A stretch of 64,000 nucleotides of DNA, taken from Obrimoposthia wandeli (Eukaryota). The notes under the pieces are model-generated. The model searched no databases, was not told the DNA's origin, and was given only the letters and a program-made list of their open reading frames with translations. The position numbers were made by a program, and so were the translations under genes. Where the stretch lies: the NCBI GenBank assembly GCA_977020255.1, contig CDROCS010001655.1, positions 248,001-312,000 of the forward strand. Direction: 5' to 3'. Position 1 is the first letter of the stretch. Each line of letters opens with the position of its first letter. This document shows, one piece after another, positions 1 to 64,000 of the stretch.

Positions 1-1
1 G

Positions 2-2538
2 AATAATAAATTCCATTATGCTGCAATTCCCAGTTTAGATCGTCTTCTAAATTTAGATAATGGAGCCTTACCGGTTAGGATAAGGTGTAAGTGGTGTCAT
101 AGATGTTTGCATGGATTCCGATCCGAGCTCTCTTACAGCAAACATCTCACATTATGTTCACTGAATCCTGATGACAATACGCTATATAGCATGCCTAAGG
201 ATAAGGATTTAAAATTCAGGGATTGGGCAAAATGCATAACCGTGGAATTCAGGGTGTATGCAGATTTTGAGTCAATTTTAGCATTGCACGACCAGTATGA
301 GAGTATTCACCTATCGGCTTCGGCAGGACTACTATTCTTAGGCCCCAATATTACACAGTATCATAAATTTTCCGGTCCAAATTGTATTTTAGATTTTATG
401 TTAAAATTAGAAGAATTAGGAACAACAATTGTCAAACCGTGGTATGATCTTAATGCTCATCAAGAAATGATCATGACAGGCATAGACTGGATTAATTTTA
501 ATTTTTGTAGATTATGTTATTCGTGTGGAACCCAGTCTAAGTTAGTCAGAGATCACGATCATGTTACGGGGCGATACTTGGGAGCGGCGTGCAACCTCTG
601 TAACCTTGGCCGTCGTCTCCCTAAAAAATCACGAATTCCAATCGTGTTTCATAACCTCAAAGGATATGATTTGAATCATATACTTAAATATGCGTTGGGT
701 ACATTAAGCTCTTGGGAAATTTCATGTATACCTCAAACTTCAGAGCAATATTTATCTTTAACTGCATTTACTGAATTCTGCAGTTCAAGATTCATAAATT
801 CTCTGCAGTTTTTGAGCGGGTCTTTAAAAAATTTAATGGCATCTTTAAATGCATGGCCAATCACATAGTCAGTGTTCCCAGCTTCGGTTAATGATAAGGG
901 GATTTTTCCGTATAAATTTGCGAAAACCTTTGCAGATTTAGAAAATATCACAGAAATCCCACCCATAACTGAATTTGAGGGTGTAAGTCTTCAAGGCTAT
1001 AATGAGGCCCGTACATTTTGGGCGAATAATTGTCGAAATCTTTTAGAATATATGCTTTATTATATGAAATTAGACATTTATCTTTTAGCTGATGTTTTTG
1101 AGTCCTTTCGTGTAAAGTCTTTAGCAGAAGATGGGCTAGATCCCATGCATTTCTTTAGTTTACCTGGTCTTTCATGGGCAACAGCAATAAAAACTCTTAA
1201 AATTAATATCGAGTTACTGCAAGATCCCGCGATGTATCAAATGTATGATTATGGTATACGCAGTGGAATGACTTTTGTCAACAAACATCATGTTGTCAAA
1301 AATCAATCCACAGAGATTCTGTACATCGACATTAATAATTTGTATGGGTGGGCGCTTAGTCAACCTCTGCCGCATGCCAATTTTAAGTGGGTTTATGATG
1401 AGGAAGAGTTGAATAAGTTGATGACATATTTGGCTACTGTTGATATAGTTTTATCAGACATCGGCTATTTGGTTGAGGTTGACTTAACAATCCCTTCCAA
1501 TGTTCATGATAAATTAGATGATCTTCCAATAGCGCCTGTTCATCAATACTCACCTAATTCAAAGGTTAAAAAATTATTGTTAACCCATGAAGACAAGTTG
1601 AATTATATTGTGCATTGGCGGCTTCTTCGATTCTACTTAAAGTTGGGAGCGAAAGTTACTCAAATTCATCGTGCTATAAGCTTCAGTCAAAACTTTGTGT
1701 TTAAAGACTATATTGAGAAGAATTCTAGAAAACGTAATTTGGCCACTAACAAATTCGATCGGGATTTTTACAAGTTAAAAAGTAATAGCCTCTTTGGATA
1801 AACTGTAGAGGACTTGCGGAAACGTATTTGTCTACGGTTTTGCAATGATGAACGTAAACTAATAACATATACTAGCAAGCACAACTTCAAGCGTAGTTTT
1901 ACAATTCCAGATGACTTGGTAGCAGTGTTATTAGGAAAACAGAGTATTTGTCTTGATCGACCGAGTTATATAGGTTAAACGGTTTTAGACATTTCTAAAC
2001 TCAGAAAGTATGAGCTTCAATACATAGAATTGGAGAAATATCGACGAGAATTCAATTGTGAGATTAAAATTGCAGCTGGGGACACTGACTCTTTCTTTTT
2101 AGAATATAGGAATGTTAGTTTAAATAATCAATTATTACTGGCAATGTTTAAGGACAACTTATTAGATACCCATAAATATCCCGCTAACCATCCTCTACAC
2201 TCTATGAGTTTAAAGGATATTATCGGGAAATTTAAGGATGAAAGCGATGGACAGGTTTCGTATGATGATTGTATTTTCCTACGCCCTAAATGCTACAGTT
2301 TACATGCATCTAATAATACATGTTCAATGAGAGCAAAGGGTGTGGGAAGAAACAATCTTAAACATGAGGCATACCGGAAAGTTTATGATACTGGGTGTAT
2401 TGAAAGCGTTGATTTATTTCAAGAGCCCATCAACTGTATTCCCATAAATCAACAAAAATCGCTTTGAGTAGTAATGACGATAAGCGCTTTTGGGTAGAAA
2501 AGAACGCTAGCCTGGCTTATTGACACTTCCGAATTTAA
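2..2538 (+). pseudogene. polB: Protein-primed family B DNA polymerase (pPolB), 5'-truncated by the window edge, disrupted
   Basis: One frame open from base 2: HYAAIPSLDRLL..WCHRCLHGF..KHLTLC (C2H2), CYSC..VRDHDHVTGRYLGAACNLCNL (EndoVII-like), FHNLKGYD (ExoII), YMKLDIYLLADVFESFR (ExoIII), YIDINNLYG (A), KLKSNSLFG[K] (B), GDTDS (C), KIALSSNDDKR..LAY[G]HFRI. Stops at 866-868, 1799-1801, 1976-1978 and 2521-2523; ~10-nt deletion near 2412 relative to copy 2. Confidence 0.95.
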
Positions 2539-2803
2539 ACGGTTTTCATTTTTTGATTTTTTTAGTTTAGTTTTTTAAAATTTTAGATCCCTATTGCACC
2601 TAGACTCTAACTTATTGTTATTTCAAAACATTTTTTAGGATGGACCTTATCTTTACTGACAGACCTCGTTGTGATGTTGTTTTTAATAAATGTATTAAAA
2701 AAAATGTCGTCTTATGTCTTTTATTATTTTACCCTTATATTTTTAGGGATTTAAAAAAAATAATTCAAAATAAAACATTTAAAATTTTTATTTTTATAAC
2801 ACA

Positions 2804-3184
2804 CTAATCATTTTGCAACGATAACCATAAAATACATAAATGTCCGCAGTTTCTCGTCGCAGGATCCTGATATTGTATCTTGTTGTAAAATACTCTTCTT
2901 CGTCCTTTTTGAATAGTTGAAACAAGTTTGTGTGGATAATACATTGCAAGTGGATCAAATACATGTATTGTCCACTCTCTAACATAAATGGCTATCCAAT
3001 GTTCTCCTTGTAAATTCGAAGTATGAGTATTGATAATGTATCTTCCAGATTGAAAAAATGGAATCATATCAATAGGATAAACTCCATTGAATTTATCACC
3101 CAGGACCTTCTCTGCTGATTCTTTTACTTGTTTTGAACTAAATAAAAATTAATAAATATAAATTTAAAATATGTCTTACTCCAT
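2804..3184 (-). CDS. Adenain-like cysteine maturation protease, two exons: complement(join 3180..3184, 2804..3137), 112 aa
   Basis: GEHW (His), FDP (Asp), YQ..CGHLC (Gln, Cys). ATGGA|GTAAGA..TTTAG|TTCAAAA splicing of a 42-nt intron (3138-3179) gives MDSKQVKESAEKVLGDKFNGVYPIDMIP in frame with the ORF-track ORF. The same intron is present in copy 2. Confidence 0.88.
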
Positions 3185-3185
3185 T

Positions 3186-4413
3186 CTATAATATGACAGT
3201 TCTGTTTTTATTGATTTGTATTTCCGAATCAAATACTCCGTAAATAAGCACCGTAGTAGGATTTGTTAAAGCTGCATTGAACTTAATTTCTAGTCGTAAA
3301 TTTCCATCCTTTGGTAGTTGGCATTGGTTTATATCAAAGTCTGGTGCCAAAACAAATGTGAAGAACGGGCAGCTGTTTTTAAAGTCAGTGAAAGAAATAC
3401 CATTGTTTATATTTTTATCTAGTTGGCCCAAATTCCGAATAATAGATTGCGTATAAGCCAAAGCATAAACGTTACCTTCGAAATCTGTTTTATATGTTTC
3501 ACGATAATCAGTATTTCTTGAAAGTGTCACTGAACCTACATTAAGATTGTCAAATTGAGTTGCATCTGTCGTATAATTTCCTAGAAACTTTGCAGTTTTT
3601 AGAAAAGAAATTAAAATGAATTTCGGTAATCTTACATCACCAAAAATTTGATCCTTATTAAAAGCTTGTGTACCCGTACCTAAAGAGTAGGATATAAGTT
3701 TAGTTTCTCTAATAGAATAACAAGCATTGTTTTTTTCCATTCCTATATTATGTGCCATTAAAACTGATTGCTCGGTTTTAACTCTTCGGACATACAATTT
3801 TGCATCCAAAATATAAAGTGTAGGTTTTAGAACGTCTGTGCTTATCAAAGAAAAATTCCATTTATTACGTTTCAAACGAAAATGTACATTAACACAAGGA
3901 ATTAAATATTTCGGTTGTTCAAAGAAATTCAATTTCAAAAACCCACACATTTCGTAAGCTTTAGAACCTGCAATCCATTCTTTGCGAGTTGCGACCGTTT
4001 TATCATAACCAATGGTTGCCAAATTAGTATTTTGAGTATCAGTACTATAATTCAAAAGACTTTCAATCAAAGCTTTATGAGCATAGGAAGATTTTCCACC
4101 TTCAATTTTGACATTATTAAGAGTAACAATGGCATCACTAAATAAAGAATTAAATAGATAATTTACAGGTGTTACATCTGCATTTTCATCTAAATTAGTA
4201 CCATCCCGATTTAATACTTTTATTTGAACATAAAGCAAAGTATCATTCAAATCTAAATACTCGCTATTGGAACCATTAATATTAAATTCTAAATCGGTTA
4301 AAGTGGTTCCTGAAACTGAGTTAACTAGAAATATTTCTTCAAAGGAAGCATTATCTACCACTACTTGTGGTATACAATTACAAAATACACAATACAGTTT
4401 TGGCGCAACTCAT
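3186..4413 (-). pseudogene. Major capsid protein (double jelly-roll, hexon-like/PY), one frameshift near the 5' end
   Basis: EYLDLNDTLLYVQIKV, NYLFNSLFSDAIVTLNNVKIE, YLIPCVNVHFRLKRN, PKFILISF, GNLRLEIKF..LIYGVFDSEIQINKNRTV match Polinton MCPs. ATG at 4413 (MSCAKTVL) is one base out of frame with PQVVVDNASFEEI. Confidence 0.88.
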
Positions 4414-4787
4414 TTTGCAAATATTGTTCCTTCAACTTTCTTATGTTTGTTTATATTGATTTTTTGCTTCTTTTTACTTTTAAATCCACTTCCTCCTTGG
4501 CTTTTATTTGATTTACGTTTTCTAATCAAATTAGCAATTTCAGGTAAAACATTATCAAGTTCATTAAGCGAATGCTTCTTAAAAGTTGGTATTAGTTTAT
4601 TGTCCTTAGATGAAAGGTAGTCCTTTCCTAATTTTGATATAAATCGCCCGAGTCTCTTTAAAAGAGGAAAGGCAAATCTACCTAATGTTCTAAGCCAGCC
4701 AGATCCGTATTGTTTACCAACAAAATATGGTAATTCTCCACCTTGTTGGCTTTGACTATAAGCTTCAATTATTGCTGGATTCGCCAT
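4410..4787 (-). CDS. Small basic core-like virion protein with Gly-rich motifs and an amphipathic segment
   Basis: Intact 125 aa ORF: QQGGELPYFVGKQYGSGWLRTLGRFAFPLLKRLG and a Lys-rich C-terminus. Sits between penton and MCP; conserved in copy 2. Confidence 0.7.
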   Translation of the reverse strand: MANPAIIEAYSQSQQGGELPYFVGKQYGSGWLRTLGRFAFPLLKRLGRFISKLGKDYLSSKDNKLIPTFKKHSLNELDNVLPEIANLIRKRKSNKSQGGSGFKSKKKQKININKHKKVEGTIFAK

Positions 4788-5828
4788 TTTGTTTTCTTAA
4801 ATGTATTGTTAAACTTGTCTTGGCCCCGTACGTGAAATCTATTAGTTGTCCGGAATCATCTCTAATATTTACTTCAATATTGTTTATAGAAAAGAGAGAA
4901 ACTGGAAGATACATTGGTTGATCTATACACATACCGACAGCGTCCCCATCTCTAGTTTCATTTTTAGATATCCATATTGTTCTCAAAAGTGGAACTCGCC
5001 GTCTTCCTACAAGCGTTGGTTCTATTAAATTAGTATAAATATATAAAGATTAACAGCATTTAAAAGTTTTGCCTTATTTTTAGCTTTTATGGTTTTTATT
5101 GTATGGGTTTCAAAGGTATTTCTGTTTAAACCAAGGTTTTTAGCGAGTTTATCATCAAATAAAACTCGTATTATATTGCTCTTTACTGTAAACGTTATTT
5201 TACCATTTTTTAATGTTACACATTTATCGAAATATTCACTACATTCCTTCTGTATTAATTTACAGAAATTCACTTCACTATCTAATTTATAATCTTTTGA
5301 AAACATTTTCAGTTCCACTACATACTTTGGTCTCGTTTTAACTAAAAACACTTTTGTTACTCTATCAGGAACATTTTTAAACGATTTACATGAGGCTATA
5401 TCAGATCTCTTCATAACTTCTACATGTATACTGTCAAAACCGAATTGAAGAGCTTCTCTATCAGATCCAAATATAATTTGAATAGGTTTAAAAAAATGTT
5501 TTAGTATATTTTTAAATCTGACTTTGTTTTTTTCATATATTACTTTCACTTCTTTATCTATACAATTGTAATAGAATTTTCCTTTACTATCAAACCCAAT
5601 CACAACTTCAATTGATTTTTCATGATCAATTTCTTTTGTAAACGAAATATGTGAGTTTTTTCTGATAGTAATTGGAGAATAATAAAAGGAAAATTCTGTT
5701 AAAGCCGCTTCCCATTCTCCTTGGAGATTTATAGGATTTTCCCAATCGATAATAAAGCTACTAGCGTAATTATCTGGTTGAGTCTTCGGACATCCGTTAC
5801 TAGGTAAAACCATATACGTAGACTTCAT
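4765..5828 (-). pseudogene. Minor capsid protein (penton/PX), one frameshift at ~5045
   Basis: N-term YMVLPSN..PDNYASSF..PINLQGEWEAALTEFSF; C-term YTNLIEPTLVG..VPLLRTI..PMYLPV..IEVNIRDDSGQLIDF..SLTIHLRK. Copy 2 reads LYIYTSLIEP in frame across the site. Confidence 0.88.
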
Positions 5829-6853
5829 ATTATATTAGATGCTGATATCCAAGTTGGATCTGAATAACCATGCCATTTAACATAGTATTGTTTATGTTTA
5901 CCGGCACCCTTAGATTTTAATATTTTTTGAATACGGAAAACGCTAGGTTTACTTGATATTACTTGTAGTTCTTGCTCGTAAAATTTACCGTGAACGATAT
6001 TATTGTCAGCATCTTTAATAGTATACATTATTGGATTACTCTTTTGATCAATTTTACTTATACAAAATATTTCATTGCTCCAATTCTGATCAAAGTTTTT
6101 AATAAATGGAGTAGAGCTAATTTTCGAAATTCAGACATATTCGTTTTTCTTATATTTAGCTTTTTTAATATTTTCTTTTTTATTCCTGTTCATCCAAATA
6201 TTCATAGAATTTGTATTAGTAACATCAACAGGTCTCATTCCCTTGAGATCTCTATGTTCCGAGTGATTATAGGCATGTATTATTTTAGGTAAAACTTGGA
6301 TCCATTTTTTATTTCCTTCTTTTGTGAAATACTTTTTTATTCGATCTCTTAGAGTACGATTAAATCTTTCTACTACTGCTGCTTTGTATTGTGAAAACAC
6401 AGAGTAATGATTTATATTATTTTGTTTAAATAAAGATTGAACTTGCTTATTATAAAATTCTTTTCCTAAATCAGTTTGCACATTTTGTGGAATGTCCTCT
6501 TTCAATATTTCTTTAATGGCTTCAAGCATAGCTATTGAAGACTTTGCTTTAACTGGAATTGCACGAGCAAACCTGCTAAATACATCAATACATGTTAAAA
6601 TATATCGATATCCCTTATTAATGGAAGAATATGGGATCATCTCCATCAAATCCATTTGCCATAAATTATTAGGACCGCTGGTTTTGTAAGCTCTAGTTGG
6701 AAACCTTCTTCTCATCGGCTTGTTCAGACTGTAGGCTAACTGGTCGCTCAGCCATTTCTGCGTTTTCTTGTAATTTTGTTTTGTTCTTTTTGCTAATTTT
6801 GAAACTCCTGTGTAGCCAATTGGATCTTTTGGATTGAACCATATCTTCTCCAT
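5825..6853 (-). pseudogene. Retroviral-type (rve) DDE integrase with C-terminal chromodomain, one premature stop
   Basis: KIWFNPKDP..GVSKL; DDE motifs WQMDL, QTDLGKEF, VVERFNRTL. YV*ISK (TGA 6131-6133, canonical VRISK) reads on in frame into YTIKD..GKFYEQELQ and the chromodomain FRIQKILK..YYVKWHGY..TWI. Confidence 0.93.
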
Positions 6854-6911
6854 TACAACAATTTGAATAGATAGAAAATTTAAGTTTTGGTAAAGAAGGG
6901 CTAGCACCCAT
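6693..6911 (-). CDS. Candidate small myristoylated protein overlapping the integrase 5' end in another frame
   Basis: ATG in good context (gatATGG) after a CAG acceptor-like site; starts MGASPS (MGxxxS) followed by NCC. Confidence 0.35.
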   Translation of the reverse strand: MGASPSLPKLKFSIYSNCCNGEDMVQSKRSNWLHRSFKISKKNKTKLQENAEMAERPVSLQSEQADEKKVSN

Positions 6912-6939
6912 ATCTTTAGCTGATTTTAGAAATAATTGT

Positions 6940-7269
6940 TTATGAACGTGTCGCAGCTATAATACTACTGATAATTGAAGCAACAACTGGAATAACAGCC
7001 CCTATGAAACCACCATTATGTTTAAGAATAATATTTCGTTTCCTTTTTTTACTTTTTACATTAGAAATATCTAAATGAGTTTTTATATATTTCTTTAATA
7101 TATTTTTCCGATTTCCAACTTTTACTCGACCCAAAACTATATCATACAAAACTTCCAATAAATCATCTACAACAAAGGATGGAAATGCTTTAAGAATAAT
7201 CATTCTCTTATTAGAAGAGGCTTTGACTAAAGCTTTAAAATAGGGTATGCTTCTTTGTATTTTCTTCAT
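6940..7269 (-). CDS. Polinton-type basic protein ending in GG-F plus an amphipathic helix
   Basis: Intact 109 aa ORF; LLEVLYDIVLGRV core and C-terminal HNGGFIGAVIPVVASIISSIIAATRS. Confidence 0.7.
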   Translation of the reverse strand: MKKIQRSIPYFKALVKASSNKRMIILKAFPSFVVDDLLEVLYDIVLGRVKVGNRKNILKKYIKTHLDISNVKSKKRKRNIILKHNGGFIGAVIPVVASIISSIIAATRS

Positions 7270-7300
7270 TTTAATAAAAAAGGTTCAATTTAAATATTGT

Positions 7301-7441
7301 TTATATTCGAAGCCATTTAAGTTTTTTTTTATTTTTAACTACAGATTTGATTAATTTTTTCACTTCTTTTTTCTTAATGATTCTTTATTTTGATTTCTTA
7401 GATTTTACTTTACGTTTTACTATCAACTTTGTAAAAGGCAT
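7301..7441 (-). pseudogene. Lys-rich micro-ORF (46 codons, one internal stop), candidate DNA-condensing peptide
   Basis: Hand translation MPFTKLIVKRKVKSKKSK*RIIKKKEVKKLIKSVVKNKKKLKWLRI; fills the gap between the ATPase stop and the next gene. Confidence 0.45.
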
Positions 7442-7448
7442 TGCGAAT

Positions 7449-8096
7449 TTATTTTTTATAATTGTTCTCTATTTGTTTATAAACAGTTACTCCCTTAGAA
7501 TTAAATATGTCTGTTAAAACACGTAAATCATCTGGGCAAGCTTGTGTAAAGTCAATAAATATATACCCATGTGCTTGTTTAGCAGCATCGTGGAATGAAT
7601 AAACTAGAAAGTTCTTATTTTGAGGAAATGCCTGTCTGGCCACAAAATCAACAACTGTTTGATCTCTAGGATTTTTAAATAAAACTAAGTAAGGTACATT
7701 AAGATTTCTTGTTCTATGGTGACCTCCTTGGTGAAAAAGATTTTGAGTGATAAATATAACTGTTACTTCACGATGTCTTGCAATCTTTGTAAATAAATTA
7801 TTAAAGTCTGATTCCTTGTTAGCCTCCTCATACAAATCATCAATTATTATTACATCTTATTTTTTCAATCTTTCACACCAATTTGCATCAAATCCTTCAA
7901 TAAATTTTATACCCTTCAACTTGCAAACTTCTGTTTTGGTTAACCCGCTTTCCCCTCCTCCACCATGATGCCAATAAATATTTTTGAAACTAAATTTGAA
8001 AAGAGATTCATTTTGCAACAATTTACATACGAAATGTGTCTTTCCACTTCCACTGGGACCAACTATTTGAAATACAGCATTATTATTTAGCTGCAT
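7449..8096 (-). pseudogene. A32/FtsK-family genome-packaging ATPase, one premature stop
   Basis: Walker A GPSGSGKT; TAA at 7857-7859 directly before Walker B DVIIIDD in the same frame; RHREVTVIFITQNLF, RTRNLNVPYLVLFKNPRD. Confidence 0.93.
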
Positions 8097-8134
8097 TGCA
8101 TATACTCTTTCATTTTTTAATATTGTTTATATTA

Positions 8135-8407
8135 TCATAGAAGTTTCCTTATTGAAATGTACAATGTTAGAACGATTGTAGATGAAATACAAAAATTAAT
8201 TAATGAATATTTGGCTATAATTTTAATTATTTGTGTACGATTTCTAAATTCTCGAATAACGTGTGATCTAACCAATATTTCAATGTTATCTCTTGTTATA
8301 TCATTATTTTTTAATTCTGATAAAATTTCTTTATCCCTAATTTTTCCAGAAAATATTTCGTCGGCAAGCCGATCCACTTCATTGTCTCTATTTATAGTAT
8401 TATTCAT
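8135..8407 (-). CDS. Small ORF (90 aa) with a C-terminal hydrophobic segment, unknown function
   Basis: Intact ORF in the element's minus-strand block; ends IIAKYSLINFCISSTIVLTLYISIRKLL. Confidence 0.5.
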   Translation of the reverse strand: MNNTINRDNEVDRLADEIFSGKIRDKEILSELKNNDITRDNIEILVRSHVIREFRNRTQIIKIIAKYSLINFCISSTIVLTLYISIRKLL

Positions 8408-8435
8408 TTGAAACAATAAGTTTAAACGGGTTTGT

Positions 8436-8932
8436 TTATAGAAAAGATAACAAGATGTAATAAGATATATTTTCTAAAATCAAATCAACAATGTTTGGAC
8501 AATCAAAATTTTTCAATCCCAATATAATAACTTTACCACTGGAAAATATATTTACACATAGCGGTTTAAACTTCAAATAACTGAGAGCAGGAAAATTTTC
8601 TGGTTCAAACATGCATTCTTCTTTCATTTTCTCTGCAGTTTTAAAAAGATTTATCTGTTTCCCGAGATTAGCCGAAATCGTGATTGATTGTATTGCAGTG
8701 ATTCGAATTCCAAATGGTAAATTGAACCCAAGTATTGGTATTTTGCATCCCATAACACGACAATTTCCTAAAAGAATTCAATATGGAAATAAAAAAACTA
8801 ACCTGTAGGAAAAATAACAACTGTGAAATTGTCAAACCTTTCCACATATTGTCTCGGCTTCCATTCATTGAATGGTAAGTACGAAACATCATCTTCTGTT
8901 CTACCTTTATAATTTATATTTACGAGTTTCAT
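8436..8932 (-). CDS. TATA-binding-protein-like protein, two exons: complement(join 8803..8932, 8436..8767), 153 aa
   Basis: Repeat 2: SITISANLGKQINL..FEPENFPALSYLKFKPLCVNIFSSGKVIILGLK (cf. TBP YEPELFPGLIYRM..LIFVSGKVVLTGAK). Removing a 35-nt GT-AG intron (8768-8802) restores repeat 1 MKLVNINYKG..VVIFPTGNCRVMGCK. Confidence 0.82.
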
Positions 8933-9181
8933 TAGACTAAAATTGTATTCTATAAAATCTTCTTTATATATGTCTGAACCTGCTTTTTTATTGCACGTTT
9001 CTTGTAATTATCTTGCAAACCTATTATAATTTGATGATATATTTCTTCCAATCAAATTTGATTTTTAATAAGGATTTAGTCCAATCAAATTCAATGCTGT
9101 AGTTATATTAACCAATGAGATTCATGTCTTTGTTAGAAATTAGTATAAAAGAATGCGTCATTGGAGGACAAATCATAGTAA
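8933..9181. promoter_or_regulatory. Candidate bidirectional Pol II promoter
   Basis: Minus strand TATATAAA (8970-8963) with TTAGT Inr-like at 8940-8936; plus strand TATAAAA 9144-9150; CCAAT at 9048, 9081 and 9112. Confidence 0.5.
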
Positions 9182-9662
9182 ATGCATTCATATCAAAGAC
9201 AATTATCAACGATGGATGATAGCCAACGGGTATTAAACGATGAGGAAGATATAGAAATGTTTGAAGAATCGGATAAGGATATGTATGAAGAAGTGAAACA
9301 ATATTTCAAATACAAAGTCAGATTCTTGAAGAAGGCTCAACTGATTGCTTTAGTAAATCCTGTGACAATTGAAAGAATAAAGTTCAGCTACTATCTATCA
9401 TATATTCAAAAACCAGATTTTCAATATCTTAAACAGAAAGTTGAAAAGGCAGTTCCGAATTTTACTTTCAATAAGAACGAACTTTATATCCGAGGACCCG
9501 ATGAAGCATTTCAAGATGACTATGGAAGATATGTTGATATTGACATTTCCAAAAAAGAAGCAATGGACTGTAACAATTCGACTTTATGGTTACAAGAAAG
9601 ATGAAATGGGGACAAAGTTGCCTATGTGGAAAATTGAACGTGCTCATATTTCTATGTTTTAA
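9182..9662 (+). pseudogene. Accessory ORF A (paralogue of ORF B; possible OB-fold SSB), one frameshift at the A6 run ~9551-9556
   Basis: ORF 9182-9604 shifts into the frame ending QWTVTIRLYGYKKDEMGTKLPMWKIERAHISMF*; AATAAA at 9674. Confidence 0.6.
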
Positions 9663-9800
9663 CTTTTACGTGTAATAAATTGTAATCGGTTTTACTATAT
9701 TTCTTTCATTTAATAATCAGTTTTATTTATTTAAATATTTGTATCTTATATGTATTTTTTTTATAAACATTGTTTTTTTAATCAGTTTCCTTATTTTAGA

Positions 9801-10203
9801 ATGGATAAGAGATGTGTAGCAAATTTTTATTATCCAGAAAGAATTTCAAAAGGAAAACTATGTAATATATTAAAGAGGCATCAAATTATACGAGTTATGA
9901 ATCCTGTGAAAATATCAAAAGTGGAGAATAAATATCTCATCGAAATTTTAACAACATCTGATATTGATCAATTGAAACATATTTTGGGATTTTACATTCC
10001 TGATTATGTATATGAAGGAAATTGTTTCCAGCTTGAAACTGATCCCAGTCTGGATTTTAAAGATGATCTAGGATATTTGATTGCTCCAATTCTAGATGAA
10101 GAACTATGGAATATCTCAATACGTCTCAATGGATATTTTGCTGATGACGGGAAAATGCAGCCTCTGGACTTTGAGTGAAGCCAATATGTTGTTTTATGTT
10201 TAA
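9801..10203 (+). pseudogene. Accessory ORF B (paralogue of ORF A), frameshift at ~10164
   Basis: LKRHQIIRVMNPVKI..LWNISIRLNGY; the alternative frame continues WTLSEANMLFYV*, matching the ORF A C-terminus; AATAAA overlaps the stop. Confidence 0.6.
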
Positions 10204-10339
10204 TAAATATTTTGAAAAATAATTTTGACTCGTATTTTGTTTTTTCTCCTCTAAATTATATAGATCTGACCGATTTTTTATCCTATAAATAGATATTTAA
10301 CATGTAGTAATTTATTAATCTAAAATCAATCTTAAAAAT

Positions 10340-10590
10340 AGTAGTAATATATTATTTGATATTTCGTCTGTGATAAGCCACCGGGGCCAATATGGATTCC
10401 CGTGGTCTTCTCTAACCACTTTTGATATTCGCAGTAAATTTTTTTAAAAATTGTGGTGGGAGGGTACCCCCTTCCTTCACCCTTTGGGTGGAATGGAGAC
10501 ATACGCGAAATTTCACTACACACACATACACGGTTTTAAAGGACAGAGGAGGGGAGGGGGTGTGGATTAGACCGGACACATCCACCTACT
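10340..10590. repeat. Putative right terminal inverted repeat of the Polinton
   Basis: Non-coding, GC-richer, with G-runs and short hairpins; ends CTACT. The left TIR is not in the window, so this is unverified. Confidence 0.45.
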
Positions 10591-10790
10591 ATAATATATT
10601 CAAGTGTCCATTGTATCTAACTGTCTCTATGAAAGATTTCCATACACCTAAATATTTGCGACTAAAATTTATTAAAGATGAAATGTTTTAATTTAGAAAA
10701 TTTGTAAAATTTTGTATTTATTAAGGTTGTTAAAATTTAATGACGGACATATTAATTCAGAAATTATTCTGAATCGATACCGTATATTGT

Positions 10791-12227
10791 ATGGGAAATT
10801 GCTTCATCAGTATGACCAGCTCCAGTAAGTGCGAGACTTTGAGCGAGTCTAGTGAAGCATCTTCATTCGAAACAGTGATAAACTTCAATGCTGATCGTGT
10901 TCTGTGGATGGATGCAGCAAGCCGATCAGGATCTTCAGGTGCCAATACGCTCTCTGATGTCTCGTCCGAACAGAACCTAACCAGAACCCTTCACAAGACT
11001 AAAAACTCAACTCTTATAGACGCAGCTGACGAAGTAGAGTTTCCTTTAAACTATATAAGCATAGTTCAATGAAAAACATAGTCATTATATTTTGCTGTAA
11101 TAAAATATATAATATACACCAAATGAAATTTATATATGGAATTTAGAAAATGATAGATGCTATTTCTCATTATGCTTATAATCGTTTTGTATGTTTAATG
11201 AAGGACTTTTATTTTAGCCACAAAGCGTATATATAAAAGAAAACAGACGTAATTAAACATACGAAAGGATAGCCTAAAACTGCTACAAATATTTTAATGT
11301 TATCGCAATATTTACTACTTTTGGGATGGCGTCAATAATATAATTTTTAATTCCAGGATGCAGAAAATACGGGCACTTTTCAGACCATAAACCATCCTTC
11401 AAAGTTGTGTCAGTTGTCGTCAACACCCGAACCGATATTTGCTGCTCCAGTTTCAGAGGTGCCTCATCATTGGAGGTCCTTAGCATTGTTAGTGTAAATA
11501 AAAAGTTTCAAGTCCATTAAAACAGTTCACTTTTTGTTCACTCGAAAATAAATAGCGAATAAGAGATAAGCATATTTATAATAAACCACGAAAAGTTCAC
11601 TAGCATTCAAATATAAAATATAGTTAACATCTAAGTTATAATATTTACATATTTCATTAGCTATCTGAGCTCCTTAAATGTATTGAATCAAAAACATTTA
11701 ATTATTGAATGAAGAAAGATGAGTTATTTCACAAATAAATGTTGTAGAGAAGCAAGAGAGAAGCTCAGATAATATGGCTATCAGCTGTATGAGAATTGGA
11801 ATGGTATACTTGACTTTTTACGTACCCATATTGTATATTAGTGTTTGTATGATGAGTATAAAATACGTTTCTAAGCTACTAGGTCACTTATTCTAAAAGA
11901 CATGTACGTTTGTCCTTAGTTCAAACCCCATACAGCCACTCTTCCTGTGGATCTGGTTCAGAGAGGCTTACACTGCAGTCTTCCGAGCTGAAGCCAGATG
12001 AGGTGATCGCAGACTCTGAGCCTGCTGTCTTCAATATGTCTGACGGGGATACACTGAGTCCTGTTGAGCACGACCTCGTCTCCAACAACATAGTTCTTCT
12101 ACAATTCCACAAAGAAGCCTTACCACAGCTCTGCAGACCCGACATGCTTATGCAAGAACTAAATAACAACCGGACCATGGCTGCTTCCGAAAAATTCAAA
12201 GTCAGTTTACTGGACACGATTTTCTGA
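10791..12227 (+). CDS. Candidate host gene fragments (MGNC-starting ORF and a Ser-rich exon at 11920-12227), unknown product
   Basis: GC-richer ORFs; GTAAGT donor at 10825 is phase-compatible with the TTAG acceptor at 11919. No recognised domain. Confidence 0.25.
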
Positions 12228-13680
12228 TATGTATGCAGTCATGCCCACATGTAACAAATTCGTTTTCGTTTTTAAAAGTCCCTTTGGCTAATTGAATTTC
12301 AGAGACCGTCCTTACGTATGTTCATATATGTGTCTATAAAAAAGATAAATGTTTACGTGAAGTTATATGTTAAACATTAAACATTTCCACAAAAATTCTG
12401 ATGATTTTGTTTCTGAACAAATTTTTTGTATTAGCAACTTCATGATATTTTTTTTGTCCGAAATTTACAAACTGTAGAAATGTGTCTAGAATGTAGGGCT
12501 TCTAGAATTAAAAATCACTACCAAACCATCCCAAAAAAAACGCAAAGATTATGGAAAGTAAAATTTTAATATTTTAGATTTTTTTTCTTTAACTTTACTT
12601 TTGTTTTGCAATTCTTTGTCTTATTTGTACTATATTGAGCAATATTGCACATATTATCTGTCGGTGTTCAACGAAGTGTAGAATTTAGTAAATTAGTCTA
12701 AATTATGTAAACCTAAAAAGTTACATAAAAAAGCGATATATATAATAACATACATAATAATTTAAAAGAGACCCTTTGATTTTTAAAGTCTCCAACTAGA
12801 TGTGTCCAATTTTTTTTCAAATTAGATCAAGGAAGTCCTATTCAATCTAAAATAAACATAATCTCTATTATTATATATTTATTTTTATCATCGCTTCAAT
12901 ACTTTAAGTTGAGAGGTCTTGAATGGGTTGGTGGAAGAACTTCATAATAATTTTTTACCATTTTAATCATAAATTTAGCTTACAAGTTTAGCCTTTCTAA
13001 TTACATTTTCTAATTTATTATTACTGCAGTTGGGACGAATAAACCAAAGAAACCTTTCATGAAACCAAATAATCAAATATTACTTTTTCGTATATAAATA
13101 CAAATGATACTTTCAAATTATCTTTGAAATTATTTTACTTTCCTTGCATGAATAATTGTTGTTGTTTTGATCGGAGAACGAATACTAGAGGAAAAGTACC
13201 TACATGGGTTTCAGACAAAATTAACCAGGCACTCAAACTTCTTAGTCCATGTTGCTATGAATCGGATAATTGTACATACATTTAAATGATAACTTTTTAA
13301 TATATTTTCATATTTTAAATTCTTCATTTAAATTTTTTAAAGAATACTAATTTGAAAGTTAGACATTTTCAGAATAACTAAAGTTAGTGAATTTTTCAAT
13401 AGTAATTTCGAAATAAAATTATCTTAAAAAGTTCAAATTAGAGAGCGTATTTTTCTATTTAAAAGCAATCCATAACATGTTCGAATTAGAGAGATAACAA
13501 GTTATAGAGCTGTAATATATTTGACACATCCGCTGTAATAACATGCATACTAATTATTGCTGCTGGATCTTCATATAATTTGAGTGATATTATACATGGA
13601 GAAATACGGTCTTTCGAATTTTTTTTACTGCAATATTTAATTAGAGAACTGTGCATTGGATTCCAGTAAAGTTTTAATGT

Positions 13681-14090
13681 GTGCATTCGAGAAACTGGAA
13701 CCAAAATGCATGCCAGGTGATTACAAATCAGCAGCTGGGCTTCTGCTGCCTGCCGAAGTCTGGAGACGGTGATCACCAGAAGCGACTGATGATGTTGTTG
13801 CCTCGAGACTCGCGACACAACGCTTGGCGCCAGCTGTCTCGTCTGGCTCGACATCGGTCGCTGCTGGCGCTGGAGCGACTGACCAATTGCCGGATTTGTG
13901 TGGCTGCTGGCTTCTTTCTGTACAGCGGGCGCGTAGTGAAGCCCTTCATTATAGACGGACCCAGTACAGATGCAGTGCTGCGCTGCAGAAACTGTCTACC
14001 GGCCAGCTTGCGCAGTGCTATCATCTCACACGACCTCACCTCGACCTGCTCTCCTCGTCATTGTCAGAGTCATGCCGATATTTGAGGTGA
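13681..14090. other. GC-rich exon-like island with several open frames, product unresolved
   Basis: About 400 bp of coding-like composition in AT-rich DNA, followed by an (ACT)n run. Confidence 0.3.
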
Positions 14091-15473
14091 CTGCATCTAC
14101 CACTACCACTACTACTACTACTAGCAGTTGTCACCCATTTATACATTTTGACGAGAATATATATTTCGTTTTCTTTGGTATCAACAGATGCGAATATTTC
14201 TCTAAATTTGTCTTTTATTCAAAATTTTATCAATTATATAGACTACTAAAAATGGTTTTTAACCTTTAGAAGATAAGCATATTTTTCTAAGCTTTTGAAA
14301 ATGATTAATTATTGCATTGTCAGAGTTTTCTAAATTAGTTTGGATCTTCCAATGGAGGCCTGTGAGTTCTTAAGAAATAGTGCTACTTTAAGACAACCTT
14401 GTTTCGAATTAATGTGAAGGTTTGTCTTTGTGTACTGTGAAGTTGCTGTGTATCGTTTGGTAAAAAACTTTTGTCTCTACTGAGGGCTTTCTAACATGTA
14501 ACTGCTTACTGCTTACGAGTTTAAACGTCAAAAACATTTGATTTCTACCAGACCGAATCTATTGCAAATAAAAATGTTTAAAACCTTGTGTCGACTTTAA
14601 GCCTTTGATTATCTTTTTGATTTGGTTCACTGATACAATTGTCGGTCACCTCGTCTTGACTACGGATGGTAAACCACTGACCTGTGAGTCACAAACAGAC
14701 CCACCTAATCTGCAATATTCATTTCATTTATTACGAAAACCCCTTTTTGAAATTTAAAGTTATTAGGTAAGTTTATTATTTTAACATGATATTATTTTAA
14801 TGAAAAATTGAAACGTAATAAAAAGTAACTGAAAATAAAGAGAAAATTAATTCAGTGGAAAGATATTTCATGAAGAACGGACTGTTGTGATTGTGAAATG
14901 CTATAAAAAAGTAATTTTCTGTATTTTCAAGAAATCAATTATTACACGCACTCAAAATATTAAGCACCATTTTGAGAGAATCAATTATCAATGTTAATTA
15001 CCCATTAAAATGTCATTTTTAAGTTTCTTGTATCTTTTTTTAATTAAGTAGTTTCCAGTGGCTAAAACTATTGTAAAGTCAATAATTGATATGGACAAAG
15101 AAGTATCTATCCTATAATGCACAGCCTTTTATTTTAAAAGGTTCAAATTAATCATTTTATCTGATCAGCATATAAAGAACTCCTTTAATAAATAAATGTG
15201 TTTTTTATTTCACACCCTTGGATTTTCGGCCTTTTAAAATAAAAAAGTGCCTTATAGTCCTGAGAGTAGAGTTATTTTATCAGTTGGAAGTTTATCAGTT
15301 TTAATATCGCAACCTACTGAAAAATACTGACTCCGGTTTGTATTTAACTCTGAAAAGCTTTCGAAGTTGATATGTTTTTTTAAACCAGTAATAATTTTAT
15401 TTATATTGCTTGAGTTAAGAGATGATTTCTCTTTTATAAAGAAATATCATGTAGAAATATACGATAAAAATCA

Positions 15474-15549
15474 TCTCAATTTGCGTCGTTTTGAATTGCG
15501 TCGTCTTTCTCTGGTCCCAATTAATGACGCAAATTAAGGTTTTGGTGTA
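15474..15549 (-). mobile_element. pogo/Tigger-like MITE terminus
   Basis: Reverse strand TACACCAAAACCTTAATTTGCGTCA with repeated TTGCGTCG subterminal motifs. Confidence 0.35.
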
Positions 15550-17191
15550 TCGATTTTCTACGAGTGTTAGTGCAAGATACTTTTTCTCTTCGTGATTTTA
15601 GTAACACAGACTTAATGAAAAATCTTTTTTATCTCTTTGACGGTAGATCCTCGGTAAAAAATCGCGTTTTCAGAGAACAAAACTCATTGTTACACTTCTT
15701 CATCGATGGATCATAATTCTACATACCAGCAGACATTTTAGTTACAATGTCAAAATATTCTGAAACTTAAAAACGCAATCATGTCAGTTTAAAAATAAAT
15801 GTCCAAATACATTTATTTATTTCCACCATTCCGAACTAGTTATGTTTATGATTTGTAAAAGTCAAGATAATGTTAAGAAAAATATTGGAAAAAAATTAAT
15901 CTAGTTACAAATTATAATTGTAAAATATCCATATAGAATTCTTATTAAAATTATTGGTAGGGATTAAGAGACGTGATAGTTCAGGGATCGAATACACAAC
16001 TTGCATGTAGTGAAACCGGTGGTACAGCTCCCAGTCACGGGATTTTTTTTCTCTGAAATATAACAATTGCCAAAAAACAACTCAATTTACGACGCTATAA
16101 GTCTAAAGTTGTGTGAAATGATTTTGACTGTATATTTGGACGTTTCTAATGTAATCATGTTTGCAACACGATAGTTTTCAGGCACTAAAAAGGTTGAAAT
16201 GTAATTGTTTTCATGTCTGAGCCACGCCCGGAAAAATGAATATACTGGTCATTCTTGCGCAAGGTTAAAATTGATAAATTATTTTCAGTAGTATTGATTT
16301 GATTAATATTTTATATAAATTATATACTTGTATTTGACAGTAATAGATCTAAATTCAAAATGTCAAGAAAAATTTGATACACGATTAAAAATAAAAGTTA
16401 GAATGAGTGACATGTGAGTGGTAAAACTAATGTTTAATTCTCTAAGAAATTATTTAAGAACTTCTTGCTTGTTTTTGCTTTAATAATTTAAGATTATCAT
16501 AGGGCCTTCAATGAATATAGAATTTCACATTTTTGAAAATGAAAGTGTAGAATCATAGCCGAAGCTTATTTGTTACATATTAGCAAGTTTTAAATAATAT
16601 TTAGTTTGATATATTTTAGGATTTTCGATTTTTTTTAACAAATTGTACGTTTCTTTAATCATTATAAAACGCTTTGCTTAAGCTGTAACATAATTTTCAC
16701 ATTTTGTAGGTTGCTATAAATCATTTAATCATTTGGTTTATATGAAAAATACTCTTTGAACTACTCTTAGTTTCAATATTTTACTAAAAACTTCTATGAT
16801 CGATACTTTTAATAAAAGATTTTTTAAACTTTCTAGAAAACATAAAATTAAATTATACTAAAAGTATATGACAGCATCAGTAAGTTTTTCTAATTTTCAA
16901 AACAATCTAAAATGAAGTAATTTTGCGTTATACGTGGAAATAAATATTAAATGAAAATATTAATTAACTATTTTTAGATATTAATTAATAGTAATGAATA
17001 AAATTTTCATTTTAAATTTACAAAGTATATTAAAAGTTTATTAAAGTTTGAGTTGAAAACGTTTTGAAAATAATCTCGTGTTTAATCGTGCTAAGTTAAA
17101 CAATTTATAATAAGCATAATTCAAATATAATTTCGATTTCTTAATTAAATTGTAAGCTATAATTTTTTTCCAATTTCTAATTTAAAGCATT

Positions 17192-17671
17192 ATGTCTGAA
17201 TTTGACATAGTGCCTATAAAAACGTTAAATGGTTTTGTGAAAATAAAATGTTCATTCAATGATACTATACAGGTAAAAATTAGTTTAGGTGTAAACGGAA
17301 AAATTATGATTATTAGGATTTAATTGTTAAAGTTCTCAATGGTGATTATGAACCTTCGTATTTTGGTTTACAAACAGAGGATGATCGACAGAAGAATAGT
17401 CGTCGTTTCATTTGTAATCGACTACAGTGGGGATATTTGAGGTTGATTTTGGGTCCAAATCAAATCTATCTCTCAGTACGAGTTTATCCGCTGGATTTGA
17501 CGACTACTCTTTCAGAGTCGATAATGACTGTGAGATACTTGAAGGAGCAGGTTCGATTACGCTAGTGAGATTGATTAAAATGTGGATTTAGTTGTGCGAG
17601 CAAATGAATCCTATGATGTCCGATCAAACTAATTTGGAGGTTGCGCTTGATTTGGGATGTCTCATACACTA
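17192..17671 (+). CDS. PTK2: FAK-like exons 1-3 (FERM F1-F2) with 44- and 41-nt introns
   Basis: MSEFDIVPIKTLNGFVKIKCSFNDTIQ|DLIVKVL..SYFGL..VRVYPL..TVRYLKEQ|LCEQ..LEVALDLGCLIH. Confidence 0.8.
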
Positions 17672-20600
17672 GTAAGCAGATTGCCATATACCTAATAATA
17701 AGAAATTGCTCAAGATAAATTAATTTAATAAAAAATATTTTGCTTTTATTACCAGATAAATTTCATTACATATGACGATTTTATTGCCACTGGCATTGAT
17801 TGATATTTCATATTAGAGCTACACACACTGCACACTGCTTAGCACACTGTCGCATTTGTAAACAATGGTGCAGATAAACTAATGTGGTATTCCCTGACAA
17901 CTGTTTTAATAGTTACAAAAAGTGGAAATTTATCTCTTCTTGTACAGAATTAAACTGAAACTACATCAAAACTATTTATTTGCTGATTTCTGCAGTATTA
18001 TAGATTTGTGTGATCAGATTGAACTGTGACCACATTACATTTAATTCAGCTTTTCCTCACTGTAAAACGTCATCATATTACCAGCCTCGATTTATTCTAG
18101 GAAAGCTTGAAATGCAAGCTCGTGAGTTAGCCTAGCTTTGTATGCAAGGAAGCGGTTTTATCGTTATGTTTGCGATTTTCCTGTGGGATTTAATATGAAG
18201 TTTATTAACAATATGTACAGTATTTATATTAAAATATCTTGACACATCCTAACAGTCAATTCATACACAACAACAGTTATTAGAGCAATTGCCCAAAAGC
18301 CTTCCACAGAGGACAACCGCGTATGAAGGACTGGTAGGCTCGCCCTTCCGTTAATGTTTCGCAATAAATGAATGAGCCTCTCTCAGTTCCTCTAGTCTCT
18401 TTAGAACCATGCAATTGAAGATTTCAAAGCTCAACATTTAATTACCGGTGACTCCAATGGATTTACATCTCTGGTGTGCGGATTTCCTCTGCTGCAAATG
18501 AATCTGTTGTACTTATTGACGGATTCATTTAAATAGAAGGTTTCATCACTAAAATTGATGTTTTTTATAACATTAGTATGTGTTGACAAAGGTACAAGAG
18601 CTTTGCGTGATCATTCGCCAATAATTATTGCATGGCTTCGTACCTTCTTGGTGTGGCACTTTGTTAACAGATAAACCAACCTCTTGGTTTTCTTTACCTT
18701 GAGATGTGTCAGGATCATCTGTGTAGGCTTTCTGCAAGGGTACTCGTTGCTCGTTACTTATCACAAAACATTCTCCTAGCTTTTTCTTATCTATTTCAAT
18801 ATTTATCAAAGTCAACAAAATTTTAATTATCCATTTTCCATACGATTTCCACGAAAACCCTTTATTCTGAGCTCCACAGAAGTTTTTGTGGGTTCTGCCG
18901 CAATGAGACCTGTTTCTCTAACATCACATATGTCGACAAGAAAACTGCGGCTGGGAGATTTCGTCTGGGTTTCACTCGAATGGTGAATATATATCTCATT
19001 TAGATGTGTCAAATACAAATGAGAAATCAAGGTTTCAACATGCGGCATTGATGTATCATACGAAGAGTAAATCCAGATGTCGTTTGTCTCCCAATTGGAT
19101 CTAGCTTTATTGCCATAGTGGACATAAATCTCCCAAGGTCAGGTGCCGTAAATATCAACTGACGGATCACCAATGAATCGTCGTGGTATCTCCTACAACT
19201 CGTTTCTACACATCTGATCGAATTATTAGTTATGCCGAAATCGTTTCCGCGGAGTTTGAACTAAAGTATAAAAAATACGAGAAAGATACAATTAGAATGA
19301 TATCATTATAAAATGTTGTAAATATAAAATATTGTTACTTTGTGCAGACATCTAAAATAACAATACACGTTGTCTTATACAGCTACATTGCTTGCGATCA
19401 GTGCCAGAATTGAATTCAAGATACCACCTATTAGCAAAAATGTATTCTCTATCAAAGGCCCTAGCATGTATATGAATGTTGGGATCAACGATGATGACAG
19501 CAGATTGGCCAAGAAGTTCTCAAATAACAAACAGAGTGATGGAACATTCGAACCTCATACTCCAAGTAATAAATCATAGATTTACTAGAAAATTTTATTG
19601 CTAATTGTTACGGAAACATATTGGACGATTTTGAAGGAAAATTTCATTTCCTTTATAACTATTTGATTAAAAACGATACTTGGAGTTTACAGTGCAAAGT
19701 CATATAACAAATTGACAATAATTGATGCACCTTTGAATTTACAGTAATGTCTTCGGCGTTTGGGATTAAATTTACGTCTCACCCATTTAATTTTTAAAAT
19801 TCAAATATTTCATCACTGTTTGTTATTTGAGGCTATTTTTACAATAATCTGCATATACATGCTGACTGTACTAGGCTCGAGGAAATCATATATATATATA
19901 TATTTGGGCTTTTGTGAGAGTTTACAGTTTTTGATAATAAGTAGATTCTTGAATTCAATTCTGGCATGGATCAATAGCCAATGGAGCTTCATTAAATGGT
20001 CACTTGTAATCGTACCTTTAACGCGATAAGTAGGAATATTTAATGGTAAAGAATTTTGAGAATCAAGTCTTGGTGTAATAATTGCATACGTTATCATTGC
20101 AGTTATCTCAGTAGTAAGATATTTTCTTAGATAAATATGTTTGACACAACCAATATTTTTTTACTTTTAAAGTTTTAAAGGCTTCAAGTGTCTTGATTTC
20201 AGTCATTAGAATCAAAATCAGCTTAAAGGTGGAAATATATGTTATATTTCTTATTAATCGCAACGATTGATAATTGATGTTAACTTCTATAAGCTGATTG
20301 TTAAAAGGGAAATAATTTTTCTTTAGCTAAATAATCCTTTAACTATCGTAATAAATTTTTCAAGAACGAAAAAAAAATCTTGTAAATGCGATTTTCACTT
20401 AATTTTTGGAATGTCATTCGAATTGGAATTTGTTCTTGTCGAAAAAGGAAGCCAAGGCGGGCAATCTGATATTGAATTTTCGTCTTAAGTGGTTTATAAA
20501 TTTTAATTTCGATTTTTCTGCAGTCAAACAAACATTAAACATGATTTCAAAGTGACAAAGTGAACGGTTCTACGTTGCACATCGGAGTTGACCTGGATTT

Positions 20601-23600
20601 GTGCAAATGTGTGTGTGTACTTACTGTCAAATGCAGCAACTGCCACTTCAATCTAGCAATTGTGCTGGCCAGTCTTCTCCGGTTTCCCGTTCTTTCAGCG
20701 TCTTTGTGAACTTGATGATCCCACTGAGTGTTGTGTGCTGCATTATCGACAGCTGTTCATCAAATCCTCACTCTGTCACCGTGTCGAATAACAGTTAATA
20801 CTGTCACTAACATTTGCATTTTCCATTGAATATTTTAGTTCACTTAGACACGCGATGGATGTACAGTAGACCCGGCTTCATAAAGCCATCAGGACACTGG
20901 GTTGTCTGGGATTTTATAATCGAGGGGACGAAAAGACAATGCTCATTGCTCGTCATCGTTCTGTTGTCATCAGTACAAACGGTGTATACTAACATTGTCA
21001 GCGCTGACACATAAAAAACTTGACCAATGTCGTTTGCTTCTGTGGGTAGTCTTTTGATAAATCAGCACTGACAATAAGCTGCAGTTTGCTGAATCTATGA
21101 TTCTCAAGATCGCATTCTAACCCAGCAAGGAAATGTCGCATTTCAGCTGACATTGGAGGCCCAGGAACTTCTGAAACACTTGGTTCTTCCGCAAGGGTTT
21201 CCTTCTTTGCACACGGCAGAATGCCACGAATGAGCTCGTCCAGTTTGTCATCTTCCATCTATAGAACCACAATGAGACCGTCATTCACGAACAACGGAAC
21301 CCATTTCAGGAAAAGTTGGATTTATTAGCTGAGACATTTGACATACAAATTCCATATCTTGTCAATATTTATGCATTATGCGGGTACTTTTATAGAGTGA
21401 GGTTAATTGTACTATTCATTTATATAAGTAGTTGCCGATAGAATAATAATGAGCAAAATAATAATATTTAAAGTCTCTGTTTATTTCTCAATTTGCATTA
21501 GGTCTAAATTTTGAATTTTACTTTTAATAATTTTTCTTATAAGTAAATAAAACTAATCATATTTATACTTAATAATAGTAGAGATATTTTGATTTCGTTT
21601 ATTTAATCTAGTTCTTACTAAACAAATGATTAAGTAAAATTTAATTTTCAATTTTATATATATAATGATGTACATACCATATACCAACTGTCCCACAGCG
21701 AATTTCCAAACCCCAAAAGTCAGTTGTAATGTATATTTACGAAAATATAAATTACTAACTAAGTATTACAGCTTATTTTCACTTGAGTTTCGATTTTATA
21801 ATCGTTTATTTGATCACCATGCTGCTGCATTTACAACCGAAGAATGCAATTTTATTCTGAAGAATTTTTATCCGACTGGTAATTGTAGAGAAGTTGTTAG
21901 ATAATTTCCCGCAGAAATCCAAAAGAACTGCAGCGCGGAGCGTAGTTGTATCTGTTAAAGTGAATGATTAGAAGTACAGTGAAATTTACTTATTCGCACA
22001 CTGTAAATGGGTAATGTGCCTGACTTTCTTCATTGATTTAATACGAATGCCTGGTGGGTCAATTTTGGAAATCATAATTAATGATGTGGGATTTTATAAT
22101 TATTTCTTTAAAATTCCAGATATAAGAAGGAAATTGATTCTAATCTAAATCTACTGATTTTAAAATACAAATTCCTTTTTGTAACCAGTATTATGAGATA
22201 TAAGCCGTTCCCTTTTTAAATGAAAATATGCCAATAAAACTTGTGATGGTCACCCTGAGCCACGTTTTATTATTTGTTAAACACTTTTTTAAAAGTTGTG
22301 TGCTTTTTTACAAGACACAAATCGGATTAAAAGGTTGACTTGTCAAAACTATGTGGGATTTGTTTCCGTGGAATAATCCATTCGTTATTTTTGCAATACT
22401 GATACATGGGACTTCGCAAATTAGGCTTCTAAGCTTAATGTAGAATTGTATTCATTTGAAGAATGATTGATGCCTAGACTGGACATAGCCTTCCCTTATT
22501 TTGTTTTAGGAGTTGAATCTCGTCTATCGGTTCTGCGATACTGTTGGGATTTTTTCTTGGTACCACTTTTCGTCCAATTGACGAATGAAGCTGCTTTTTT
22601 AAGTTTATGTTGATCAGAGATAATTAAAGTTTTCTTAGGCAGGTTGTGATTATAAATTGAGTTGCTGACAAATTCGAAGTTGACAGCTTGGCTTAGTCTG
22701 AAGATCGCCCGCTTGCAATTGTGAGGTCCTAGGGTTGAATCTAGGCGAGGGCTACTTTTTATCTAACCTCTAAATGATAAAAGATTTGGTTCACATTTTG
22801 ATTTCGATGCCTTACCACAAGCTTGAGATGAGAAACGATTTTAATGACTGCGCCAGAATGGCTGACAAACTTGGGAACGGAAGAGACAGTGTTAGAAAAC
22901 GAAATAGTTGAACAAATTCTTTATCGTAATACTCTTATCGAAGAAAAGTCGGATTCCAAATCTGTATAGTTGTTATGTCCTTTGAAAATAAAGGTTGGTT
23001 TGACCGAACTGAATTAGCCTGGTTCAATTATAATGAAAACGGGTCCAAAATATGATTAAAAGTAGCCTCAGCATAACTCCAAAGGGTTAACGCACAAAAG
23101 CAACAAATTCTGACGACGTTACTTAAATTGTCTACAATTATTGATGAATACAAAGATAGTGCAAAAGCATATCTAGTCATATTATATTTTGTTGCAGATT
23201 CCTCACATTTGAATTTATTAGTATTTAAAAAACGGTTATTTATAAAAAAAGAATATTGCATAAGTTAAATTATTTTTACGTTTTGAGGAAAAAAAATTTG
23301 ATAAGTTTTTAATTATATTTATTTGTAATTGTGCTACACATGGAATAGTTGTACATTTATGAAACAAGCCTCTATAGTAACTCTCTCGTTGTGCGTTAAC
23401 TATAGCGAAAACCTACTGTATAAGCAAGTTAATAAAAGTCACAATAAATAATACGTTTTCTTAATTTATCTAACTAAATAAAATCATATGATTATATATA
23501 TATTAAATCAGGGGTTAATAAAGTGTTTAAGGGTCAAATTTCGATTTTATATTTGACATTGCTAACGTAACTATACCCTTTGTAGTTAGACTAGGTTTTC

Positions 23601-26600
23601 ATGAAAATAGTCTATATATTCCTATCTGAAATGCGTAAGTTCAAGAATGAATTAACGCTGAACAATCCGCATTCAGCAAACATCTCAAGGTCATAATTAA
23701 TGATGGCAAAAGCGGATCATCCTCGGATCTGAAGTCGTTGTTCCCGCCGGTCGTGATAGACAAAATAAAGGTGAGTCATAATCATCAGGTATATTTAAGT
23801 ACGAGTACTTAGTACCATTTCTATTTCACAAAATCTGGCATTTGTAGCTGATCATTTTATTAGAAATTTTAGTCGGATTGACTATTAATAAATGTATAAT
23901 TAAAATAACCCGCTGGTTTAATGTGACTAACTGATCTTTTCATAGCGCTAGAAATGATTCAAAAGTGACAAGTCCTTGAGAAATTCAAAACTTCTGCAAA
24001 AGTGAAATAGTTAAACAATTAAAATATAATTATTATGTTTTTTATTCATAAATTTTATAATTTTTTTTTATTTTAAACAACTTGGATTTTGCTACACTTA
24101 AAGTCAACGATGATATCCGGAAACTGATGGCACTTACATGATTTGTCAAATTCTGTTTCACACTATCTGGATATCTAGAGAGATATGGAAAATAAAATGT
24201 GAAATTTGATGTAAAATGAAAAACACACCGACGGGTAGAAAAAAATTGATACATGATAATTTATAGGAAGTATCAGAATTTTATAACACAAATGTGACTT
24301 GGGCGCCCTTAAGGGCAACAGTATATTAAATATAGCGTTTTTAATGGCTAGTATCGGTAAAATTGATGTGAGCAATTTTAAAATCTCGAATCTTAATGCC
24401 TACATCTCAATCATTACATTGAATTCAACTAAGGCCCACTGGAAATTGCAAGAATTGTGGTAGTATTGAAGAAATACACCATACGCATTTACATTAAATT
24501 AACTGGACAATGTTTTTTAAACATAGCTTGTGCTCTCTTTTGCTGATTTCTTGCTACAAGGCGTTGATCATATACGTTTTCTAAGAGTTACTTCGATATC
24601 AGCATCACGATTCCAATAATAAATGACTCCAAATATGAGTTGCTGTTTCGGTGTTACATTTTCACGTATCCATCTATTTATTTTTCAGCTCCCAACAATG
24701 TTCAAGGGATTCCTAGACCAGACAAGCACTCTTACACTATTGTCTTCCAGATAGTTCTCAGCTCTTGCATATATATATTATTTCCTCTTCCATCTGTATT
24801 TTCATACGACTCTCCAAACCTGTCAAGTACACCTGACCTAGCTCATTGATGAGTTAACGGTGATACATCATTAGAATTACATTGTAATTGTATATGGAAT
24901 TTTTGTATGTGATTGTGTGAAGGTAAATGTATTTTGTCTATCATAGCGTTTGATTCAAACATAAAATAGGTATTTTGACGAAGCTTATTGGAATACATTT
25001 AAAAAAATGTTTATTTGATTTATTTTATGCCAAATAATTTACTGTTGAAGCATATCTTGTCTTCCACATTTTTTTCACAATTATCAGCATTTTCCAGATT
25101 ATTTTCATTGATTTTTATTTAATGAAACCATAGACCTATCTCAAAAAGATTAATAACTTTAAGAAAGTAGAAAAAATTATAGTTAAACATTATTTAAAGT
25201 CCACGAAACGTTAATTTCTTGAAAACTACTGTCACCGTTCATTCAATACCCTATCTGTGGGTCTATTTCACTCCATGTCTGTAAGTTCATTCAGATGCAA
25301 AGTTTTATTATTAATTTAATAAGGGTTATGTCCAACTTTGCCGATTATCACTGTTGAGTTGCGGAAGGTGTCCTGTTTTCTCTCAAAGTATCACCTATCA
25401 AATTAAAGCAAAAATAGTGTTTGTTTCTATTAATTTGTCCAATACCGAAGCTTAATTTATTACATAAATATGATAATGAATTAGGCCAGGAAACCCTTCC
25501 TATCATACGTCACTTTTTATGAGAACAATCCATTCGAGGTTTTTGTAACAAAATTGGTAATTTATTTTTAATGGTTGTTGTGACGTAAATCTCCAGAAGA
25601 CGGTGATATTTTGAGAAGTATCAGAGGGTGTATCTAACTTTTTAAAATTTGATTTCTTTTTTCTTAGAATAATGATAATTGCTAACTTCATATATCAATT
25701 CCATGAGGTCTAATTCGACTGCTTTTTCTTTCACATCTGAACGTTATTTATGTATGTTGTATTATATTTGAAATTTTATAAATATTTATTTATTGCAGTC
25801 AAAGCATCTGAAGAAATTGATCCAGCCAAAAATTGCCGAGATCGAGCGATTGTCCGAGATGGAATATCTCCGGCGAACTGTCAGCGCTCTACAAAATGTC
25901 AATAATTTTGACCAGGACGAATTTAAATGTTCCCTAGGGGTAAGTTAGACATGTTAACAACCTAGACGATTGTGCTGTACTGATGACAGTGGTATATCGA
26001 TGGTCGTGGTATTAATATTTTTGATATTTAAGTGATATTCTAAACATTTATGTATATCTGAAATATTACAAGTGCATTTTTAAAGTGTATCTATATTTTT
26101 AATAACGAAGAAAATTCAATGAAACATGTATTTTCAAAAATTCAAATAATCTCAATGTTTTTCTGTTTTTTTATTCTTCGGATATGAGGAATTTAAACGA
26201 GTTTGTATTGAAATAAGCTTATTCAAGTCCTCTTCCGTTGACTATTTCTGTGTCTCGAGATATTTAATGACAACCTGAAAACACCATTATACTTTAATTT
26301 CGGTTGATGGTTTTTCTACGACTACGTCAGCTTCATCCTCAAAGATGACGTGTTCTGTTGATTCTCAGATGATTGCAATAATGTCAGCATATGTGGAGAT
26401 GTCTTCACTACGAGCCATTTAATCTACATTAGTGAATTCTTGGAGACTAATTCAATCCGTTACCTCGATGACATCGGCAATCTTGTTTTAAAAATGTAAT
26501 ATAGATGAAGTATATCGACATATGTAACAACAATTTAACTCTCAAACAACGTTTTAAGTTCATCTACTTCATACAGTCTCTTGGGGAGATATTGAAGTCT

Positions 26601-29600
26601 ACTAGGTCACAGTGTGCCCAGCAGCGTTTAAATGTTGTTGGATTTAGTTCTAGCCAAGCACCTTTGATCAACGTATAGCATCTGTTATTGGTATTTTAGG
26701 CTTTTCGTCTTTATCATAAAGCTCAATGAGGTGACGTAGTTCATGACCTCTGTTAAGAGTTTCCAGTGTCTATGTTTCCAGCATCACATTGTTGTATTTT
26801 TGAAGTAGGATTTGCAACTGTTTCTTTATATTTTTTAAAATATTTCTCTGTTCGTTAATCTAGATAGTCTAACTTCTGAGTAAATATGGAAGGAATATCA
26901 TATTGACTTAAACAGGGATGACATGCTGCGTTATCTCTTTTCCCGATAATGCTATGAGTGTTGCTCTTTGACATATTAACTAAAAAAATTAAATACTAGA
27001 AACGCGCAAAAGTTTAAGGCTATCTAAAAAGAAAATAAACTTTATATTAGTAAACAATCAATTACATGTGATCACTTCTTTATCAGATTGTTCATGAGAA
27101 TCCAAAAAATGTAAATTGTGTTCAAAAAAATTGCAAAAGAACTACTGTAGGTTTCATTAAATATTTATTCAATATACAAATACTGATCCTAGTCGTACGT
27201 TCTACACGTGACTCAAATTATTGATAATTTCGATCAAGTCAACGGTGAATAGCTAGTGTATTGCTACAGGGAAATTAATTACCTCCATGTGTTTAATATG
27301 AATAAAGTTGTCTTATCTTATCTATTTGGATTCTTTTTGTATGTGATTATGTGTGAAGGTAAAGGGTATTTGATTATCAAAACTCTGGTACATAAATAAT
27401 AAAATTTATTCGACTTAGTTTTTGGATTTACATTTCAAGAAAATGTTTAATTCGTTTATTTTATGCCAAACAATTTACTATAGAAGCAGATCTTCTTTTC
27501 ACATTTTGTCATAATTATCGTCATTTTCAGGATTATTTTCATCATTATCATCGAAGTTTCATATACATTCCGTTCAAATGAAATATAAGATCGATTATCA
27601 CTTATTAATAAGACATATTCTAAAAATAGTATTTAGAAAGTAATTGAAATTAAAAAGAGTGTCACATCATTTTAAATCCACGAATCGTTAATTCCATCAC
27701 TATTCATTTTAGGTAACACTGATAGATTAAATATCTTTTCTATAATAAAACAGTCTACATCACATATTTATTTGTGTGCGTTTATGTTTTTATCACCTAC
27801 GACTTGAGGTAATTTGAAATTCGTGTGCCTTAGCCTATCGTAAGTTTATTCAGATTCATGATTTTATTAAAAAATTAATATGTGATGTCTAACTGTGACG
27901 ATTATCACCGTTGAGCTACGATGAATGTAGATAATTTTTCAAATTACAAAAGTACGCACACAATTAAAAACAAACTTCATACTTATGATGCAATTAATCT
28001 CAAAATTGAAATAATTAGTGCGACGAATCTAATGTTATTGATTACACATAAATTTGAAATCATGAATATCCTAATGTACTTTTGACTTATTCGATAATAT
28101 TAGTATGGTAATTTTCTCGTAAGATATTTGAATATAAAATCCATATAAATTGTTGTAAATATAAACAAATACAAATGTCAATTCAATTTATACTGAGATA
28201 CAAATTATGAATTCAGTGAAAGTATTGTTTACCTATTGCTATTTATAAGTGCAATTTACACATTGTTATGATTGAAATCTACTTCAATTGAACAGTTAAT
28301 TTTTGAATTGGAGTTTACACAGATTTTGTAGATAGCGAAATTTTCTTTCAAACGATGACTTTTGGTGTTTAGATTTTTTAAGAACGGATATCGGTTAGAA
28401 TTTCTTATTATTTTTGTTAGTCTTCTTTTTTATTCATAAAACATAAACAGGGAATCTTTTGGAATTGTATTGAAATGGACGCCATATTTGAATATTAATT
28501 AAACCAATTTGGTATTTATTAAACACATTCGAAAGTTCTAACTATAGATATTTGCATTTCTCAATAAATAAACTTTACAGATAACGAGATACTGGCAATT
28601 TCATTTATTTAACCAGCTCTTTATATATTAAACTCCCACCAATCACATCACGCCTGGAATTGTGAATGGTAGGCTAAAGTGTGATGTGATATGCATTTGC
28701 ATTTCTCAATAAAAAAACGTTGAATACGGTGAATTTCACATTTGACTTATAATTATTACCTGATAGCTCAGATTATTTTTATTGGATTACAACTAAGTTT
28801 ACAAATACAAGTCATTTGTAAGTATACTGTATATTAATGTTTTCTAACATTGTCTGTTGTTTCTTATTTGTTATACCAACTAGACGCATTTTTGAAATTG
28901 TACCATGTCTAATTTTGGTTAACATACCAAGATCATATTTGAAAGATAGATATTGAGGCTGTTCGATAGAGTTATCATTGTTGCAGTGTGGGAAAGTATC
29001 ATAAAGGAAATATTAGGAGGATAAATTACATTTCAGGAGTAATGTAGCTTAACTGTTTCTCCTACTAGTAACCATACTTAGCTTTGGGGTATCTGTTTAT
29101 TTTTTTTATTCAACCATTCAGGCTGGAGAGGGCTTGCCAGTTACTGTTCTGGTCGGGCCTAAGATCGACATTTGCCTCTCCATGGGACCAGAAAACAAAG
29201 TGAGCGATTTGTAAAGTTACAAGGTCATTGTGCTTATTTGACTTGGACCATGAGTGAAGAGATATTCTTCTACAGATATCTTTTTTTTTAATAAAGTTTA
29301 ATCATAGATAATTATTTTATTTGTCTCAAATCACAACATAATAATTTTCTACTTACAAAATTAAAGTAGTTGACATTTTGAAAAATATGTTTTGTAATAG
29401 TATTTCTAAGACAAACATTTTCTACCAAAATGATGTAAAACTAATTAAAAAATCTTTCAATACTAGTGGCAAACATTGATTATTTTGGGGTGGATTGTAG
29501 GTAGATCCTCAGAGGTCATACCATACATTGAACAGATCTACTATGATTCCCTTTGAAAAGTAGAAAAAAATTGCCCATCATGAGGGATGTCTTTCCAATG

Positions 29601-32600
29601 TCATCTTTGCAACTTCCGTCGCTCTAAAGTGATTGATTCAAATTTGGTCAAATCACAACCATAGACCTTTATGAGTTCGAATTTTGATGGTGGGAACGTG
29701 TAAAGCCACGGACAATCGTGTCTCATTGACGCGAATCACGAAAATTCCCTCTGTATGGCAGTCTTCTGCTTACTCATTGACCATAAATAGGGTTACCATC
29801 CATACGTCTTTGGTGCGTAAAATACGCCTTTCGGGGACGGAAAACTTATAATGTACGCCATACACCCGCTTTGCAGAAATGTTCAAAATATTTTATATTT
29901 ATAGTTTTTGTAGTTATACCAAAGAATTGAATTAGTTTATGTTGATTTCTCGTAATTTAAGGTTTAGTTTTTATTCTACGCAATACATACTTATGTATCT
30001 TATTACAAAAAATTTTAAAAATCGCATTTGTAAAATTTGAATTACCAAACGATTTGAGAATGTCAAAATGTAACAAGCCTCGCCACAAGCAGTTCCAGAC
30101 CAGCCATTGACTTTATTTTAACAGACAGACACATTATATAATATGGATGTGTGTGCTAATTTTTTAAAGAAATTATTTGAAAATCATATGTAAATAAAGT
30201 CAGTGAAGGTTTGTAAACTTAAATTGCACCGAAATTATACATGGGTGTAGTTTTGCTTGAACCAATCATAGTATTGATGGGTATTTTTTAAAACTTTTTA
30301 AAAGGAATCATTGTAGACCTGTTCAATGTATGGTATGACCTCTGAAGATTTACCTACAATTTCTCCCTAAATTTTCAATGTTTTCCACTAAAATTGAAAA
30401 GTATTTAAATAAGTTTTGCATAATTTTGGTAGAAAATGTTTTCACAAATATATTTTCCCAAATTTCAACTACTTTAATTTGGTAAGTAGAAAATTGTGTA
30501 TTTTTTATTTAGTTCATCCCACATCACCAATTCTGAATGAGGCACATTAAATCGTATCAAAATTTTTAAACCTTGGGTACTGTTTAACTAGATACAAATG
30601 TGCTCCAAACGCCAGCTATTCCTACGTGATATTTTATAATACTGGATTGTACTGTAGTTGTAAATATACCAAAAAGAAGTTGGAATTGGTTTGTTCAAAG
30701 CTTAGTTTCTTCTTGACAGCTGCAACATAATAACATTGATACACATACTTTTAGAAATGTATGAAAATGTCATTTGATACATAACTGGAAATGTTGACAA
30801 AGTCAAATGTTTAAACTAATTCAGTGTCAACATTCACATTAAACAATGTTCATGTTATGCAGGTTTGACTGTATGTATAAATTTTCGATTTGTGGTAAAA
30901 TTGCACAATTGTAAATGTAATTAAAGTAGTTTTTAATTGCACAATAAATAATCGTTTATGTTGACTAAACACGTCATGTGGTATCATTTTTAATAAACTC
31001 CAGCAAACAGCAATGAATTTATTATCGTATTTTGAAACGTAACAGGTAACGATGTTGTCGTTTAAAATATTAAAACCATATAGAAATAATAATATGAGGT
31101 TATTCCGAACGTAATCCGATTTTTGCGATAATTTACACATCTTTTCATAAATTAAGTATAATGAATTGCAATCATAAAATTGAGAGTCCAGCATTTCGCA
31201 GGTTGTTGTAAACCATTGAGATTCCATACGGTGAATGTAGAAGCAAAGGGGGTTTAAAGATTACATCAACCTTCGATATCGGCTTCATCTTTTTGTGGGT
31301 TGACCTTGACTCTAGCATTTTTGTTGTTATTGGAGTAATACTTTCCGTTTCACTAAAATTGGATTCCAATCTTCCACTCTCAGTCTTAGTTTACTTGCTC
31401 TCAACAGAGAGTAGAGTCAATAGTGGATCAGCCTGCAACTGAGTTGAGGTATACAAGGCCTTCTTAATTCCATCAATGGCAAATTATAACCTTCTCGAAA
31501 ATACCTACTTTAACTATTTTACTTCTTTCTTCATATTTTATTTTCACCAAATTTATTTACTAAAATACAACAATATAAATGCTTGATTACTTTGGAACAA
31601 CCTAATAATGATAATTCATGAGATATTAACTTTGTCAAGTTAATTTTGTTTATTTCAAATCGTTGAACGGAATTAATCTGTGTTCGTCGATTGAAATATT
31701 TGATAAGGTTTTGGTTAGGCTGATGATTGGCTGTTTCAGAAGCGGGTGATTGGGTTCTTCCGGAAAGTGGACAGCATTGCCGTAAGCATCACCCCGGACG
31801 GACAGCAGTGTCAGGTTCGACTGGGTATGACCCATAACGCCGGAGCTGCTGCAACCTCCGCGACGGCGGAAAACAGCCTCGTGTTGACCTTCATCGATGT
31901 TGAGGTCGCTGACAACTTCGTACATCTTCTGGACGCATACACCGGCCACTGTAAACTCGTCACCAGTTGTCCAGTCATGTGAGTGGAATGCCAAACAATA
32001 TCTGTAATGGTTTTACTTGACTTTAAAATGGCGTACTTTTTATCTAAATTGAATAATTTTTGTTAATATTTTATGGTGTCCAGTGAGTTATTTTTTGAAA
32101 TATTTTGAATATGCTTTGAATGTAGGTCAATCATATTTTTAATATTTTCATTTTGTTGATTGCTAATTATTATTATTGACAATTTTTGTTTATTTCAGCC
32201 ACTCTAAGAGTCCCCCTGATGCAATCGGTGAGTTTTTAAATCTCTTTGTTGCTTATGCGACCACTATTAGATATTTTTAGACATTTCTACACTCCGTTAT
32301 AAAGTTATATATTCATTGTGTAAATTCTATTGTAACAAATTTTAATCATAAAATAATTCATTTTAAAAGACTATGTATATATATTTTGAATTAAATTTGA
32401 CATAAATTCATATATCGGTTTCTGTATGTAAAATATAAACTGCTGTTATTTCTGCATTCAATGGCGCTAAAAATTATATCTACCGTTACTTATCTGCAAA
32501 AATGCAATCTGAGTCACAAGGAACAAAATATTGTACAATTCAATTCCTAGGATGACTGTTTATGATTGGTTAATAATTTCTTATTTTATTTTAACTTCAA

Positions 32601-35600
32601 ATTCTTGTCGACAAATTTGTAATTCTGTTTCATATTTTTTAACAATTATTTAACTGTCAAAGATTTTTTATTGATTAAATTATTTTCTTATATTTTCAAT
32701 CACTTCTATGAGCAATTATGGTGAACAGTTCAAGAATATTATAAATTACTATGTATTAACTGTTCCTTGGTAATCTTTTCGGGAAATGTCAGATATAAAA
32801 TATGTTGCTCCTAATATTTTCAACATTATTCATAATTTAAAATAATATACAGAATGAAATCTCGAAACCATAATTTTATTTTTGCATTATTTAAAAGTAA
32901 ATATTAAAAAATTGGTGTCTTTTATAAATTGGAATCCCACTAGACTGATAAATTTTGTCAAACTATCGTAATTAAATTCATATAATTTTTAAATTTATTT
33001 GTCATTTATCAACTACTTGAATGTTTTCAAATGAAGCCTATGTATTTTAAATTAAAAAAACTGTTATTTGTAGTAGTAGATATAGTTTTAACATTTTAGA
33101 ATGCAGCCGTTTCTAAATTATTGCCGCACAATCCTTTAAGAACAATTGAAGCTGGAATTAATCTATACTTTACAGCAGCGGTTTCCAAAGTGTTGGTCGC
33201 GGCTCCAGGAGAACTAATGATTTTCCAAAAGGATCGCGTTAAAAATATTTCGATACTTCAAATAAAATTTTTGAACATTACCATGAACAAATAATCTTCA
33301 ATAATTTTACGAAGCTATTTTTAAAGTTAGAAATTAAAAAAGTAGGTCTTGAAAAAGTACAGAACATGTATTTTTTATATAATTTTCCTGTGGTATGAAA
33401 GAGTAATGTTCAAAAATTTTACAAAGATATTTTTTACGTTAAAAATTTGTTTATTTTAAAAAGTTTTTGAATTAATAAATATAATTGTATTACTAATTTT
33501 TTAAAGGGGCGTGAAAGTTTTCCTCTTTTTTACTAGGGCTCTTTCCAAAAAGTTTCGAAATTGCTGCTTTACAGGGATGTTGATAATTATGCAGTTTAAG
33601 GTGCTGTTTTTTTAAAAATGCATTTATATTTTTTTATATTTTAAATTGTTTTCTTTACTTTGAAATTTAAATAGAGTATGTTAATTTATAATAAAATATA
33701 AAACATGAAAAAATACAATTATGAGTTTATTTAGTTTAAAATATTTATACTCAATGTAAAACATTTATCTAAAATCAACCAAGAATTCAGATCAAATATA
33801 ATAAAAGACATCGATTAAACAACTGCAACGAATATTCCTTGTTGTGTTCCCAGAAAATGTATTCCGATTTTGAATTTGCTTACCTTTTATAGACCTTCCG
33901 GAAATTGACAAATCACGTGTGAAACGGGAGAAGATCCTCGACAACGGACAGTTTGGAGACGTCTATAAGGGTACTTTGAGGCAGGTGGGTACTTTTATAT
34001 TTTCTTTTGGAGTACACTGTTTTACAACTTTTTTAAAAGTTCCTGGCGCCTTTTTGATAAAAAACTTATTAAAAACACATACAATGATATTGAATTTCGA
34101 TATTGTAGCAAAGGGAAATTTTGTATGTTTTTTTATTTTCACATTTTTTGCATTCATTTCACACAATGTTTTTTCAGAAAGGTTCAAAAAGTTGGGTTAC
34201 AGTCTTTTTCATACGATGCTGTTGTGAGAAAGATCTATAAATGTTTGGGTGCTCTGGCTTTAGTACCACTAGATAATTTAGCTGCTGCATTTATGTTTAT
34301 TAAGACTATGTTGCCAACAATAGAAAATCCTCATGAGGAATTAGAGAATTAATAAATTATTTTCAGAGAACTTGGCTTTCGAAAAATAGTAAATTTAGTC
34401 CTAAAATGTGGAATCACCATGGAAATTTTGGAAATCGTACAACAAATCATTTAGAAGGCTATCACAATAGATTGGCTAAAAGAATAAAAATAAGCCATCC
34501 AAATATTTATATATTAATTGATAATCTCAAAAAAGAATATGAATTTTATTCAACCCAGATGAAGTTATTGAAAGTGGGAGGAAAACCACCCAAATTAAAT
34601 AAAAAGTATGCAAATATAAATGAAAGAATGGAAAAATTGCATAATAATCTAGAGGATCATTTACTAAACTTTGAATATTTTATTGTGATGATTGGGTATT
34701 ATTTAGATTTTAAAGATTAGTTTAATATACATTTTGGATATGATTTGGATATTTAGTTTCCGTTAATTTTTAGAAATTAAACTTTTTTTTGAACTTTTAT
34801 AAAACTTCCGCCATTTTAACTTTTGACTTATTTAAACAATTAAGTTAAAATGTTTAAAGAAGTAAATATTATTAAATAAATTTATATTACGAATAAATAA
34901 ATATATTTTTTCATTAATGAAAGTAATTATTTTAGTAAAATATATTTTTTTAATTTAAAATTGTTAATTTTAATTGTATATTTTTATTTTGAGGTTTTTG
35001 AATCGGATATTCTAGGGATATACCCTGTAGACACTGAAGGATTGAATATGTGACAAGCTTGTCGCCATTTCTAAACATTTTGAGCTGTAATAGCACATTT
35101 AAATGAAATTTTCGCATTCTTTTCAACCGATTTAACCGTTTTTGTACATTTTTAGTAAAGAAAATTAAGTTGTAATTGACTAATTTTTAAAAAATATATA
35201 TTCTTTATATTCTTTATTAATATTTTAGACACAAGCTAACTCCACAAATGATAAGAAAAGTTCGGTCCTTTAATTATACTTTATTTTTGTGAGATACAGA
35301 GTTGTCGAAATTCATAGAAACAAACACTTTTTCTGCCTCTATTCGGTAGAGGGACCATGAGAAAAGAGCAGTGCTGGACAGTTTTGAATAGTCGCATGCA
35401 AAGACATATGAAAGAGAAAATGGCATACAAAAACACACCAAGACAATAATGTAAGGGTGTAAAATCTAAAAAAAACATTTCACATCACCATTTCTGTTTA
35501 TTAAAGATGTCATACTAAGCATTTGTATGACATTTGTGAAATACCATTTATTGCAAGTTCTTTTCGATTATTTTTCTTCGCGAAATCGCATATTCGTATA

Positions 35601-38600
35601 ACATTACATACGGATCAAGTAGAGCGACTAGTTGGAAGTCAATTTTCTGTATAGAAATGTGAAATTATTTTAAAATATCTAAATTGCTGATTTAGGAATT
35701 TTCTAATTCACTTAAAAAATTATCAACATCGGTGTTAATTTGATTACAGATTATTGGAGGCGGTCGTGGGTGACATATTGAGTGAGTCAATATATAAATA
35801 AAGGTATTTAGTTGAACTAAACCAATAAATAATTACATTTTCATTTATTGCTTACAAATTCGTCAATGTCGATGCAGTGTTGATTAATTGTTCGTCAGTG
35901 CAGGTCACTAGAAACAGCCCAGATCTTAACTCCCTTGAAAATCTTTAAAATAATCTTTGGAAACGTGAAAATGTAACAACAAAACTACAGCTCATATCCA
36001 GTCCTTATTGGAATTATGACGCTGATTTCCAAGAAACTCTTTGTAAATTTATCGTAAAAGCAATCAAAAATTAGGAGCACAAAAATATTATGAATATTCA
36101 TAATATTGCGATCTTAAGGGGGCCTTAGTTGAATTAAAAGCCATAGTTGAGTTGAAAGTCGTTACTTTTTTATTTTACGAGTTATCACTTGGAAACTTTG
36201 AATAAATATACAAAATCACTTTGCCTAGTTGGTGATAACTTATTTGTTACTTAAAACTGTTTTAATTCGCGTATCTTGTGTGTTTATCAAAGTAAGCGAC
36301 CACATTCATATCGGAATGTAGGCTGTGTTTACTTTAGTCGTGTGATTCAGAATAGTACAATGATAGGGTTTCAATCTAGGGCTCCATTGTCTGAGTCAGC
36401 TCGAGTACAAAATGTTACTTAAAACTATTTTTCGACTTTTATTCTTAAGTTAAATAAACCGTTTCCGTATTTAAAGTTTTTTCTCATATAAGAGGTCGAA
36501 AAGATGAAGGAGCTTGTAAATATGAAAACATCTTCATCGACTGAAACTTGCTTCATGAATGAGCTCGTCTAGTTGGTCTTCTTCCATATAAGGAGCCGCA
36601 ACTGCATGATCATTTCTCGAATCCGTCGGGGCATTTTCTTGGTTGAAATTTACATAAGTAGGACGATCTGTCTTTCAGAACAAGGCAAAGTATGAGGAAT
36701 TCTTTAATTCACCTAAAATTTTATCAACGTCGGTGCTAATTAGATTATATATTATCAGAGGCGGGGACGGATGGCATATTAAGTGAATCTATATCTAAAT
36801 AAAAATATTTAGTTTACAATCAAAACTTTAAAATTATTTACAAAAAAAAATTTAGAAAATTTGCTAAAATTTTGGAAGATCTAGTAGCTAATTTGATGAG
36901 TATTACATTCTTTTTTGATATTTTGAAAATTTGAAATTAGTGAATCGTTTTTAATTGAAAATATTCTTAGTTAAACGATTGAAAACGTAAAAATTGGTAA
37001 TATATTTTGAAAAAATTTAAAGAATAATTATTTTTCCTCTCCACCAACCAATAAACCTCTTTAGAACACGGAGGAAGCCTTGAAATAAGCTTAAGACAAC
37101 ATCTTACATAAGAACTTAGAAGAGATTACAGAGAAAGCCTTGAAATATCACATGTCGAAGGGTGCATCTAACCTTATAAGAAATCATGGAGTAACGCTTG
37201 GAAGTTCCCATGTCGAGGACTGCTCATCAAGGACTGCTTAAAAACCATGGCATCAGAATATCCAACTTATACCGTTGTACTTATCATTGTTGCAAAAGAC
37301 GCGCTAAAATTGACCTACATTCCATCAAAATCTACAGATTATTACTGAAACTCGACCGAATATACAACTATTTGTCTCGTAATTTGTCTTGTTCTGATAA
37401 ACACACGGTAAATTTGACCCAAGAGTCAATCGAATATCTCCTGAAATTTACCAAATATCCAACTATTACCGTCGTACTTAGATACAGCAAAATTGACCTA
37501 CATTCCACCAAAATCTTTCGAAATTCGCCGAACTTTGACCAAATATTCAACTTCAACCAAATATCCGAAAGACACATCCCCTTACATAATCTATGAAGTT
37601 TCTGGAGAGGACAATAAAGTTGATAATAACTGTTATCAAGTCTGTATATTTTCGGCTATTTGAAGAGAATGTAACCAGACTTCGTGAAGTAATTAGTACA
37701 GATGGGAAGATGTGATAATTGGATACCAATGTGCAAAAGTGTTATTTACATTGAGAAACGGTTCCAATTTGTTTTCTTTGCACCATCAGATAAATGGCAG
37801 TGACTGGATCCAATGCGATGCATTTTAAGTAGTGACCAAAACTTTGTAGTGTTAATCTACGATAAAACGGTTGACTAATCAACATTGAAAAGTCATTGCT
37901 CCTTAAATAATAGAATAATTTACCTTTTCATTTAAAAACAAATAAAGGAAATTACAGGAAAAATAACCAAATACTTTTTCTCATTAGATTAAGTAATTTG
38001 ATCGATTATTTGCGGCAAATTTTGTCCAGCATTTTATTTGATCGTGTTCGGAGTGTTTGGTCCGCGTAGTCTCAGTATTTCTGAGGTCAGCTAACCCGAA
38101 TTTGTATATAAGATACTTTAGGCATATCTGTGCGAGCTCAAAATAAGTTTGTATTTTAGGCAAACAAATAGCTAGAAATGTCTTGAATTTGAAATATTTT
38201 TCTTTTGAAAATCTTTGAAATTTCTGAGTAATATTCTTCCTAAATGAATCGATAATTTAATATTGAAATTAAAAATATTTGCAGATAAAAATTGAAATAT
38301 AAAATATTTTTGTTAATAATTATGTTATTTTAACATGATATTTTTACATAGTGATGTTTTAAATTATTTGCTTTTTTAATATTATTTATATTAATTTTAT
38401 AGTGATTAAGTTCAAATAACAAAAATAAATTTTTCGAATATATAATCATACAATAGCGCAGGGCTTCCCAAAGTGGGTTCTGTAGACAAAAGCAGGGGTT
38501 CCGTGTGCCGAAATCGAATAAAAATAAATTTACAAAAAATGGCATTAACGTTACTCGCCCCTACCTTCATAGGCCCACGATAACTACTTTATAAATACTT

Positions 38601-41600
38601 CATTAGTTTAACTTTAAATGTTTTATTCAATTTTCAATATAAATAAGTTTTTATTTTCATTCTTTACTTTATGGCTTTAAGTATTTTTAAATAGGTAGGG
38701 GTTCCAATATTTTTTAAATAATACCAAAGGGTTCTGTGGCCATAAACCCTCAATATACATTGAAAAATCATTATTTATGGCTGTGACATAATATCAATAT
38801 ATCAGTTTGAAACAATATGATTACTTTATTTTCTTTTTAAAGATATCTATATTAATAAATTTATATAAAATTGTGATATACAGGGTGGTCCGTAGAAAAC
38901 CAAAGGATTTAAATAAATTTATTTACATTTATAATAAATGTTCAAAATGTTTTCCTTCATTATCCCGACATGTTTGAAGACGTTTTATCCATGATGATGT
39001 AGCTTTTCGTATGGTATCCAGACTAATATTATCCCAAGCTTGCGTTAAAAATAGTTTGAGTTCATCGATTGTGGAAACCTCTTCGCGTACTAACTGCAAT
39101 TCATGTAGCACTATTCCCCAAATAGCATAGTCCATAACATTTAAGTCTGGACTTTTTGAGGGCCAATCAAGTGGCATAATTAAACTTGGTACATTCTCTT
39201 GAAGCCATGAAATAGTCGCATTGGCTGTGTGTGCTGTAGCGCCATCTTGTTGCCAAATCCACGATTCACCATCCATTACGTTGATTATGTCTTGGAACAT
39301 TGGGGGGCACATCTCATTATGTAGGATATATTTATTTCGTGACAAGAATTTCTAAATGATATTTTTAATATTGCTTATAAAATATTTACAATCATAATGT
39401 AGATTGAACGATTTTTAAATTATCCAGCTACATATCTTGTAGTCAATTTTTCATAGATTATGAAATAATTTTGAATAAAATTTAAAGTTTATAATATTGC
39501 ATCTATCTAATGATTGTAAATATGAAATATTTGTGAAAATTATAAATACACTAAAGAAAATGTAAAAATTTTGAATTTTGTTTTAAAATTTATTCAGAAA
39601 TTTATTTAACCATTGTTAAAAGAATGAAATTAATTTGTAACAAAAAGAGTTAAGCTTTATTTGGCATAAATTGTATAAACTGCAAATATTATTTTTTCAT
39701 AATTTCAATATTAAATTATATATTTTAAAGTTTTGTTTGCGTTAAATTAGACTTATTGTGAACCTGCATAGAAAATCCATTGGGGAGTTTATAATTCAAC
39801 ATTTTCTGTCTGTATACAAAGTTTCGTTAAATTTCGAGCGTTCAAGTTGGAAGCTTTTCCCTGTTAGTTTAGATTGCGACGGAATCTAACTGTAAAGCAT
39901 TCTAGATATCGATATTGTTGCATTAATTAAGAAATTATTTAAGCAAACTTTCTGTAATAGTTACAGAAATCTGTAACAAAGTTGTATCAAAATTGTGAGA
40001 TTTACTGATGTAAATGTACATTTTCTTTTTTGTCTTCTTTTAACCGCTTCCACCTTTTATTAAGCTCGGCTTTTGACAATTATGAGAATTCCAAAATTTT
40101 CTGTACAATTTCTTTTTATTGTGCTTGTAATTATATAAACCACTATATATAGTCCGTACACTGTAAAAATTGGCAGGGAGAAATTATATTAGAATCAGTC
40201 ATGAATAGACGATGAAATGTTTTTTTCTGGAATATACATGCACATATTCATCAGGGAATGGCAAAAAATTCAGTACATTTTGGCTATTTCAAAATAATAT
40301 TTTGCACATATTAAATGATATATTTGGAGTGGATTGACAAATTGTAGATTTTGGTGCTCATGTATGATATGTTGGCAAATGTAACTCATTGAGTGAGATA
40401 GTATTCTTGTTTAATTACTTAATTTTTTTCATACAGTGAATCAAGCCAGCAATTTTCATAAATTTATAAAGTTTAATACAACATTGATGTTTTCTAATGT
40501 CTTTTTGTTAGCTCATATAATAACGTGATGAAATCATATTTTTAGATTTAAATAATGAAACTTACATCATAGAGCAATATTAACGTAAAATAATATAACA
40601 GATTACTTCGAATGTCATTTGTTTGTTGACGAGAACGAAACTTTTTCTATGGTCTGAAATTTACTGTATTTTAATCGATATTTCTCGTATTATGCACTTA
40701 ATTTCGCGGCGTTATTCGTCACCTGATGGCTAAAAGTATCTTCTATACAAAATGGTAAAATATTTAAGACACGAAACATTTTCAAATTTATTTTCTGTTT
40801 CACATTTTCGCATTTTTTGGTAGCGTGACGAAATAAACTTTGTACTGTGTCAATTTTGAACCATCGTACTTGATAATTTTATTTAGGGTTAAGGGATTTT
40901 TTAATTATTTTCAAAGGAGTTTTATTTTTCAATACCTAAAGTATTTTGTCGTTTACTAGCTGAATTAGTTATCTGAATGTGATAGGTGTAACATAAATTC
41001 GTTTCGCAGTCCAATGAAGATGTCGCAGTGGCTGTGAAAATGTGCAAGGCTGAAGTCTCAGACGAGGACAGGCGGCTCTTTCTGGCAGAAGCAGGTTCGT
41101 GCAGAGGTGGATGAGAAATCACAGCCACGAGAACCCGAATTCACTTGAAATTTTGTTGGTCCAGAGTACATATATTATATATGCATATTAAATTAGTATA
41201 ACTATAATAATTCTACCTTACTAATCAATATTAAGCAACAACTTTTAATATAAAATATTCAGATTGAATATCTCTTTAAAAACAATTTATTTAAAAGTAC
41301 ACACACTATGGAGCTAATAGTCCTTACGATTGCTTTTCTTCTAATGGTGGTGCTGTTTTCTGTTGTGCAGAAGTCATGCGGCTGTTGGAGCACCCACACA
41401 TCGTGCAGCTGTTGGGCGTGTCGCAGGCGGGAGAGGAGTGGTGGATCGTGATGGAGTTCTGTCAAGATGGACAGGTCAGAACTGCCCCGCATCGCTGTTG
41501 GTGACCGAGGGATATTTGCATTATTTGAAATCAATAATTAATTAATTTACATCGCTCAACTCTATGAATATTGCGTGTTTGTTTCAGCCATTCTGGGTTT

Positions 41601-44600
41601 TGGGGTTGGGCTGTTGCTGGAAAGTTATAAGTCCGATTTAGACAATTTGAATATATATAAAATGTCATTTTTCAAGATATATTTTAAAATATGTAGTTGG
41701 TACAAAATTTAGATGCATAAGGGTTCGAAATATATTGAAAGGGTGAAAAAGATTTATCTAAATGATTTTTCTTTAGAGCCCTGTTTATTCGAGTAAGGTT
41801 TGAAGGTGATTGCAGTTCTAGCGAAAGAGATAGAATGATGAGTTGGGAATGTGAGCAGGACAAGGTGGTGGGTTAATAGTTGCTCGTTGCAGTTGCTGTC
41901 CCATCTTATCGACGACGGAGCGGACCCCATCGCCGGCTGCTGCAGCCAACAGCAGCTACTGACGCTCTGCTACCAACTGGCCAGTGCCATGGACCATGTC
42001 CACTCGCGCCGCATCATCCACCGCGACATCGCCGCTCGCAATGTCCTCTTGGCCGGTCCCGAGTGCGCCAAACTCGCCGACTTTGGCAAAGCGGTTCGTC
42101 TGCACGACGACGAGCACACAGATGAGGACGACGATGAGTCTATAGTCACTGTGTATGTAGGAGACGTCTCTGAGAAGCTGCCTGTTCGTTGGGCTGCCCT
42201 CGAATCTCTGGCGCAGCGTCACTTCTCGTTTGCCAGTGACGTCTGGGCATTCGGTGTACTCATCTGGGAGGTGCTCAGTCGTGGTCGCAAGCCCTACACG
42301 GAGCTTAGCAATTCCGAGGTAGATACATCCTCATTACTCATATTGCAATAATGCTGAAATCAATGTCGATTGAGTGCAGAATAACGTGTGCAACTCCGTT
42401 AAGGTGTATCCGGTTCTGCGGGACAACAAGCGTCTCCCGCGACTGCCGGGCCTGCCTGAGAGTCTACACATGCTTCTTCTGGCTTGCTGGGCAGCTGACC
42501 CTCTCCGGAGACCGGGCTTCTCAGCGCTTAAGAACAAGATCAAGTGGGTCTTTTTCTCTTTCCCGATATGGTTTGTCTGGAGCGATTATTCTATAAATGT
42601 ACTTCTAAGTTGAAACTTTACACCTATTTAGCATATGGATCACAAACTGACAGCCTGAGAGAAACCTTTACACGCCCATAGTAAAATATGCAGCTTTATG
42701 CTGTGTGAAACAATTTCTTACGGATAATGCTATGTATTCAGCAATCAAAACTATTTTCTACGCAAAGCCGGTTTTAGGCTGCTAAACTCGAAAGATTTTG
42801 AAAGTGCCCCATTGTGGTTTGTTAAATAGGGTTAACACTTTTTATCCGAATTATAGAAAATTGTTTAAATTTTATACTATGTTTCATTAAATCAACTCTA
42901 GACTATACAAATAAACTTTGTTTCCCACTATAATGAGAAATATTTGTTTAAAATAATTAAATTGAAAAAGGAAACAAGGTAAAATTAGTCAATATTAAAT
43001 TGGAAATACAAATTTATCACTTGATTGATTTGTAAACGTCAATGAAATTGTCTGTCAATTTTTAAGTTTATTCATTTACTTGTTATTCATTTTACTTGTT
43101 CCAAATTATTAGGTAAATAAGTTTTTAATGATTATGTCTGTCATTTTTACATTAAGATATCATTTTTAAATGTTATTTAATGTTTTAAATGAGTTAATTA
43201 TAATATTTAGTAAAATAATCGAAAAAATAATATTTCAGTTAACTATTCAGTTATAATATATCTTAATAATGTAATAATTTAATGTTCCAAATTATTGGGT
43301 AATTACATAATAAATCAAATAATATAATTAAAAGTATATATTTCCAAAACAAAATATCATATTAATGATCAATATTATTTTCCTTTGATTGTAAAACTGC
43401 AATAATTCTTGAATCCATCGAAATTAATGTTTCGGCAACTCAGGGTCCATTTTTTTATTGCCTTCCATAATGATTATTGATTATTAAATTGTCTTCCGTT
43501 GGTGTCAAGTTGACTCCCCAATAATTCGCAGTACAATTTAAGTCCGGGAATTAGTAGGCCAAATCATTAATTTGTTATCAAATAATACTTGGTCTTTAAA
43601 AACTCTTTGGTATATCCGGATGAATATATTTCATGAAAATCAATTTATGTTTAACTTCTGGTAACATATCATTATACTTCGGGATGGAATTATTTAACAA
43701 AAATTTCGAATAATTTATTGAATTCATTTTGTAGCCATTTTGTACCCGAAAGGGACCAATAACAGTTGAGTTTATAATCGCTGTCCAGAACATAATTCCA
43801 CCTACACCTTGTTGGCGTCATAAACGAGTGGTAAAGCTTGAACCATATCCAACCTCCAGCAAATCGACCGGGGCCATCTAGTGATGCTCAGCATTCATCG
43901 GTAAATAATACTGTCGAAAAGTCGATTTTTAAGTATTTCTTTGCCCATTATAGAAGTTTGATTTTATGTTTTTTGTTAATAGTGGAGTTTTTGAAGATTT
44001 TTGAACTTTGGTATTTTAATTTAATATTCTACAACGTGTTGTTTTCGGTAGATCAATTTGTGCTTCTTAGAAAATTGAATTGCCTGAACTAAGGAGATAT
44101 AGGGACAAGGCACGCTTCAATTTCGTTACTTCTTTGCTGGTGATCCTTCTGAACCTTACTATATCAGCACAAGATCTTTTGTATTGACTTTTATTTATAT
44201 AATTATTGATAGTGCGGATATTTCTAATCAATAAATTTGATATTTCCTTGGCATTTTGCCTTGTTCTTACAATTTTACAATATCTGCTTTTTCTTCTGAT
44301 TTTAAGTATTTTTATATAAATATTGATTAATAATAAATTAAAATATAAATAAACAAAACTTTCTAATGCTGTTTGTTAAATTTCGTAATGAATATCACCA
44401 ATTAATAAAAAAATCATTTGTTTGTAATTACCTAATAATTTAGAAGATTAAATTATTACATTATTAAGATATATATTAACTGAAATGATATTTTTTCGAT
44501 TTTTTTTACTAAATAATATAAATAACCCATTTTTAACATTAAATAATACATCTTTTTGTAAAATTCTTTTTACCTAATAATTTAAAACGTACTGTATATA

Positions 44601-47600
44601 GGTATTTATTAATTAATGAATTGAACAAATTTATCATTAATTTTATAACCAGCTGATTTAGAATTATAATCAACCAAATTACAGAAAATTCTAATTGTAA
44701 AACCAAAACAAACAAATCAACAAAGTAATAATTATATTTAATAACATAATAAATGGTGATTAGGCTAATGACATTTGAATTAATAAATGCTACAAGTTAC
44801 ATGTATTTGCCAATTTTGATGTGTGCTTGTTAAAATGTCAGTCACGTTGAATGCGCTTCTGTGAAAATGGAGTTACATTGTAAAATAATTGAGAACCACC
44901 ACAAAGATGTTTTTATGAATGTCACAGTACGTTTTACGTTACTAGACAGTTTGTTTATTGAATATTAGATCTTTTAGATACACCTCGTTGAGGATATTAT
45001 TCAAGTAACTGCATCAGTGTTTCTTATTCTAAATTCATTCAACAATGTCGCAAATAACTCAATAGTCAACACACCAACCGAGAATCCCTGGAACTTGCGT
45101 AACACCAAAGGAATAAACGCTAGATCTGGCGGCTCGGGCGGTTTAAGCGTTATCTGCTCCAGTCAGGATGCAGCCGCGATTCGATGCTTTCTAATTTTCT
45201 CACAGTACAAAGTTCGGATTAAAATTAAACTTTTCCGGTAAGTAGTAGATACGTATGGATGCTCTTCGTCGCTACTCCAGGTTTCAACAAAAATATGATA
45301 AGAAACTCCGGAGATATCGGGAATTTCGATATTTCTTCAACAAAATCATTTTCTCCGATGATTTACACCGATGTACGAACCAATTAATCGGGCCAGATAT
45401 TGGCCAGATATGCAATATTTCCACATGTTACATTTGTAAGAAACATGCAAAAGAAAGAAATCTGTTGAAACCCAAGTTTTTGGGCCTGTTAAAATTCGGA
45501 CTTTAAAGTTCCATAAAGAACAAATTAATGTCAGCAATTTTCATGGACTTCTTTATTGTTCATAACTTCTTATTTTTAACTAATGCATAAATTTACAAAA
45601 ATCACTTCATCTTATAAACTAAGGAATTGCATCACTTCAACATTGTACTAAATCACAAAATGTCTGACTATTATATAGCCAAACAAACAATACGCACTCT
45701 AAATTGCAATGATAACACAAAATAAGCGTTAAATGGTCAAAATGCAAATTACATTTGAATTTTACTAATTGCTGTTTCAGCAGTTTGCTTAATTAGTCAT
45801 TCGATTATAAGAAACAGGACAATTATTAGAGGGTAGGCGGTTATAAGAGGCTGGACAATTATCAAAGGGTATGCGATTATTAAAGGTTTAGACAATTGTT
45901 AAAGAATGTGCGATTATAAGGGGCTCGATAATTATTAGAGGGTATTCGATTATAAGAGGCTGGACAATTATTAGAGGCTGGTCAATTATTAGGGGTAGGC
46001 GATTATAAGAGGCTGGACAATTATTGGGTGGTATGCGATTATAAGAGGCTGGTCAAATATAAGAGATATGTGATTATTAGAGGATAGGCGATTATTATTC
46101 TTTAATACTGAAATTTTTCTTAAATTGTGCTTGCCCACACCTAAGATTAAGAATAAATAACTTAGTGCAGCTCTATTTGTTCTCGAAATAAGGGAGCGGA
46201 TAGTATAGCGAAAAATAAGTGTGTTGAAACAGTTCGAGAGGTCGTCACGTGGCAGAAGAAAATGAGCACTTGTAACAAGAAACATAAGTGTCAATTATCA
46301 AAATCTAAGATGTCTTCGACCTAGTCTGGTTTCAGAATAGTCCTATCTGTTTTCTTGAGTCGATATTCTGAATATAAGTGCACAGAACACTGTTCGGCTT
46401 GTCAACGACTGTCTGATGCACTGTCGTATGTTCACAGCGCGACTATTGTTCAGCCGCGTGTAAACATATACTTGTTTTAACAAGACACATTGCAACTTCG
46501 GTCTGGGTATTTTGGGTTTCAATGAACCGTCATTGTCCCACGACGCTGACAAACTTGCGTCAATAGCTTGTAGTTTATGTAACTTTTCATTACAGCACAT
46601 GTCACTCTTTGGTCTATCTCATTACTGGTGATAGCTGGAGCGTATCTGCATGTTGTAGGTCGAATATTTGGAACAATATGCAGCAGAATGCCTTAGAAAT
46701 GTAATTAGAATTTACCAAATTTCTAAATCTAGTCACACTACTTACCGTATAATAACTTTTGTTTCCCCTTTAATGAAATAGCATATATCTGATCTAAAAG
46801 TATTAGCTTATTAAGAAAATAACATTAAAACTCCATCTTATCGACATTTGACCAATTTAACAGTACATTTAGTTAGAACAGTTAATTATCAGTTTGAAAT
46901 GCTTTGTTTCTAATAAATTCTATAGTTATGAACGTGAGCCAAATATTTCAACTTGCGGCTTAGAAACATTCAAACTCTTACTAACAAGGAAAGTTCTTAA
47001 AAATGGATTTTTGTAGGTTTTTATAATATTTGAAACTGTACTTATTTATCCTAAAACAACTTGGCTAGCAAATTTTTTGCTCCTCATATTCATTATCATT
47101 GTATTGAATTTTTTATTAACTTAAATTATATACTTATTTATTGGTTTGTTTAAGTTTAAATTGTAATAAATTTAACCTAATTTTTAAAATTGAAATTATA
47201 AACGAATATTAATTACCTTTTACGTATTTCTAGATCAATAATGTAAATTTCTTCATTTACAATTTTTAAAGTTATTTCTGACTATTGAGATTCTCTACAC
47301 ATTGGGATTTTATAATCTGTATCCATAATATCATTTTACATATTAATTTCGGCATAATCTAACTCCGACATGTAATTTAATTAAATAAATATATAATTTT
47401 TTGAACGTGATTGTACATTATTTTTGTTGTGATTAGGATACAAAACTATCACAAATATTTAATTTCAATAGACTAAAATTCATATTACGCTGTGTTATTT
47501 ATTAAAAAGAGTTCTTCGTGTTAAATCTTTTCCCAAATAAGTTATTAAAATAATAGTTTAAATCAGCTATATTTTGTAATGAATGTTTAATATATTATTC

Positions 47601-50600
47601 TCTAAAAATATCTCCCCGCTAAAAATTTAGATTCATGTTTTATAACCATAATTACATATAAACAAAAAAATATTTCTACATTTATTGAATTATGTTAATT
47701 TTATTGTTCAATAAATTGCAGTGAGATCAAAGTCGAGGTGAAAAAGATGGCCGCCGACGATCGGGTGGTCTCATTGGCTGCGGGACTCAACAGAAAACCG
47801 CCAATTAAAGTAAGTTACACATATTTTCTCTACCAAACGCTATTTCTATTCGTCTTCAGTTTCCATAGATATTTATAGATGTAAATTCATTCGCGATCTT
47901 GCTTAGGATTTTAATATTTTTTAAAATAAATACGTATTAAATCGAGCAACCTCAATGAAGAAAGCCGCACATCAAAATAGATTATGAAAAAGTGTGATTT
48001 AAATAATTTTTTTGCCTCAGTTGTTTCTTTTGTAGTAACAAATTATTGCGAAAAAACAATGCAGGGGTTTAGTGATAAGTTTAACAAACAACTACCGCCT
48101 CTATGGACTTCATAGGAGATGAGAAATCGAGTTATACTAACTGTATCAGATCTTCATACTTAAATCAGTAAGGGATCCAGTGAACGGAGGATTCTCAATG
48201 AACAAAAACAGAAAGCAGTTGCTACCTTTGGTGGTAAGCCAAGGAGTTGATTTGTGTGTTTCATCTGTTCACAAAGTGCTGCACCAAGAAGGTACGAAGT
48301 CATGGAAGATTTGGGCTGCACTAAAATAAATGACCAGCACCACGAACAAAGACACTAGATGAACTGAGAGAGGCTCATTAATATATTACAAACATTAACT
48401 TGGAAGTTATAGAGAACTTACCAGTCATTCATACGCCGTTGTCTGTGCATTAAACACAATGACCATTTTGAACAATTGCTATAATAACGGTTTTTATATC
48501 GACTTTTAAGTAGTGTTAATATATTTTAAAACTTATAGGAAGATCGCTAACACCCTGTACAGTCATATTCTTTTATTTCTCTATCTACTGTATCTACCAC
48601 CTTCATCTTGCTCCTCCACCTCAACCCTCTGTTCTTCCTCCAGCCCTCATTCGGTGGAGTTGCATCCGCCCTCAGCAAGGCCTCAATCAACAGCGGTGGC
48701 AATGGCAGCAGCTACAACGTCAACCAATCCATGCCGGACCTGTTGCACCCCTCCAACAGCCGGATGACCCTCGACTATCAGCTCCGCAACCAAAACCACA
48801 ACCAGTACCAGCAGAACCAACAAGCAGCATCCCATCACCTGTACAACCAGCACAACACCATGTTGCCCGAGCACAGAAGGGCAAACAACGGAGTCTCCAT
48901 GATTGTTGGCTCTGGTAGAAGCAGCAGCACTATGAATCCCAACTCGCGCGCCACCATTGCCAACTTCAATTTCAATGTAGACAGCATGATTGACAATTTC
49001 AAGATCAAGACCAACAACTTCATTAACTCCATCCAGGCCACACAGTCATGCAGCATTCTTCAGCTCAAGGTCGGTCCATAAGTAAAATTAAGAAGCTCAT
49101 TTTCTTCATGAAATTGACATATACATAAACATGACAGTTGTGCACAAATGAAATACAATAACAAATACATAGAAGAATTAGATAAGAAGTACAAACTACA
49201 TTTTTCTTTTTATGGTATCATTCGAAATTGGGATGGACTTCAAAGCCTCACCCAGTGTGAAAGATATTTTGTTATGCAATTAATCAAGCGATTTCTATTG
49301 ATGCATTCCATAATTTTCCATCAAATTCGAGATGATTCGAAAACGGTATTGTTCGTTTTTTCGCTCTTGCTTTTTGTTGAAAAAACTCAAAAGGCTTATT
49401 TTAATATATTGATTTTATTATTTTAAAATGTCGTAACAATTTACCAGGTCTCCTAGAGTCGTTTGTAAGTACTATCTGACAGGATAAACAAAGGGGACTT
49501 TCCTGGTAATCTTTTATTGTTGAAATAAAACCATATGGCAAACAGTCAAAATTATTTTTCGGAGTCTCGGTCTATCTTTTTCATCAATATTTTATTTACA
49601 CCAGCATTCAGCGAAAATTATGTTTCTGTTGATCTGTATCTGATTGTTCACATTCGCAGTAGCTTTTCTGTTAAAACTTCTGTTTCTTGATCTGACAAGA
49701 CACCATTTAATTTCGGAATTTGGTGCAACAATTTATTTGTTTATCTTTAATCGGGTTGAGTTCAAAATATATTACTTTACAAGTTCTCCCTTAAATATCC
49801 CAAAGATTATTTCCCTCCTATTTCAGATCAATAAAACTATAAACAACTCCAATTGTATAGTTTTTTTTGCTCCCTGGATTAAGATCCACGCCCCAGGGAG
49901 CCGTCCAATATAGTTTGAGAAGCACTGACCTACAGAATCAAATAACGTCAAGCATCTGGAAACGTGAAATTTTACCGAAATAATTGGTCGTGTAAGTCGC
50001 AGATTTGTGACAGACAGATGGTCGAACATTCGATGAATTATAGAATGGGTTACATATGCAAGTTGTACTGAAAAAAAATTCGACCGTTTCACATAAAAAT
50101 AAAGGGCAGGTGTTGCTGGTGTAGCAATCATTAACCTGTATTTTATTCTTTCTTCAGGGATTCGGGCTTGCCATTCGTCACTTCTTGCAGGAACTGGACC
50201 GGGAACTGCCACCGCATCCTGTAGAACACGAGGTCAGTAGCCATGGTCCCGGTCTAATGGTAGATGGTTGACGTGGCCTTGTATGTGCCTTGGCGTACAA
50301 TTAAGTTTTAACCATTTAGCATAGCTATTCATACAAACTAGTACATAAATTTATCTTTATTAGTTTCTCTTCTATCAACATTTTCTTTTTGTATTCTATT
50401 TTTAGTTGTTTGAAGAATAAGGACAATTATCGAATGTGGAAATCACGGATTTTTATAATATTTTAAAATGAACTTATTTATTCTAAAAACTTGGTTATCA
50501 AAATATTTGCTCCTGATATTCATTATTTTGAAAGATATATACGTATTTAACATTTTGTTTAATTTTACAATTTAACCGCATTTCGAAAATAGAAAATATT

Positions 50601-52154
50601 AATTACCGATTATTACACAATAAGTATGATTTGATAATTATCTCGACCTTAGAAATTGTTGAAGATTTGTGTTCTAGACTTAACTTAGCATAAACGTACA
50701 TTAATTTGTGTTCTAGACTTAACTTAGCATAAACGTACATTAATTTTCATTTGGCAGTATTCGACAGTCGTACTTTTAAATTTGCCGCTAAAATCTCACA
50801 AAAATAAATATTATTAATGCAATTTATTCAAAGAAGTTAAAATATTAATTTTAAATGTTTTTACCATATATTTTGATCTTAATTTTATGTGTTAATTCTT
50901 TATTTGACAGTCGTACTTTTAAATTTGCCGCTAAAATCTCAAAAAAATAAATAAGTATTATTAAAACAATTTATTCAAAGAAGTTAAAATATTAATTTTG
51001 GATGTTTTATCATATATTTTGAACTTAATTTTATGTAAAAATCATTCATTTGGCAGTATTCGACAGTCGTACTTTTAAATTTGCCGTTTAAATCTCACAA
51101 AAAATAATAAGTATTATTAAAACAATTTATTTAAAGAAGTTAAAATATTAATTTTGGATGTTTTATCATATATTTTGATCTTAATTTTATGTGTTAAATC
51201 ATTAAAAATAATTGAGAAATTTTTGGAATGCATTTTAATATGATAATAATCTTTTAAAATCAAATAGTCGTATGCTTTTTTATTTATTTTTACAATAATT
51301 TATGTTACATGTTAATAATATGTTGTTTTTAATATGTTAATAATATTTAAATATAGAAATTTCATTATTATAATTAACACTTTCATTTAAATAAACAATT
51401 TAATTTTATATTAATTTATTGAAATTATTAAAATATGTGACCTATTTTCATTTATTTTTCACTTCAAAAACTAAAAATAATTGTGGACATCGGTCGAATA
51501 CTGCCTTTCATTTTAACATTATTTTAATATATGTAGATTTTATGAAACCCATAGCAACGTATCATTTAAACGATATTGTGTGTATATATGATTTTTTATA
51601 TATCTGAAAATGTTTTAGGTAACTTAGTTTTTTTAACATTGTTCCTGACAATAATTTTTGAGAATATTTTTTAGTTATAGAAAAGATTAGTGATTCCTAT
51701 TTCGATAACTTTCCTTATAAGTCTAACTTTTCAAATGTTTTCCATTAAATTCTTATAATTTTTGAAAAAGCTTTTACAATGAGAAACTGAATAATATTTA
51801 AAAATTAACTATTCGAAAATAATGGAGAATACAAATCAGTTGTGAAAATCAGTTCGAAAATGAATGACGGATCTAATTTTAATTGCAAATCAATTGCTAT
51901 ATATCATTAATTGGGACATTTTGTTACGTTACTGCAATTTTCAGGATTACGGCCGGTCGTACTGTTGAAGTTTTTCGGTTTTTGATACAACCTTTGGCGG
52001 AGTTTGAGTCACACAAATGTTTGCTCTGTACGCGTTCTTACTTTAGAAAATATATCAAAGAATAATTTATGTCCCACAGTTAAGACGGAGCTCCACTTTT
52101 AGGTGAAGGTAATTTTTCAAATAAAAAAGAAATAGTCATTATGAACAACAGTAA

Positions 52155-52216
<62 letters not shown>

Positions 52217-53392
52217 ACATTAATTAGAACAAATAAACATAGGTAATGAATGATACCTTTTTGTGTTCCATACAAGTTGTACCTAGGTATGTTTGCTCGC
52301 TAGTGACTTCTCTTAAGTAAGGTATTTGATATGATAAATTTTCCAGTGTCTGTCATTTCGCAAATGTACTCGGCATCGTATTCGCCATCCTCTTCACTGG
52401 AATCATATCCAACTGGGGCATTTTCTTGCAAATATTCACGAAATAGTTCATCGTCCTCAGAATTGTCCATTACAATTGATTTGCAACACTTTTTGAAAGC
52501 CTCACAATCTTTTTGGAAGAAATTTCTTCCCATGCCGCCAGTACCCATTGGTAAACTGGCGAAATTAAGGAGGATCATATTTTTAGCTCGGAAAGGTTTT
52601 GCTGTATGTAGATTCCTGGATTTCTATGCATATCAGACCACTGAAAACTATAGACATAGTTCTATCTATAGTTCTGTGAACCAAACTTAACAAAATGTAT
52701 TTTTTAAATACCCGCGTATAGCACGCATCCCAACTTTTGAATTTGATAAATCTATGTTTCGGTGCGTCTTTTTGTTGGTCAATACGATAGTTTACTCATG
52801 CAACGTTTAAGAACATTTAGGATTTTTATAAGCTGATATGCAGATCTAGATTGATTGTAGATTTCCTCAAAAAATAATTAGTTTTCTATCTTAAAAGAAT
52901 TTAAATTAGAACATTTTTTTATTTCATTTTAAATAAGAATATATTTGAAAAGTCGGAAATTGATATAATTACTTCAATTAAAAGTATAATAGTGCTATTA
53001 GAATCCTCAATAATAATTTGGATTTGTCAAAAATGTGTTCGTTATGTATTATTACTCGCTGCGCGTTTAATACGACTCCGCCGATAATTCGATCTTTTTG
53101 CTAAATTTTGATGCTTTTTAAAAGAAAATTCGTTGTTTTAAATTGAAACCCCTCCATTTAGTTGACCAGTGAGGAGTCAGTGCTGATCCAGCTGTTCAAG
53201 TCGCTGATCAGGAAACGCGTGGGTAGCCAATCATCATTTCCGGAGACGATGATTTCCCAGATGACTCACGTGTGCCAATGCATCTTGACTCAGACCGACA
53301 GGATCGCCAACGGGGTGGACCGCTTCCTGCAGCCGATGGGATTGGGCGACCGCACCACCAGCTCTTTCCCCACAGCCGGAGAGTACGCCTGA
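17192..53392 (+). CDS. PTK2: Focal adhesion kinase-like tyrosine kinase (FERM-kinase-FAT), 17 exons, ~880 aa
   Basis: Phase-consistent hand splicing: 17192-17272, 17317-17550, 17592-17671, 23677-23770, 25799-25939, 29122-29199, 31740-31978, 32199-32227, 33893-33984, 41010-41094, 41371-41474, 41893-42318, 42404-42543, 47722-47809, 48644-49069, 50158-50232, 53162-53392 = 2643 nt, open to TGA. FAK-like motifs: LEVALDLGCL, FKCSLG, GQFGDVYKG, VAVKMCK, HPHIVQLLGV, HRDIAARN, GFGLAIRHFL. Confidence 0.88.
20625..21310 (-). pseudogene. Decayed spliced gene antisense within FAK intron 3, family unknown
   Basis: GT-AG introns of 42 nt (21259-21300) and 37 nt (20807-20843) and a GTAAGT donor at 20624; the middle exon is open apart from a slip at a T6 run. 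Confidence 0.45.
22682..22760 (+). ncRNA. tRNA-derived (Ala-TGC-like) SINE head or tRNA pseudogene
   Basis: A-box-like TGGCTTAGTC, CTTGCAA loop, T-arm CCTAG/GGTTGAAT/CTAGG, then TTTTT; acceptor stem poor. Confidence 0.4.
23677..23770 (+). CDS. PTK2: FAK-like exon 4 (FERM F2)
   Basis: DLKSLFPPVVIDKIK|GTGAGT aligns with GLKRFFPKSLLDSVK; the acceptor position is less certain. Confidence 0.7.
25799..25939 (+). CDS. PTK2: FAK-like exon 5
   Basis: SKHLKKLIQ..FDQDEFKCSLG|GTAAGT. Confidence 0.85.
26200..26960 (-). mobile_element. pogo/Tigger transposase remnant
   Basis: Fragments TSKIQQCDAG, AWLELNPTTFKRCWAH and an acidic tail; many stops. Confidence 0.55.
29122..29199 (+). CDS. PTK2: FAK-like exon 6
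   Basis: AGEGLPVTVLVGPKIDICLSMGPENK, flanked by CAG and GTGAG. Confidence 0.75.
31740..32227 (+). CDS. PTK2: FAK-like exons 7 (31740-31978, FERM F3) and 8 (32199-32227)
   Basis: LVLTFIDVEVADNFVHLLDAYTGHCKLV; 29-nt exon HSKSPPDAI with matching phases. Confidence 0.8.
33176..33215 (+). mobile_element. hAT-type MITE terminus (similar termini at 38459 and, inverted, ending 49927)
   Basis: CAGCGGTTTCCAAAGTG, CAGGGCTTCCCAAAGTGGG and AGTTTGAGAAGCACTG resemble hAT CAG(T/G)G.TT.CCAAA termini. Confidence 0.4.
33893..33984 (+). CDS. PTK2: FAK-like exon 9 (kinase G-loop)
   Basis: EIDKSRVKREKILDNGQFGDVYKG. Confidence 0.9.
34040..34720 (+). mobile_element. MULE (Mutator-like) transposase remnant
   Basis: HFTQCFFRKVQKVGL, LGALALVP, MWNHH..RTTNHLEGYHNRL; frameshifted. 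Confidence 0.8.
35690..36815 (+). repeat. ~125-bp direct repeat pair (35690-35820 and 36695-36815) flanking a Tc1 fragment (SPDLNSLENL at ~35915)
   Basis: AGGAATT..TAATTCAC.TAAAA..TTATCAAC.TCGGTG.TAATT shared by both copies. Confidence 0.55.
37245..37530 (+). repeat. Local duplication, ~200-bp period
   Basis: AATATCCAACT..ACCGT.GTACTTA and AAAATTGACCTACATTCCA.CAAAATCT each occur twice. Confidence 0.55.
38881..39345 (-). mobile_element. IS630-Tc1-mariner (maT/DD37D-like) transposon 3' remnant with terminus
   Basis: WQQDGATAHTA..WPSKSPDLNVMDYAIWG; TA|CAGGGTG terminus at 38881. Confidence 0.85.
41010..42543 (+). CDS. PTK2: FAK-like exons 10-13 (kinase core)
   Basis: VAVKMCK..FLAEA|EVMRLLEHPHIVQLLGV..IVMEFC|..HRDIAARN..DFG..KLPVRW..SDVWAFGV..KPY|..CWAADPLRRP. 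Confidence 0.93.
43400..44300 (-). mobile_element. Tc1-like transposase remnant
   Basis: RQQGVGGIMFW..IGPFRV..KMNS; WPTNS[P]DLNC..NYWG after a frameshift. Confidence 0.75.
45803..46110. repeat. Minisatellite of ~36-bp units (two ~18-bp ATTAT.AGAGG halves), probably a MITE subterminal array
   Basis: Repeats of ACAATTATTAGAGGGTAGGCGATTATAAGAGGCTGG. Confidence 0.8.
47722..50232 (+). CDS. PTK2: FAK-like exons 14-16 (47722-47809, 48644-49069, 50158-50232): Pro motif, Asn/Gln-rich linker, FAT helices 1-2
   Basis: KPPIK|PSF; GFGLAIRHFLQELDRELPPHPVEHE aligns with FAT EVGLALRTLLATVDETIP; canonical splice sites. Confidence 0.78.
50667..51200 (+). repeat. Tandem duplications: 39 bp x2, then ~150 bp x3
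   Basis: ATTTGTGTTCTAGACTTAACTTAGCATAAACGTACATTA x2; GACAGTCGTACTTTTAAATTTGCCG..GATCTTAATTTTATGTG x3. Confidence 0.9.
52159..52212. repeat. (TA)27 microsatellite
   Basis: Direct read. Confidence 0.95.
52300..52730 (-). mobile_element. pogo/Tc2-like transposon 3' remnant
   Basis: AFKKCCKSIVMDNSEDDELF resembles the pogo C-terminal SFKKC.IS..LDG.EDD; TACCCGCGTATA terminus-like sequence at ~52709. Confidence 0.55.
53162..53392 (+). CDS. PTK2: FAK-like last exon (FAT helices 3-4 and stop)
   Basis: TTTAG acceptor, GC-rich helical ORF ending TGA. Confidence 0.78.
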   Translation: MTSEESVLIQLFKSLIRKRVGSQSSFPETMISQMTHVCQCILTQTDRIANGVDRFLQPMGLGDRTTSSFPTAGEYA

Positions 53393-55054
53393 CCCCTCCG
53401 TGACCCCCTCTCTGACCCCTCTGTCATCACACACGCACCGCCTTGCGAGTCTTCCACAATATATATGTGCTTATTTTGTCAAGAGCTTCCCCCAGCACCT
53501 TTCTATCTAGAGGGAACCTTCCTATACTAAAATCATATCGGATTTACAAAAATAGCAGGTGATATCTACAGTATAAGCTGATATTAATGTAAATTAAAAA
53601 CATTCACTAAACAGCTAATCAACACAAACAGAAAATCTGAAGCAATTTTATTCTTTATACTTAGTTTTTCAAATCTTTAGCGATATAAGAAACAATTCTA
53701 AATACAGGTTTAAATTTAATATGCAGCATGGTTATATATAACTGTTATAACTTCAATTCTCAGTAAAATCTGTTCTAGGCATATTTTGAAAAAAACAAAA
53801 TTGAAATCTTTTACATCACCCAGATATTCAAATTCGACTTATTTGTAAGATTTGGATACTATTATTCGTATGACTCAGATATAGAAATGGTAGATTAAAA
53901 GAAAATAGTTTTTTATCAGTTTTAAAATATATTTTGCAAAAATCAATGGTCAAGCTCTCGATAAATGTGTTTATTCGGTTTAACCTTATTTTCTTATTAT
54001 ATAACAGATTTTGTATTACATGCAAAATATAGGAAAATAAAATTATAACTATAAATGTTTACATTACTTATAAATATAAGTAGGAAATTATCCATTAGAC
54101 ATATTTGAAAATGAGATATTTTTATATATCAACTCTAATTCGAAATGGCTTCTTTTCCTTAAAAGGTTTGTCGAAAAATCATAATTTTTTTTACGGTAAT
54201 AAATGTGATTAAATTATGTACTACAATATTTCCTGAATGAATAATTTAATAAAAATTACAATCCCTGATTGCCTCAAAAGCTTTGTTAAAATTATTACAT
54301 CAATTATCTAAAAAATATTGTCATTAATAAATTACAATTTACGTTTTACTGAAAACTGATTTTATCAATATGTAATTTTATTCATTTCATTTTCTGATTT
54401 TTTTATGCAAATACGCAATGTAGCTTCAATAAATGAGGAGCCGCCGGATAAATCTGCTAAACAGTATATTTCTTTATTTATATATTTTATAAACCGCGCA
54501 TGTAAAGTACTATTTTACTTAATTTACCTGTAATTATTTGAATTAATTTCAATTTAATACTTACTAATTTTCATTTGATTATTTATATACTCCCTCGTTG
54601 ACATATATGCATTGAATAAACAAAATGTTCGCTTCATATACGACTATGGACTCAATTATTAACTATACTTGATATTTTCTACCTCAAATAAATGTATCAA
54701 TAAAAATATATACAGGTAGCAAAAAAATTATTGCAAATAGTATTATTCAATTGAAAATTTAAAATGTTTCAATGTTTATATATAGAATTAATATTATTTT
54801 ACTCTCTAATGTAATAAATAATGATAGGAGTACAAAATAAACTCAAAATCATATAATTTAATATAATATGTTATATATGAAAGTAATTTATATATTAAAA
54901 ATCTACATGGCATAAAAATTATGTATTTATGTAAGCCAAAATATTTGAAAAACCAAAGTAATAAATACATTTATATATAAATTTGCAAGCTTTAGTAGCT
55001 TTTATTATTACCTTTATTTATTAAACACTTAACAAGTCTTTTAGGAAAGGATCC

Positions 55055-55500
55055 TTATAGGGATTTAATGAATGTCAGATGGATGCTGTCCCAAGCTTTT
55101 ATTATTTCTTTTTTCAAAGTATCTTTATCGTAGTATTGCTTGCCATGCTCATATACTTTGTTTGACATCATAGCCCATACATTTTCTATTATGTTTAGAT
55201 CTGGACTCTGAGGAGGGCATTTTAGAGAATCTATGTTTTCTTCTTGAAGCCATTTGTTAGTAATTGTAATCACTATGTACTGGAGAATTATCCTTTTAGA
55301 AAACCGAATTATTTGATAGCATTGTTATTAGCAATGTTTCTAATATATATTTATATTCAAGACTCTTTAATGTTCCATTTTTTCATCGCTTTTTCCATTA
55401 TATCCTATGACACCCAAACCATAACTACACCTCCCAGAAAAATAGCTATTGTTAATTTTTCTTCTTTCGACAAATGCTTTGATAAACCCATCTTAATATG
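55055..55500 (-). mobile_element. Tc1/Tc3-like (DD34E) transposase remnant
   Basis: WLQEENIDSLKCPPQSPDLNIIENVWAMM..KAWDSI; upstream GGVVMVW. Confidence 0.85.
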
Positions 55501-56169
55501 TTTGTTAAATATATAGTTAAGGTAAATGTATAAAAACTTACGTTTTTTAGACTTAAAAGTTTTTTTTACAAGATTTTGCAATTTTTATTTTGCTACTTTA
55601 TATGCAATATATTATACTCGATATATATATTCAAATTAATTTGTAATGTATTATAAGTAATAATGTATTAAATTTAGAAGTTTAAGTGTAATTTCATAAG
55701 TTTATTAAGTGTCAGTTATATTTTAAAGTAAAATTATAAAATGTTACTGTTATAATTTGAAAAGTATTTAATTTTATAATATTTTATCATTTTTTAATCA
55801 TTTTTGCTATTATTTTTTGCAGAGTGTACATATAGGGTCGTGAATTTGATTTCAAGCTTGTGGTCAAAAATATTGAAATGTTTTTTCCCTCTAAATATCT
55901 TCCACTTTAAGTACACACCGTCAACGAAATCTTAACAAAATACTACGATTTTTTGAATAAATTAATTACAAATATTTTCTACTTCATGATACACACACAG
56001 ACGTAGACAAAATCTTAGGAATATACTAATAATTTTAAAAAAAATTGAATAACAAGTTGTCATTGGACGATGAAATATGGTTAGTCTGATGTTTGTGTAA
56101 ATAAAGAGACCTATTTTCATTATTTTTCCCAAATCACATATACCATTTTACAACAATGCTGATCTAGAC

Positions 56170-57850
56170 AAAGATATGGAGGTGGAACTGTATAGAGAAT
56201 TCTATCCAGTACAGCATCGAATGCCACCCCATCGTAGTACATTGACTTACTTAGTCAAGACTTGACGGTGGTGAGCCAAAGAGTAGAAGAACCAGTACCA
56301 CCAAGAGAAAAGGTAACAGGAAGAGGAAAAGCAACACGAAGAGGAAAGCAACAGGAAGAGGAAAAGCACCAACAAGAGGAGTATCATGGTAGAGTTTGAC
56401 GAGTCTCCGAACCACGACTCGATCATTGCTGAGTTGGAAGAAGATGAGCAGCTTCTCTTCACGGATGAATGGGACAGTCTTACACCTACTGCTACTCCGA
56501 CTCTTACTCTGACTTATACTTCTGACGATGCAGTGCTGCTACCTAAAGTATTCAGAAGGCAACAAACTCCTGTGAGACGAGTGAGGAGAATAAAGGCGAC
56601 GAATGAGGTTAGATTAGTTATTTAATTCATATGGTTTTAATTTTTTTTCAAAAACGTCATCTGGATATGGCACAATTGGTGAATTCAGTGGAGAGCCTGT
56701 TGAAACCGCAGATCATCGCCAGCCAATGCTTTTAGAAGTTGCCAATGACTCAGCTACGATATCTGGCATTCTTCGATAATATTCAAGTAAATATTTAATA
56801 TGAGAAAATATAATTAATTATTACTTATTTATGTAGGAAACTCATCAGGTGGAGCAAGTTGAGGAGAATATGCTGGAAGAGGTTGCTCATATATTACTGG
56901 TGGACCGGAAACAAACAGTGGTGCGGAAGTACAAGTTAACGACATAAACTGTCCGGAATAAGAAGGCAAAGTTGGTGAAACATGCAAACCTATATGTTAG
57001 AGAGGTAAATTTTTAATTTATTAATGTTTTTAATGCAGGAACCTTATCAGGTGCAGCTATTTGAGGAGTTGCTGGGAGAGGCTACTTCCATCACACCAAG
57101 AATCAAACAGCGGACGGTGGTGCACAAGAAGAAGAGGGTGAGAAAGATGACCACCAGTCTGTTAGCATCTACCGAGGTGTTGATTGGACAACAAGATAAT
57201 CTACCATGTGCCGATCTTTTACGAGAGGATTCCCGTCGCTCCGATCGAGATTACTCCTCTTCCTAACCAGTGCCGACTGCAGGGGACCTTTCTGGTGATT
57301 CTACTCCGACGCCATCCGTTATTCAGCAGCTATCCAGCCTAAGTCAGAACTTGGCGAGAGTTTTGGAGACTGCATCTCCTCTTCCAGTGGCATCAACAAG
57401 TCAGAATTTGAAGAGGGCTTGGCTTGATGCTGCGTTAGACGAGTTCATGACAGAACTGAAGACTCTGCAACAACTGGCCATGTATCCTGTTTTCAACTGG
57501 CAACATGAAACAGTGGCACGACAGCTGGATCGCGAGAAATAGAAGAAAAAGAAGAGAGCACAAAGGAAGAAGAAGGCACCAATACCGTCAAATTCATCGC
57601 CCAGGGCATCTACTTCGGCTGCAGTGCCTCCCCAAAGGTTGCAGCCAAGCCTGCCAAAGCCGCTTGGGACGGCAATTGCTGCACAACAACCAGGAGTTGT
57701 GTAGCCGAAGAAGAAGACGGGTCAACCTAAGAAGAAAAAGCCAGTACCAATTGAACCTCTACTACTAAGTCGGAGAGACATCGATGAGGATGATCCCGAT
57801 GATGACTTTGCAAAGTGTTTCAATATAAATATAATTTTTAAAAAGTAATA
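56170..57850 (+). pseudogene. Decayed multi-intron gene for a disordered, acidic/basic, probably nuclear protein
   Basis: Introns 56787-56836 (50 nt) and 57005-57038 (34 nt); TGRGKA repeats, acidic DSIIAELEEDEQLLFTDEW, PKKK motifs; several stops and frameshifts. Confidence 0.55.
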
Positions 57851-59352
57851 TGTTGTCTTCTTTTTTTAAATTTTATATTAGAATGTTAAAAAGATATTAT
57901 AGAATGATTTCTTTTGAATTCAAAAATATTTTTTAAACCAATATATTTAACTAAATTTTAATAACTTTGAAAAATAATATACAGTATATAATAAAATATA
58001 AAAATAAAATATATCTTTCTAAAAAATATGTAAATGTTTTTTTCCTATTATCTTTAAATTTTACTTATTTAATTATAATAAATATATAAAATTTTGTTAA
58101 AATACTTTGTAACTTTAAGGTTTTTTTAATATAATTTTAGTAAAATGATTACTTATTGATAACTTCTAGTATACTATAGATATATAAAATTAATTGTTAA
58201 ATAAATTATTTCCTTTTATAAAATGTAATTGGATTAAAATTATTTTGAAATTTATATAAATTGGTTCAACTTTATTTATCATTTCATTATTAAAAAATGA
58301 AATTCTCTAAAATGAAGAAGCTCTTGACACGGATAGAGAAAAATATCAAAAAGAATGCTAAGAAAAAGAGACCTACAAAAGAAGATTTTGAATCAGAATT
58401 TGTATGCTGCTGCAACAAAGTGAATTGAAAGGGTGGAGATACAAGACATTATGTAATTTACTTTTAGAATACTTAGGTAGGTCCTATAATTTATTTTAAT
58501 ATTCATAGGTGCATTGTAAATATATAGCAACATTAATGAAAATTATGAATACGTTAAATTATTTTTCTATTTTAATAAAATTTGATTACTTGTCTTTTTC
58601 TTTTAAATTATTATAAACCAAGTCATTTACGTTAAATTTAGGTTAATTATGCATGAATGTTTTATTGATTTTGATTCTATAAATTAATAAAGATGTATGC
58701 GATGTTTTTCGTCCTTTACAATTTGTATTTCATATAGATATGCCGTTTAAGTCTTTAGATCATAAGAATAAATTTACTAATTTATATCTCACTAAATATT
58801 TTCATTTATTAAAATGGAATAAAGAAAATAAAAGTTTTTGTGAAATTTGTATTTTTTATAAAATTAAATTTAAATTTGATATTGAAATGGTATTTTATAA
58901 ATGAATGCCAAAAAATATAAGATATGAAAAATAGATTCTTTAAAATTAATATTAAACAATTTTAATATTTCACATGATTATTTATTAAAAATTCGAATAA
59001 ATATTTGCTGTCCATGTCGTGATCATGGTGAACATTGCGCATATAAGAAGTGTATAATTCTATCTTACTATTACCTGACATGCAAATAAACAATCCTTCT
59101 TATTAAAGAAATTAAAGAAATATAAATGAATAATTTCGACCAATAAGATAAGTGATATCTGTGGCATACATTTTAGTTTATAAGCTCCCACTTTTTTCAT
59201 TTAAATTCCCGATTTTTGAAATTATGAATATGCTAGTAATCTTATTTTTTAAAAATGTTATTAATTTTTAGATTTTTTAGATTACTTGCAACTTGTTCTC
59301 AGTGTAATGTGTTGATTCTGCTCCACATGGAGGAGAAACCTGACACACTACA

Positions 59353-59915
59353 ATGTTCGCTTACTATAATACAATGTATTATGGCTAGGTATATTACGTT
59401 TGCCCGTTCAACAGAACGATGAAGGACAATGAGTATCCGGTTTTCTTCACTGAACATCGAGCGCACTTGTTCAGCTTCACGGTCAACAGGAAGAAAAGCA
59501 TCATTCTATTGATGCACAATTCTTCGAATGGTCCAGCCCCAGTTCCAACAAAAGTTATATTCCAGCCTATGTATGGTCCTGAAATCGCTATGTCCGTTGT
59601 CTCTCTGGTTTCTGCAGCCGAGTCATTAACTCAATTTATAAACAATGGGTGGAGGAATGTAATCAATTAAACTGATTTTGAGGAGGAGGCGAACACTGTA
59701 CCAGCAACTCAACTGTCAAACAACGATTGAATGGATCAAATCACCTAGTCGGATTTCAAGTTGGAGTAGCCTCCATCTCAGTGGAACGACAATAGCTGGT
59801 TAGATGGAATTGACGAACCTGAGTTCCAGTTTATTTATGATCGTTGGATGGATGCTGTCGATTAAGAAGACTTTCTTTCCTAACAAACTGCAGATGGATC
59901 GGCTTCAGGTTTCAG
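59353..59915 (+). pseudogene. Decayed ORF with an acidic-aromatic C-terminal half, unknown family
   Basis: A single frame from ATG 59353 with several point stops; ends at a CAG|GTAATT donor, with an acceptor at 60000. Confidence 0.45.
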
Positions 59916-60023
59916 GTAATTCAGAGGTAATTCTTGTTATGATTTTAAAAAATTAAATTAAATAGGTCAAATAAATTATTTAATACTTTTTTTAATCAGG
60001 AACATTTTCTGAAATACCAATAA

Positions 60024-62430
60024 CTATTTGATTGAGGTCGATTTAACAATCCATCCTATGTACACGATAAATTAGATCATCTTCCAGTGACATCTGTTCA
60101 TCTAATTCAAATGTTAAGAAATTATTTTTAACTCATGAAGACAAGTTGAATTATGTGATACATTGACGGCTTCTTCGATTGTACTTAAAGTTGAGAGTGA
60201 AAGTCACTCAAATTCATCGGGTTAAAAGCTTTAGTCAAAACTTTGTGGTTAAAGACTATATTGAGAAGAATCCTAGAAAACGTAATTTGGCCCCTAGCAA
60301 ATTCGATCGGGATTTTCACAAGTTAAAGAGTAATAATCTCTTTGGTAAAACTGTCGAGGACTTGTGGAAACGTATTTGTCTACGATTTTGCAATGCTGAG
60401 CATAAACAAATAACATATTGTAGCAAGTACAACTTCAAGCATAGTTTTACAATTGTAGATGACTTAGTAGCCGTGTTATTGAGAAACAGATTATTTGTCC
60501 TGATTAACCGAGTTATATAGATCAAACGGTTTAAGACAATTCAAAACTTAGAATGTATGAGCTCCAATATATTGAATTAGAGAAATATCACAATGAATTC
60601 AAATGAGATCAAAATCGCAGCAGTGGATCATGACTCTTTCATTTTAGAATGTAGGAATGTTAGTTTGTAAATAGATTATTACCGGTAATGTTTAGTTATA
60701 ATTTACTTGATACCCATAAATATTCTATTAATCATCCTCTACACTCTATGTCTTTAAAGGACATTAACATAGCATTTAAGGATGAAAGCGAAAGCCAGGT
60801 TTCGTATGATGATTGTATTTTCGTATGCCCTAAATGATACAGTTTACATGCATCTAATAATACATGTTCAATGACAGCAAAGGTTGTGGGAAGAAACAAT
60901 CTTACACATGAGGCCTACCTGAAAGTTTATGATACTGAGTGTATTGAAAGCGTTGAGCAAACTAGCTTTATTTCAAGAGCCCATCAACAGTATTCCCACA
61001 AATCAACTAAAATAGCTTTAAGTAGTAATGACGACAAGGGCTTTCTGGCTTATGGACACTTCCGAATTGCAACCGTTTTCTTAATTTGATTTATTTTCAT
61101 TAGATCTTTTAATATTTTAGATCTCTATGCTACCTTTATTCTAACTTTTTGTTTATTAGATGCTTTTATAGGTTTAGCCTTATTTTTATCATTGCTGGCA
61201 GGTCTCTTTATTTGTGATATTTCACTGAATAAATGTATATTGAAAAATGTTTTGTCTTTTATTATTATTCATATGTTGCAGGGTTTTAAAAATAATTCAA
61301 AATAAAACATGTTTTAATTTTTTTATTATAATAACACATGTATTGTATCTTGTTGTAAAATACTCTTCTTCATCCTTTTTGAACAATTGAAACACGCTTG
61401 TGTGGATAATATATTGCAAGTGGATCAAATACATATCTTGTTCAATCTTTAACATAAATATCTATCCAATGTTCTCCCGGTATATTCGAAGTATGAGTAT
61501 TGAAATGTAACATCCTGGTGGAAAAACGGAATCATATCAATAAGGTAAACCCTATTGAATTTAACACCCAACACCTTCTCTGCTGATTCCTGTACTTGCA
61601 CTGAACTAAATTAAATTTATTAAATATTTATTACTTGAAAAAACTTACTCCATGTTTTTTCTTTTACAATACAACAGTTCTGTTTTTGTTGATTTGTATT
61701 TCCGAATCAAACACTCCGTAAATAAGCACTGTAGTATGATTTGTTAAAGTTGCATTGAATTTAATTTCTAGCCATTAATTTCTATTTTTTGGTAATTGGC
61801 ATTGGTCTTTGTCAAAGTCTGGCACCAAAAAAAATTTAAAGAATGGACGGTGGTTTTAAACTCCACTACCTTCTTGGCTTTTACTTGATTTGCCTTTATT
61901 AATTAAATTTCCAACGTCAGGTAAAACATTATCAAGTTCATTAAATGTATGCTCCTTAAAATTTGGTATTACTTTATAATCCTTAGATGAAAGGTAGTCC
62001 TTTCCTGGTTTTGATAAAAATCGATCGAGTTTTTGCATAAGAGGAAAGGCAAATCTACCTAATGTTTTAAGCCAGCCGTATCCATATTGTTTACCGACAA
62101 AATATGGGAATTATCCTCCTTGTTGGCTTTGACTATAAGCTTCCATTATTGCTTGATTCGCCATTTCGTTTTCTTAAATGTATTGTTAAACTTGTCTTGG
62201 CTCCGTATCTGAAATCTATTAATTGTCCAGATTCATCTCTAATATTTATTTTAATATTGTTTATAGATAAGCTAGCAACTGGAAGATACATTGGTTGATC
62301 TATACGAATACCGATAACTTCGCCAATTTTAGTTTGACCTTGAGATATCCGTATTGTTCTCAAACGTGGTACTCGCAAGCGTTGGCTCTATTAAACTAGT
62401 ATAAATATATAACATGTTAATATTATTTAA
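60024..62430. mobile_element. Second, diverged and internally deleted copy of the same Polinton family
   Basis: Collinear with 1465-5060: polB 3' half (60024-61087), protease (61340-61653), MCP 3' end (61660-61860), core protein (61860-62165), penton 3' end (62133-62430). About 95% and 88% identity in two hand-counted segments. Confidence 0.93.
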
Positions 62431-62544
62431 AGCATTGAATACAGGTGAAACAATTATTTCAGATTCATATTGCTACTAAATTCATATACACATCAAAACA
62501 TATTATTAAAATACTCCAATTTTTAGGTAATTGAAAAAGAATTA

Positions 62545-62700
62545 TTTTGCTCCAAGATATTGCCAGACCACATGTTTTGATCCAAACACAGGATAAATTT
62601 TGGAACTTAAGTATGAAGTTTTTCAACATCCTTTATACTCACTGAACCTGGCTCTAACTGATTTTCATACTTTCAAGCATTTATTGTCATTTCTGGATTG
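62545..62700 (+). mobile_element. mariner (DD34D) transposase fragment
   Basis: LQDIARP..YEVFQHPLYSLNLALTDFHTF vs mariner LHDNARP..WEVLPHPPYSPDLAPSDYHLF. Confidence 0.65.
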
Positions 62701-63149
62701 GAAGAAATTTCATAATAAAAGAAAGTAGAAAATCGGAAGGTTTGCAATTACTTCGTTTTTAGAAACAAATAATTTTGTCAAACTGGTTTTGAATTTCTTA
62801 CAAAACTTTTGAATATGTATAGAATCAGAAGGGTCTATTTTGATTAATTTTTGTTCTAATATGTGTATTCCTCTTATATTTTTATTATTTATTTTATTTT
62901 GCAACGACCTTATACTATTAAAATGAAACCAATTTAAAGAACTAATTGGTGTTTTGAATTTCCCTTTTTTTCTTTGAAATGTTTTCTTAAATGACAGATT
63001 TCTGTTGACAGACAATTCTGAATTTGAACCGACTATGTCCTTCTAAAAACAACGTGTTGGAAAATTTATGTCTTAAAAAAATTTACTATATTTATTTGTC
63101 TCAGAATTTTGAGAATTTTTACATCCATCAAAGAGTTAACGAACTTTAT

Positions 63150-63400
63150 AATTATTGCTCAAGAAATGTGTTAGTTTTGTTTCTTGTATGACGAGAAAGA
63201 CAAATTTTGAATATTGTATTTTTGGCCTTTTTTCAATTCATATGACACCCGTTTATGAAGTTTTTGAACTTTCATATCATTACTAAGTGTCTGAAAATTG
63301 AACTAGGGTCAACATTAATCTTGTCAGCAAGTTCTCTAAGGGTAACACGTTTTTTTAACACAAGCTTTGAAATAATCATTATCTACAGCAACAGGAGGCT
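63150..63400 (-). mobile_element. mariner N-terminal HTH fragment
   Basis: RVTLRELADKINVDPSSIFRHL. Confidence 0.55.
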
Positions 63401-64000
63401 GACCTCGGGTATCACCTTTTAAACTCAGATCTCCGTAACGAAATTTCTGTACCAGAACCTAATGGTCCTATCTCTAGATGTACTTTTACTAATAGCTATC
63501 ACTTCACTTCATATCTCAGATCTTCATCGTACAGTAGGATTTATGGCTGTAATAGCATTTGGATATGTTTACGGATTATTTCAATATATTACTGTTTATA
63601 AGTAATTTGTGAATTAAAAGTGTCTCAAACTAAACAGAAAGATTGGGTAAAGTATTTATCCTTACTCGAATGCTGTAATTTCTTCATTCGATTCCTTATA
63701 CTATCTAGGCTTTCGGCCTCGTAAGAGAAGCATTGCCTCATTCTCATTGCATAACATACGTCAATAAAATACAGTGTCATGTATATTTACTATTTGATGT
63801 TTTGATAAATACATAATTCATCAAGGAATTACTTTATCACGACGGCCAATGGCTGCTTTCATGTGGTGCTGAGTATATAATTCGAGATATCAGCTCTAGT
63901 ACAAATGTGCATTGATTTAAGTACGATAAATTTCCGGAGAATGGTTTGTCTGATAATTATTACATTTTCTGAATATTTAAGAGCACAATTATGTCAAATG

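Follow-up and report, generated by a model that had tools for sequence, protein, structure and literature searches.

Intact Mavericks of vertebrates have been described with intronless open reading frames (ORFs) (PMC8097293), and the core genes of nematode Mavericks are likewise intronless, with introns only in host-derived cargo (bioRxiv 10.1101/2022.07.12.499685), as far as the available portions of these two reports extend. The element described here lies in the window, by which we mean the whole 64,000-nucleotide stretch of the Obrimoposthia wandeli genome that was analysed. It is like animal Mavericks/Polintons in its protein-primed DNA polymerase B (pPolB), rve integrase, A32-type ATPase, adenain-type protease and capsid genes, in its terminal inverted repeats, and in the 6-bp target duplication and length of about 16 kb of its family. 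Unlike the vertebrate and nematode elements of these partly available accounts, it belongs to a group with a putative clade-wide intron in a core gene, that of the protease, and has a second intron in a TBP-like gene.

Introns are known from several related systems, all described here from the available parts of the sources. The introner-invaded eupolintoviral elements of dinoflagellates (PMC12166617) are alike in having spliceosomal-type introns, but those are recent transposon insertions, mostly gained after integration, whereas here one old position is inherited across many element lineages and the interiors are unlike one another. Group I introns of PLVs from cryptophytes and other protists (PMC12220804) are alike in lying near the capsid gene; they are self-splicing, 309-376 bp long and placed in a small accessory gene, whereas the protease intron is of the spliceosomal type. 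Adenoviruses, as represented by the THEV splice map (PMC11304566), have a related protease behind the major capsid (hexon) gene, on larger messages and with no adjacent upstream splice site, and their pTP is made from two exons. The available part of that map describes no intron inside the protease coding sequence, and the splicing is long-range and alternative rather than of host-minimal introns. In the literature covered, mainly the accessible parts of open-access articles, no conserved spliceosomal intron is described for a Polinton core gene, and the available portions of PMC11296320, bioRxiv 10.1101/2023.08.22.554363 and PMC6431247 contain nothing on introns in such genes. What appears to be new at this locus, and is well supported by sequence comparison, is a clade-wide conserved intron in a core gene of a known kind of element.

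The element and its copies in the host genome

Positions 1-10590 of the window hold a Polinton/Maverick (copy 1) with pPolB, rve integrase, ATPase, TBP-like, protease and probable capsid genes. The 3' part of the pPolB gene (1-2467, plus strand; PF03175, E 3.6e-17) is broken by stops and extends before the window. Beside the protease gene, the minus strand carries the major capsid protein gene (3186-4413), with a frameshift near its 5' end and no intron seen; an rve integrase gene with a chromodomain (5825-6925; PF00665, E 2.5e-13) and a packaging ATPase gene recognized by weak P-loop matches (7449-8100), each with an internal stop; the two-exon TBP-like accessory gene (8436-8932; PF00352, E 1.6e-12); and the element end (10440-10590), a terminal inverted repeat starting AGTAG whose inner limit is approximate. 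The Polinton/Maverick hallmarks of pPolB, rve integrase, adenain-type protease and A32/FtsK-type packaging ATPase are thus all present, and the ATPase of the relative L097 matches Pox_A32 above the cut-off. The described trait of intronless core genes does not extend to copy 1's family, given the protease intron. The capsid gene product is a putative double jelly-roll major capsid protein. Its gene is positioned as the Polinton/Maverick major capsid gene would be, three of 36 capsid homologues match PF21738 weakly, and the atlas score to a double jelly-roll cluster is 0.97, at a low recognition value; comparison of the protein with the PDB by sequence gave no match.

For copy 1 itself, just one of the two ends was located. 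Among four pairs of stretches compared, one pair (L167/L168) represents a two-ended copy of about 16.3 kb with a repeat of about 145 bp and the same 6 bp at both flanks, and its genes are broken too. Several minor features were also seen. A tandem pair of genes in the window (9182-9604 and 9735-10178, plus strand) belongs to no Pfam family, and its members are weak paralogues of each other (28% in L167). The left end of L167 (near 2750-3070) has an inverted duplication of the terminal repeat, and subterminal CCACA tandem arrays occur in other copies (L168 and L169 among the stretches examined). The relative L108 has a ubiquitin-conjugating-enzyme gene near its left end (201-698, minus strand; PF00179), and L108 and L113 have two tandem minor-capsid-like genes each.

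A second copy in the window (56000-62431), accessory-arm genes included, is identified by DNA comparison as another member of copy 1's family, older, shortened by deletion and decayed. Both copies are dead through stops and frameshifts, and the protease frame of copy 2 is broken. The first-pass annotation had taken the two copies for two element lineages sharing an intron site. This does not stand: copy 2 as an independent deep lineage was rejected on its DNA identity to copy 1 (about 81-85%), and since host copies with capsid proteins 80-84% identical join copy 1 on short branches of the tree, copies 1 and 2 are age classes of one family.

The family is extremely abundant in the 1.35 Gb host genome. 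In an 800 kb sample (L242-L321), taken in even steps from seven long contigs of which five were first met in Polinton match lists, copy 1's family makes up 93,566 of 800,000 bases (11.7%; 4.6% at identities of at least 90%), rising to 16.1% when protein-level relatives are included. The sample gave 17 raw protease loci, four of which were dropped as matches to a non-protease extension of P0294; extrapolated from the other 13, the genome would contain about 22,000 such loci, a figure close to the 28,460 protease candidates of a first look. Their protease identities range from 50 to 96%, and in the tree they form at least four deep families.

A conserved spacer behind the protease start codon

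On the minus strand of copy 1, the capsid stop codon (3188-3186) is followed by a single base and then by a start codon plus two bases, ATGGA (3184-3180). Next comes a 42-nt segment (3179-3138) with the ends GTAAG and TTTAG, and beyond it an open frame of 110 codons (3137-2804) encoding, by homologues and a profile match, an adenain-type cysteine protease with residues His46, Asp61, Gln90 and Cys97 (exon 2 numbering). Read unspliced, the frame from the ATG ends after two codons. The first-pass annotation had proposed a 5-nt first exon and a 42-nt intron here; its coordinates are correct and comparison confirms the ends of the segment, as expected of a phase-2 GT-AG intron. The protease assignment is secured by relatives: Peptidase_C5 is matched by 37 of 42 aligned homologues, the window's own protease giving no match, and the family profile matches adenain (1avp, E 7e-11). 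A full HMMER search returned 1180 homologous proteins at E<=0.001, so that the lack of any match in a word-index search with the protease marks a limit of sensitivity. The motif ATG-NN-GT[AG]A[GA]..YAG occurs four times in 128 kb (both strands), and two of these occurrences are the two protease starts.

Alignment with copy 1 places exon 1 of copy 2 at 61653-61649 and a 43-nt intron at the same site (61648-61606, minus strand), with the same ends and a diverged interior, just as had been noticed at first. Identity between the two interiors is 0.69, which 191 of 500 shuffles also attain, as against 0.83 and 0.88 in the coding DNA on either side. Among best-matching host loci the full start-donor-acceptor motif was present in 29/30, 29/30 and 25/30, in sets that were picked by likeness to the query, overlap in part and say little about selection. 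Alignment of genomic copies at the site, a check put forward in the first-pass annotation, found the spacer in all 13 protease loci of the evenly spaced sample: ten have the full GT-AG motif with 38-43 nt, three have a damaged motif with the spacer kept, and none is intronless. An exact search of the host genome for the intronless junction of the young family gave no matches, copies with one substitution being missed by this method. Since neither copy in the window is alive, the conservation seen among host copies is a legacy of their ancestors rather than a sign of selection acting today. Conservation of the intron that does span lineages is provided by the other families of the host and by relatives from metagenomes.

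A search with the capsid alignment yielded 70 metagenome loci, of which the 33 with both capsid and protease matches were scored for the intron; the viral contig set held no capsid locus and one weak protease locus (L091), which was left out. Fifteen of the 33, from 11 lineages, have an AT-rich ATG-NN-GT..AG spacer at the same position and phase, 37-47 nt long and representing all three length classes modulo 3. A further 17 are spacerless and carry an in-frame Met near this position, the shakiest call being L124, whose capsid gene is frameshifted, and L150 was left unassigned. The 11 intron-bearing lineages are well separated from the window, with proteases 43-54% and capsids 48-58% identical. 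When each lineage is represented by a single row and the window is added, GT and AG are present in 12/12 rows, A at +4 in 12/12 and G at +5 in 11/12; identity across the 12 interiors is 0.620, compared with 0.608 for shuffles (maximum 0.633). The unspliced frame meets a stop after one or two codons in 15/15 intron-bearing loci. Comparing protease N-termini of relatives, as had also been suggested, revealed the counterpart of the split start: intronless homologues have a Met two residues ahead of the first residue of exon 2, and L095/L136, inside the clade, begin Met-Asp-Ser with no spacer, which is the N-terminus predicted by splicing.

Given the fixed position, phase and signals, the equivalent Met of intronless homologues and the immediate unspliced stop, the 42-nt spacer is very probably a true spliceosomal intron, probably gained once, in the ancestor of a clade of animal Polintons/Mavericks. 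The original proposal of a spliceosomal intron at a conserved position in a viral gene is thereby upheld by comparison across 11 lineages with fixed signals. Two features expected of a U2-type intron were found, namely consensus GT donors and AG acceptors (12/12 rows each) and an excision that restores collinearity with intronless homologues (L095/L136 and the outgroups). The AT-rich interiors hold many chance matches to YTRAY.

Expression, alternative readings and history of the intron

We predict with high confidence, from these sequence features, that the protease message is transcribed in the nucleus and spliced by the host U2-type machinery; the host spliceosome would have to excise the spacer for the start codon and the body of the protease gene to become continuous. 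In ten of 11 lineages, -1 to +7 nt separate the protease start from the capsid stop, and in most of the intronless relatives examined the start abuts the end of the capsid gene or overlaps it. On account of this spacing we slightly favour a protease read by re-initiation from a two-gene capsid-protease message, which the distance of 42 nt in L112 fits less well. The exon junction, 4-12 nt past the capsid stop, would be expected to escape nonsense-mediated decay; by the 50-nt rule, a junction this near a stop is too close to trigger it.

The intron probably persists since it is stuck: damage at either end would inactivate an essential gene, and nothing short of a precise deletion could remove the intron, which would be a rare event in an element copying DNA to DNA. 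An alternative that we consider unlikely, and that refines the reading as a true intron without excluding it, is that the intron is kept as a regulated gate, the capsid message going without protease until splicing is allowed by timing, tissue or dose. Retention would indeed yield a peptide of one or two residues in all 15 relatives, and the intron has been kept across a clade with capsid branches of 0.3-1.1 changes per site. Such a gate would also sit well with the lack of a convincing intron in the capsid, polymerase, integrase and ATPase genes of 21 stretches compared, where a scan gave seven candidates, each from one query only. However, the immediate stop is a by-product of the phase-2 donor consensus (GTAA or GTGA creating an in-frame TAA or TGA), and the donors and acceptors are strong and consensus-like, whereas retained introns are usually without such sites. 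One lineage of the clade and all outgroups, moreover, manage without the intron. We prefer the stuck intron to the gate for two of these reasons: the donor consensus by itself accounts for the in-frame stop, and one lineage is intronless. We are equally doubtful of a stronger proposal, in which the clade would depend obligately on splicing for virion maturation and the intron would be a host-controlled switch between transposon and particle, acting through the dead two-residue frame.

It is very unlikely that only the acceptor is used, being joined to a far donor as in adenovirus-like late leaders or to a trans-spliced leader, with the nearby ATG-GT incidental. Adenovirus late genes do receive spliced-on leaders (PMC11304566, in the part available), and the protease gene directly behind the capsid gene has no room for a promoter, but exon 2 is without its own start codon in most lineages, an ATG stands exactly 5 nt before a consensus donor in 12/12 rows, and the resulting N-terminus equals that of intronless homologues. 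Still less credence can be given to a spacer of plain intergenic DNA with the protease beginning at ATG 3067 or another internal start. AT-rich intergenic spacers are common and the ATG at 3067 is in frame, but its codon falls at residue 24 of exon 2, and starting there drops Gly18 (invariant, 42/42) and Val19. A Met at this place is not conserved: in nine of 11 lineages exon 2 has no in-frame Met until after the catalytic His, and L098, L110 and the window have one before it. The fixed phase of ATG-NN-GT and AG around a random interior likewise speaks against intergenic DNA. A start at ATG 3067 was therefore rejected for the loss of the invariant Gly and the unconserved Met. The least probable reading, strongly disfavoured, is insertion into integrated copies by a host introner-type transposon as in dinoflagellate Polinton-like elements, for although introners populate eupolintoviral elements and most were gained after integration (PMC12166617, in the part available), the protease site is shared by 11 lineages from other samples and at least four deep host families, and the interiors share no sequence between lineages. 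The hallmark of introners is many near-identical introns at unrelated sites, whereas the interiors compared between lineages at the protease site are no closer than shuffles; an introner origin for a single ancient gain is possible.

The reading as an inherited spliceosomal intron is matched by the trees, in which the intron-bearers all group together with 100/100 support and the outgroups are intronless. The first tree comprised only loci holding both genes, and two later trees had one row per lineage and five outgroups. L095/L136 is nested among the intron-bearers in two of them, in different places, and has no resolved place in the third, and a topology uniting the intron-bearers to the exclusion of L095 was not rejected by AU tests (p 0.279 and p 0.40). 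The simplest reading has the intron gained once, at the clade's base or close to it, and a later precise loss in L095/L136 is possible. The occurrence of the same 37-47-nt intron in 11 lineages found in other samples marks it as a long-standing trait of the element clade, and the earlier suggestion that these viruses are adapted to this host's spliceosome is not supported in that form. A recent, host-specific insertion was rejected on the same grounds.

Gene calling and other short introns

ORF calling was justified by the absence of introns in a protist survey (PMC10120064), and gene calling in a further study (bioRxiv 10.1101/2025.04.19.649669) likewise ignores introns, according to the available parts of both. 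Prokaryote-style ORF finders applied in large surveys would leave the protease of this clade mis-started or scored as defective. The first-pass annotation had anticipated that ORF-based annotation truncates or misses such genes, and ORF-based protein records agree: in P0277 the L110 protease has been started at an internal Met, and P0273, P0275, P0276 and P0289 have N-terminal extensions that are seemingly intron-derived. The intron is a rare genomic marker defining an element clade, and suggests nuclear, host-dependent expression of a virion-maturation gene. It also offers a clean junction assay for protease expression, which bears on whether Mavericks make particles.

A second element intron, the 35-nt one of the first-pass annotation, was located in the TBP-like gene (8802-8768, minus strand), where comparison of copies shows a GT-AG intron splitting a conserved TBP motif. 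It measures 38 nt in two other young copies, 35 nt being a variant of copy 1. Among TBP-like junctions of the host sample, read by eye as printed, 13 of 14 have a spacer at the same site (11 with intact GT-AG, two with a damaged acceptor), and that of L265 is contiguous with no spacer. Of the metagenome loci, L092 has this intron and L097, L108, L116, L117, L120 and L132 do not; since L097 and L108 have the protease intron without it, intron content varies among lineages. The compact TBP-like gene also occurs in distant relatives, and TBP-like genes are named in a figure legend on adinto-like viruses (PMC8502044, available in part). Accessory-arm genes contain further GT-AG candidates of 43-47 nt (near 7473 and 5046 on the minus strand of L168, in L170 and L172, and at 56996-57038 on the plus strand of the window), two of which, tested in three copies, all from the host, have one frame open on both sides.

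Short introns of the host were measured in a handful of CCT and proteasome genes rather than as a distribution. They are 40 and 48 nt (L183), 42 nt (L182) and 40 nt (L222) long, with longer introns in the same genes near 80-90 nt. The CCT4 protein of the host shares 54-66% identity with its best 120 matches, which where named come from many animal phyla, none of them close. Element intron lengths fit this short class, and so do those of the relatives' introns. The first-pass annotation had matched the element introns to a host minimal class on the strength of 41- and 44-nt introns in a FAK-like gene; the short class fits and a 41-nt candidate is present at 17551-17591 (plus strand), but the 44-nt intron could not be located in that gene. 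The FAK-like tyrosine kinase gene itself (about 13700-53500, plus strand) spans tens of kilobases with exons that are GC-richer, and its kinase domain match is strong and that to the FERM C-lobe weak.

Scattered beside the normal intron-bearing CCT genes of the host are about 20 divergent, intronless chaperonin ORFs of the Cpn60/TCP-1 family, each of about 550 aa (L187-L200, L202, L204-L207, L209 and L210), only one of which adjoins Polinton genes. Similar divergent ORFs resembling proteasome genes were seen at L229-L237.

Follow-up and report, generated by a model that had tools for sequence, protein, structure and literature searches.

A TBP-fold protein encoded in a widespread Polinton lineage travels with a non-canonical TATA box

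A Polinton residing in the genome of Obrimoposthia wandeli encodes a small protein with the fold of the TATA-binding protein (mini-TBP), whose gene marks a widespread lineage of these elements and travels with the non-canonical TATA box YATAAACR. The protein is not a canonical TBP, and comparative sequence evidence makes it likely that it serves as a Polinton-specific late-promoter factor, which would read YATAAACR and recruit TFIIB and RNA polymerase II (Pol II). This element was analysed in a window of 64,000 nucleotides (contig CDROCS010001655.1, positions 248,001 to 312,000), with its features compiled in Table 1.

In the element, mini-TBP heads a block of genes on the same strand, which continues with an ATPase, a pX-like protein, an integrase fused to a chromodomain, the minor capsid protein, a core protein, the major capsid protein and a protease, and which faces the protein-primed polymerase. 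The polymerase (pPolB) and the retroviral-type integrase are both identified by Pfam, the matches of ATPase and protease remain below the respective cut-offs, and the order of the genes is conserved in relatives. We take the three remaining structural genes to encode the minor (penton-type) capsid, core and major capsid proteins, and the right end of the element is presumably an AGTAG-type terminus. A left inverted repeat matching this end was not found in the 10 kb that precede the window. The presence of pPolB, integrase, ATPase, protease and capsid-like genes resembles the composition of Polintons, Mavericks and adintoviruses as portrayed in passages of PMC8502044. The element is present at very high copy number in the O. 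wandeli genome, where a first look returned 31,918 candidates for exon 2 of mini-TBP and 30,059 for an ATPase, neither of which is a copy count; many matches have identical scores and ATPase frames are found open, which indicates a recent expansion. The window itself holds a second, internally deleted copy at 60098-62400, which extends from the polymerase to the minor capsid gene and is 82-90% identical to the first, and, as is typical of non-autonomous transposons, tandem repeats and pairs of inverted repeats at 45800-46090, 50746-51213, 29328-30510 and 43173-44546.

Table 1. Features of the Polinton in the window (positions refer to the window; empty cells, no entry).
Feature	Position	Strand	Remarks
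Protein-primed polymerase	869-2467	+	DNA_pol_B_2 E 5e-17
Adenain-like protease	2804-3148	-	Peptidase_C5 E 0.022, below cut-off
Likely major capsid protein (presumed)	3186-4413	-	broken near start; without Pfam support
Basic core-like protein (presumed)	4410-4787	-	
Box TATAAACA	4448-4455	-	42 nt upstream of major capsid ATG
Likely minor capsid protein (penton-type, presumed)	4765-5834	-	two frames; without Pfam support
Box TATAAACA	4888-4881	-	101 nt upstream of core-like gene
Retroviral-type integrase with chromodomain	5825-6925	-	split by stop; rve E 2.4e-13, Chromo E 6.9e-6
Box CATAAACA	5889-5896	-	in integrase 3' end, ~68 nt upstream of minor capsid gene
Box CATAAACA	6937-6944	-	33 nt upstream of 72-aa ORF overlapping integrase start
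pX-like protein	6940-7269	-	Adeno_PX E 0.016, below cut-off
Box TATAAACA	7298-7305	-	36 nt upstream of pX-like gene
Packaging ATPase	7449-8096	-	P-loop; weak Pox_A32 matches; one internal stop
Box TATAAACA	7474-7481	-	40 nt upstream of short basic frame
Box TATAAACA	8124-8131	-	35 nt upstream of ATPase ATG
90-aa ORF	8135-8407	-	no Pfam match
Box TATAAACA	8433-8440	-	overlaps mini-TBP stop codon; 33 nt upstream of 90-aa ORF
mini-TBP gene	8436-8932	-	two exons; ATG at 8932
mini-TBP exon 2	8436-8767	-	332 nt; PF00352 match
mini-TBP intron, phase 1, GT-AG	8768-8802	-	35 nt; in glycine codon of the repeat-1 F-x-T-G turn
mini-TBP exon 1	8803-8932	-	130 nt (43 codons + 1 nt); S1, S3-S4 of shortened repeat 1
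Canonical TATA box TATATAAAG	8962-8970	-	38 nt upstream of mini-TBP ATG
Divergently oriented ORF	9182-9604	+	no Pfam match; canonical TATA near 9143
Box TATAAACA	9762-9769	+	39 nt upstream of 125-aa ORF
125-aa ORF	9801-10178	+	no Pfam match
Right end of element	10570-10590		presumed AGTAG-type terminus; four other copies cease aligning at 10590

Splicing of the two mini-TBP exons yields a coding sequence of 462 nt, equivalent to 153 codons and a stop. Exon 2 contains strand S5 of repeat 1, a short linker that replaces helix H2, the complete repeat 2 and the E-P-E stirrup for TFIIB, and it matches the Pfam TBP family (PF00352) with an E-value of 1.5e-12 (47.6 bits at a cut-off of 22.9). Exon 1, for which a separate Pfam search gives no TBP match, is 40% identical over 42 residues to the N-terminus of P0003, an intronless metagenome protein of 157 residues that in turn shares 51% identity with exon 2. 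Both P0003 and a second Polinton family of the O. wandeli genome (family B) are continuous across the junction without insert. These intronless homologues, which the first-pass annotation had named as a check, back its proposal that a 35-nt GT-AG intron joins a 43-codon exon to the downstream open reading frame to give a protein of 153 residues. In family A, which includes the window copy and is represented by 37 copies chosen by similarity to exon 2, the 35 full-length copies carry an insert of 34-41 nt that is mostly not a multiple of three, and that begins with GT in 34/35 and ends with AG in 31/35 cases, with exon length differing in 7/35. Inserts of 36-71 nt interrupt the same glycine codon in families C and D, whose proteins are about 50% identical, and in a second D-like copy, the intron thus occupying the same codon in four families of the O. 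wandeli genome and being absent in a fifth. Of 61 junctions matched in metagenome-type loci, one (L109) has an insert at this codon. Comparison among homologues thus indicates that the intron of mini-TBP is real. The presence of an intron implies transcription by nuclear Pol II; an intron of 47 nt is found in a host TBP gene.

It had also been remarked that the mini-TBP gene is intact while every large core gene is broken. Both observations hold, the polymerase, ATPase, integrase and both capsid genes of the window being spread over several frames or containing stops, but the intactness itself is unremarkable: because 22 of the 35 family A copies, selected by their similarity to exon 2, are likewise unbroken, we have rejected it as a sign of selection, on which it is uninformative. 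Comparison between copies gives a pN/pS ratio of 0.85 for singletons and of 0.37 for variants found in at least four copies (10 versus 9 changes), which constitutes weak evidence of selection.

The relationship to TBP extends to the level of structure. Models of the natural intronless members P0003 and family B, whose pLDDT values of 96.6 and 97.2 describe these homologues and not the window protein, both display the two-lobed saddle. P0003 superposes on TBP with both lobes (Z 13.1, rmsd 2.7, 149 residues aligned) and in a Foldseek search with a homologue model, ranks 1 to 44 are all occupied by TBP chains. Together with the Pfam match, these models bear out the TBP-like identity that had been proposed from the sequence, and repeat 1, which had been described as shortened and divergent, lacks strand S2 and, in both models, the long helix H2.

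The residues of the DNA-binding face have been compared with those of cellular TBP in 55 aligned members of the family, with positions mapped by motif to the yeast protein. Part of the yeast numbers we have assumed. Others were confirmed against passages of PMC1636458 and PMC12529657. Like cellular TBP, the family retains the saddle, three of the four phenylalanines (F116 in 53/55, F190 and F207 each in 55/55), N69, P191, and the glutamates E186 and E188 (each in 53/55), whose significance as TFIIB contacts of the C-terminal lobe follows from passages of PMC7221094. Unlike cellular TBP, it lacks S2 and the long H2 helix of repeat 1, contains no clear counterpart of the fourth DNA-kinking phenylalanine, F99, forms a separate group in the phylogenetic tree, and has replaced eight positions of the DNA face. 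These comprise V71 by N (45/55), V122 by R (54/55), T124 by M (55/55), N159 by S (53/55), V161 by T or S (54/55), I194 by R (46/55), V203 by C (50/55) and L205 by N (55/55). The last three are the positions altered in the specificity mutant TBPm3, as described in passages of PMC1636458, from which it also emerges that the N-terminal repeat of TBP lies on the 3' half of the box and that C is unfavourable in this half. The remodelled repeat of mini-TBP is the N-terminal one, and the invariant C of the YATAAACR box is located in its 3' half.

To place the protein within a family, a profile search was carried out, which retrieved 218 representatives at E <= 1e-10, the top ones of about 150 residues (range of top members 120-200). 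In a quick tree of 189 rows, which is based on 92 columns of the second repeat and weakly resolved, the window protein falls into a group of 144 rows (SH-aLRT 95) that is separated from host TBPs, with which the mini-TBPs share about 30% identity. In families A, B, C and D of the O. wandeli genome, the mini-TBP gene precedes the ATPase block; near one family C copy (on C1612) there are just pieces of protease and polymerase. Among metagenome contigs, a Polinton core gene is found on 40 of 80 mini-TBP loci and on 24 of the 32 with a length of at least 3 kb. Both the linkage to Polinton genes and the position outside host TBPs, which had been suggested as checks, are thus found, and on these sequence comparisons mini-TBP forms a family of its own, which is linked to the core genes of Polintons and is not a recent capture from the host. 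A family without the gene was sought in the O. wandeli genome with a distant capsid protein, which gave three matches; the two that were examined both belong to family C and contain mini-TBP. Scans of IMG/VR with alignments of TBP, ATPase and capsid proteins gave no matches, which limited the controls described below to 10 contigs, and matches in the ESM Atlas were confined to generic TBP clusters.

Several observations concern the neighbourhood and the relatives of the gene. The gene order of family B is a circular permutation of that of family A (families at L063-L078 and L183-L186), and the polymerase follows the protease in families A, C and D but in family B is placed head-to-head with the TBP gene. 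Elsewhere, mini-TBP neighbours include a ubiquitin-conjugating enzyme, a RING finger protein and a phospholipase A2-like domain (L094:225-719; L109:1710-2168; L119:3994-4395). A different Polinton-like contig contains, between ATPase and capsid-like genes, a full two-repeat TBP of 177 residues (L176:2443-2976, minus strand; Pfam 114 bits), which, as it lies outside the mini-TBP group and a canonical TATA box precedes the ATPase of this contig, may be a second TBP in Polintons, independent of mini-TBP. TBP-like genes of the host are themselves expanded (L031/L032 on contig C238, L033/L036, L034/L035) and comprise a divergently arranged pair and intronless divergent copies amid Polinton debris; the host also contains several BRF-like genes, and loci L191-L198 were grouped with these host TBP-like and BRF-like loci.

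The box with which mini-TBP travels came to our attention on inspection of upstream regions, where the hexamer ATAAAC was noticed ahead of the genes for the ATPase, pX and both the minor and the major capsid protein. For its quantification, near-duplicates were merged (ATPase starts from 47 to 36, capsid starts from 17 to 14 and TBP starts from 63 to 45) and starts were excluded if fewer than 80 nt of DNA preceded them or a methionine was lacking close by. Among all 4096 hexamers, ATAAAC is the most enriched upstream of the non-redundant ATPase and capsid starts, where it is found in 35 of 41 cases (24/29 ATPase, 11/12 capsid) compared to 3.6 expected, and in 0/9 control starts on contigs without a member of the mini-TBP family. 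It is preceded by T (30) or C (4) and followed by A (32) or G (3), which defines the consensus YATAAACR, and it is always located on the sense strand (reverse orientation 0/41). A reading as polyadenylation signal was rejected, with AATAAAC occurring in 1/41. The mini-TBP genes themselves show ATAAAC upstream in 4/45 and the canonical TATAWAW in 24/45 cases; a subgroup (L106, L111, L112, L114, L116) carries an upstream TTTGTTTTACTTT element and no TATA box. Upstream of open reading frames of at least 100 residues in general, the box is present in 49/147 cases on 18 contigs of the family versus 0/49 on the 10 control contigs, which are short (1.5-14 kb), so that a mini-TBP gene may lie off them.

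As the elements are related, the association between gene and box has to be evaluated by lineage, and it is weaker once lineages are grouped: with ATPases clustered at 50% identity, the box is found in 4/7 TBP-positive lineages and 0/5 controls (Fisher p 0.08), at 70% identity in 11/15 and 0/6 (p 0.004). In a degraded locus that is a close relative by its ATPase (L174), TATAAAA stands in place of the box, and three loci (L152, L154, L158) contain a TBP-like gene without the exact motif, with L158 being located outside the supported clade. The modest association at the level of lineages would be accommodated if the box were read by a factor of the host (a forkhead protein, the host TBP or one of its paralogues) and mini-TBP served another purpose. 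Such a scenario would draw on the several divergent TBP-like genes of the host (L031-L036) and on the fact that ATAAACA fits the forkhead consensus RYAAAYA. The usual forkhead site GTAAACA is, however, found in 0/41 upstream regions, as is the reverse TGTTTAY, the base before the box is T or C in 34/35 cases and 26 of the 35 boxes are placed 31-49 nt before the ATG. The box moreover persists in contigs of 28-47% GC and between elements whose ATPases are down to about 25-40% identical. We thus regard reading by a host factor as unlikely.

Our preferred interpretation as late-promoter factor has also to be weighed against a role of mini-TBP as decoy or repressor, which would titrate host TFIIB or block host TATA promoters in the course of host shut-off or to dampen defence. 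The retained TFIIB stirrup combined with the lost helix of the N-terminal lobe would suit such a role, yet it would not require eight DNA-face positions to be fixed in a new state, and the co-occurring box would be left unexplained. Of the two functions initially suggested, dedicated TBP or TBP decoy, we therefore favour the former, since the DNA face is conserved in its altered state and is accompanied by a matching non-canonical box, and consider the latter improbable. Still less probable, in our view, is that mini-TBP binds the box for polymerase III-type transcription or for non-transcriptional ends such as replication or packaging. Here, the argument would be that the same stirrup serves TFIIB-family factors and that BRF-like genes are present in the host, whereas the boxes precede protein-coding genes at the distance of a TATA box and are absent from the element's terminal 800 nt. 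Finally, a host TBP fragment carried as passive cargo, for which the host-like size of the spliceosomal intron could be invoked, is barely credible and largely refuted by tree and synteny, given the low identity to host TBPs, the separate group of 144 rows (SH-aLRT 95) in the quick tree and the presence of the gene in families A-D and on numerous contigs from metagenomes, where the intron is mostly lacking.

In the proposed mechanism of mini-TBP as late-promoter factor, host TBP would transcribe its gene early from the canonical TATA box TATATAAAG, a putative early promoter. Once made, the product would bind YATAAACR ahead of the structural genes, those for ATPase and capsid included, and engage TFIIB and Pol II of the host, and the loss of the long helix of repeat 1 may free it from regulators of the host, for instance BTAF1/Mot1 and TAF1. 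Binding, recruitment, timing and escape are all predicted from the properties described above. We also lean, if only slightly, towards the broader view of a widespread Polinton lineage equipped with an orthogonal switch of one protein, in which a mini-TBP of about 150 residues would be expressed from a host-type promoter and act with host TFIIB and Pol II on TATAAAC at all virion genes, this sequence being treated as a box that host TBP disfavours. Since in vitro the EBV protein BcRF1 binds TATA and TATT alike, as stated in passages of PMC4893493 and PMC7498053, specificity for the box may need other factors.

The closest functional parallel would be provided by the TBP mimics of herpesviruses, EBV BcRF1, KSHV ORF24 and HCMV UL87, which use TATT late promoters (passages of PMC4893493, PMC7498053, PMC12529657). 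As in these proteins of beta- and gamma-herpesviruses, a viral TBP fold with a polar DNA face at V122, V161 and L205 is combined with a variant TATA box ahead of structural genes; in ORF24, polar residues occupy V122, T124, V161 and L205 (passages of PMC12529657). Unlike the herpesvirus proteins, which are large and contain a Pol II-binding N-terminal and a DNA-binding C-terminal domain (as outlined in parts of PMC7498053 and PMC12529657), mini-TBP with its roughly 150 residues is devoid of extra domains, and for it no counterparts of five partner activators were identified. It keeps the TFIIB glutamates that are missing in ORF24 (PMC12529657, same passages) and its box is TATAAAC/YATAAACR instead of TATT. 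We infer that mini-TBP works like the herpesvirus TATT system without being a member of it. With the TBP-like proteins of Nucleocytoviricota and other dsDNA viruses, it shares the viral TBP fold and a surface for host regulators on the N-terminal lobe that is not conserved. The giant-virus proteins have diverged at TFIIB-contact positions and are often accompanied by a TFIIB of their own, according to passages of PMC7221094, whereas mini-TBP has preserved these contacts and belongs to an integrating element of small size. Its best matches in BFVD are at most 18% identical.

A TBP gene in such elements had been considered to be outside the recognised Polinton core genes. This view has to be qualified, as 'TBP' is among the gene labels in a figure legend of Starrett et al. 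(bioRxiv 10.1101/697771; PMC8502044) on MELD viruses, which are related to Polintons; this legend accompanies the treatment of non-animal data, and the gene may or may not be a member of the family described here. The gene remains uncharacterised in the passages of section 3.4 of PMC8502044 and one supplement file, which contain neither a description of the family nor of a promoter box. A term search of the main text of three Polinton surveys (10.64898/2026.06.19.733378, PMC10748475, PMC11131425) found neither TATA nor TBP. In the searchable literature, a body that leaves subscription papers, Repbase, figures and bioRxiv supplements outside, no description of the mini-TBP family or its box was found, and none of the 30 papers listed out of 320 matching ones combines Polintons as subject with ATAAAC.

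According to PMC8097293, particles of Polintons have not been observed, which bears on the question whether these elements are true viruses that infect in stages. Were infection staged, a dedicated factor reading a box of its own ahead of the structural genes would be expected. If true, these Polintons would possess an early-to-late viral cascade whose evolution was independent of the TATT system of herpesviruses and which would, to our knowledge, be the smallest such viral switch system. On a practical level, the box helps to call gene starts in these Polintons, and the hypothesis is testable with a purified protein of 150 residues and short DNA probes. Mini-TBP would represent a second, independent case in which the DNA specificity of a viral TBP has changed, and would offer natural guidance on the residues that retune TBP.
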